NCBI RefSeq assembly: GCF_006337085.1
Contig: NZ_CP040882.1
Coordinates: 18,654 to 48,653 of the forward strand
Length of the DNA: 30,000 nt
Direction of reading: 5' to 3'
From: Sutterella faecalis
GTDB taxonomy: Bacteria; Pseudomonadota; Gammaproteobacteria; Burkholderiales; Burkholderiaceae_F
Part shown: positions 1 through 30,000 of the stretch, one piece after another
How the letters are laid out: every line of letters begins with the position of its first letter
Numbering within the stretch: the stretch's first letter is position 1
Made by a program: the position numbers and the translations under genes
Notes under the pieces: model-generated
The model's input: only the letters and a program-made list of their open reading frames with translations
Told to the model about the DNA's origin: nothing
Database searches by the model: none

Positions 1-23
1 GGAGAAGGAAAAGGAGACGCAGG

Positions 24-1493
24 GTGACTGAAGAAAGCGCACAAAAGCGAAGGACGCGGCGCGATCTGCTGGGGAGCGTTTTTGCGTCTGCTGTTGCCGC
101 GGGCGGCCTCACCCTCGGGGGCTTCTCCAACGCTTCCGAAAAGGAGGCAAAGCTTCCGGCGGAAGCCGACGTCGTCGTTGTGGGATCCGGTATCGCCGGG
201 CTCTCCGCTGCCGTCGCTGCAAAGGAGGCCGGCGCGAGGCGCGTGCTGCTTCTGGAAAAGGGGCCGATTGCGGGCGGACACAGCATTTATTCGAGCGGAA
301 GCATCAGCGTTGTTTCCCCGCGGCTGCAGGGGCCTAAGGGCTTTCAGGATACGCCGAAGCTTTTTGCCGAGGACGCCTACGCCTACGGCGACAGCTGCGG
401 TGACCTTGCGATTCTCGAAAGAATCGGAGCGGAGTCGGAATCTGCGCTCCTCTGGCTTGCATCCATGGGCGTGCGGTTCGGCGGCCTCTTTACCGCCAGA
501 GCCGAAACCCGGCCGAGATGCGTCTCGAGCTACGGGAATTCCGCGGGCCGAAGCTACGTACTCGCGCTCATGACCCGGGCGGATGCGATGGGCGTCGAAG
601 TTCTCCTCGAAGCGGATCTGCGGTCGCTGGACTGCCTTACCGACGGCAGCGGCTGGAGCCTCGGCGTGAAGCGCAAAAGCGCCCCTGCGCTTCAGTACCT
701 CAAAACCCGCGCCGTCGTTCTGGCAGCAGGAGGTTTCGGCGCATGCCGCGAAATGCGGATGAAGGTGATGCCGGAGCTCGATCCGCAAATAGAGACTTCT
801 GCGAATCCCTTCGGCACGCTTTGGGAAAACCGGGATGCGACGGCCGCGGAGCTTGCGCGAAATGCTGGAGGCTTCTGGAAGGAAGGCTTGGGGCTCCAGC
901 TCCTCCCCTACTGGGGCGGGCGGCTCATCGACTACGCGGGCGGCGACATCTTCATCACGCTCCGGGGTCGCCGCTTCATCGACGAAGGCCTCGCATGGAA
1001 CAAGATTTCTGCGGCTGTTCTCCGGCAGCCCGAGAAGGAAATCTGGGTGATCACCGACAGCGCCTCAAGAAAGAGCGCGACCCTCGGCCTCAAGATCGCC
1101 AACGGCTTCGTGAAGAAGTCGGACACTGTGGAAGAGATGGCGGCGGGGATGGGCATTCCGGCAGCGGTATTGAAGGAAACGCTCGACAAATACAACCGCG
1201 CCGCGCGCGTTGGGTTCGACCCGGAGTTCGGGAAGACCATCTTCACGCAGACGCTCGATCATCCGCCTTACTACTGGGGGCGCGAGCGGATTATCGTACA
1301 CACGTCCCTCGACGGCATCGCGACTGACCGGGAGGCGAGGGTAATCGATGCACGCGGCCTCCCCATTCCGGGGCTCTACGCCGCGGGCGAATTCGCGGGC
1401 GGGATTTTCGGCCGCGACCGCATCGGGGGCGCGGGGATTTCCAACTGCCTCGTGATGGGGCGCGCTGCCGGGAGAAATGCGGCCCGCGTCTGA
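24..1493 (+). CDS. Exported FAD-dependent oxidoreductase of the fumarate-reductase/flavocytochrome-c flavoprotein family, with a Tat signal
   Basis: 489-aa ORF with a GTG start at 24, preceded by AAGGAG at 10-15. The N-terminus has the twin-arginine motif RRTRRDLLGS followed by a hydrophobic stretch. It has the dinucleotide fold VVVGSGIAGLSAAVAA..LLEKG and the C-terminal GLYAAGEFAGGIFG..GGAGISN motif typical of this family. Confidence 0.85.
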   Translation: MTEESAQKRRTRRDLLGSVFASAVAAGGLTLGGFSNASEKEAKLPAEADVVVVGSGIAGLSAAVAAKEAGARRVLLLEKGPIAGGHSIYSSGSISVVSPRLQGPKGFQDTPKLFAEDAYAYGDSCGDLAILERIGAESESALLWLASMGVRFGGLFTARAETRPRCVSSYGNSAGRSYVLALMTRADAMGVEVLLEADLRSLDCLTDGSGWSLGVKRKSAPALQYLKTRAVVLAAGGFGACREMRMKVMPELDPQIETSANPFGTLWENRDATAAELARNAGGFWKEGLGLQLLPYWGGRLIDYAGGDIFITLRGRRFIDEGLAWNKISAAVLRQPEKEIWVITDSASRKSATLGLKIANGFVKKSDTVEEMAAGMGIPAAVLKETLDKYNRAARVGFDPEFGKTIFTQTLDHPPYYWGRERIIVHTSLDGIATDREARVIDARGLPIPGLYAAGEFAGGIFGRDRIGGAGISNCLVMGRAAGRNAARV

Positions 1494-1520
1494 TTGTCCT
1501 CCTTTTTCTTCTTTTCGATT

Positions 1521-1550
1521 CTCCACTACACCCGGGCGGGTGTAGTGGAG
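1521..1550 (+). terminator. Perfect 12-bp stem hairpin downstream of the first reductase gene; possible terminator or RNA-processing site
   Basis: ctccactacacc-cgggcg-ggtgtagtggag read directly. No U-tract follows on the + strand, so function as an intrinsic terminator is uncertain. Confidence 0.35.
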
Positions 1551-1660
1551 AAAGGCACCCTCCCGGAAAATGACGGGCATGTCCCGGATAAAAGGCAAGG
1601 CTTCAAACCCGCCTTGAATGTCCGGAGACGGCACGCAAATTGATGAAGAGGAGATTGAGA

Positions 1661-2581
1661 ATGCAGCGTCGTCATCTGTTCGGTACCGCTTTTGGAGCTG
1701 CCGCAGCGGTTGTGGTTCCGGCGGCGGAAGCGAGCGTTTCGGATCATTTCGGCGAGAAGATGCGCCCGATCGATACGGAAAACCGCGCGCCCGGCTGGGG
1801 CGTCGGCGCTGTGAAGCCCCTGGAAGTCAAAGGGCGCCGGATCGGCGAGGGACGTCCGAAGCTCATCGCCCCGACGACGAGCAAAAACCCCGCCGACCTT
1901 TATCAGACGCTCGAAAAGTTTGCCGGCATGGAGGCGCTCGACATGGTCGAGGTCCGCATCGACTACCTTGGGAAACTCGCGCCGGCTGAATTTGCCGAGG
2001 TCACGCAGAAGGCCTACAAGGCGGCAGGCGACAAGATCGTGCTCGTGACGCTTAGAAACGGCACCGACGGCGGCCCCTTCATTGCCGAGGACAAGTACTA
2101 CGGCGACGTTTACCGCGCCGTTATTGAGTCGGGCAAGGCCGACATCATCGATCTCGAGCTCTTCCGCGATGCGGACATGATCCGCTCCCTCGTCAAGGCA
2201 GCGCACGCCAAAGGCATCAAGGTCATCATCAGCGACCACGAATTCAAATTCACGCCCGACGAAGGCGAAATCATCCGGAGGCTGCTGCTCGAGCAGGAAT
2301 TCGGCGCCGATATTCTGAAGCTTGCCGTCATGGCGTTCTCGCCCGAAGATGCGCTCACCGTGATGACCGCAACCGCGAAGATGCGCCACTACTACAGCGA
2401 CCGCCCGATGCTCACGATGGCGATGGGAAAGTGGGGCGTTCTCACCCGTATCACGGGCGAGGGGTTCGGCTCCGACCTCACCTTCGCGTCCGTGGGCGGA
2501 AAGGCGAGCGCGCCCGGCCAGATTCCGGCTGAGGAATGCCTCTCGGTTCTCGATACGCTTCACCGCGCGATGAATCCGTAA
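1661..2581 (+). CDS. Type I 3-dehydroquinate dehydratase paralogue with an N-terminal Tat-like export signal (predicted periplasmic)
   Basis: The ORF opens at 1640, but GAAGAGGAG at 1646-1654 favours the ATG at 1661. The N-terminus MQRRHLFGTAFGAAAAVVVPAAEA-SV looks like a twin-arginine signal with an AxA-type cleavage site. The mature part aligns motif by motif with the cytoplasmic AroD at 20828-21586: ISDHEFKFTP vs [19 protein letters not shown] vs [20 protein letters not shown] vs [18 protein letters not shown] in both. Confidence 0.8.
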   Translation: MQRRHLFGTAFGAAAAVVVPAAEASVSDHFGEKMRPIDTENRAPGWGVGAVKPLEVKGRRIGEGRPKLIAPTTSKNPADLYQTLEKFAGMEALDMVEVRIDYLGKLAPAEFAEVTQKAYKAAGDKIVLVTLRNGTDGGPFIAEDKYYGDVYRAVIESGKADIIDLELFRDADMIRSLVKAAHAKGIKVIISDHEFKFTPDEGEIIRRLLLEQEFGADILKLAVMAFSPEDALTVMTATAKMRHYYSDRPMLTMAMGKWGVLTRITGEGFGSDLTFASVGGKASAPGQIPAEECLSVLDTLHRAMNP

Positions 2582-2659
2582 TGCTGATGCTTCCCGTACC
2601 TCGCGATTGCCTAGAATATTCTCGTTTCTACTGACCAATTCCCAAAGGGATTTTCAACC

Positions 2660-4459
2660 ATGAAGAAGACTTTTGCTGCTCTTGCGGTTGCCGCGCTTTT
2701 CGCGACCGCCGCTTCCGCCGCCACCTTCAAGGCGGGAACCTACACGGCTTCCGCCCCCGGCATTCACGGTCCCGTTACCGTTGAAGTGACCTTCACGGCC
2801 GACAAGCTTTCCGCCGTCAAGGTCGTGAAGCAGACCGAAACTCCGGGCATCGGCACGCTCGCCGTCGACCAGCTCCCCCAGAAGATCGTCGACGCCCAGT
2901 CGCCGAAGGTTGACGGGGTCTCGGGCGCCACGATTACGTCTGATGCCATCCGGAAGGCCGTTGCCGACTGCGTGAAGCAGGCGGGAGCCGACCCGGAAGC
3001 GCTTGTTCCGGTGGTGCTCAAAAAAGTTGCCAAGAATGAAGACCTCGCCACTGACGTCGTCATCGTGGGCGGCGGCGGTGCCGGCATGTCCGCGACCATC
3101 CGCAGCCGCATGAACGGCCTCAACGTGATCCTGGTTGAAAAAATGCCCTTCATCGGGGGCGCCGCTTCGATTTCGGGCGGCCAGGTTGTCGCTCAGGGCT
3201 CGAAGCTCCAGAAGGCCTTCGGCTCCAAGGACGACTCCGTCGACTCGATGGTGCAGGATTTCTTGAAGAACGGCGCCGGCAAGAACGATCTCTCGAAGCT
3301 CACGCTCTATGCGAAGAACGTCGGCCCCACGATCGACTGGTTGAATGAAAAGGTGGGCGTTAAGTTCATCCCGAACGATCTTCCCTACCTCGCCGAGTAT
3401 TCGCACCGCCGCGCGCTCGAATTCCAGGGGGGCGCCGGCACCATGGCGCAGCACCTGCGCGAAGTGATTGCGCAGAACGGCGCCAAGGTCTTCTACAACA
3501 CCCGCGTTGAAGACCTCATTGTCGAGGACGGGAAGGTCACGGGCGTGAAGGCGGTCGACTTGAACAGCGGCACGACCTACACCATCAAGGCGAAGAAGAC
3601 CCTCCTCACGACGGGAGGCTACGGCAACAACAAGTCGCTCCTGACGCCCGAAATGCAGAAGGTTCTCTACTACGGTCCGGTCTCCTCGACGGGCGACGGC
3701 CTCCAGATGGCTGAGAAGCTCGGCGTCAAGACTCAGCTCCTCCAGTACGGCAAGCGCTATCCGAACGGCATCGAAGTCGCTCCGGGCAAGGCCAAGTCCA
3801 CGATTTACGCCAATGTCGGCGCCTTTGATCAGGCGGGCATTCTCGTCAACGTGAACGGCGTCCGCTTCGTGAATGAAAAGGCTTCAAACCGCCACATTCT
3901 CGAGCCGATGCTGAAGAACCCCAACGGTCAGGCCTATGTCTTCATGGATCAGAAGTCCTGGGAAGGCTTCTACAAGCGCCTCCCCGAAACGGGCGTTTCG
4001 CATGAGGATGCCGACAAGTATCTCGCTAACGGCGGGAAGACTCCGCCGCTCTTCGTGAAGGCCGATACGATCGAAGGCGTCGCGAAACTCGCGGGCATCA
4101 ATGCTGAAAACCTGAAGGCGACCGTTGCCAAGTACAACGGGTTCGTGAAGGCCAAGAAGGATGCGGACTTCGACCGTCCGGTTCAGTACATGAAGGCAGA
4201 GATTTCGGCCGAAGGCCCCTACTACATCGTCGAGCAGAAGCCGCGCTTTGCGACCACGATGGGCGGCGTCTGCACGGACGACAAGCTCAACCTCGTGAAG
4301 AAGGACGGCTCGGTCATCCCGAACCTCTACGGCGCGGGTGAAATCGTGGGCGGCGTGATGGGCGACGACTCGCCTGCCGGCGCCAACGTGGGCTGGGCCC
4401 TCACGTCGGGCCGCGTGGCTGCCGACAGCATCGCGGAAGCCATCAAGGCCGGGAAGTAA
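2660..4459 (+). CDS. Sec-exported flavin reductase: FMN_bind domain fused to an FAD-binding fumarate/urocanate-reductase-like domain (UrdA-type architecture)
   Basis: 599 aa with signal peptide MKKTFAALAVAALFATAASAA. The flavinylation-type motif DGVSGAT lies at residues 85-91 (nt 2912-2932). It has the fold VVIVGGGGAGMS..ILVEK and the C-terminal NLYGAGEIVGGVMG motif. Confidence 0.88.
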   Translation: MKKTFAALAVAALFATAASAATFKAGTYTASAPGIHGPVTVEVTFTADKLSAVKVVKQTETPGIGTLAVDQLPQKIVDAQSPKVDGVSGATITSDAIRKAVADCVKQAGADPEALVPVVLKKVAKNEDLATDVVIVGGGGAGMSATIRSRMNGLNVILVEKMPFIGGAASISGGQVVAQGSKLQKAFGSKDDSVDSMVQDFLKNGAGKNDLSKLTLYAKNVGPTIDWLNEKVGVKFIPNDLPYLAEYSHRRALEFQGGAGTMAQHLREVIAQNGAKVFYNTRVEDLIVEDGKVTGVKAVDLNSGTTYTIKAKKTLLTTGGYGNNKSLLTPEMQKVLYYGPVSSTGDGLQMAEKLGVKTQLLQYGKRYPNGIEVAPGKAKSTIYANVGAFDQAGILVNVNGVRFVNEKASNRHILEPMLKNPNGQAYVFMDQKSWEGFYKRLPETGVSHEDADKYLANGGKTPPLFVKADTIEGVAKLAGINAENLKATVAKYNGFVKAKKDADFDRPVQYMKAEISAEGPYYIVEQKPRFATTMGGVCTDDKLNLVKKDGSVIPNLYGAGEIVGGVMGDDSPAGANVGWALTSGRVAADSIAEAIKAGK

Positions 4460-4540
4460 TTCCCCTGGGTCTTAACCGATCGTTTCCTTCTTAAGGCGGC
4501 GCAGCGTCTGGAGCGCCGCTCCAGGAGTGAAACGAGAAAG

Positions 4541-4580
4541 AGAGCCGCCGGAACTTTCTCGGTCCCGGCGGCTCTTTATT
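4541..4580. terminator. Bidirectional intrinsic terminator between convergent genes
   Basis: The stem gagccgccgg/ccggcggctc (4542-4551 and 4565-4574) is followed by tttatt on +. The - strand also has a T-rich tail. Confidence 0.7.
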
Positions 4581-4645
4581 GGATGGGAATCAGGCTGAGG
4601 ATTCCTGATCCGGATGATGGAAAGCGGAAGGTCGTTTCCGCTGAC

Positions 4646-6196
4646 TTACGCCTTCGCAGCGGCGCGGATGCGCGCGAGCACCGGGTTGACGGAGGTCCCG
4701 TCCCAGGCTTTCTGCGCCGACTCGAGGAGGTCTTCCGCGTCGTAGATCCGGGCGGAGTCGCGGCACGCCTGAAGCTCATGGTCGGACGCGGCAAAGCGGA
4801 TGTCGGCGTCGTCCTCGTCCCGCACGACGCCGAGCGTCTGGAGCCTCACGAGCGAAGCGATGAAGTCGTCGGGGTAGTTGTCAATCCAGTCGTATTCGTC
4901 GGCGACGCCGACCTTCTTCAGATACTTCGCGTAGAGCGCGTCAATGACCGCGATGACGACGTACGTCATGAAGAACCGTCCCTGAGGCGAAGCGCCTTCA
5001 AAGCTGGTGCCGTTGTAGGCGTCCATGCAGTCGGCGATGGTCTTTGCATCATGCGGGATCGCGTCGAAGTTCTGGTACCAGATTCCCTCGACATTCATGA
5101 GATCGAGTTCGGCATTGTTGGTAAAGAACGCCTTGAAGCCGCAGATTTCTCTTTTTTTTTGGAATTCTTCCTGCGTGAGGCGCCCGTCGTTCAGTACCCA
5201 TTCGAGGCCTTCGGCCGTTGCGTCTTCATAGGATCTTTCATGCAGAAACACGGCCGAGACCGGCTTCTCAAGACGAGGGAGCACCAGGCCGGAAATGGTT
5301 TCAGTGGAGCTGCCCGTCTTCTTCCATTCCGGATTGTCGTCCGTATCCTTTTTCACTAGCTTCCGGGCGATTCCTTCAGCAGGTTCAAGATCGATGCTCG
5401 ATTGAGCAAAGAACTTGAAGCCTTTCTTTTCGAGCTTGGCAAGCGACCGGAAGTCGGAAGGGGAGGTAATCCAGTCGACCACGGTGACGTCGTAGCCCTC
5501 CTTCAGGGCGCCGGTGCGGTCAAGGAGGCATTGAACGGCTTCGAGCGCCGCCTTGGCGCAGTCCGGATAATTTGCTTTCGACGGGAAGCCGCCCAGCACC
5601 TTGGGATCATCGGGCTGCGAGAAGTCCAGAATGGAAATCGAGGATCTCGCGAAGCTCGGGCTGCAGCGGACGATTGGTTCCATGCCGATGGAAACGGCAA
5701 GGCGCTTCGCGCCCGAGCGCCGGATGCGGGCGGCGTTGAAGCGCTCGAGGAGGTTGGGGCTCCGGCTGATCTCGCGGAACAAGTCGTTCATTTCCATCTC
5801 GCTCAGAGCGCCGGAACCGAAAAGCTTGCTCGGCCGCGAGACGACGGCCCGGTCGGCGAGGTCGGAGAGATCCTTCCGTCTGAAGCTCTCCGTCAGGAAG
5901 AAGGAGGCTGTGGAGCCGACAGCAGCGTTGAGGAGGTGGAGCGTGAGCGCCGGGTTGTATCCGAGCGCCTGGGACATGTCTTCGACGAGTCCGGTCTCCT
6001 CGAGCGTCCGGGCAATCAGCGCGGTGAGCGCGGGATAAACCGTGTCGTCGGTATCGAGATTTACGTCGCGGACCACCATCTGATCGCGAATTTCGCGAAG
6101 GCGCTTGGGATTTTCGAGAATTTTGACGTCTGAAGCTTCCATGATAAAAGGCCCGTCCGGCCGTCTGAATGTCAACAATGTCGGACTATCGCACAT
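4646..6196 (-). CDS. Hypothetical protein of 516 aa, with weak resemblance to an IS4/IS1634-type DDE transposase core that has degenerate catalytic positions
   Basis: Long ORF with normal amino-acid composition, whereas the overlapping + strand ORFs are V/G/R/D-rich antisense-type. Segments such as YDVTVVDWITSPSDFRSLAKLEKKGFKFF and WYQNFDAIPHDAKTIADCMD..GRFFMTYVVIAVIDAL recall the VvDRGf and Y..R..IE..F.lK regions of IS4/IS1634 transposases, but key residues are not conserved. The start is ambiguous between ATG 6196 and ATG 6142, and neither has a good RBS. Confidence 0.6.
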   Translation of the reverse strand: MCDSPTLLTFRRPDGPFIMEASDVKILENPKRLREIRDQMVVRDVNLDTDDTVYPALTALIARTLEETGLVEDMSQALGYNPALTLHLLNAAVGSTASFFLTESFRRKDLSDLADRAVVSRPSKLFGSGALSEMEMNDLFREISRSPNLLERFNAARIRRSGAKRLAVSIGMEPIVRCSPSFARSSISILDFSQPDDPKVLGGFPSKANYPDCAKAALEAVQCLLDRTGALKEGYDVTVVDWITSPSDFRSLAKLEKKGFKFFAQSSIDLEPAEGIARKLVKKDTDDNPEWKKTGSSTETISGLVLPRLEKPVSAVFLHERSYEDATAEGLEWVLNDGRLTQEEFQKKREICGFKAFFTNNAELDLMNVEGIWYQNFDAIPHDAKTIADCMDAYNGTSFEGASPQGRFFMTYVVIAVIDALYAKYLKKVGVADEYDWIDNYPDDFIASLVRLQTLGVVRDEDDADIRFAASDHELQACRDSARIYDAEDLLESAQKAWDGTSVNPVLARIRAAAKA

Positions 6197-6236
6197 TTTG
6201 CCGATCTCTGAGGGATAGATCTGAATGAGATGGCAG

Positions 6237-6284
6237 ACAAAAAAGCCTCTTCCAGGAATGGCAGAGTTGACCTGGAAGAGGCTT
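6237..6284 (-). terminator. Intrinsic terminator of the 6365-7903 reductase gene
   Basis: A 14-bp perfect stem aagcctcttccagg/cctggaagaggctt (6243-6256 and 6271-6284) is followed on the - strand by a T-run, seen as the A-run at 6239-6244 on +. Confidence 0.8.
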
Positions 6285-6364
6285 CACGCTGGCCGTTTCT
6301 CCCTCAGGCTTGAGGTGTGAGGAAAAAGCGGACGTTTTCTTGCGGGGACGAGACCGGAAGTCGA

Positions 6365-7903
6365 TCAGCTGCGCTTTTCAGCAGCCGCGTTTTCCCCTGC
6401 AATCAGGCCGAAGGAGGAGCAGTCCGGCATGGAGCAGGCCGTGAGGCGCTCCTGCCCGTGAAGGCCGCCCGACGCTTCGCCCGCAACATAGAGTCTCGGA
6501 ATCGGAGCGCCGTCGCGAAGGCGGATTGCCTGAGCCTTTTCGTTGGTGCGGATGCCGCCCGGCGTGTAGTTGAGCCGCGGCGTCACGACCATCGTGTAGA
6601 AGGGGCCTTCGGCCGAGAGCGGCTCCACCTTGCGCCCGGAGCGCTCCATGGGCTTGTTGAACTCGGTGTCCCTGCCGCCTGCAATCAGCTCGTTGTATTT
6701 GACGAGGCTCTCCTGGAGCGCCTTGCCGTCGGTGCTGTAGTGCTTTGCGAGTTCGTCGAGCGACGTAAACTTGAGAATCGCGCCGTCGATGCCGTTCTTG
6801 TCGGCGAGGCTTTGCTCGAGGCGCTTCATGTTGTGGAATTTTTTAAGCGCCTTTTCGTCCCAGACGATGAAGGGCTTGCGGTCGCCGTTGCGCAGACGAT
6901 GCTGGAGAACGGCGCTCGCGAGCGTATTGCGCGTTTCGCCTTCGCTCATGAAGCGGCGTCCGGTGGCGGGATCGATGAGCATGCCCCAGATCATGTCTTC
7001 GGTCGGGAGCGGATAGGCAAAGCGGAAAAGCGAAAGCTGCACGGCCTGAGCGCCGGCCGCCTCGAGCATCTTGAGGGATCCGGCCGTGGCGCCCGCATTG
7101 GTGGTCGATACAACGCCTGCGAGGAAGGGAACCTCGGACGAGCGGAAGGCCTTGTCCTGGGCATAGCCGCCGGTCGCGAAAACAACTGCCTGGCGGGCGC
7201 GGATCGTCTTCATGACGCCGGTCGAATTCGCCCAGTCGTCGTCCGCATTGCGCGAGAAAACATAACCTTCGCGAACCCGGAGGCCTGAGGCTTCTCCCTT
7301 TTCATTCAAAAGCACTTCCTCGGCGCGGCACTTCGTGCGGATCTGAATGTCCGAATGCGCCTTCATCCAGCTCCAGAGCGCGGAAAGCATGCCGGCGCCG
7401 CCGCCCTGGGCGGAAAGGCCGCGCGCGACGCTGTGGCCGCCAAGCTTGAGAAGACGCCCGTCCCATTTGACGCCGTGAGCCGTGAGGAAGGCTTCCACGC
7501 GGGCGGTGGTCTGCGCCATGAGGAGCGCGCGTTCATAGCTTCCGAAGCCGCCCGAAACCTTCGCCATGTCGCCTGCGAGGAGTTCTGGAGCGTCCTTGAC
7601 GCCTTTTTCCTTCTGAAGCGGCGAGCCGACGCAGGCAAAGTCGAGGCCGGACACGAGAGACGTGCCGCCGGGAAAGGACATTTTTTCGAGCATCAGGACT
7701 TTGGAGCCTTTTTCCGCTGCGGCAATGGCCGCAATCGTCCCGGCGATGCCCGTGCCGACCACGATCACGTCGACTTCTTCGTCCCATTTGCTATTAGTCG
7801 GCGCGGCGTGCGCGGGATGCGCGGCAAAGGGCGCGAGAGCGGCGGCGCCGAGAGCGGCTCCGGCTGAACGGGTGAGAAACTGGCGGCGGGACTGCGGGTT
7901 CAT
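6365..7903 (-). CDS. Tat-exported FAD-dependent reductase of the fumarate-reductase/flavocytochrome-c flavoprotein family
   Basis: 512 aa. The N-terminus is MNPQSRRQFLTRSAGAALGAAALAPFAAHPAHA, giving the SRRQFL Tat consensus and AHA cleavage. It has the fold VIVVGTGIAGTIAAIAAAEKGSKVLMLEK and the C-terminal RLYVAGEASGGLHG motif. Confidence 0.88.
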   Translation of the reverse strand: MNPQSRRQFLTRSAGAALGAAALAPFAAHPAHAAPTNSKWDEEVDVIVVGTGIAGTIAAIAAAEKGSKVLMLEKMSFPGGTSLVSGLDFACVGSPLQKEKGVKDAPELLAGDMAKVSGGFGSYERALLMAQTTARVEAFLTAHGVKWDGRLLKLGGHSVARGLSAQGGGAGMLSALWSWMKAHSDIQIRTKCRAEEVLLNEKGEASGLRVREGYVFSRNADDDWANSTGVMKTIRARQAVVFATGGYAQDKAFRSSEVPFLAGVVSTTNAGATAGSLKMLEAAGAQAVQLSLFRFAYPLPTEDMIWGMLIDPATGRRFMSEGETRNTLASAVLQHRLRNGDRKPFIVWDEKALKKFHNMKRLEQSLADKNGIDGAILKFTSLDELAKHYSTDGKALQESLVKYNELIAGGRDTEFNKPMERSGRKVEPLSAEGPFYTMVVTPRLNYTPGGIRTNEKAQAIRLRDGAPIPRLYVAGEASGGLHGQERLTACSMPDCSSFGLIAGENAAAEKRS

Positions 7904-8027
7904 TTTTTCGTCTCCTTCTGATCCTTCAAAAGGGAGCCGGTCTGGGCTCCCGTGAACTGCAGGAAAGCTTAGAGGGAGAAGATTTCACGACCGCATCAAT
8001 GGCGTCGGCGGAGGTTGCAAAAAGGTT

Positions 8028-8774
8028 TCAATCGAAGGATTCCGAAAGGTCGGTAATGACGTAGCCGACGCCGGAGTATGAAGAGATGACGGAACCGTCG
8101 GCGCCGGCATCCGAGAGCTTCCTGCGGATGCGGGCAAAGGCGACGCGCAGGAGCGAAAGTTCGCCCAGGTGCTCGGCTCCCCAGACCTCCCGGATCAAGG
8201 CGTCGTGCGCAATGACGGCGCCCGGGTGCTTCACGAGCGCAAGAAGGAGCCGGAATTCCGTGTCGGAAAGACGGATGGGCGTGGTTCCCCACCGGCATTC
8301 GCGTTTTTCAGGGACCAGAATGAGCGGGCCGTTGACGAATTCCTCTGCGCGGGAAGATCTGTTTGCCGCAGAGGCCCTGGCGGAAGTCCTTCTTAATACC
8401 GCCGCAATGCGCGCCGCAAGCTCCTCCATGGCAAAGGGCTTTACCAGGTAGTCGTCGGCACCGGCGCTCAGGCATTTGGTTTTGTCTGAGAGTTCCGAAC
8501 GGGCCGTAAGCAGAATGACGGGCACCTCGCTTTCCTCCCGAAGCTTCTGAAGAAAGGCAAACCCGTCCATGCCGGGCATCATCAGGTCGAGCACGATGAG
8601 CTGCGGCTTCGGGTCAAGGCGTTCCCAGATCTGAAACCCAATTTCGCCGTCAGCGGCCTGAGCCGTGTCGTAGCCGAGCGTTTCGAGATTGGCCGCGACG
8701 AGCCGCCGGATTCGGCTTTCGTCGTCGATGATGAGGATGAGCGGGCGGGCGGCGTGGGGACTGGAAGTTGTCAT
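8028..8774 (-). CDS. OmpR-family response regulator (REC plus winged-helix DNA-binding domain)
   Basis: The receiver motifs ILIIDDE, LIVLDLMMPGMDG and DDYLVKPF are present, and the C-terminal region LSDTEFRLLLAL..GVGYVI is OmpR-like. The ATG at 8774 (MTTSS...) is chosen because the longer ORF from 8909 would overlap the kinase gene. Confidence 0.9.
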   Translation of the reverse strand: MTTSSPHAARPLILIIDDESRIRRLVAANLETLGYDTAQAADGEIGFQIWERLDPKPQLIVLDLMMPGMDGFAFLQKLREESEVPVILLTARSELSDKTKCLSAGADDYLVKPFAMEELAARIAAVLRRTSARASAANRSSRAEEFVNGPLILVPEKRECRWGTTPIRLSDTEFRLLLALVKHPGAVIAHDALIREVWGAEHLGELSLLRVAFARIRRKLSDAGADGSVISSYSGVGYVITDLSESFD

Positions 8775-8820
8775 GGCTTGTTGGGGGAAAATGCGGCCGG
8801 GAGAATGTGCTTGAATCCAT

Positions 8821-10971
8821 TCAATAGGGAATTCTGACGGTGAACGTGCTGCCGACGTGAGGCGTGCTCGCGACTTCAATCGTTCCGCCGTGAGCACGAA
8901 CGATCGCAAGCGAAATGACGAGCCCGAGGCCGGTGCCGCCGCTCCGTCTGCGCATGCCCATATTTACCTGATAGAAACGGTCGAAGATTCTCTTTTCCTC
9001 GCCTTCGGGAATGCCGATGCCGTTGTCGGAAACGGAGAGGAGAAGCTCGGAATGCTTCGTTTCCGCATGAACTTCAATGATGCACTCGCGCTCCTGGGCC
9101 CGGTAGCGGACGCTGTTCGAGAGGAGATTCGTGAGGAGCTGCAGGAAGCGGTCGGGGTCAACGTTGACGCACTCGGCGTCCGGATCAATGGTGATTCGGA
9201 TTTGCGCCGGTCCGAGCGCCCGGACGCGCTTCTGCGCGCGGAGGATGATGGGCTTCAGCTGCACGATCCGCTTTTGAATGATGAAGGTGCCGCCGTCAAT
9301 GCGCGCCACATCGAGCCAGTCGGAAATCAGCTGCTGGAGCGCCCCGACTTCTCTCTGCATGCCCTGAAGAAGATCGTCCTCAAATTCTTCGCTCCAGCCG
9401 GCATCCCTGCGGGTCAGGGTTTCCGCAGAGAGCGCAATGGCCGCGAGCGGCGTTTTGAGCTCATGCGCCACGACGCCGATGAGATTCTCCTTGAGGGTTT
9501 CCATTCTGGCGGCATCCGTAGCGTCATGAATGAGAATACCGCGGGCGAAGCGGTCTCCTCCCTCAATGGGAAAGGCCGTTACGTCGAGAAAATGTTCACC
9601 GGAAGCTGATTTGAGCTGAAGCCGATGCGTGCCGCCCGAGAGCACGGCCTCCGGTTCTGGCGCCTTATTGCCGGCCCGAAAGCATTGGGCAACAAGCGTC
9701 CCGGCAGCTGAGCCGAGGATCTTTCCTGAGGCGGATGCTGCAAAGAGGCGCTCGGCGCGGTGATTGGCCCAGACAATGACGCCCTCCTGGTCGAGAAGAA
9801 GAAGCCCGTCCGCAAGACTCTCAAAAATCCTGGAGAGCATTTCCATCTGGGTTCTGAGCGCTTTTGTCTGTCGGGCGACTTCGTCGGCGAGATGGCGGTT
9901 GACGGACTCGATTTCTGCGCGGGCGATGGAGAGCCGCTTCATGAGGAGGCCGAACTCATTCTGCAGAGCTTCAAACTCAGCGAGCGAATGTATGCGCTCA
10001 CAGGAAAGCGGCTCGGGTCTCGCGGCCGCTACCTGACTTTGAAGCTTGAAGAGCGCCTTTTCAATCGGGCGTCGTGCGAGCATGCCTGCCAAACCGGAAG
10101 CTCCCAGAACGAAAAGAATGAGAAGAAGGCTGCGAAGAACAATTCCGGTGAGTTCCATCTGACGCAGCGCATTGGGTTTGGCAACCATGACGCGCCAGTC
10201 TCCGCTGAGGCCGGTTTGGGCGAACCACCCTTCGAGGACTTTTTGGCCCTGAGCGGCCTGGAAGGGAATCGGTCCGGGAGAGGTTGGGCTTTCCTCCGGG
10301 ATAAGCGCCTCAAAAGTGCTGATGGGCGCAGATTCAAGCCCGCGGGAAGCATAGAGAATTCCGCCTTTGCTGTCGGTAATCCAGATTGCGTCGCCCGGAT
10401 TTTCGTATTCGGCGGCAAGCGCCGCAAACTTCTTGAGGTCGAGCGCGCAGACGGCGAAGCCGGCAAGTTCGCCTGTCCGGGTTCGCGCCTGAGCGCCGAT
10501 GTTGACGATGCGCTCATCCGCCGCGCCTGTTGCCTCAAAGCTCGCGGAAATCCAGTAGGGCGCATCGGTTCGCCGTTCCTTCCAGTGCCTGCGCCCGCGG
10601 TGATCCACGCCGTTGTTGGGAACGCCCGCCGGGTTGAGAAGCGGATGAAAGCCCCTTGAGATGCCTTCGGGCGTGTCGAAATGCAGATTGAGAAAGGCCG
10701 GTTCGGCGCGGGCGATATGGGAGAGCGTTCTGTCTCTTGCCTCGATAGAAGCGAGTTCCGGCAATTCCGAGGCCGCGAGAAGCATGAGTTCGAGCGCAGA
10801 GGAAAGCCTCGCGTTGATCGCCTCTGCAATGCGCTCGGCTGTCATTCTCTGCCTCTTTTCGAGCGCATCCATTTCGCTGACGACGTTCCTCCACTCGAAG
10901 GCGGCAAGCACGACGATGGGAATGATGGCTACGGCAGCCGTGGCGGCAGTGAGCGCTTTGCGAAACTGCAT
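8821..10971 (-). CDS. Sensor histidine kinase with two TM helices flanking a roughly 250-aa Cache-like periplasmic domain, then coiled-coil/PAS, HisKA and HATPase_c domains
   Basis: 716 aa. TM1 is AATAAVAIIPIVVLAAF and TM2 is IVLRSLLLILFVLGASGLAGMLA. The periplasmic segment contains RRHWKERRTDAPYWISASFEATG...IVNIG, a Cache-like pattern. The H-box is VVAHELKTPLAAI, and the N/G boxes are LLSNSVRY and GTGLGLVISLAIV. Confidence 0.9.
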   Translation of the reverse strand: MQFRKALTAATAAVAIIPIVVLAAFEWRNVVSEMDALEKRQRMTAERIAEAINARLSSALELMLLAASELPELASIEARDRTLSHIARAEPAFLNLHFDTPEGISRGFHPLLNPAGVPNNGVDHRGRRHWKERRTDAPYWISASFEATGAADERIVNIGAQARTRTGELAGFAVCALDLKKFAALAAEYENPGDAIWITDSKGGILYASRGLESAPISTFEALIPEESPTSPGPIPFQAAQGQKVLEGWFAQTGLSGDWRVMVAKPNALRQMELTGIVLRSLLLILFVLGASGLAGMLARRPIEKALFKLQSQVAAARPEPLSCERIHSLAEFEALQNEFGLLMKRLSIARAEIESVNRHLADEVARQTKALRTQMEMLSRIFESLADGLLLLDQEGVIVWANHRAERLFAASASGKILGSAAGTLVAQCFRAGNKAPEPEAVLSGGTHRLQLKSASGEHFLDVTAFPIEGGDRFARGILIHDATDAARMETLKENLIGVVAHELKTPLAAIALSAETLTRRDAGWSEEFEDDLLQGMQREVGALQQLISDWLDVARIDGGTFIIQKRIVQLKPIILRAQKRVRALGPAQIRITIDPDAECVNVDPDRFLQLLTNLLSNSVRYRAQERECIIEVHAETKHSELLLSVSDNGIGIPEGEEKRIFDRFYQVNMGMRRRSGGTGLGLVISLAIVRAHGGTIEVASTPHVGSTFTVRIPY

Positions 10972-11213
10972 GAGGGCGTCGGGAGAGGAAAGCTTGGAGA
11001 AGAGGATCGGTGCTTCGAACTTACCACAGGTGGGCGGCCGGAATGACCAGCTCCCAGTTGGGGATGCTGAAGCAGCGTTGAGGATAAGGAGGTCCTGCGG
11101 GATGAGAACGGCATGAAATAATCAGTTCTCGAGGTTCCTCAATATCGAGCAGCAAAACTGCGGGAGAGGAGCCGTGAGGCAGAACCTCTCTATGAGTCGC
11201 CGGATATTTCAAT

Positions 11214-11640
11214 ATGACCAACTTCGATACAAAGACGCTTTTTACTGCCGCTCTGATGCTCCCGGAGCCTTGGTACATCGACCAGGTTGATTTCCGTGAG
11301 GAGCCGGGCAAGGCCCGGACGCTTCACATCTTCATCAAATTCAGGCAGGACGCTCGCTTCCAGGATCCTGCAGCGGCGGGCGGAGCGAAAGCTTCCCCGG
11401 TTCATGACACGCTTCCGGGCACCTGGCGGAATACGAATTTCTTTCAATACCCGTGCCTCATCCATTGCGATGTTCCTCGGATCCTTGGGAGCGACGGCAG
11501 GATTCGGCAGGTTGCGGTTCCCTGGGAACGAGCGGAGAGCGGTTTCAGGCGGCTTTGAGTGGTTGATGCTCTCTCTCGCTCCGAAAGGGAATCGCCGGCC
11601 GCCGCCGATGATTTTTTCCTGCGCTGCGCCGCGGCAATGA
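11214..11640 (+). pseudogene. Decayed N-terminal remnant of an ISL3-family transposase
   Basis: The 114-aa ORF LPEPWYIDQVDF..LHIFIKF..VHDT..TWRNTNFFQY.C.IHC.VPR...VPWERAESGF follows the ISL3 N-terminal/zinc-finger pattern, but the CxxC cysteines are replaced (FQDPAAAG). The continuation (FEWLMLSLA..) sits in another frame, and there is no catalytic domain before the next gene. Confidence 0.7.
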
Positions 11641-11743
11641 GGATTGATGAGCTCCGCTCAGGACGCTGCCTCTGCCCGTACACGACATCGCCAATGGCAC
11701 AAGCCGATGGCTTTTTGGGTCGCGCCGTCTTTGATGCCTATTG

Positions 11744-12586
11744 ATGGACGTAACAAGAAAAATGGATGAAAAGGAATTCAGGGAAATTGAAGCCAGGCTC
11801 CTGAGCGACAAGAAGATGGCGTTGGAGATGACGGATGACATTTTCAAAAAGCTCAATGAACAAAAGCCGCTGACTCCGCCGGCTGTCGCCCGTCTCCGCG
11901 ATGAAATGATGCTGGAAAACACCTTTGATTCCAACGCGATCGAGGGTTCGCGCCTGACTCTGCGGGAAACCGTTCTGGTCGTCAAGGAAGGCGTTAGGGA
12001 TGGAAATGGGTTCCGCATGAAGGATGTTCTTGCCGCCCTGGGCTACGCTCGTGGCTTTGAGGTGATTTTGGATTTGGCAGATCAAGAGATCCCCTGCGAT
12101 GAGGACGTGATTAAGCGGCTCCATCAGTACGTCATGCTCGGCGCCTTCCCTGAATATTGCGGCGTTTGGAGGGATCACGCGGTCAGGGTGCTGGGGGCTG
12201 CCCTCAAACCGGCCGGGTTTCGGGAGATTCCGCAGAAAATGCACGATCTCGTTGCCTGGTACCAAAATGAAGATGCGATGCATCCGATCGAAAAGGCCTC
12301 AAGGTTTCATGCGGAGTTCGAGACGATTCATCCTTTTGCCGACGGCAATGGAAGAACCGGGCGGCTGCTTTTGAATTTCATGCTGGTCCGCGAAGGCTAT
12401 TGGCCTGCGAATATCCGTTGTCAGGAAGATCGCGAGCGGTATTACGCGGCGCTTTATTCGTTTCAAAGCAGGGGAAATGTTGACGATCTGACGGCGCTGA
12501 TCGCCGTGAGAGAGGCGGAGCAGCTTTTGTATTGCCTCAAAATCGCTTTGCAGCCGGAACATGCTCGACAGGGCCGTTCCTGTTGA
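11744..12586 (+). CDS. Fic-family protein (class II, putative AMPylase) with an internal inhibitory motif
   Basis: The Fic motif HPFADGNGRTGRLL is present, and the N-terminal inhibitory-helix-type motif SNAIEG matches (S/T)xxxE(G/N). The start is ATG 11744, with TTG 11741 or ATG 11762 also possible. The gene is visibly more A/T-rich than its surroundings. Confidence 0.88.
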   Translation: MDVTRKMDEKEFREIEARLLSDKKMALEMTDDIFKKLNEQKPLTPPAVARLRDEMMLENTFDSNAIEGSRLTLRETVLVVKEGVRDGNGFRMKDVLAALGYARGFEVILDLADQEIPCDEDVIKRLHQYVMLGAFPEYCGVWRDHAVRVLGAALKPAGFREIPQKMHDLVAWYQNEDAMHPIEKASRFHAEFETIHPFADGNGRTGRLLLNFMLVREGYWPANIRCQEDRERYYAALYSFQSRGNVDDLTALIAVREAEQLLYCLKIALQPEHARQGRSC

Positions 12587-12914
12587 ATTTGTAGTTTCTG
12601 TCTTTCGAAATCTCGCAAGAGATGCTTTAGAGCGATAGGATGACTTTCCTGCCGCCCGAGACGGATGCGACAAACTGTTCTCTCGGCCTTTTAGCCGAAT
12701 TGCTTCAAGGCTTGGGAAGCTCAGGTTGGGCGGCGTCGAGAATGGCGCGTAAGTTCTGAAGTGTATGAGGAAAAAGCTTGAGAAGCTGCTGGCTGATATC
12801 AGGGCTCTTAGGGGGCGGGAGGTCTGTAGCCATCCCTTATGGCTAACCGCATACGATTTTGATGGTAAAAACGATGTATTTGTGATGATAAAAAGTACCG
12901 ATTGCTTCTGTTTG

Positions 12915-12992
12915 ATATGATCATGATTGTATGAATGATGGTATCAATACAATCATGATTGTATAATGATTGTATCGTGATCGTATGATCAC
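12915..12992. promoter_or_regulatory. A/T-rich promoter/operator region with palindromes and ATGATTGTAT repeats upstream of the 13018 gene
   Basis: An 18-bp perfect palindrome atacaatcatgattgtat lies at 12947-12964 and overlaps a TATAAT at 12962-12967. ATGATTGTAT occurs three times (12923, 12955, 12966). The inverted repeat gtgatc-gtat-gatcac lies at 12977-12992. Confidence 0.5.
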
Positions 12993-13017
12993 GCCTGTTA
13001 TAAGTCGGAGCACAGCC

Positions 13018-14697
13018 ATGACCGAACTCTACGAAGCTCAAAAAGGACTTTTTCCGGAAAGAGAAACATTGACCGTTGAGTTCAAAAGTGATCCAAAAGG
13101 AGGGCTGAAGAATGACGTTGTCGTAGACACGGCAGTGGGTTTTGCAAATGCAGAAGGCGGAACGCTCTTCATTGGCCTAAACGATGACGGCTCGGTCGGT
13201 GGAGTGAAGTCGCCAAAATGGAGGAATCCGGAGCTGGCGGTTGCCTACATTGCTTCGCACAGCGTTCCCCCGATCACTGCAACGGCCGAAATCGTCAGGG
13301 TTTCTGATGCACTTGAAGTGCTTGCCATTCATGTGCCGAAAGCCACAGGCATTGTTGCAACGAATGATGGAAAGCTCATGAAGCGTCGCATTAAAGCTGA
13401 TGGGACACCGGAAACATCGCCACTTTTTCCGCAGGAATTTATTTCGAGGCTTGCGGAAATCGGGCGTTGCGACTATTCGTCCATGACACTTCCCAACACG
13501 ACGTACGATGACTTCGATGCCAATGAACGGCAGAGGCTTCGCGAGTTCCTCCGGGACAACAATGGCGAAAAAGCGCTCATGGATCTCGAAGATGAGGATC
13601 TCGACAAAGCGCTGGGGCTGGTCCGTGGCTCTCCCGAAGGCTTGATTCCTACAATAGCGGGGATTCTCATCCTGGGGAAAGAAAGGCGGATTAGACAGCT
13701 GCTTCCAGGCGCCGGGGCGGTTTTCCAGCACCTTGCCGGCACAGATGTGCTCGCGAATGAAGAGATGCCGCTGCCACTTCTGAAGGGCTTTCAGGCGCTT
13801 CTTGACCGCTTCAATGCAAGAAACAGCGAGACCGAGATTACGCAGGGTCTGGCGCGTATTGCCATTCCGACATTTTCCGAACAGGCGTTTCGCGAGGCGC
13901 TCGTCAACGCTTTCTGTCATCGCGACTATACGATCCTCAATCGCGTTTCCGTCCGTCTCTCTGATGACGGACTTGAGATCACGAGCCCTGGCGGTTTCGT
14001 TTCCGGTGTGAGTCTTGAGAACCTCCTCACCGTTGAGCCGCATCCGAGAAATGGACTTCTCGCCGACGTGTTGAAGCGCCTCGGATTGGCGGAACGGACA
14101 GGCAGAGGCATTGACCGCATCTTTGAAGGGAATCTTCTCTACGGGCGACCGAGCCCCGACTATTCGGAATCGAATTCCGACAGTGTTCGTGTTTTCTTTC
14201 CGAAGTGCGATCCTAATATTCCGTTCTTCCAGCTCATCATCGAGTATCAGAAGAAGCTCGGAAGTCGCATCTCCGTTCAAAGCTTAATCGTACTGTCTGC
14301 AGTACTCTTTGCCAAACGCCTAAACTTCGCCGGAATCGCCGCTGCGACGCATATCCCGGAATTGAGGTTGAAGCGCCATGTAGAGACGCTGGTCGAAGAC
14401 GGTCTCCTTGAAGCAAGAGGCAACGGCCGCGAGCGCGACTTTATTTTGAGTCCGAAGTTCTATAAAGCGCAGAAGCGTGTAATTGAGCACGTGCGCCAAG
14501 CCGGAATCGGGGCCGTAAAAAATGAGGATCTGATCATGCAACTTGTCCAGGAGCAGGGCAATGTGACGCGCAGTGACGTCGCCGCGCTCCTGGGCGTTAA
14601 TCCGCAAATAGCCTATCGGCTATTGAAAAAGCTGGTTGAGGACGGTGCTCTCGTCCGTGAAGGTGCCAAGCGTCTGAGCGTCTATCGCTTAGCCTGA
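13018..14697 (+). CDS. AlbA_2 (Schlafen-like) domain protein with an HATPase_c_4-like region and C-terminal winged-helix domains; putative ATP-binding transcriptional regulator
   Basis: The ATG at 13018 is preceded by GGAG. The N-terminal ETLTVEFKSD...GFANAEGGTLFIGLNDDG matches the AlbA_2 pattern, and the middle AFREALVNAFCHRDY...ERTGRGIDRIF matches the HATPase_c_4 pattern. The C-terminal regions (LVEDGLLEARG.., LLKKLVEDGALVREG) are wHTH-like. Confidence 0.8.
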   Translation: MTELYEAQKGLFPERETLTVEFKSDPKGGLKNDVVVDTAVGFANAEGGTLFIGLNDDGSVGGVKSPKWRNPELAVAYIASHSVPPITATAEIVRVSDALEVLAIHVPKATGIVATNDGKLMKRRIKADGTPETSPLFPQEFISRLAEIGRCDYSSMTLPNTTYDDFDANERQRLREFLRDNNGEKALMDLEDEDLDKALGLVRGSPEGLIPTIAGILILGKERRIRQLLPGAGAVFQHLAGTDVLANEEMPLPLLKGFQALLDRFNARNSETEITQGLARIAIPTFSEQAFREALVNAFCHRDYTILNRVSVRLSDDGLEITSPGGFVSGVSLENLLTVEPHPRNGLLADVLKRLGLAERTGRGIDRIFEGNLLYGRPSPDYSESNSDSVRVFFPKCDPNIPFFQLIIEYQKKLGSRISVQSLIVLSAVLFAKRLNFAGIAAATHIPELRLKRHVETLVEDGLLEARGNGRERDFILSPKFYKAQKRVIEHVRQAGIGAVKNEDLIMQLVQEQGNVTRSDVAALLGVNPQIAYRLLKKLVEDGALVREGAKRLSVYRLA

Positions 14698-14809
14698 TTT
14701 ATCAGCCGGCAGCTCAAATTGGAGTCTTCGTCTTCGGAAACGCAATGCGGATATCAAGCAGTGGGTGCCGCCAGCCGCAACCAAACCCATGCAGAACCAT
14801 GTGAAAGCC

Positions 14810-14861
14810 ATTCCTTGCAGACATCGGAATAAAAGGAATGCTGATTATTCCTTGCAGGAAT
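14810..14861. repeat. Direct and inverted ATTCC/GGAAT repeats in the intergenic region upstream of the dipeptidase gene
   Basis: attccttgcag occurs at 14810-14820 and at 14847-14857. The hairpin-capable aaggaat..attcctt and attcc-ttgca-ggaat (14847-14861) were read directly. Confidence 0.4.
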
Positions 14862-15113
14862 AGATGTTGCATCTGTCATTTCCTGAAACTGATGCCATAA
14901 AAAACAATAAGAAATGGTGCTTCATGTGTTCCTGAAGCGACCAAAATCCCGAATAAGCACAAAAAGCATGCCGCCGGCATGAACTGAAGTTGGGACTTGT
15001 CCGAATAGAGATCTACAACAAATGTCTTAATCTCGTCTCCACAGCCGGGAGGGCGCTTACATAGCGTCCTGACAGAGCTGAAAAAAGAAATACCATCAAA
15101 TGGAGAGAACTCT

Positions 15114-16964
15114 ATGTCAATGAAATTCAAGGCAGTCGCCGCCGCCGTCGGGATTGCGCTCAGCGCGCTCACCTTCAATGCGATCGGCTGCTCGACCGTC
15201 ATCGTCGGCAAGGACGTGAGCAAGACGGGCACAATCATCATCGGCCACAACGAAGACAACGGCGGCCGCATTCTGAACCCGCAGTACTGGGTGCCGCCGC
15301 AGGATCATGCAGAGGGCGAAATGATCAAGTTCGAGCCCGCCGCCGCCTCAATCCCGCAGGTCCAGCATACTTTCGGCTTCTATTGGTCTCAGACCTTTGA
15401 TCCCAACGGCGCTTCCTTCTCGGACGGCTTCGTCAATGAAAACGGCGTCGTGATCGTGACGAACGCCTGCACGGGGATCTACGAGGACGACGTCATGCCG
15501 ACCAAGGACGGCGGCATCGGCTACGGCATCCGCCGCCTGATGGCCGAACGCGCTACGAGCGCCCGTCACGCCATCGACATCGCGATCGACCTCCTCGGGA
15601 AGTACGGCTACTTCTCTGAAGGCCGCACCTACACGGTCGCCGACAGCAAGGAAGCCTGGCAGATCGCCATTCATCAGGGCAACACCTGGGTCGCGCGCCG
15701 CGTGAAGGACAATGAGGTCGTCTATATTCCCAATAATTTCATGATGGATCGCGTCGACGCCACCGATACGGAAAACGTCATCGTGGCGCCCGGAATGATT
15801 GAGCGCGCGATCAAGAACGGCCGCTACAAGCCCGCCGTTCCCGGCGTCTACAACGACTTCAACTTCCGCGTGGCCGTGGCGCCCGCTGAGCGCCGCGCAG
15901 CGGGATACAACCTTTCGCGCAACAACCTTGCCTGGAAGAAGTTGATCGGTCAGGACATCACGGATCCGGAAAAGTTCCCGTACAGCACGACTCAGTCGAA
16001 GAAGATGGGCGTCGAAGAGGTCGAGGATCTCCTTCGCACGCATGAACCGCAGATTGGGGACGATCCGGGCTGGTACCACCACCAGGGCATCGGCCTCTGC
16101 CGCCCGACCACGCATGAGTCCGGCGTCTACGTGCTCGACAAGAACCCGCTTCTCATCACGGGCTACCGCACGATGGCGCGTCCCTGCGAAACGCCTTACG
16201 TACCCTTCTTCCCGCTCGCAGCGCCTGCAAAAGCGGCCGCCTTCATGAGCTGGGAGAAGGCAACGGCTGAGCACTTCAAGGGCACGCCTGAGCTCTTTAG
16301 TTTCAATCCCGACTGGCAGTCCTTCCGCTTCGTCGAACTCGCCAACATCGTCGACTACAACCGCGATGCCTTTAAGGACAACACGAAGTTCATAAACGGC
16401 CTCGAGAAGACCTGGATGAAGGATGCGGCCGCCGCGAAGGCGCAGGCTGCAGCGCTTCTTGGGTTCTCGGAAGAAAAGGCCCGCGCCTATCTCCATGCCT
16501 TCAATGCCGAAGCCTTCGACAAGGCCCAGTATGCGGTCGGAGAAGAAGCGAGAAAGCTCATGCCGCACGAAGTTGCGGTGCTTGCCGACACGATCAATCC
16601 GAAGTCCGAGAAGACGGTCGACGTGGTGCTCTATTCGGACGCGAAGCTTGACGCTTCGAAGATCGACCTCTCGCGCACGCATGCCGGCGTCGGCCGCTCC
16701 TCGATCGGCACCACGGGCGTTGTGAGCGCGCTCGCGAAGCCCGTGAAGCATGAAGTAAAGGACATGAACGGCGACGGAAAGAAAGACATGGTCCTCACCT
16801 TCAAGGCCAGCGAGATCGCTCAGAACATGATTCCGGGCGCCACCTACGACATCTGGCTCTACACGATGGACGGGAAGAAGCGCGTAGCGGGCTTCGACAC
16901 CGCCCTCATTGAGCCCGACGGCTACAAGCCCGTGAAGGCGAAGAGCGAGACGCACGACCGCTGA
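15114..16964 (+). CDS. Secreted C69-family dipeptidase (Ntn-type cysteine peptidase) with a C-terminal extension
   Basis: 616 aa with GGAGAG RBS at 15102-15107. The signal peptide MSMKFKAVAAAVGIALSALTFNAIG is immediately followed by CSTVIVGKD, the catalytic N-terminal Cys context of C69. The motifs GHNEDN and YIPNNFM are present. The roughly 130-aa C-terminal domain carries a Ca-loop-like DMNGDGKKD. Confidence 0.85.
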   Translation: MSMKFKAVAAAVGIALSALTFNAIGCSTVIVGKDVSKTGTIIIGHNEDNGGRILNPQYWVPPQDHAEGEMIKFEPAAASIPQVQHTFGFYWSQTFDPNGASFSDGFVNENGVVIVTNACTGIYEDDVMPTKDGGIGYGIRRLMAERATSARHAIDIAIDLLGKYGYFSEGRTYTVADSKEAWQIAIHQGNTWVARRVKDNEVVYIPNNFMMDRVDATDTENVIVAPGMIERAIKNGRYKPAVPGVYNDFNFRVAVAPAERRAAGYNLSRNNLAWKKLIGQDITDPEKFPYSTTQSKKMGVEEVEDLLRTHEPQIGDDPGWYHHQGIGLCRPTTHESGVYVLDKNPLLITGYRTMARPCETPYVPFFPLAAPAKAAAFMSWEKATAEHFKGTPELFSFNPDWQSFRFVELANIVDYNRDAFKDNTKFINGLEKTWMKDAAAAKAQAAALLGFSEEKARAYLHAFNAEAFDKAQYAVGEEARKLMPHEVAVLADTINPKSEKTVDVVLYSDAKLDASKIDLSRTHAGVGRSSIGTTGVVSALAKPVKHEVKDMNGDGKKDMVLTFKASEIAQNMIPGATYDIWLYTMDGKKRVAGFDTALIEPDGYKPVKAKSETHDR

Positions 16965-17043
16965 TCGCGTTCAGGTCTTTCTTCTGAAAGGGACCTTCCT
17001 TGAATCTGAGATCGATTGAGGAAGGTTCCGGCAGGTCAAAAAG

Positions 17044-17090
17044 AGAGAAGCGTCGCAGGAATAAGAGCCTGCGGCGCTTCTCTTGCGTTT
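17044..17090. terminator. Bidirectional terminator between the convergent dipeptidase and DoxX genes
   Basis: The stem agagaagcgtcgcagg/cctgcggcgcttctct has one mismatch and is followed by tgcgtttt on +. On the - strand the hairpin is followed by cttttt. Confidence 0.65.
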
Positions 17091-17104
17091 TACGCGGGAG
17101 GAAA

Positions 17105-17521
17105 TCAGGCCTTCTTAGCAGCTGCCTTGGTCAGTCCAGAGAGGGAGAAGCTGCCTGCGCCCGTGAAGAAGAGCGTCACAAAGCCGAAGAGGTAGAGAAG
17201 CGGCATTTCGCGCGCGCCGAAGTCCTTTCCGGCAAGCACCACGAAGGCAATCGTGAGGAAGGTGCAGATGAGGGGAATGAGCGCGGCGCGCGTCCAGAGA
17301 CCGATGAGGACGAAGATCGAGCAGACGACTTCGGCGAAAATCGCAAGAAGCAGAGCCGTCAGATGGCCCGTCTCAAAGGGATCCGGGAAGGAGTTGGAAA
17401 GTGAAGAGAAATTCTCGATTTTGGCAATGCCGTGCGTGAGAAGGCTCCCTGCAAGGGCGATGCGGAGAAAAAGGAGGCCGAAGGAAGTCGAAAGGGCGGA
17501 GCTGGTGAAGAGGCGGGACAT
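17105..17521 (-). CDS. DoxX-family inner-membrane protein
   Basis: 138 aa with four hydrophobic helices. The N-terminal LLFLRIALAGSLLTHGIAKI is typical of DoxX. Confidence 0.75.
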   Translation of the reverse strand: MSRLFTSSALSTSFGLLFLRIALAGSLLTHGIAKIENFSSLSNSFPDPFETGHLTALLLAIFAEVVCSIFVLIGLWTRAALIPLICTFLTIAFVVLAGKDFGAREMPLLYLFGFVTLFFTGAGSFSLSGLTKAAAKKA

Positions 17522-17700
17522 TATGGATAAACCTTAAATATTGGGTAACGTTCGACAAAGAACGAATGAAAGGATGTTACCGCCTGCTTACTGGTAAAAA
17601 CCTGATGTTACAATTCAAAATGGAAATAAACATTCCGGATTAGGGAAGTTGCCCTAGAGCCTGAGCGAGAACCTGACTCTGGTTCTCTAAGATGCCGCCG

Positions 17701-17743
17701 AAATAAAAACGCTCCGGAACCGTTTTTTAAGCAGTTCCGGAGC
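17701..17743 (-). terminator. Intrinsic terminator downstream of ydiO
   Basis: The stem gctccggaac/gttccggagc (17711-17720 and 17734-17743) is followed on the - strand by gtttttattt. Confidence 0.8.
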
Positions 17744-17778
17744 GCAAAGCGCAGTTCTGAAGGTTCAAAACATCAGGA

Positions 17779-18933
17779 TTATTCGCGGTAGGCCTTCAGG
17801 ATCTGACGGCCGGCGATGTAGATCATGATTTCGTCCGTGCCGCCGCCGATGCGTTCGCAGCGGACGTCGCGCCAGAGGCGGGAGACGCGGGCGTCGTTCG
17901 TGTAGCCGAGGCCGCCCATGATCTGGATCGCGTCGTCGATCACTTCAAGCGCCGTGCGGGCGCAGTAGAGCTTCGCAAGCGACGACGTCACGCGCAGCGA
18001 TTCCTTGCGGTCCGCCTGCCAGGCCGTCTGCAGAACCATGTTGCGCATGTTCTTGCACTTGACGGCCATGAGGGCGAGCTTTTCCTGAATCATCTGGTTG
18101 AAGCCGATCGGCTGACCGAACGCGATGCGCTGGTTGGCGTAGCGGGCGGCGTCCTCGAAGGCGCATTCCGCAAAGCCCGTGCAGCGGGCGGCGTTGATGA
18201 GGCGCTCCATTTCGAAGTTGTACATGACGTTGAGGAAGCCCTTGCCTTCCTCGCCCACCATGTCGGATTCCTCAACCTCGACGTTGTCGAGGTAGACCTC
18301 GCAGGTGCTCACGAGGTGCCAGCCGATCTTGTGAAGGGGATTCACCTTGATGCCGGGCTTCTTCGCGTCGACCCAGAAGAGGGAGAAGGCTTTCTTCGGA
18401 TCCTGCTGCTCGGGATCGCGGGCGATGACGAGCATGTACGGGTATTCGGCAGCGCCCGTGATGAAGGTCTTCTGGCCGTTGAGGTAGATCTTGCCGTTGC
18501 GGCGCGTGAAGGTCGTGGCGGTGGCGTTGCTGTCGCTCCCGGCGCCCGGTTCCGTGAGGGCGAGCGAGTAGGCGGGGTCGCCCGTGGCGGCCGTGCTTTC
18601 AGCGGTCTTTTTGAGCTGCTCGGGGGAGCCGAAGCGGAGCATCGAGTGGATGCACTGGCCGTTCGTAAGGAGGAAGGCCGGAGCGCCGCACTTGGCGACT
18701 TCCATGAGGGCGAGCATCTGCGTCACGTAGTCGGCCGGAATGCCGCCGAATTCTTCAGGGACGCCGAGCATCGAGATGCCGTTTTCGGCGAGGGCCTTCA
18801 TGAATTCGCGCGGGTAGGTGCTCGTTTCGTCGTGGGTGCGCCAGTACTCTTCAGGGAACTCGGTCGTGATGAGTTCGCGGATGGAGGCAAGGAGCAGCTC
18901 CTGCTCTTCGGTGAGCGAAAAATCGATAGCCAT
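17779..18933 (-). CDS. ydiO: Acyl-CoA dehydrogenase / enoyl-CoA reductase, YdiO-like (CaiA-type)
   Basis: 384 aa. The opening IDFSLTEEQELLLASIRELITTEFPEEYWR...GISMLGVPEEFGG and the C-terminal RDVRCERIGGGTDEIMIYIAGRQILK match my recollection of E. coli YdiO nearly collinearly. Confidence 0.9.
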   Translation of the reverse strand: MAIDFSLTEEQELLLASIRELITTEFPEEYWRTHDETSTYPREFMKALAENGISMLGVPEEFGGIPADYVTQMLALMEVAKCGAPAFLLTNGQCIHSMLRFGSPEQLKKTAESTAATGDPAYSLALTEPGAGSDSNATATTFTRRNGKIYLNGQKTFITGAAEYPYMLVIARDPEQQDPKKAFSLFWVDAKKPGIKVNPLHKIGWHLVSTCEVYLDNVEVEESDMVGEEGKGFLNVMYNFEMERLINAARCTGFAECAFEDAARYANQRIAFGQPIGFNQMIQEKLALMAVKCKNMRNMVLQTAWQADRKESLRVTSSLAKLYCARTALEVIDDAIQIMGGLGYTNDARVSRLWRDVRCERIGGGTDEIMIYIAGRQILKAYRE

Positions 18934-18980
18934 TTTCTCTTTTCCTTGAAATGGGAAAGGTTTGGGAATTTGGGAAGGTG

Positions 18981-20573
18981 TTATTCAGCGTCGGGGAGCT
19001 TGAAGCCCATGACGGCATCCGTGAAGATGCACGCATCCATCTGCTTGAGATCCTTGTCGATCACGGGCTTGAAGCCCATCTTCGCGACGATGTCGCGCTC
19101 GATGTCGACGCCCGGAGCAACTTCGACGAGGTGGAGGCCGTCTTCCTTGAGGGTGAAGACCGCGCGTTCGGTGACGTAGCGGACGTCGAGACCGCGTTCG
19201 AGCGCAACCTTCCCCGAGAACGTGATTTCAGGGAGGTGGTCCACGAACTTCGTGACGCGCCCTTCCTGGGTGATCGTGAGCTTGCCGTCGCCGACTTCGG
19301 TCCTGAGGCCGCCCGCGGTGAGCGTGCCGCAGAAGACGATCTTCTTCGAGGTGGCGCTGATGTCGATGAAGCCGCCCGTGCCCATGATCTTGCCGTTGAA
19401 CTTGTGGACGTTGACGTTGCCTTCCTTGTCGACTTCGGCAAAGGAGAGGTAGCAGACGTCGAGGCCGCCGCCGTGGTAGAAGTCGAACTGCGCGGTCATG
19501 TCGAGGATGGCGCGGGTGTTGACGTTTGCGCCGAAGGCGACGCCCTGCGTCGTGATGCCGCCGATCGGGCCCGTTTCAACGGTGAGGACGAAGTCTTCGT
19601 CGCAGCCTTCCTCGCGGGCGACGAGGCCGATGCCGTCGGCAATGCCGACGCCGACGTTGCCGATCGCCTGCTTCTTCATTTCATAGAGGGCGCGGCGGGC
19701 AACAACCTTGCGCTGGTTGAGCGGAATCTTGACGCGTTCGGAATCGTCGAGCGTGAAGTCGCCCGAGATGAAGCGGTTCACAGGGGCGCCGCCGTAGAGC
19801 TGCGTCTGCTGCGGGTCGACGACGACGATGTCGACGAGGTAGCCCGGGATGCGGACGTTCTTCGGATGAAGGGTCGCCTTCTTCACCATCTTCTGCACCT
19901 GCATCATCACGATGCCGCCGTTGTTGTGAACGGCTTCGGCGATGACGAGGGCGTCGAGGTACATGACCTCGTCCTCAAAGGTCGCATAGCCCTCGCTGTC
20001 GCAGGTCGTGGCGCGGATGAAGGCGACATTGGGCGGAACCGACTTGTAGTAGAGGTATTCCTTGTCGTCGATGTTGACGAGCTTGATCAGGTCTTCCTTC
20101 GTCACGTCGTTCAATTTGCCGCCCTGGTTGCGCGGATCGACGAAGGTGCCGAGGCCGATTTCCGAGATGATGCCGGGCTGGTGGGCAGCAGACGCGCGGA
20201 GCATCTGCGTGAGGACGCCCTGCGGGTAGTTCCAGGCAGAGATCTTGTTCTGCTCAGCGAGCTCGGAAATGCGGGGCGACTGTCCCCAGTGGCCGCAGAG
20301 CGCCCACTTGACGAGGCCTTCCTGGGCAATCGGGCTGATGCCGCGCTCGGCGCGGTCGCCGAGACCCGTCGGGCTGATGATGCCGAGGTTCTTCGGGGTC
20401 TGGGTGGTCTTGTAGCGTTCGGCGAGCGCTTCGATGAGCTTCGTCGCTTCAAGAATGCCGCCGCCGGCGCCGAGAACGCAGAGCGTGGCTTCGTCAGGAA
20501 TGTAGGTCACGGCCTCTTCGGCGGACATGACGGGCACGCGGCCGTTGATGCGCTTGGGTTTTGCAATCTGCAT
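18981..20573 (-). CDS. ydiF: Family I acyl-CoA:acetate CoA-transferase (fused alpha/beta), YdiF-like
   Basis: 530 aa. The segments RINGRVPVMSAEEAVTYIPDEATLCVLGAGGGILEAT and TVETGPIGG and the overall length match E. coli YdiF as recalled. Confidence 0.9.
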   Translation of the reverse strand: MQIAKPKRINGRVPVMSAEEAVTYIPDEATLCVLGAGGGILEATKLIEALAERYKTTQTPKNLGIISPTGLGDRAERGISPIAQEGLVKWALCGHWGQSPRISELAEQNKISAWNYPQGVLTQMLRASAAHQPGIISEIGLGTFVDPRNQGGKLNDVTKEDLIKLVNIDDKEYLYYKSVPPNVAFIRATTCDSEGYATFEDEVMYLDALVIAEAVHNNGGIVMMQVQKMVKKATLHPKNVRIPGYLVDIVVVDPQQTQLYGGAPVNRFISGDFTLDDSERVKIPLNQRKVVARRALYEMKKQAIGNVGVGIADGIGLVAREEGCDEDFVLTVETGPIGGITTQGVAFGANVNTRAILDMTAQFDFYHGGGLDVCYLSFAEVDKEGNVNVHKFNGKIMGTGGFIDISATSKKIVFCGTLTAGGLRTEVGDGKLTITQEGRVTKFVDHLPEITFSGKVALERGLDVRYVTERAVFTLKEDGLHLVEVAPGVDIERDIVAKMGFKPVIDKDLKQMDACIFTDAVMGFKLPDAE

Positions 20574-20827
20574 GGAATTCTCCGGATAGAGCGGCCCGCA
20601 CCGGGAGAACCCTGCGGACGCTTTGCTCGTAAATTTGGGGTTTCGGATTCGTCTACGCCCTTTTCGGGCGCGAGATAACCCGGCTGCGGCGCTTTTAGGG
20701 CGCAGCAGAGTGCTGGAGGTTTTCAGAAAATCGATCGTGCGGGCCCGCAGGGAAGAACTTCACTCGTGCGGGCGCGGTCCGCGTCCCGGCTGAAGAACGC
20801 CGGGGAGCGCGGGAAGACGGCCGGAAA

Positions 20828-21586
20828 TTAAGCCGCGTGAATGATCGAGAGGACCGTGCGGAGGTCGGTCACGGAGATCTGGCCCGGGGCGGAGGCCTTC
20901 TGGACGGCGCCGAAGGTGGCGGCGGAACCGAAGACTTCGCCGGCAAGGCGGGAGATGACGCCGGTCTTAGACATCGACATCGTGATGATCGGACGGTCGG
21001 CAATCTTCTCGGAAACTTCAAGGGTGGCGGCAAGAACCGTGAGAACGTCGGTCTTGGATTCGGGCATGAGCGCGATCTTGGGCACGTCGGCGCCGAGTTC
21101 CTGCATCTTGGTGAGGCGCTTGACGATCTCTTCCTTCGCCGGCGTCTTGTGGAAGTCGTGGTTCGACATGATGACCTTCACGCCCTTCGCATGCGCGCGG
21201 GCGATGGCCTGGGAGACGAGGGCGTCGCCCGTGAAGAGCTCAAGGTCGATCGCGTCGACGAGGCCGCTTTCAGCCATGGCGATGTTGAGCGCAATGTAGG
21301 CTTCGGGAGCAAGTTCCTCTTCGCCGCCTTCCTTCTTGCTGCGGAACGTGAAGAGGATGGGCTTGTCGGGGAAGACTGCGCGGAGTTCGCGCAGGGCTTC
21401 GAGGGCGGCCGCCGTGTCGGCGATGGCGGCGAAGTGGTCGCCGCGCCATTCGAGGATGTCGAAGTCGGCGGAGCGGTAGGCGAGGGCTTCGCTCTTGACG
21501 GCGGCAATGTCCTTCGCCATCAGGGAGACGATGATCTTCGGGGCGCCTTCGCCCAGGGTAACGTTTTTAATCTGAACTGTCTGCAT
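20828..21586 (-). CDS. aroD: Type I 3-dehydroquinate dehydratase (cytoplasmic)
   Basis: 252 aa with no signal peptide. The motifs [34 protein letters not shown] (catalytic His) and PKIALMP (Schiff-base Lys) are present. Confidence 0.93.
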
Positions 21587-21695
21587 TTCAGAATCCGGAG
21601 AGAGGAGAAAGTAAGGATACGGTGCTTTTCGGGGATCCGCGCCCCCCGCCGGACGGAGCTGGAGAAGATGCCGTCCGGACGGGGAAGTCAGCGGA

Positions 21696-22559
21696 TTACT
21701 TGAAGCCCATCGCTTCGCGGATGTAGTCGATCGGGAAGTCTTCGCCGGTCCAGAGCTTGAACTGCTCGTAGCCCTGCCAGAGGAGCATGCCGTAGCCGTC
21801 GACGGTCTTGCAGCCGGCAGCCTGAGCCTGCTCGAGGAGCTTGGTGATGTGCGGGTTGTAGACGCATTCGGAGACGAGGAGATCCGGGCGGAGCATCGAG
21901 ACGTCCTTGATGACGGAGAGCTCGTGGAGCGGCTTCATGCCGACCTTGGTGGCGTTCGTGAGAACGTCGGCGCCGGCGATGGCGTCGCCGAAGAGCTTCT
22001 CATCGTCGAGGTCGCAGACCGTGACGCGGCAGTCGGAGTTGTCGTTCACGCGCTTCGCAAAGGCGTGGGCGCCTTCCCAGAATTCGTCCTTGCGGTTGAA
22101 GAGCTTGATTTCCTTGAAGCCTTCAACGGCAGCCTGAGCACCGATGGCGGTGGCGGCGCCGCCCGCACCGACGAGGACCATGGTCTTGCCCTTCACGTCG
22201 AAGCCGGTTTCCTTGATGGCGCGGATGTGGCCCGTGCCGTCCGTGTTGTAGCCCTTCAGGTAGCCGTTGTCGTTCACGATCGTGTTGATGGCGCCGGCGA
22301 GCTTGGCGGCCGGGGCGAGTTCGTCCATGAACTGGATGGCGAGCTGCTTATTCGGCATTGAGACGCCCGAGCCGCGCATCTTCAGAGCGCGAAGGCCCTT
22401 GATGGCATCCGGGAAGGAGGCGTTGTCGACCTCGAAGGCCATGTAGCAGTAGGGAAGGCCGAGCTTGTCGAGAGCGCGGTTCTGCATCGTCGGCGAGAGG
22501 CTGTGACGAATCGGGTAAGCCATGAGGCCGATGAGCTCGTACTTAGCGGTGACTTCCAT
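21696..22559 (-). CDS. ydiB: Quinate/shikimate dehydrogenase, NAD(P)-dependent
   Basis: The ATG at 22559 is preceded by AAGGAG. The sequence [23 protein letters not shown]...GVSMPNKQ...GYNTDGTGH...[12 protein letters not shown] is collinear with E. coli YdiB as recalled. The longer ORF from 22634 adds a low-complexity extension. Confidence 0.9.
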
Positions 22560-22734
22560 TTTTGACTCCTTCAAATATTTAGGAAATGCGGAAGATTTGG
22601 AGATCGGGGTTCCGGGACCAGGGATCGGGTCCATGAGCCGGAGCGCCCGGGGATATCCGGCTTCCGGGGAAGAGCGGGGAAAGGTTCCTCACTCTTTCCG
22701 GAAAAGCCTGTTGGGTTGGGTTAGAGAAAGCGGA

Positions 22735-23982
22735 TTACTTGATGAAGCGCGCTTCGCCGAAGCGGACGTCCTGCGCCGGGATCGAGAAGATCGCGTAGTA
22801 GCGGCGGAAGAGGTAGAGCGACGTGAGGAGCGTGAGAACAGCGAGACCAAAATCGAGGAGGATGATGTACTTGATGCTGATCTGCGAGAGGTAGCCGGTG
22901 GCGAGCGGGATCACGAAGTTTGCGAGGCCGCCCATCATCATGTAGACCGAGGTCACCTTCGCCTTGCTCTTCGGGAAGAATTCAGCCATCACCGCAACGC
23001 CGAGCTGCAGGATGCCGCCCGCGGCGGAGAAGCCGATCAGGAAGGCGCTCGCCTTGCAGATGAGAGGCGTCGGGTAGAGGAAGAGAACGAGTGAGGCGAG
23101 GCAGGCGATGAGGCTGTTGAGAACCATCGCCCAGACCGGACGGACCTTCGACTTCAGGAGGTAGGCGAAAGCGAAGACGCAGACGAGCGAACCGATGCTG
23201 TAGTAGGAGATCGTCGTGAGGGACTCCGATTCCGACATCCCGCCGAAGGCCATGGCATAGCGCGGCATCCAGACGGCAATCACGTAGAAGGTCGAGAAGG
23301 CGGCGACGCCGAAGATCACGGCCATGAGGCCTTCACCCCAGTAGGAGGGCTGCTGGCGCATCTGCGGCAGATCCTTGAGAACCGCTGCGTCGACGGCCTG
23401 GCTCGGGAAGCGGCACTTAAGGACGAGAAGCGTGATGAGGACGAAGATGATGCCCGGCACAATGAAGGCGTAGCCGTACCAGAGGCTCGAGACCATGAGG
23501 AAGCTCACGGCCATCGGATAGAGCATCTGGCCGAAGGAAACCATGGCCTTCAGCAGAATCACGGCGGAGCTCGAGGCTTTCGGGAAGCATTCAATCAGAG
23601 CCGGATACCCGCCCGTGTCGATCGCTGAGTTGGCTGCGCCCACCGCAAAGGCGAGGCAGAAGGCAACCATCAGGTTGGGGCTGTAGGGGATGCCGAAGAA
23701 GAAGATCATGTAGAGGATGATCCCGAGGAGAATCATCGCGCGGCGGCCGAACTTGTCCGAGAGCGCGCCGAAGAAGAGGATCGTGACGAGGCGGCCGAGG
23801 CCGATGCCGGAAATCAGGTAGGCGATGCCGGCGCTGTCGGTGGCGAACTTCTCGGCAAGGGAAGTCATGTTCTGCGCGAGCGCGATGACGCTCGCGCCGT
23901 GCAGGAAGTAGCTGAGGTAGATGCCTATCGCTGCGAGCATGAAGGACGTGCCTTTCGACGGCCCGGCTGGTGATTGACTCAT
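22735..23982 (-). CDS. ydiN: MFS transporter, YdiN-like
   Basis: 415 aa and multi-TM. The motif GRLVTILFFGALSDKFGRR is the MFS loop 2-3 signature. The sequence and the position next to ydiB match E. coli YdiN as recalled. Confidence 0.85.
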   Translation of the reverse strand: MSQSPAGPSKGTSFMLAAIGIYLSYFLHGASVIALAQNMTSLAEKFATDSAGIAYLISGIGLGRLVTILFFGALSDKFGRRAMILLGIILYMIFFFGIPYSPNLMVAFCLAFAVGAANSAIDTGGYPALIECFPKASSSAVILLKAMVSFGQMLYPMAVSFLMVSSLWYGYAFIVPGIIFVLITLLVLKCRFPSQAVDAAVLKDLPQMRQQPSYWGEGLMAVIFGVAAFSTFYVIAVWMPRYAMAFGGMSESESLTTISYYSIGSLVCVFAFAYLLKSKVRPVWAMVLNSLIACLASLVLFLYPTPLICKASAFLIGFSAAGGILQLGVAVMAEFFPKSKAKVTSVYMMMGGLANFVIPLATGYLSQISIKYIILLDFGLAVLTLLTSLYLFRRYYAIFSIPAQDVRFGEARFIK

Positions 23983-25469
23983 GGGTTTTCTCCGGTTGAG
24001 AAAGCTGCAGGCATTAAAAAAAGCTTTTTAAATATTTGGCTCTTAATCGTGAAGCAGCTGTCAGGAGAAATAAAAATATTTCTGAATGAGAAAATTTCTC
24101 CGGCAGGAACTTGACTGATTTATTTTGCTGTCTGCAACTATCGATTTAGTTCCATTGGACGAGAGTCATTATCGAAAGCGGGCGGATGAAAACGAATGCA
24201 ATTTGGTGTTTTAATTCTCAAGAATGATGCAGGGACCCGGCGCTTTCCGGACAATGCTTAAAAACGATATCTCCCGGATGATTGGGGAAAATGCTCCGGT
24301 TAAACCGGAAAAGCCCGGATGAATGAGCAGTGGTTTTTTGCTTGTCGCTCAGGACAATCCTGCACGGGCTGCAGAATTTTTCGCTTCCTCCGCCCCCGAA
24401 AGCGGGGTCGGAAGGCTTTTTTGAGGGGCTTGCGAAAGGGCGGATAAGAGGGTTCGGGACCAGGGGCGAGGCCCTCAGCCGGTGCGCTATCTGCCGAGAG
24501 GTGAGCAGTCGCTTTCGCCGATCCAACTTATTGATAAATATTGGATCGTGAGATAAATCGACTCTCGCGGTCTGGTTCCTGAAGGGACGCCCGGGCGATC
24601 CCCTATATATAAGGGGCGCTGCTCGCGAAGGAGCTGAGCGAGCCTTCCTTCCGTCGAAAAGGGCGTTTTCAACAAAGCTGCATCTCAGGGCCGGGAAGCG
24701 GTGAGAAAAAGCGTTTTGAGGCAGAAAGCGGCATCCGGAGAAGAGGAGAAAGCATCCAAAAAGAGCGCCGCGCATGGGGCGGGAAGGCGAAATCTCATGG
24801 GTCTTCTCAGCGGAGTATCAAACTATTTCAAATAAAACAATTAATTGCGAACCGATATCTCCATGCCGGGCGCGCTCCGGAAGGCGGTTCGAGGCCTTCA
24901 ATAATCCTGCAGGCAGGGTGATCAATCTTGCTGCAGGCGCTTTCCGCGGGTGGAAATGCGGGAGCGTCCAGGGCTCCGGAATGGCGGCGCCGGGGAGGGC
25001 GAAGGATGCTTCGGGATGAATGCAATTATTTTGATTGTTAAGGGAAAATTCATATTATCCCGCGTGAGCTGAACGTTTCGCCGGGTGCTTTCGGGCCCAA
25101 AAAAGCAGAGAAAGCCGTCTGAACGATCTGGCAGAGAAAGCGTGCTTTCGGCATGCCTATCGCAAAAGCGCCTTAATCCCATGCGGAATAAGGCCTGAGG
25201 AACGATTGATCGAGGAAGGGTTATTTATAGACTCGATCGTGCTCTGCAGAATTATTCAAATGAAAAGCAAGTAACCATCTCGCGGCTTTTGAATTAAGCC
25301 GGCAATATGTGCACAGCTTGAGGGACTTAATTCGAAAGAACGAATAAAAGCGCTCATTCCAGATATTTATTCCTGATATTCCGCATGACCGCTGAAAAGG
25401 TCTCTGACATATTTTCAGATATATACCCAGCCGGCCCTCATGCACACATCAAATAACGAAGGAGTCATT

Positions 25470-26234
25470 ATGCATATCGTTACTTGCTTCAAGGTTGTGC
25501 CGGAAGAGCAAGACATCGTCGTGACGCCCGACAGCAAGCTGAATTTTGATCGCGCCGAAGCGAAGATCAGCCAGTTTGACCTGAACGGCATCGAAGCCGG
25601 CGTTGTTCTGGCCGCCGACGGCGACACGGTCACCGCGCTTTCCGTGGGCGGAAAGTATCTTGAGAATACGAAGCTGAGAAAGGACGTTCTTTCCCGCGGT
25701 CCCTCTGAACTCGTTCTCGTGAAGGACGCTGCCTTCGAAGGTGCGCTTCCCGACGTGACGGCCTCCGCGATTGCCGCAGCCGTGAAGACGACGGGCTTTG
25801 ACCTCCTCGTCTTCGGCGAAGGCTCGGGCGACCTTTACGCCCAGCAGGTGGGTCTCCTCACCGCCGGTCTCCTCGGCATTCCCTGCGTCAATGCGGTGAG
25901 CAAGGTTGAAAAGGCGGGCGACAAGGTTCTCGTTGAACGTTCGCTTGAAAACGAAGTCGAAGTGATCGAGCTTCCGCTCCCGGCGGCCGTCTGCGTGACG
26001 AGCGACATCAATACGCCGCGCATCCCGACCATGAAGGCCATTCTCGGCGCGGGCAGAAAGCCCACGAAGGCGCTCGGCGCTGCCGACATCTCCTGGAGCG
26101 CTCCGGCTCAGGTCGCCGAACTCGAATCCGTCGTCGTTCCGCCGACGAAGCAGCGCGCGCACGACGTCGTCGAAGGCGATTCGCCTGAAGTCGTCGCTGA
26201 GTTTGCTCAGAAGATCAAGGGCCTTTTCAACTAA
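25470..26234 (+). CDS. ydiQ: Electron-transfer flavoprotein beta-type subunit (FixA-like)
   Basis: The ATG at 25470 is preceded by AAGGAG at 25459-25464. The sequence runs MHIVTCFKVVPEEQDIVV...ISQFDLN...GEGSGDLYAQQVG. Confidence 0.9.
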   Translation: MHIVTCFKVVPEEQDIVVTPDSKLNFDRAEAKISQFDLNGIEAGVVLAADGDTVTALSVGGKYLENTKLRKDVLSRGPSELVLVKDAAFEGALPDVTASAIAAAVKTTGFDLLVFGEGSGDLYAQQVGLLTAGLLGIPCVNAVSKVEKAGDKVLVERSLENEVEVIELPLPAAVCVTSDINTPRIPTMKAILGAGRKPTKALGAADISWSAPAQVAELESVVVPPTKQRAHDVVEGDSPEVVAEFAQKIKGLFN

Positions 26235-26261
26235 TCCAGCGCATCGCAGGAGAAATTCATC

Positions 26262-27191
26262 ATGAAGCAGATCAATACTGTTTGGGTCTTCGCTGATGCG
26301 GCTGACCGTTATGCCGACCTTATTTCCGGCGCGAAGAAGACGGGCGCGAAGGTGAACGCCGTCGTCGTCTCCGAAGCGGGCGTTCAGGCGCTGCGCGCTT
26401 CCGGCCCGGATGCGGTCTACGACCTCGCCGTCGCTGCGGACGGCTGCGTTGAAAACTACGCCGCGAGCCTCGCCGCCGTCATCACGGGCGAAGGGAACCT
26501 TGTTCTTCTCGACGTGACGAAGCGCTCCAAGGCCTTTGCGGCTGCGCTCTCGCAGAAGCTCGGCGCCGCGCTCGTCAACGACGCGCTGTCGCTCAATCCT
26601 GCCGCCGACGGCCTGCGCGTCTCGTTCCGCACCTACGGCGGTCTTGCGGTCGGAACCGAAAAGGTTCTTTCCGCCAATGCGGTGGTGACGGTTTCGGGCG
26701 GCGTCTTTGCGCCGGAAGCTGCCGAATCCTCGGCTGACCTCGCCGTCACGAAGGTTGCGTACGTTGCGCCCGCCAATGCGCTCGTCGTCAAGGAACGCCG
26801 CGCGAAGGCCCAGAGCGCCGTCGATCTCACGAAGGCGAAGCGCGTGGTCGGCGTCGGCCGCGGCATCGCCAAGGAAGCGGATCTTGCGCTTGCCGACGCG
26901 CTCGCGAAGGCGATCGGCGCCGAAGTCGGGTGCTCGCGTCCGATCGCCGAAGGCGAACACTGGATGGAGCGCGAGCGCTACATCGGCGTTTCGGGCGTTC
27001 TCCTGAAGGGCGACGTCTACGTTGCGCTCGGCATCTCCGGCCAGATTCAGCACATGGTCGGCGTCAACGACTGCGGCACGATCATCGCGGTCAACAAGGA
27101 CAAGAACGCGCCGATCTTCAACTACTGCGACTACGGCATCGTGGGCGACATCTACAAGGTTCTCCCCGAACTCACCAAGGCGCTCTCCTGA
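26262..27191 (+). CDS. ydiR: Electron-transfer flavoprotein alpha-type subunit (FixB-like)
   Basis: 309 aa with RBS AGGAGA at 26248-26253. It carries the FAD-binding tail VGCSRPIAEGEHWMERERYIGVSG...GISGQIQHMVG...INKDKNAPIF. Confidence 0.9.
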   Translation: MKQINTVWVFADAADRYADLISGAKKTGAKVNAVVVSEAGVQALRASGPDAVYDLAVAADGCVENYAASLAAVITGEGNLVLLDVTKRSKAFAAALSQKLGAALVNDALSLNPAADGLRVSFRTYGGLAVGTEKVLSANAVVTVSGGVFAPEAAESSADLAVTKVAYVAPANALVVKERRAKAQSAVDLTKAKRVVGVGRGIAKEADLALADALAKAIGAEVGCSRPIAEGEHWMERERYIGVSGVLLKGDVYVALGISGQIQHMVGVNDCGTIIAVNKDKNAPIFNYCDYGIVGDIYKVLPELTKALS

Positions 27192-27212
27192 CAGCGCTTG
27201 AACTGAAGCAAT

Positions 27213-27262
27213 GCGTCCGGCCGGAGCTTTCTCCTCGGATCCGGCCGGACGCTGCGGCTTTT
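27213..27262 (+). terminator. Terminator-like or attenuator hairpin inside the ydiQRST unit, between ydiR and ydiS
   Basis: The 12-bp perfect stem gcgtccggccgg/ccggccggacgc (27213-27224 and 27241-27252) is followed 5 nt later by ttttt. It lies within an unusually long 183-bp intercistronic spacer. Confidence 0.5.
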
Positions 27263-27374
27263 TCCCCTTTCCCTCCATTCCCTCCAGAAGGATCCTTGCG
27301 CGCGGAAGGCTGAGCTTATTGCTCCTTTTGGGCTCAGCCGGCCGCTTTCCCCCAGGGTCCTCTCCAGAAGAACC

Positions 27375-28670
27375 ATGTCCGAAGAAAAATTTGACGCCAT
27401 CGTGGTCGGCGCCGGCATCGCCGGCTCCACCGCCGCCTACGTCATGGCCAAAGCCGGGCTCGATGTTCTCGTCATTGAGCGCGGCAACTATCCCGGCAGC
27501 AAGAACATGACGGGCGGGCGCCTCTATGCGCACAGCCTCGAGCGCGTCATCCCGGGCTTTGCCAAGGAAGCCCCGGTCGAACGCCGCGTGACCCGCGAGA
27601 AGATCTCCTTCATGACGGAGGAAGATACGGTTACGCTCGACTACCACTCTGCTGCACCCAAAACTCCTGAAGCCGAGTCCTACACAGTGCTTCGCGGCAA
27701 GTTCGATCAGTGGCTTGCATCGAAGGCGGAAGAGGCCGGTGCTCAGTTCATTCCCGGCATCCGCGTCGACCGCCTGCTTCAGGATGAAGCGGGCCGCATC
27801 ACGGGCGTTCAGGCGGGCGAGGATGAGCTCGAAGCCAACGTCGTGATTCTCGCCGACGGCGTCAATTCGCTTCTCGCGAAGTCGATCGGCATGCTCCCCG
27901 AATACACGCCGCATCAGTACGCGGTGAGCGCGAAGGAAGTGATTGAGCTCCCGAAGAAGGTGATTGAGGACCGCTTCGGACTCTCGGGCGACGAAGGCGT
28001 CGCCTGGCTCTTCGCGGGCTCCTGCTCCGACGGATTGATGGGCGGCGGCATCATCTACACGAACGAAGACACGGTGTCCCTCGGCATCGTCTGCGGCCTT
28101 GGCGAAATCGAAAAGGCCGGGAAGACGGTACCGCAGATGCTCGAGGACCTGAAGAACCATCCTTCCGTGAAGCCTCTGATTGAGGGCGGAAAGATCGTCG
28201 AATATTCCGGCCACATGGTGCCCGAGGGCGGCTACGCGATGGTTCCGAAGAAGCTCGCCGGAGACGGCGTGATGATCACGGGCGACGCTGCGGGCCTCTG
28301 CATCAATCTCGGCTTCATCGTGCGCGGCATGGACCTTGCCGTGACGTCCGGCGAACTCGCGGGCCGCGCGGTCATCGCCGCCAAGGAGAAGGGCGACTTC
28401 TCCGCCGCTGGGCTGGCTTCCTACCAGACGGAACTCGAAAAGAGCTTCGTCATCCGCGACATGAAGCAGTACCAGGATGTGCCGCATCTCATTGAAAATC
28501 CGCGGCTCTTTACGGTTTACCCGGAACTCGTCGCCGGCATCATGCGCGACCTCTTCCGCATCGACGGGAGCCCCGTGCCGCCCGTGCGCTCCATGCTCTG
28601 GAAGCACGTCAAGCAGGCGGGCGCCTGGAATCTCATTAAGGACGGCTACGGCTGGGGGAAAGCGCTATGA
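27375..28670 (+). CDS. ydiS: FAD-dependent ETF-quinone-type oxidoreductase (FixC-like)
   Basis: 431 aa. The sequence runs MSEEKFDAIVVGAGIAGSTAAYVMAKAGLDVLVIERG...NMTGGRLY...GDAAG. Confidence 0.9.
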   Translation: MSEEKFDAIVVGAGIAGSTAAYVMAKAGLDVLVIERGNYPGSKNMTGGRLYAHSLERVIPGFAKEAPVERRVTREKISFMTEEDTVTLDYHSAAPKTPEAESYTVLRGKFDQWLASKAEEAGAQFIPGIRVDRLLQDEAGRITGVQAGEDELEANVVILADGVNSLLAKSIGMLPEYTPHQYAVSAKEVIELPKKVIEDRFGLSGDEGVAWLFAGSCSDGLMGGGIIYTNEDTVSLGIVCGLGEIEKAGKTVPQMLEDLKNHPSVKPLIEGGKIVEYSGHMVPEGGYAMVPKKLAGDGVMITGDAAGLCINLGFIVRGMDLAVTSGELAGRAVIAAKEKGDFSAAGLASYQTELEKSFVIRDMKQYQDVPHLIENPRLFTVYPELVAGIMRDLFRIDGSPVPPVRSMLWKHVKQAGAWNLIKDGYGWGKAL

Positions 28671-28978
28671 CGCAAGAGAAAGAAACGGCTCCGGTCAATG
28701 TCGACGCGAAGCTCTCCACGGACAAGTTCTTCGTCGATGAAGGCAACGCGCACATTGTGTTGAAGGAAATCGTCACCGAAGAGGATCGGCGCGAATTCAG
28801 AAAGCTCGTCAAGGCCTGCCCGGCCAACCTCTACAAGGAGGATGCCGAGGGGAACCTGCAGTTCGACTGCGCGGGCTGTCTCGAATGCGGCACCTGCCGA
28901 GTTCTCTGCGGCAGCACCATTCTGAAGAAATGGGAATTCCCGCAGGGCACCTTCGGGGTTGAGTTCCGCTTCGGCTGA
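28667..28978 (+). CDS. ydiT: Ferredoxin-like protein (FixX-like)
   Basis: 103 aa. The start overlaps the ydiS stop by 4 nt (ATGA). It has the Cys motif CPANLY...FDCAGCLECGTCRVLC. Confidence 0.88.
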   Translation: MTQEKETAPVNVDAKLSTDKFFVDEGNAHIVLKEIVTEEDRREFRKLVKACPANLYKEDAEGNLQFDCAGCLECGTCRVLCGSTILKKWEFPQGTFGVEFRFG

Positions 28979-29015
28979 TGCCGGAAGCGACGGCGACGCA
29001 TTCCCTGCTCTGATC

Positions 29016-29083
29016 GAGGAGAGACAGTCCCTCGAAAGTCCTGCTCCCGGCAGCACTTTTCGAGGCAGTCTCTCCTCTTTTTT
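29016..29083 (+). terminator. Long-stem intrinsic terminator after ydiT
   Basis: The arms gaggagagac...cctcgaaagt pair with acttttcgagg...gtctctcctc and are followed by tttttt at 29078-29083. Confidence 0.7.
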
Positions 29084-29138
29084 CCCCACCCGACATTCCA
29101 TTCACAACCCTCAAACGCATCAAGAAGAGAGTCCGGTC

Positions 29139-30000
29139 ATGCATGCTCAGTATCAGATCAGCCCGGAAAGACGCGAGCTTTACCGCAAGGAAGGATTCTG
29201 GGGCGACGCTTCGCTCGCCGACTGGTGGCGTCACGCGGTCCTCGCCTGTCCCGACCGACGCGCGGTCCGGGACAACCACGGCGCTGCATATACCTATCGA
29301 GAACTCGACGACCGGGCGTCGCGCCTTGCCGCCTGGCTCCGGAAGAAGGACATCGGCAGGGGCGACGGCGTCGCGATTGATCTTCCCGGCTGGTGCGAAT
29401 TCACGGCAGCCTACATCGCCTGCCTGAAGCTCGGCGCCGTGACGGTGCCGATTCTTCCCTCGTGGCGCGAGGCGGAGCTCTCCTGGGCGCTCGAAAAATG
29501 CGAAATCCGCGCGGTCTTCACGCCTACTGCCTTTAAGAAGGTGAAGCCCGTCGAAATGATGGCGCGCCTCTCGAAGACGCTGCCGCAGCTCGCGGCCGTG
29601 GTTGCGGTCGACAAGCTCGAAGGCCTTCCCGAGGGGTTCGAGCGCGACGAAAAGGTTGCCGTCCTCTCGGAAATCATTCAAAAGAGCGAACCGCTTGACG
29701 AGGAAGCAAAGACTTCGGGCGACGATCTCGCCGCCGTGCTCTTTACGTCCGGAACTGAAGGCTTGCCGAAGGGCGTCATGCTCACCCATAACAACATTCT
29801 CGCGAGCGAGCGCGCTTATGCGGCAAGGCTCGGGCTTTCCTGGCTCGACAGCTTCCTCATGCCCGCGCCTCTGGGACACGCCACGGGGTTCCTGCACGGC
29901 GTGACGCTGCCCTTCATTCTCGGCGGCGAATCCGTGCTTCTCGACATCTTCAAGGCGGATCAATGCCTTGATCTGATTGAAAGCGAGCGCATTACGTGCG
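29139..30000 (+). CDS. fadK: Short-chain acyl-CoA synthetase (AMP-forming), 5' part; continues beyond the window
   Basis: The ORF is open to the window edge and so is absent from the ORF track. My own translation from ATG 29139 gives MHAQYQISPERRELYRKEGFWGDASLADWW..., later FTSGTEGLPKGVMLTHNNILASERAY (the AMP-binding motif) and PAPLGHATGFLHG. This matches E. coli FadK/YdiD as recalled. Confidence 0.85.
   Translation, partial: MHAQYQISPERRELYRKEGFWGDASLADWWRHAVLACPDRRAVRDNHGAAYTYRELDDRASRLAAWLRKKDIGRGDGVAIDLPGWCEFTAAYIACLKLGAVTVPILPSWREAELSWALEKCEIRAVFTPTAFKKVKPVEMMARLSKTLPQLAAVVAVDKLEGLPEGFERDEKVAVLSEIIQKSEPLDEEAKTSGDDLAAVLFTSGTEGLPKGVMLTHNNILASERAYAARLGLSWLDSFLMPAPLGHATGFLHGVTLPFILGGESVLLDIFKADQCLDLIESERITC

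Follow-up and report, generated by a model that had tools for sequence, protein, structure and literature searches.

A candidate periplasmic module joining an exported dehydroquinase to two flavoprotein reductases in Sutterellaceae

Three exported proteins encoded on one strand

The window analysed here is a stretch of 30,000 nucleotides from Sutterella faecalis (contig NZ_CP040882.1). Between positions 24 and 4459 its + strand carries three co-oriented open reading frames for exported proteins: a flavoprotein termed RedA, a type I 3-dehydroquinate dehydratase (dehydroquinase) and a second flavoprotein termed RedB. The features of the locus are as follows.

24–1493, + strand: RedA, Tat-exported FAD flavoprotein of the Fcc3/UrdA superfamily, 489 aa (PF00890 FAD_binding_2, E 2.7e-47)
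1519–1552: 16-bp perfect palindrome, core 1527–1544 (TACACCC-GGGC-GGGTGTA), a NarL-like 7-4-7 inverted repeat
1661–2581, + strand: Tat-exported type I 3-dehydroquinate dehydratase, 306 aa, with signal peptide, mature N-terminal extension and AroD TIM barrel
2660–4459, + strand: RedB, Sec-exported FMN_bind and FAD_binding_2 flavoprotein, 599 aa (PF04205, E 7.6e-19; PF00890, E 2.4e-57)
4541–4575, + strand: GC-rich 14-bp hairpin followed by TTTATT, between the convergent RedB gene and a gene for a 516-aa protein

The long open reading frames and strong family matches place the trio far beyond chance, and the gene identities and export signals given in the original prediction were borne out by the reading frames, the family matches and the signal motifs. 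The RedA and dehydroquinase genes are 167 nt apart, and a further 78 nt separate the latter from RedB. No terminator-like site was found on the + strand between them, and an RNA element in the spacers was ruled out by an Rfam search of positions 1–6400, which gave no match at E ≤ 0.1. The hairpin at 4541–4575 likely marks the end of the transcription unit.

The dehydroquinase reading frame as listed spans 1640–2581 (313-aa numbering). Its true start is most likely the ATG at 1661, as all homologues are about 306 aa long and begin MQRRHLF, and this ATG is preceded, at a distance of 7 nt, by a GGAGA ribosome-binding site. An exact look-up of the protein in a contig index gave no record. The protein matched PF01487 (DHquinase_I) at E 3.3e-55 (188 bits, cutoff 22.2), TIGR01093 (aroD) at 185.5 bits (cutoff 139.3) and solved AroD structures at E 5e-50, and the barrel in the predicted model has a pLDDT above 90. 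Both the RR of the Tat signal and the cleavage motif A-x-A/S (the slash marking the cleavage point) are invariant across 19 homologues, and the mature protein carries a conserved N-terminal extension of about 25 aa. K227 and H200 (313-aa numbering), invariant in 25 sequences, align to the Schiff-base K170 and the general acid/base H143 of Salmonella AroD, and pairwise alignment to 3L2I showed that E46, R48, R82, M203, M205, R213, F225, S232, A233 and Q236 of AroD are identical in the exported enzyme. The sole change concerns Glu86, the partner of His143, which is Asp (TDGG) in the clade of the window's enzyme and is kept (TEGG) in the Parasutterella-type clade and in AroD; judged from the alignment, this is a conservative change. 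By sequence the protein is thus a type I member of the dehydroquinases, the enzyme originally proposed, and as read from this alignment the predicted exported enzyme keeps an intact AroD active site.

RedA begins with a twin-arginine signal (KRRTRRDLLG), and a family profile search detected no electron-entry domain in it. RedB has a Sec-type signal (MKKTFAALAVAALFATAASA/A), a 13-aa insertion (NGIEVAPGKAKSTIY) and, within FMN_bind, the flavinylation motif D85-G-V-S-G-A-T91, in which Thr91 would be the acceptor. The closest relatives were Fcc3 for RedA (E 7e-54) and UrdA for RedB (E 4e-50), and TIGR01813 scored the two at 260.7 and 265.8 bits, respectively, both below the 285.45 cutoff. KstD-type membership of RedB, raised by secondary NCBIfam and PDB matches, was ruled out by its C-terminal active-site segment, which is Fcc3-like (6e-11 for Fcc3 versus 0.02–0.07 for KstD). 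Matches to KstD structures reached E 6e-25 for RedB and 1e-14 or weaker for RedA, and with the ChcC1 and ChcC2 models RedB scored 113 and 100 bits, well short of what either model requires.

Each reductase carries an active-site signature of its own. In Fcc3 numbering, RedA has Leu or Ile in place of His365 and Trp at 402, and retains His504 and the carboxylate-binding Arg of the N-R-L-G-G motif. This signature is common to all 14 orthologues adjoining exported dehydroquinases and absent from all 11 other paralogues examined; the proton-donor Arg (Fcc3 Arg402) is replaced by Trp in 13 of the 14 and by Phe in one (locus L042). RedB reads Y365, N402, A504 and Ser for the NRLGG Arg, and so lacks all four canonical enoate-reductase residues, namely both arginines (proton-donor and carboxylate-binding) and both histidines. 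Its proton-donor position is Asn in 13 of 13 orthologues, and an Arg one residue further on occurs only in the clade of the window's RedB; the signature is invariant in its group and absent from 11 neighbouring paralogues. Because RedB is without the canonical Arg/His set and RedA without the proton-donor Arg, their reductase chemistry is not readable from homology. Cinnamate reductases in published work likewise lack these arginines.

Conservation and putative regulation in Sutterellaceae

In S. seckii ASD393, which the window matches, genes for a sensor kinase, a response regulator, RedA, the dehydroquinase and RedB are all co-oriented. This five-gene unit recurs in three gene orders across Sutterella, Parasutterella, Turicimonas and Duodenibacillus, and its persistence despite rearrangement argues for functional linkage. 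Of 22 Sutterellaceae loci, 18 have RedB directly after the dehydroquinase gene. Fifteen loci have a RedA orthologue no more than about 5 kb away, and there RedA always follows a sensor kinase and regulator of one kind; the trio is therefore conserved as a unit in related genomes, a point on which the original prediction had staked its refutation. Two paralogous modules (L005 and L016) were found in S. wadsworthensis DSM 14016. Exceptions include two loci in which the dehydroquinase gene stands alone among housekeeping genes (L002 and L003), one with a different gene after it (L042) and one with RedB and no dehydroquinase (L083). A conserved quinate-releasing esterase was not found in the loci, where candidates were limited to single species or genera; a Tat-lipoprotein alpha/beta hydrolase (L005) and a DUF4886 protein (Parasutterella loci L012–L014) were rejected as chlorogenate-esterase members for their narrow distribution.

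The sensor kinase contains a periplasmic PF12974 solute-binding domain, for which the PDB held no relative useful as a ligand clue, and the regulator is of the NarL/LuxR type. The core of the palindrome lies 117–134 nt upstream of the dehydroquinase start. Palindromes of the form TAC-N4..GTA were not enriched overall (20 sites observed versus about 37 in shuffles), which rules out a generic enrichment, so the repeat is meaningful only in that it stands upstream of the dehydroquinase gene and its arms co-vary. In most loci a repeat of this kind comes before the dehydroquinase gene. Repeats with co-varying arms occupy this position in eight loci (L001, L006–L009, L012, L013 and L042), and near matches in eight more (L002, L003, L005, L010, L014, L015, L016 and L017), including both orphan dehydroquinases; the repeat in L011 is a strict match whose arms differ, and in L001 a similar repeat also precedes the kinase gene. 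From this distribution, the 7-4-7 repeat is probably the operator for the module's LuxR-type regulator.

A proposed role in the respiration of hydroaromatic acids

The plant acids most abundant in the diet include quinate and the chlorogenic acids (coffee, fruit). For decades gut microbes have been known to convert them towards hippurate precursors; to our knowledge, genes have never been assigned to this route. Lactobacilli and the gut flora classically reduce quinate to dihydroxycyclohexanecarboxylate and cyclohexanecarboxylate, and in old biochemistry reportedly due to Whiting and Coggins the Lactobacillus route runs from quinate through dehydroquinate and dehydroshikimate to reduction of the C=C bond. 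S. wadsworthensis grows with formate and shikimate, forming hydroshikimate as the sole product reported, in a study that did not pinpoint the reductase gene or mention a dehydroquinase and in which E. lenta also reduces shikimate (bioRxiv 10.1101/2022.12.26.521950). This documented shikimate respirer carries the module.

Most likely, and with about an even chance in our judgement, the trio is part of a five-gene, two-component-regulated periplasmic module for the reductive respiration of quinate/shikimate-family hydroaromatic acids. The kinase would be the periplasmic sensor of the acid, with the regulator binding the 7-4-7 repeat and switching on dehydroquinase and RedB (and also kinase, regulator and RedA). 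The dehydratase would convert periplasmic 3-dehydroquinate to 3-dehydroshikimate through the usual Lys Schiff-base syn-elimination. RedB is the putative dehydroshikimate reductase, since its gene adjoins that of the dehydratase and no other member has an electron-entry domain; it would draw electrons from the quinol pool, pass them via its covalent FMN to FAD and reduce the C1=C2 bond, conjugated to the C3 ketone and the C1 carboxylate. RedA would act on this skeleton in a second redox reaction, most likely the direct enoate reduction of shikimate to hydroshikimate, since its carboxylate-binding Arg and His504 are kept.

The sequence of dehydratase and reductase put forward in the original prediction is plausible on these grounds: the identities, export, conservation and dehydratase active site speak for it, while the reductase residues are non-canonical and a periplasmic source of 3-dehydroquinate, the weak link of the scheme, was not found. 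No enzyme making this compound in the periplasm was detected in the module or within 10 kb at any locus, and PQQ quinate/shikimate dehydrogenase and dehydroshikimate dehydratase were absent from the window and from Sutterellaceae loci with identified neighbours. The same window does hold a cytoplasmic cluster (transporter, quinate-shikimate dehydrogenase, AroD, CoA-transferase and acyl-CoA dehydrogenase), which points to a genome region devoted to hydroaromatic acids. As E. lenta reduces shikimate and no Eggerthella locus was among the best 80 dehydroquinase relatives, shikimate reduction in itself may not need a dehydratase. The scheme had also been called undescribed; respiration of a shikimate-pathway enoate is already published (bioRxiv 10.1101/2022.12.26.521950), and what is new is the gene assignment and the coupling of an exported dehydroquinase to periplasmic flavin reductases. 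A literature search for a link between dehydroquinase and flavin reductases found nothing, and mentions of "dihydroshikimate" proved to be misnomers.

A stepwise reductive dehydroxylation, with the dehydratase acting repeatedly or on a later intermediate, seems unlikely to us. Once the first C=C bond is reduced, the resulting 3-oxo-4,5-dihydroxycyclohexanecarboxylate is once more a beta-hydroxy-ketone that could undergo a second Schiff-base elimination and flavin reduction with loss of another hydroxyl, and one dehydratase with two reductases would then take up four electrons per molecule, leading towards dihydroxycyclohexane- or cyclohexane-carboxylates. This would suit both the co-occurrence of two distinct reductases with a single dehydratase and the classical quinate products named above. 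The conserved dehydroquinate-contact residues of AroD favour the canonical substrate instead, and hydroshikimate is the only product reported for S. wadsworthensis (bioRxiv 10.1101/2022.12.26.521950).

Improbable to the same degree is an oxidative periplasmic pathway, in which the flavoproteins would work as dehydrogenases or desaturases, turning dehydroshikimate-type intermediates into aromatic products (gallate or protocatechuate, for example) and feeding electrons by way of the RedB FMN domain to the respiratory chain, with the hydroaromatic acid as donor and not acceptor. Oxidative qui clusters are the other known setting of exported type I dehydroquinases, and the superfamily does include desaturases of oxo-cyclohexane rings such as KstD and those behind the ChcC1/ChcC2 models, but RedA and RedB are much nearer to Fcc3/UrdA (E about 1e-50) than to KstD (E 1e-25 or weaker), and dehydroshikimate dehydratase and ring-cleavage genes are absent nearby. 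Shikimate reduction with formate as donor is, moreover, documented (bioRxiv 10.1101/2022.12.26.521950).

A bolder and quite doubtful proposal is that gut quinate released from chlorogenic acids is reductively dehydroxylated wholly in the periplasm without NAD(P). As a "hydrogen-borrowing" flavoprotein, RedA would oxidise quinate or shikimate at the C3 hydroxyl and at a later stage reduce the 3-oxo product again; the enone would come from the exported dehydroquinase, and RedB, fed from the quinol pool through covalent FMN, would catalyse the only net reductive, energy-conserving step. If true, the scheme would be a periplasmic counterpart to bile-acid 7-alpha-dehydroxylation and would supply the missing first-step genes between dietary quinate and cyclohexanecarboxylate, benzoate and hippurate. 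Least probable of all is the absence of any direct substrate channel, with dehydratase and reductases merely co-regulated or neighbouring in the very large Sutterella reductase arsenal and the dehydroquinase serving, for example, to scavenge dehydroquinate or quinate for aromatic amino-acid synthesis; flavin reductases are indeed very numerous in these genomes and the solitary dehydroquinase and RedB genes would fit, but the linkage of five genes in four genera through three gene orders, the operator-like repeat retained by the orphan dehydroquinases, and the separate cytoplasmic AroD in the window argue against it, and a biosynthetic step in the periplasm makes little sense.

With reductive respiration as the preferred reading, the module is the best current candidate for Sutterella respiration of plant-derived quinate- or shikimate-type acids, and for shikimate it is a precise one, comprising five genes, a putative operator and two active-site signatures. 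Confirmation would extend "respirable" compounds to saturated hydroxy-acids and aid the annotation of hundreds of orphan reductases.

Comparison with known systems

The module dehydroquinase shares its fold and its catalytic and substrate-binding residues, apart from Glu86 to Asp, with cytoplasmic AroD of Salmonella and E. coli, which lacks the Tat signal and the mature N-terminal extension of about 25 aa. It is 39% identical to the window's own cytoplasmic AroD, which belongs to a ydi-like cluster resembling the E. coli ydiB-aroD locus. Its nearest relatives with an N-terminal extension outside Sutterellaceae are the qui-type dehydroquinases (about 38–46% identity). The qui cluster of Acinetobacter and plant-associated Proteobacteria comprises QuiA (PQQ quinate/shikimate dehydrogenase), QuiB (type I dehydroquinase), QuiC (dehydroshikimate dehydratase) and the porin QuiX, and likewise has an extracytoplasmic type I dehydroquinase, with N-terminal extension or signal, that acts on quinate-derived intermediates. 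That pathway differs in being aerobic and oxidative and in ending in protocatechuate; in Acinetobacter (L056) the PQQ dehydrogenase and dehydroshikimate dehydratase lie beside the dehydroquinase, whereas the Sutterellaceae loci have neither these nor the porin and carry flavin reductases and a two-component system instead.

In bile-acid 7-alpha-dehydroxylation, oxidation to a 3-oxo compound is followed by dehydration to an enone and reduction by a flavoprotein. There, as in the quinate reduction pathway of Lactobacillus plantarum reportedly described by Whiting and Coggins, a dehydratase-made C=C bond conjugated to a ketone serves as the electron sink. The likeness is one of logic only, as both routes are cytoplasmic, NAD(H)-linked and built from unrelated proteins.

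Among the gut flavin-reductase arsenals of Sutterella, Eggerthella and Holdemania, a two-component system adjoins the S. wadsworthensis reductases, as it does in the module (bioRxiv 10.1101/2022.12.26.521950). The respiratory flavin reductases of the superfamily, such as Shewanella Fcc3 and UrdA, share the FAD_binding_2 catalytic domain with RedA and RedB, and UrdA shares the whole RedB architecture of signal peptide, FMN_bind with flavinylation motif and FAD domain. They differ in keeping the proton-donor Arg that is Trp in RedA and Asn in RedB, and the carboxylate-binding Arg and both His that RedB also lacks. To these systems the module adds a dedicated exported dehydratase, and an exported enzyme that makes the reducible double bond would be a candidate new design for respiratory flavin reductases.

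Three co-oriented genes and their conservation

The original prediction, in which an exported type I 3-dehydroquinate dehydratase (dehydroquinase) makes 3-dehydroshikimate in the periplasm and a flanking flavin reductase respires this enoate, was built on three co-oriented genes. These are borne out as real open reading frames, read in the same direction and with strong family matches.

Features of the three-gene region
24-1493, + strand: RedA, flavoprotein of 489 aa with a twin-arginine N-terminus (KRRTRRDLLG) and FAD_binding_2 as sole domain (E 2.7e-47)
1640-2581 (ORF; likely start 1661), + strand: type I 3-dehydroquinase, PF01487 (E 3.3e-55)
1661-1825: dehydratase N-terminus, covering residues 1-55 (306-aa form) or 8-62 (313-aa numbering)
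2660-4459, + strand: RedB, 599 aa, with a Sec-type signal, FMN_bind (E 7.6e-19) and FAD_binding_2 (E 2.4e-57)
4541-4575: strong hairpin 3' of RedB

The dehydroquinase ORF scores 185.5 bits against TIGR01093 (cutoff 139.3), and translation likely starts at the ATG at 1661, as homologues are ~306 aa long and begin with MxRR, and a GGAGA ribosome-binding site precedes this position. Its RR pair and A-x-A|S cleavage site are invariant across 19 homologues. The FMN_bind domain of RedB carries the flavinylation motif D85-G-V-S-G-A-T91, and no terminator-like site was found on the + strand between the three genes.

In an alignment with Salmonella AroD (3L2I), residues E46, R48, R82, H143, K170, M203, M205, R213, F225, S232, A233 and Q236 of the dehydratase are unchanged; the sole difference among the residues compared is at Glu86, where the clade of the window has Asp and the Parasutterella-type clade has Glu. 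In the AlphaFold model a TIM barrel begins near residue 60 and is predicted with high confidence (pLDDT mostly >90); residues 1-55, where the signal peptide is followed by an N-terminal extension of the mature protein, are unmodelled (pLDDT <50). This extension of ~25 aa after the Tat signal, with invariant P43, D45, N48, G52 and W53, is missing from cytoplasmic AroD and QuiB-type relatives and is possibly a partner-docking peptide. With only 39% identity to the second, cytoplasmic AroD of the same window, the exported dehydratase is an extra, specialised copy.

Conservation of the trio had been named beforehand as a test that could overturn the prediction, and the trio proved to be conserved. 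Scanning a single genome for each species placed the window in Sutterella, beside S. seckii ASD393 (locus L001), and the clade of exported dehydroquinases (47-98% identical) proved to be confined to the Sutterellaceae genera Sutterella, Parasutterella, Turicimonas and Duodenibacillus. In 18 of the 22 clade loci the gene directly 3' of the dehydroquinase gene encodes a RedB orthologue (50-99% identity); in 15, a RedA orthologue (38-55%) lies within ~5 kb of it, always third in line behind a kinase and a LuxR-type regulator. Compared with L001, the dehydroquinase of the window is 97%, RedA 89% and RedB 99% identical, with synteny running on through four genes after the trio. Upstream of RedA in L001, and co-oriented with it, are a histidine kinase whose periplasmic sensor is a solute-binding domain of the PF12974 family, and a response regulator; as the window starts directly after the position of these two genes, the unit comprises five genes, which occur in three orders.

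Gene orders among the loci
Kinase-regulator-RedA-dehydroquinase-RedB: the window and L001
RedA<-regulator<-kinase, then dehydroquinase->RedB: L005-L008 and L015-L017
Dehydroquinase-RedB-kinase-regulator-RedA: L009-L014

Departures from these orders include a dehydroquinase (82%) alone amid housekeeping genes in L002/L003, an ORF of 313 aa without family matches after the dehydroquinase gene in L042, an isolated dehydroquinase-RedB pair adjoining a group II intron in L081, and a RedB (78%) with no adjoining dehydroquinase in L083. Near this last, orphan RedB is a 118-aa multi-haem cytochrome c3 (12960-13316), which could serve as its electron donor. Other neighbours are a Tat-lipoprotein alpha/beta hydrolase, potentially an esterase, after RedB in S. 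wadsworthensis (L005 13074-14348), and a MatE transporter with a DUF4886 protein 5' of the dehydroquinase gene in Parasutterella (L013 7650-9830). The hydrolase, MatE/DUF4886 and cytochrome c3 neighbours are all lineage-specific, none being conserved across genera. A dehydroquinase-RedB pair also occurs on contigs assigned to Oscillospiraceae and Hallella faecis bins (L019, L020), with RedB 82-83% identical to that of the window; these are probably Sutterella contigs contaminating the bins.

Two paralogous complete modules (L005 and L016) are present in the single genome of S. wadsworthensis DSM 14016, with dehydroquinases 74% and 52% and RedB proteins 82% and 53% identical to those of the window. 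The second belongs to the Parasutterella/Duodenibacillus type and has Glu, not Asp, where AroD has residue 86. The divergence of the two modules suggests that they may serve two related but distinct substrates.

The 7-4-7 repeat and the module regulator

RedA and the dehydroquinase gene are 167 nt apart, and this spacer contains a perfect 16-bp palindrome with the core TACACCC-GGGC-GGGTGTA at 1527-1544. In most loci a repeat of this 7-4-7 design is found 60-240 nt 5' of where the dehydroquinase gene starts; a similar site is kept in front of the orphan dehydroquinase gene of L002/L003, and L001 has another ahead of the probable start of the kinase gene. The TAC/GTA ends of the repeat are constant across loci, while the inner pairs co-vary as ACCC/GGGT, CCCC/GGGG, ATCC/GGAT and CGCC/GCGG. 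Heptamer pairs are the known site form of NarL-family regulators, which the repeat resembles, and the module regulator belongs to that family (GerE HTH). We infer from position and arm co-variation, the pattern showing no enrichment over all sequence, that the repeat is a putative operator of this regulator, which would give dehydroquinase-RedB its own regulated promoter.

A frameshift splits the response regulator gene of L001 (7755-8375): one frame encodes the receiver domain, and a second, which terminates just 5' of RedA, encodes an intact LuxR HTH (LSPREREVLELVAEGLSNREAAEKLG...). Either the sequence contains an error or the gene is a pseudogene, and in the latter case the module would be unregulated in S. 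seckii ASD393.

Reductase active sites and other genes of the window

RedA and RedB are nearest to the Shewanella fumarate and urocanate reductases Fcc3 and UrdA (E ~1e-50), with KstD far more distant. Active sites were mapped in Fcc3 numbering by MAFFT alignment of 14 RedA and 13 RedB orthologues with the window and L001 copies of RedC, a third reductase, and with 11 further paralogues encoded in the loci.

Active-site positions in Fcc3 numbering
H365: Leu/Ile in the RedA group; Tyr in the RedB group, as in UrdA
R402 (proton donor): Trp, with one Phe, in the RedA group; Asn in the RedB group
H504: kept in the RedA group; Ala in the RedB group
Arg of N-R-L-G-G (carboxylate binding): kept in the RedA group; Ser in the RedB group

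The RedA group additionally conserves a W-GGRL-x-DY motif, and the RedB group shares PRFATTMGG and an insertion of 13 aa; both signatures were absent from the other paralogues aligned. Published mutagenesis has established that cinnamate reductases of the Fcc3/UrdA superfamily work without both arginines, so the missing Arg residues leave C=C reduction by RedA and RedB possible. Their substrates cannot be read from homology, and the loss of every carboxylate-directed residue in RedB would fit a ketone-activated (enone) substrate.

Further features of the window
4646-6196, - strand: 516-aa ORF, convergent with RedB
6365-7903, - strand: RedC, third Tat-exported flavin reductase, above the TIGR01813 cutoff
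8028-8909, - strand: OmpR-type regulator beside RedC
8821-10971, - strand: PAS histidine kinase beside RedC
11741-12586: Fic/DOC protein, in or near a low-G+C stretch
12970-14697: Schlafen AlbA_2 / HATPase_c_4 / HTH protein, in or near a low-G+C stretch
17779-18933, - strand: acyl-CoA dehydrogenase
18981-20573, - strand: CoA-transferase
20828-21586, - strand: AroD, 252 aa, without a signal
21696-22634, - strand: YdiB/AroE-like quinate/shikimate dehydrogenase
22735-23982, - strand: MFS transporter

In RedC both Arg402 and the carboxylate Arg are present, and positions 365 and 504 hold Tyr and Asn; 6365-10971 is a reductase unit separate from the trio. The 516-aa ORF occupies the same place in S. 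seckii (91% conserved); it lacks a signal peptide and matched nothing in Pfam or NCBIfam. The five genes from 17779 to 23982 form a cytoplasmic hydroaromatic cluster resembling E. coli ydiN-ydiB-aroD-ydiF-ydiO; its AroD is ~50-55% identical to Lachnospiraceae AroD, above its identity to the exported copy. G+C falls to 0.50-0.56 at 11000-15000 and 24000-26000, against ~0.61 elsewhere, and these stretches may be mobile or defence islands. The large ORFs at 25449-28607 (1052 aa) and 28809-29963 had no Pfam match.

Proposed function and known systems

The best-supported reading, for which we judge the chances to be about even, is a two-component-regulated periplasmic module for the reductive metabolism of quinate/shikimate-type acids. 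The exported dehydroquinase would yield 3-dehydroshikimate in the periplasm, RedB would reduce its C1=C2 bond with electrons passed via the covalent FMN, and RedA would work on the same skeleton, most simply as a shikimate enoate reductase. The original prediction is partly supported: its module and hydroaromatic theme have good support, while the identity of the acceptor and what each reductase does are inferred. The weak point of the scheme is where periplasmic 3-dehydroquinate would come from, no dehydrogenase for it having been found in any locus.

Two rounds of dehydration and reduction, amounting to dehydroxylation, would draw on the same dehydratase and reductases, and we consider this unlikely. 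Equally unlikely is an oxidative, aromatising pathway, for which QuiB relatives provide a precedent and against which stands the affinity of both flavoproteins to Fcc3 and UrdA. Slightly more doubtful is that RedA is a hydrogen-borrowing flavoprotein providing the missing C3 oxidation and re-reduction, in which case quinate itself would be respirable. Mere co-location of the trio, as the solitary dehydroquinases might suggest, is the least probable in view of its conservation.

S. wadsworthensis and E. lenta respire shikimate with formate to hydroshikimate (10.1101/2022.12.26.521950). Transcriptomics in that preprint was limited to E. lenta and H. filiformis, so it gives no Sutterella shikimate reductase gene, and it mentions neither quinate nor dehydroquinase. 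In the literature collection searched, no paper linked a dehydroquinase to flavin reductases. Outside Sutterellaceae, the dehydroquinases that bear an N-terminal extension are the QuiB members of aerobic qui clusters, as in Acinetobacter (L056; pcaH-quiB-quiC-quiX-quiA(PQQ)), and in Rouxiella (L035) a quiC-like gene adjoins the dehydroquinase. Acetic acid bacteria convert quinate to dehydroquinate and dehydroshikimate by oxidation. Lactobacillus plantarum, in work of Whiting and Coggins in the 1970s, reportedly takes quinate through dehydroquinate and dehydroshikimate to dihydroshikimate, the last step being a C=C reduction. New to the present system would be the proposed coupling of respiratory flavin reductases with an exported dehydratase that makes their substrate.

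Follow-up and report, generated by a model that had tools for sequence, protein, structure and literature searches.

The locus analysed here raises the question of why a gut bacterium, Sutterella faecalis, should carry a second type I 3-dehydroquinate dehydratase (dehydroquinase; EC 4.2.1.10) with an export signal, and should carry it between two respiratory reductases. The window, that is, the whole stretch of 30,000 nucleotides that was analysed, is 97% identical to S. seckii. In the present study, we propose that this second, exported dehydroquinase probably helps the bacterium to use plant-derived acids of the quinate and shikimate type as electron acceptors, because its export signal is conserved and its gene shares an operon with those of periplasmic respiratory reductases.

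The coding sequence of the Tat-signal dehydroquinase, identified from the open reading frames, the sequence and the profile and structure matches, occupies positions 1661 to 2581 of the forward strand and encodes 306 amino acids. A Shine-Dalgarno-like AGAGGAG can be read at 1647-1653 (forward strand), 7 nt upstream of the ATG at 1661, and an AGGAG-like element stands at an equal distance from the start in the DNA alignment of other species. The alignment of six species shows DNA that is conserved from exactly ATG 1661 onwards, with synonymous differences (CGT or CGC) in the codons of the two signal arginines. Hence, ATG 1661 was taken as the start. Met34, which would place the start downstream of the hydrophobic segment, was ruled out because both protein and DNA are conserved already from ATG 1661; an in-frame TTG at 1640 is a possible alternative start further upstream. 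The protein matched Pfam DHquinase_I (PF01487) with E=3.1e-55 over residues 71-297 (188.2 bits, cutoff 22.2) and TIGR01093 aroD with 185.6 bits (cutoff 139.3), and the type I dehydroquinases of the PDB matched it at E~5e-50 in alignments spanning residues 48-305. The (beta/alpha)8 barrel, residues ~51-306 (1811-2578, forward strand), to which these alignments and the Pfam match also point, was modelled confidently by AlphaFold2, with alternating strand and helix elements and pLDDT above 90 from residue ~50. A preliminary description of this DNA had called the gene a type I dehydroquinase paralogue, and the two profile scores above cutoff bear this out together with the alignment of the active site.

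For the latter, the 306-aa protein was aligned to S. enterica AroD, whose numbering is used here. The protein retains E46, R48, R82, D114, E116, H143, K170, M203, M205, R213, F225 and S232-A-P-G-Q236 (ASAPGQ); of the 16 residues checked, 14 are identical, among them K170, H143, R48, R82, R213 and S232-Q236. The catalytic His193 (H143 of S. enterica, within DHEF) is encoded at 2237-2239 and the Schiff-base Lys220 (K170, within ILKLAVM) at 2318-2320, and both are invariant in 51 aligned sequences. The sole change listed is that of Glu86, the carboxylate partner of His143, to Asp (D136). The earlier claim that the contexts of Lys and His and the ASAPGQ tail are retained stands, with the correction that one residue of the catalytic triad differs. 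Asp occupies this position in all examined members of the Tat clade with at least 57% identity, and a deeper Tat subclade retains Glu. The swap is conservative; Light et al. reportedly found in 2013 that Glu86 mutants keep their activity. Combined with the additional conserved N-terminal motif described below, E86D could mean an altered substrate or role.

The N-terminus of the protein, MQRRHLFGTAFGAAAAVVVPAAEA followed by Ser (MQRRHLF…AEA before S), has the build of a signal peptide at residues 1-24 (1661-1732, forward strand). The motif Q-R-R-H-L-F is followed by an h-region of 18 uncharged residues, rich in Ala, Gly and Val (mean Kyte-Doolittle 1.57), and by a predicted cleavage site of the AxA type between A22-E-A24 and S25. 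In the alignment of the clade (47-83% identity), R3 and R4 were found in 29/29 members, as was A24, and S25 in 28/29. Two arginines at position 3-4 or 4-5 are also present in every full-length long-form cluster of the homologue list. Comparison within the clade shows that the sequence of the h-region drifts while the arginine pair and the AxA with its following Ser stay fixed; relatives carry motifs such as DRRMFLK, DRRKFLQ and QRRNLIK, and the c-region of several homologues contains a basic residue. The Tat-signal profiles TIGR01409 and PF10518 gave no match to the N-terminal 40 residues of the dehydroquinase, and one homologue reached 12.4 bits with PF10518 (cutoff 22.7). In the same TIGR01409 scan, the neighbouring reductase FR1 (17.7) and FR3 (23.4) scored above the cutoff of 16.7. 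Since the profiles are silent for the dehydroquinase, the call of its signal rests on motif and evolutionary conservation. The twin-arginine signal of the preliminary description was thus upheld by arginines and an AxA that are conserved across the clade and translated from ATG 1661, yet it escapes both profiles; overall, the sequence supports a Tat-type export signal. The signal is followed by a clade-specific extension of the mature N-terminus, residues 25-50 (1733-1810, forward strand). Its motif, K33-x-x-P36-[VI]-D-T-x-N41-x-x-x-G45-W46, is conserved in the Tat clade; neither cytoplasmic AroD nor the Sec-type forms have the extension. AlphaFold gives pLDDT below 50 over residues 1-46, so the N-terminal motif is predicted to be unstructured.

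The gene lies between two flavin reductases. On the 5' side, FR1 (24-1493, forward strand) is a Tat-exported FAD_binding_2 reductase of the flavocytochrome-c type, without FMN_bind or haem domain (Pfam 2.7e-47; TIGR01409 as above). Among the neighbours of the dehydroquinase it is the most constant, its orthologues adjoining the gene in 11/12 lineages. On the 3' side, at a distance of 78 nt, the domain scan showed FR2fmn (2660-4459, forward strand), a reductase that combines a Sec-type signal with an FMN_bind domain, which carries the flavinylation-type motif DGVSGAT, and with an FAD_binding_2 domain. The closest solved structures to FR2fmn are the urocanate reductase UrdA (4e-50) and, after it, the Fcc3 fumarate reductases. 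FR2fmn retains the Arg in GVRFVNE, which we take to be the catalytic proton donor of Fcc3/UrdA. Compared with UrdA, the first His of HHTMGG is replaced by Ala and the second by Thr, and the Arg of GTNRLGG by Ser; the changed positions presumably correspond to the carboxylate-binding His504 and Arg545 of Fcc3. Because these positions are changed, the substrate of FR2fmn is not readable from homology.

In the window and in one further lineage (L001), the genes follow each other on a single strand in the order HK-RR-FR1-DHQase-FR2fmn. The preliminary description had suggested a survey of signal-bearing AroD homologues beside FAD_binding_2 reductases, and this neighbourhood proved to be kept in 11/12 Sutterellaceae lineages, where a TtrS-like sensor kinase, a FixJ/TtrR-like regulator and FR1 occur with the dehydroquinase in rearranged gene order. 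An UrdA-like reductase (FMN_bind plus FAD) lies directly 3' of the dehydroquinase in 7/11 lineages and is absent from the neighbourhoods of L012, L020 and L021. S. wadsworthensis carries the cassette (L005), and in one lineage (L002/L003) the dehydroquinase is an orphan without it. Tat-signal AP_endonuc_2 barrels accompany the cassette in two lineages (L011 and L012), with weak similarity to QuiC (E 1e-9 to 4e-6, far under the cutoff) and to IolI (8e-10). As a dehydroshikimate dehydratase, these barrels are a lead only, because the similarity to QuiC is far below the cutoff and the window holds no copy, tblastn of the two proteins against it giving no match at E<=1e-8. Domain scans of the long ORFs of the window showed no PQQ or other quinate dehydrogenase, dehydroshikimate dehydratase or porin. 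The spacer between FR1 and the dehydroquinase contains a perfect 16+16 nt palindrome, TTCTCCACTACACCCG gg CGGGTGTAGTGGAGAA (1519-1552), which may be a hairpin or an operator and is imperfect and partly degraded in S. seckii. It was rejected as a terminator, as no T-run follows the stem and the terminator scan did not list it. In addition, the hairpin scan found a 14-bp GC-rich hairpin after FR2fmn (4541-4575), between convergent genes, which is likely the end of the FR1-dehydroquinase-FR2fmn transcription unit.

The other type I dehydroquinase gene of the window (aroD; 20828-21586, reverse strand; Pfam 4e-73) encodes a protein 71% identical to E. coli AroD. The preliminary description named it the canonical copy. 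It is a real type I AroD; however, it is not a lone housekeeping gene but part of a ydiN-ydiB-aroD-ydiF-ydiO / ydiQRST-fadK cluster with 54-84% identity to its E. coli counterpart. The YdiB-type dehydrogenase (21696-22634) lacks a signal and presumably stays in the cytoplasm. A recent transfer of this island from E. coli was considered and is unsupported, since its GC content (~0.61) matches that of the rest of the window. In S. wadsworthensis (L005), the AroD/YdiB/MFS cluster is not beside the cassette, the neighbours there being an alpha/beta hydrolase and ABC transporters.

Overall, we put the chance somewhat above even that the whole reading is right, namely that an active, Tat-exported dehydratase works with respiratory reductases which use hydroaromatic acids as terminal acceptors. 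In the scheme that we infer, for the location, substrate and direction of the reaction as well as for the pairing of reductases with substrates, Tat would export the folded dehydroquinase to the periplasm, and signal peptidase would then free the mature protein. There, the type I enzyme would convert 3-dehydroquinate to 3-dehydroshikimate by its Schiff-base mechanism. This dehydration would create a C1=C2 bond conjugated with the carboxylate and the C3 ketone, which enoate-type flavin reductases could reduce. FR1 (Tat, FAD) and FR2fmn (Sec, covalent-FMN domain and FAD) would draw electrons from the respiratory chain to reduce 3-dehydroshikimate and/or shikimate, under the control of the TtrS-like sensor kinase, with its periplasmic ligand-binding domain, and of the FixJ/TtrR-like regulator. 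Such a module would be the periplasmic respiratory counterpart of the quinate-to-dihydroshikimate reduction of lactobacilli. A source of 3-dehydroquinate in the periplasm is likewise presumed, and it counts against this reading that the cassette holds no obvious maker of it. The orphan dehydroquinase of L002/L003, the lack of the FMN_bind reductase in L012, L020 and L021, the silent Tat profiles, E86D with the extra N-terminal motif, and the changed UrdA positions of FR2fmn weigh against it as well. S. wadsworthensis grows on shikimate with formate as donor and converts it to hydroshikimate by reduction of the enoate bond; no shikimate reductase was identified for it in that study (bioRxiv 10.1101/2022.12.26.521950).

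The dehydratase might instead be neofunctionalised, with dehydration and reduction taking turns. It would then, also or exclusively, eliminate water from another beta-hydroxy-ketone cyclitol carboxylate, for instance the 3-oxo-4,5-dihydroxycyclohexanecarboxylate left by reduction of the C=C bond, and the enone would be regenerated for the second reductase while the ring is progressively deoxygenated. The constant pairing of one dehydratase with two different reductases fits this idea, as do E86D in the Sutterella subclade and the extra N-terminal motif of the clade, and the AP_endonuc_2 barrels of L011 and L012, with their weak QuiC/IolI similarity, hint at further dehydrations. However, all residues that bind the carboxylate and hydroxyls of dehydroquinate are unchanged, and the canonical substrate is therefore favoured; the retention of Glu86 in the deeper Tat subclade also speaks against a new substrate, and we regard this alternative as unlikely. 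A QuiB-like, aromatising role, in which 3-dehydroshikimate would pass to protocatechuate through a dehydroshikimate dehydratase and the reductases would be unrelated or act later, seems to us quite unlikely. The periplasmic route of QuiA, QuiB and QuiC is established (PMC4213383; PMC9171043), one RR-signal dehydroquinase (P0227) lies between a cytochrome c and an AP_endonuc_2 protein, and the AP_endonuc_2 genes of L011 and L012 could be taken in the same sense. The window, in contrast, has no AP_endonuc_2 match (E<=1e-8), PQQ dehydrogenase or porin, and the genes that constantly accompany it encode reductases and a TtrS-like sensor. Furthermore, Sutterella respires under anaerobic or microaerophilic conditions with formate as donor, and in the tree the Tat clade and the Sec-type, QuiB-like clade are separate.

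Two further explanations concern the signal itself. If the N-terminus were an uncleaved membrane anchor or a dead relic, the protein would be a redundant AroD of the cytoplasm or membrane, which would agree with the silence of TIGR01409 and PF10518; QuiB has reportedly been described as targeted 'into the inner membrane'. This is made very improbable by the essentially fixed arginines, AxA and +1 Ser across 47-100% identity, over which the h-region drifts, by the translation of the signal (conservation from the ATG) and by the export signals that all operon partners carry. The preliminary description had also suggested export as a folded oligomer or together with a partner. In its strongest form, the Tat signal would serve mainly to co-export a signal-less protein bound to the conserved N-terminal motif, which would account for the Tat routing of a cofactor-less enzyme and for the conservation of a mature motif predicted to be unstructured. 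Co-export is, however, not needed, because FR1 (Tat) and FR2fmn (Sec-type) have signals of their own, and no signal-less candidate is conserved across the cassette neighbourhoods compared. We consider a carrier role extremely improbable.

Returning to the preferred reading of a periplasmic dehydratase that serves respiration, its setting is the colon, where quinate (from the chlorogenic acids of coffee, fruit and vegetables) and shikimate arrive in large amounts. In a classical conversion, gut microbes turn them into dihydroshikimate and cyclohexanecarboxylate, precursors of urinary hippurate, and these products feed the host hippurate that is widely used as a urinary marker of microbiome state. 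To our knowledge, no enzymes have been assigned to date to the conversion of quinate and shikimate to cyclohexanecarboxylate in the gut. The cassette, with its sensor, two reductases and dehydratase, is a concrete candidate for shikimate respiration in Sutterella, and 3-dehydroquinate, 3-dehydroshikimate and possibly quinate are predicted as further electron acceptors. Shikimate respiration has been demonstrated for S. wadsworthensis and E. lenta, with no Sutterella genes assigned to it (bioRxiv 10.1101/2022.12.26.521950). If the preferred reading is true, a non-redox enzyme can be drawn into respiratory reductase cassettes to make a reducible bond in the periplasm, and a cofactor-free enzyme of central metabolism has been re-targeted by Tat, which would be a test case for the use of Tat by folded proteins without cofactor. 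A bolder version, to which we give a low probability, is that gut Sutterellaceae deoxygenate dietary quinate- and shikimate-type acids stepwise, with the dehydroquinase docked to the reductases by its N-terminal motif and renewing the enone or enoate in each round. In that case, the formation of dihydroshikimate and cyclohexanecarboxylate, and with it of the hippurate precursors, would be explained, and the cassette would offer the first genetic access to a periplasmic respiratory pathway that dehydrates and then reduces.

Compared with AroD of E. coli and S. enterica (PDB 3M7W, 1QFE), the Sutterella protein agrees in fold and family (E~1e-50, 41% identity), and the two share the Schiff-base Lys, the catalytic His and the residues that bind the substrate. 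AroD, however, is a cytoplasmic protein of 252 aa with Glu86, whereas the Sutterella protein has Asp, adds a 24-aa RR signal and a conserved extension of ~25 aa, and is encoded in a reductase operon and not among biosynthetic or ydi genes. Exported type I dehydroquinases as such are already known. Elsemore and Ornston reportedly recognised in 1995 that QuiB is a type I enzyme which has acquired a leader sequence. In Erwinia/Pantoea, type I dehydroquinases with a Sec signal adjoin an OprB porin, and there are two more lineages with an RR signal; the separate P0227 has a 433-aa cytochrome c on one side and the AP_endonuc_2 protein on the other. The contig of P0121 is only 1.9 kb long and its gene context is uninformative. 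Precedent is therefore wider than the acetic acid bacteria to which the preliminary description had confined it. Its other statement, that there is no precedent beside reductases, agrees with our literature search, which found no paper that places a dehydroquinase next to respiratory reductases and no description of a Tat signal, the clade-specific N-terminal motif or a reductive setting for this enzyme. A neighbor-joining tree built from the barrel region, which is distance-based, carries no support values and does not include QuiB of Acinetobacter, shows a monophyletic Tat clade apart from the Sec-signal clade, whose enterobacterial members look like QuiB.

Acinetobacter baylyi employs QuiB in its periplasmic conversion of quinate to protocatechuate (PMC4213383). 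The likeness to the Sutterella enzyme is that of a type I dehydroquinase with an export signal, export being predicted here. QuiB (quiBCXA) belongs to an aerobic, oxidative catabolic route alongside PQQ quinate dehydrogenase, a dehydroshikimate dehydratase and a porin, whereas the Sutterella enzyme has a Tat-type signal, a clade of its own, a gut-anaerobe host and, as partners, respiratory reductases and a TtrS-like sensor. In Gluconobacter, dehydroquinate is formed by a membrane quinoprotein QDH and dehydrated at the periplasmic face (PMC9171043), but the dehydratase is of type II (aroQ) and works in oxidative fermentation without reductases, unlike the type I enzyme of Sutterella. Little et al. 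described arsenals of flavin reductases in Sutterella and Eggerthella, those of S. wadsworthensis commonly lying beside two-component systems; the words dehydratase, dehydroquinate and quinate have 0 occurrences in that paper (bioRxiv 10.1101/2022.12.26.521950). The periplasmic FAD_binding_2 reductases by a two-component system are as in the present cassette, and FR2fmn has the architecture of UrdA. What sets the present cassette apart is a non-redox enzyme as a constant member. A close parallel in chemical logic is found in lactobacilli, where Whiting and Coggins are said to have worked out the enzymology of the reductive quinate/shikimate route. For lactic acid bacteria, quinate is a hydrogen acceptor that passes through shikimate to dihydroshikimate: a hydroaromatic acid is dehydrated, and reduction of the resulting unsaturated acid serves as an electron sink (PMC13204703). 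In Lactobacillus this is a fermentative route that runs in the cytoplasm and depends on NAD(H), whereas for Sutterella a respiratory, flavin/quinol-linked route in the periplasm is predicted.

The open reading frame at 1661-2581 of the forward strand was confirmed, and we have very little doubt that its product is a true type I dehydroquinase, as the preliminary description had proposed from the catalytic His and Schiff-base Lys. The Pfam profile DHquinase_I matched residues 71-297 (E=3.1e-55), the NCBIfam model TIGR01093 (aroD) scored 185.6 bits against a cutoff of 139.3, and solved type I dehydroquinases matched residues 48-305 with E about 5e-50. The active site of S. enterica AroD has been defined through structures of covalent intermediates (PMC4114755). 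In the alignment with this enzyme, H143 and K170 are kept as H193 and K220 of the window protein, and E46, R48, R82, D114, E116, M203, M205, R213, F225 and S232-A-P-G-Q236 are unchanged. Two of the 16 checked residues are altered, S21 to Pro and E86 to Asp (D136), so that, of the Lys/His/Arg/Glu set proposed earlier for checking, Lys, His, Arg and the other contacts are in place but E86 is not. Pro in place of S21 is seen in cytoplasmic relatives too. E86D is common to all examined members with at least 57% identity of the Tat clade (the dehydroquinases with a twin-arginine signal), with Glu retained deeper in the clade. The AlphaFold2 model, built from an alignment of 51 homologues, reached pLDDT >90 from residue ~50 to the C-terminus and stayed <50 at residues 1-46.

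The start at ATG 1661, ahead of the hydrophobic segment, was upheld by a DNA alignment of the window with S. seckii, S. wadsworthensis, S. parvirubra and two metagenomic relatives. Among the divergent species the sequence 5' of this ATG was unalignable; since conservation starts at the ATG and both Arg codons of the RR pair differ synonymously across the alignment, the N-terminus is translated. In addition, AGAGGAG lies 7 nt 5' of the ATG. The protein begins with MQRRHLFGTAFGAAAAVVVPAAEA, followed by the cleavage site and S. In 29 aligned clade members (47-83% identity), R3, R4 and A24 are invariant (29/29) and S25 occurs in 28/29; the h-region drifts freely in sequence, yet is uncharged and Ala/Gly-rich throughout. 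All full-length long-form clusters of the homologue list carry RR at residues 3-4 or 4-5, textbook-like motifs (DRRMFLK, DRRKFLQ, QRRNLIK) are present in many long-form clusters, and in some homologues a basic residue stands immediately ahead of the cleavage site. The one contrary test came from the Tat profiles TIGR01409 and PF10518, which gave no match at the dehydroquinase N-terminus, and in the same scan TIGR01409 placed two neighbouring reductases above cutoff. Because a Sec signal would have no reason to retain an invariant Arg-Arg pair, the evolutionary evidence outweighs this failure, and the twin-arginine signal read earlier is retained. Export of the dehydroquinase is predicted and highly probable, and on the plain reading the putative export form of this cofactor-free enzyme is a rapidly folding (dimeric) barrel.

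About 25 residues that separate the barrel from the cleavage site (residues 25-50, window 1733-1810) are strongly conserved in the Tat clade. They carry the motif K-x-x-P-[VI]-D-T-x-N-x-x-x-G-W, with K33 in 23/29 members, P36 in 29/29, and D38, N41, G45 and W46 in 28/29. The segment is confined to this clade, being missing from cytoplasmic AroD and from Sec-type exported forms, and it lies inside the low-pLDDT region that AlphaFold cannot place and predicts as unstructured. Our guess is that it may be a docking or dimer-contact peptide. The window belongs to a Sutterella, and orthologues of the dehydroquinase were found in S. seckii ASD393 (97% identity), S. wadsworthensis DSM 14016 (75%) and S. 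parvirubra (72%), and one match is labelled Turicimonas muris. The clade is a narrow, Sutterellaceae-centred, yet abundant family: it is narrow because, among 1.84 billion 50%-identity representatives searched, it collapsed to one full-length representative (P0032) and a few partials, and some of its 90% clusters comprise 300-1000 sequences. When barrel regions were placed in a distance tree, the Tat clade came out monophyletic, apart from the Sec-signal clade and from the other AroD of the window.

Two exported flavoprotein genes flank the dehydroquinase gene on the same strand. FR1 (24-1493, forward) encodes a flavocytochrome-c-like FAD_binding_2 reductase with a Tat signal by TIGR01409; FR2fmn (2660-4459, forward) combines a Sec-type signal, FMN_bind with a DGVSGAT flavinylation-type motif and FAD_binding_2, and its nearest solved structures are the urocanate reductase UrdA and Fcc3 fumarate reductases. 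As both neighbours carry their own signals, the co-export with a partner suggested earlier is not needed. The transcription unit probably ends at a strong hairpin (4541-4575). Directly 5' of FR1, S. seckii has genes for a TtrS-like histidine kinase and a FixJ/TtrR-like regulator on the same strand; in the window cassette these two genes are cut off by the left edge. Among 12 clade lineages with genomic context, the kinase, a LuxR/FixJ-type regulator and the FR1 orthologue adjoin the dehydroquinase in 11, in varying gene order, the kinase having a periplasmic Phosphonate-bd-type sensor domain; an FMN_bind reductase follows immediately 3' in 7 of the 11 lineages whose downstream side is visible. 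This linkage is strong evidence that dehydroquinase, reductases and sensor form a functional unit. The remaining lineage (L002 8951-9865 / L003 10001-10915) has a lone dehydroquinase, 83% identical and with intact signal; its neighbours are a lytic transglycosylase and a gene of the histone-deacetylase family, and no reductase gene lies closer than 8 kb.

Several further features were observed around the cassette. The FR1-dehydroquinase spacer holds a perfect palindrome of 16+16 nt with a 2-nt spacer (1519-1552). It is the only one of its kind in the window, where 0.08 would be expected by chance, and its S. seckii counterpart is imperfect; it may act as an operator or form a hairpin in the RNA. 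In two Sutterellaceae lineages (L011 2906-3871, forward; L012 2625-3566, reverse) AP_endonuc_2/xylose-isomerase-like barrels with Tat signals (MLQRRDLFKG… and MDRRQFIASA…, respectively) lie beside the FR1 orthologue. Their similarity to QuiC, a dehydroshikimate dehydratase, is weak (E from 1e-9 to 4e-6, far short of the cutoff), as is that to IolI (8e-10), and they may represent a second periplasmic dehydratase; no counterpart in the window came up by tblastn (E<=1e-8). In S. wadsworthensis the gene 3' of the cassette (L005 13059-14333, forward) encodes an alpha/beta hydrolase whose signal is of the Tat lipoprotein type (…LSRRRLLYTAAGSALLSAGALTAC), and alpha/beta hydrolases likewise occur near that of L008; these might be esterases freeing quinate from chlorogenate-type esters. 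No Pfam or NCBIfam model matched the 516-residue open reading frame (4646-6196, reverse) that separates the cassette from a third Tat reductase (6365-7903).

The dehydroquinase reaction converts the saturated beta-hydroxy-ketone 3-dehydroquinate to 3-dehydroshikimate, whose C1=C2 bond, conjugated to the carboxylate, is of the type reduced by UrdA/FccA-type enzymes. Since every substrate-contacting residue is unchanged, we take 3-dehydroquinate itself as the probable substrate. The exported enzyme would supply 3-dehydroshikimate in the periplasm, FR1 and FR2fmn would act on 3-dehydroshikimate and/or shikimate, and the sensor kinase would perceive a hydroaromatic acid there. On balance we lean slightly towards a dehydroquinase that feeds the adjacent reductases in respiration. 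In alignment with UrdA, FR2fmn retains the Arg of GVRFVNE, and has ATTMGG opposite HHTMGG (Ala and Thr replacing the first and second His) and Ser opposite the Arg of GTNRLGG. These His and Arg positions are presumably those of the Fcc3 carboxylate ligands His504 and Arg545, so that the predicted carboxylate binding of FR2fmn is unlike that of fumarate and urocanate reductases. Among the long open reading frames of the window, no signal-bearing quinate dehydrogenase was found as a source of periplasmic dehydroquinate; the YdiB-type enzyme at 21696-22634 (NF009390, 548.8 bits) is without one. S. wadsworthensis grows with shikimate as respiratory electron acceptor, reducing the enoate bond to give hydroshikimate, and Sutterella reductase genes typically adjoin two-component systems (Little et al., bioRxiv 10.1101/2022.12.26.521950); that report makes no mention of a dehydratase, quinate or dehydroquinate. 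The cassette offers genes with which respiration of hydroaromatic acids in the gut can be tested.

The second AroD (20828-21586, reverse), described earlier as a canonical copy, does group with S. enterica AroD in the distance tree, but it is not a lone gene. It sits in a complete ydi-type cluster (17779-29999) in E. coli K-12 gene order, with ydiN-ydiB-aroD-ydiF-ydiO on the reverse and ydiQ-ydiR-ydiS-ydiT-fadK on the forward strand. Amino-acid identity to E. coli is 54-84% (YdiO 84%, YdiF 84%, YdiB 75%, AroD 71%), very high for proteins compared between a beta- and a gamma-proteobacterium, and the GC content (~0.61) is like that of the rest of the window, which suggests an old transfer. The arrangement also suggests that quinate/shikimate dehydrogenase and dehydroquinase are functionally linked to the CoA-transferase/acyl-CoA dehydrogenase/ETF system. 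Elsewhere, a stretch of lower GC (0.52-0.54) at ~12-15 kb (11500-15000), with a Fic-domain protein (11741-12586) and a Schlafen/AlbA_2 + HATPase_c_4 + wHTH protein (12970-14697), looks like an inserted island.

Three features appear undescribed in the searched literature: the Tat-targeted clade and the N-terminal motif peculiar to it, the E86D change in the Sutterella branch, and, in gut anaerobes, the constant link to a TtrS-like sensor and respiratory reductases. In agreement with the preliminary description, no precedent beside reductases was found there. Its restriction of precedent to acetic acid bacteria proved too narrow. QuiB of Acinetobacter is reportedly a type I enzyme with an acquired leader sequence (Elsemore and Ornston, in 1995). 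Together with Sec-signal forms and further RR-signal lineages, it makes the exported type I dehydroquinase an already known kind. In Acinetobacter baylyi, the periplasm is the site of action of QuiA, QuiB and QuiC (PMC4213383), and dehydroquinate dehydration outside the cytoplasm is likewise established in acetic acid bacteria (PMC9171043); the named Gluconobacter dehydroquinase is type II, whereas the window enzyme is type I. Sec-signal type I dehydroquinases occur in Erwinia, Pantoea and relatives with an adjacent OprB porin. At L013/L014 (6638-8912), such enterobacterial-type enzymes lie directly 3' of an OprB-family porin with UbiD/UbiX-type decarboxylase genes nearby, a setting that would fit a periplasmic quinate route of the QuiB/QuiX type. 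Two RR-signal lineages besides the Tat clade were found, P0227 and P0121. The P0227 protein (MEIDRRAAVGSG…; L017 401-2094, L018 766-3760) is an unrelated type I dehydroquinase, and its gene overlaps that of a 433-residue cytochrome c on the upstream side and an AP_endonuc_2 gene on the downstream side; the locus resembles an oxidative quinate-to-protocatechuate unit of the periplasm. P0121, the third RR-signal lineage, begins MHRREFLGSG…. The enzymology of quinate reduction in lactic acid bacteria is said to have been worked out by Whiting and Coggins. These bacteria use quinate as hydrogen acceptor via shikimate and dihydroshikimate (PMC13204703), a fermentative and cytoplasmic precedent for the overall chemistry.
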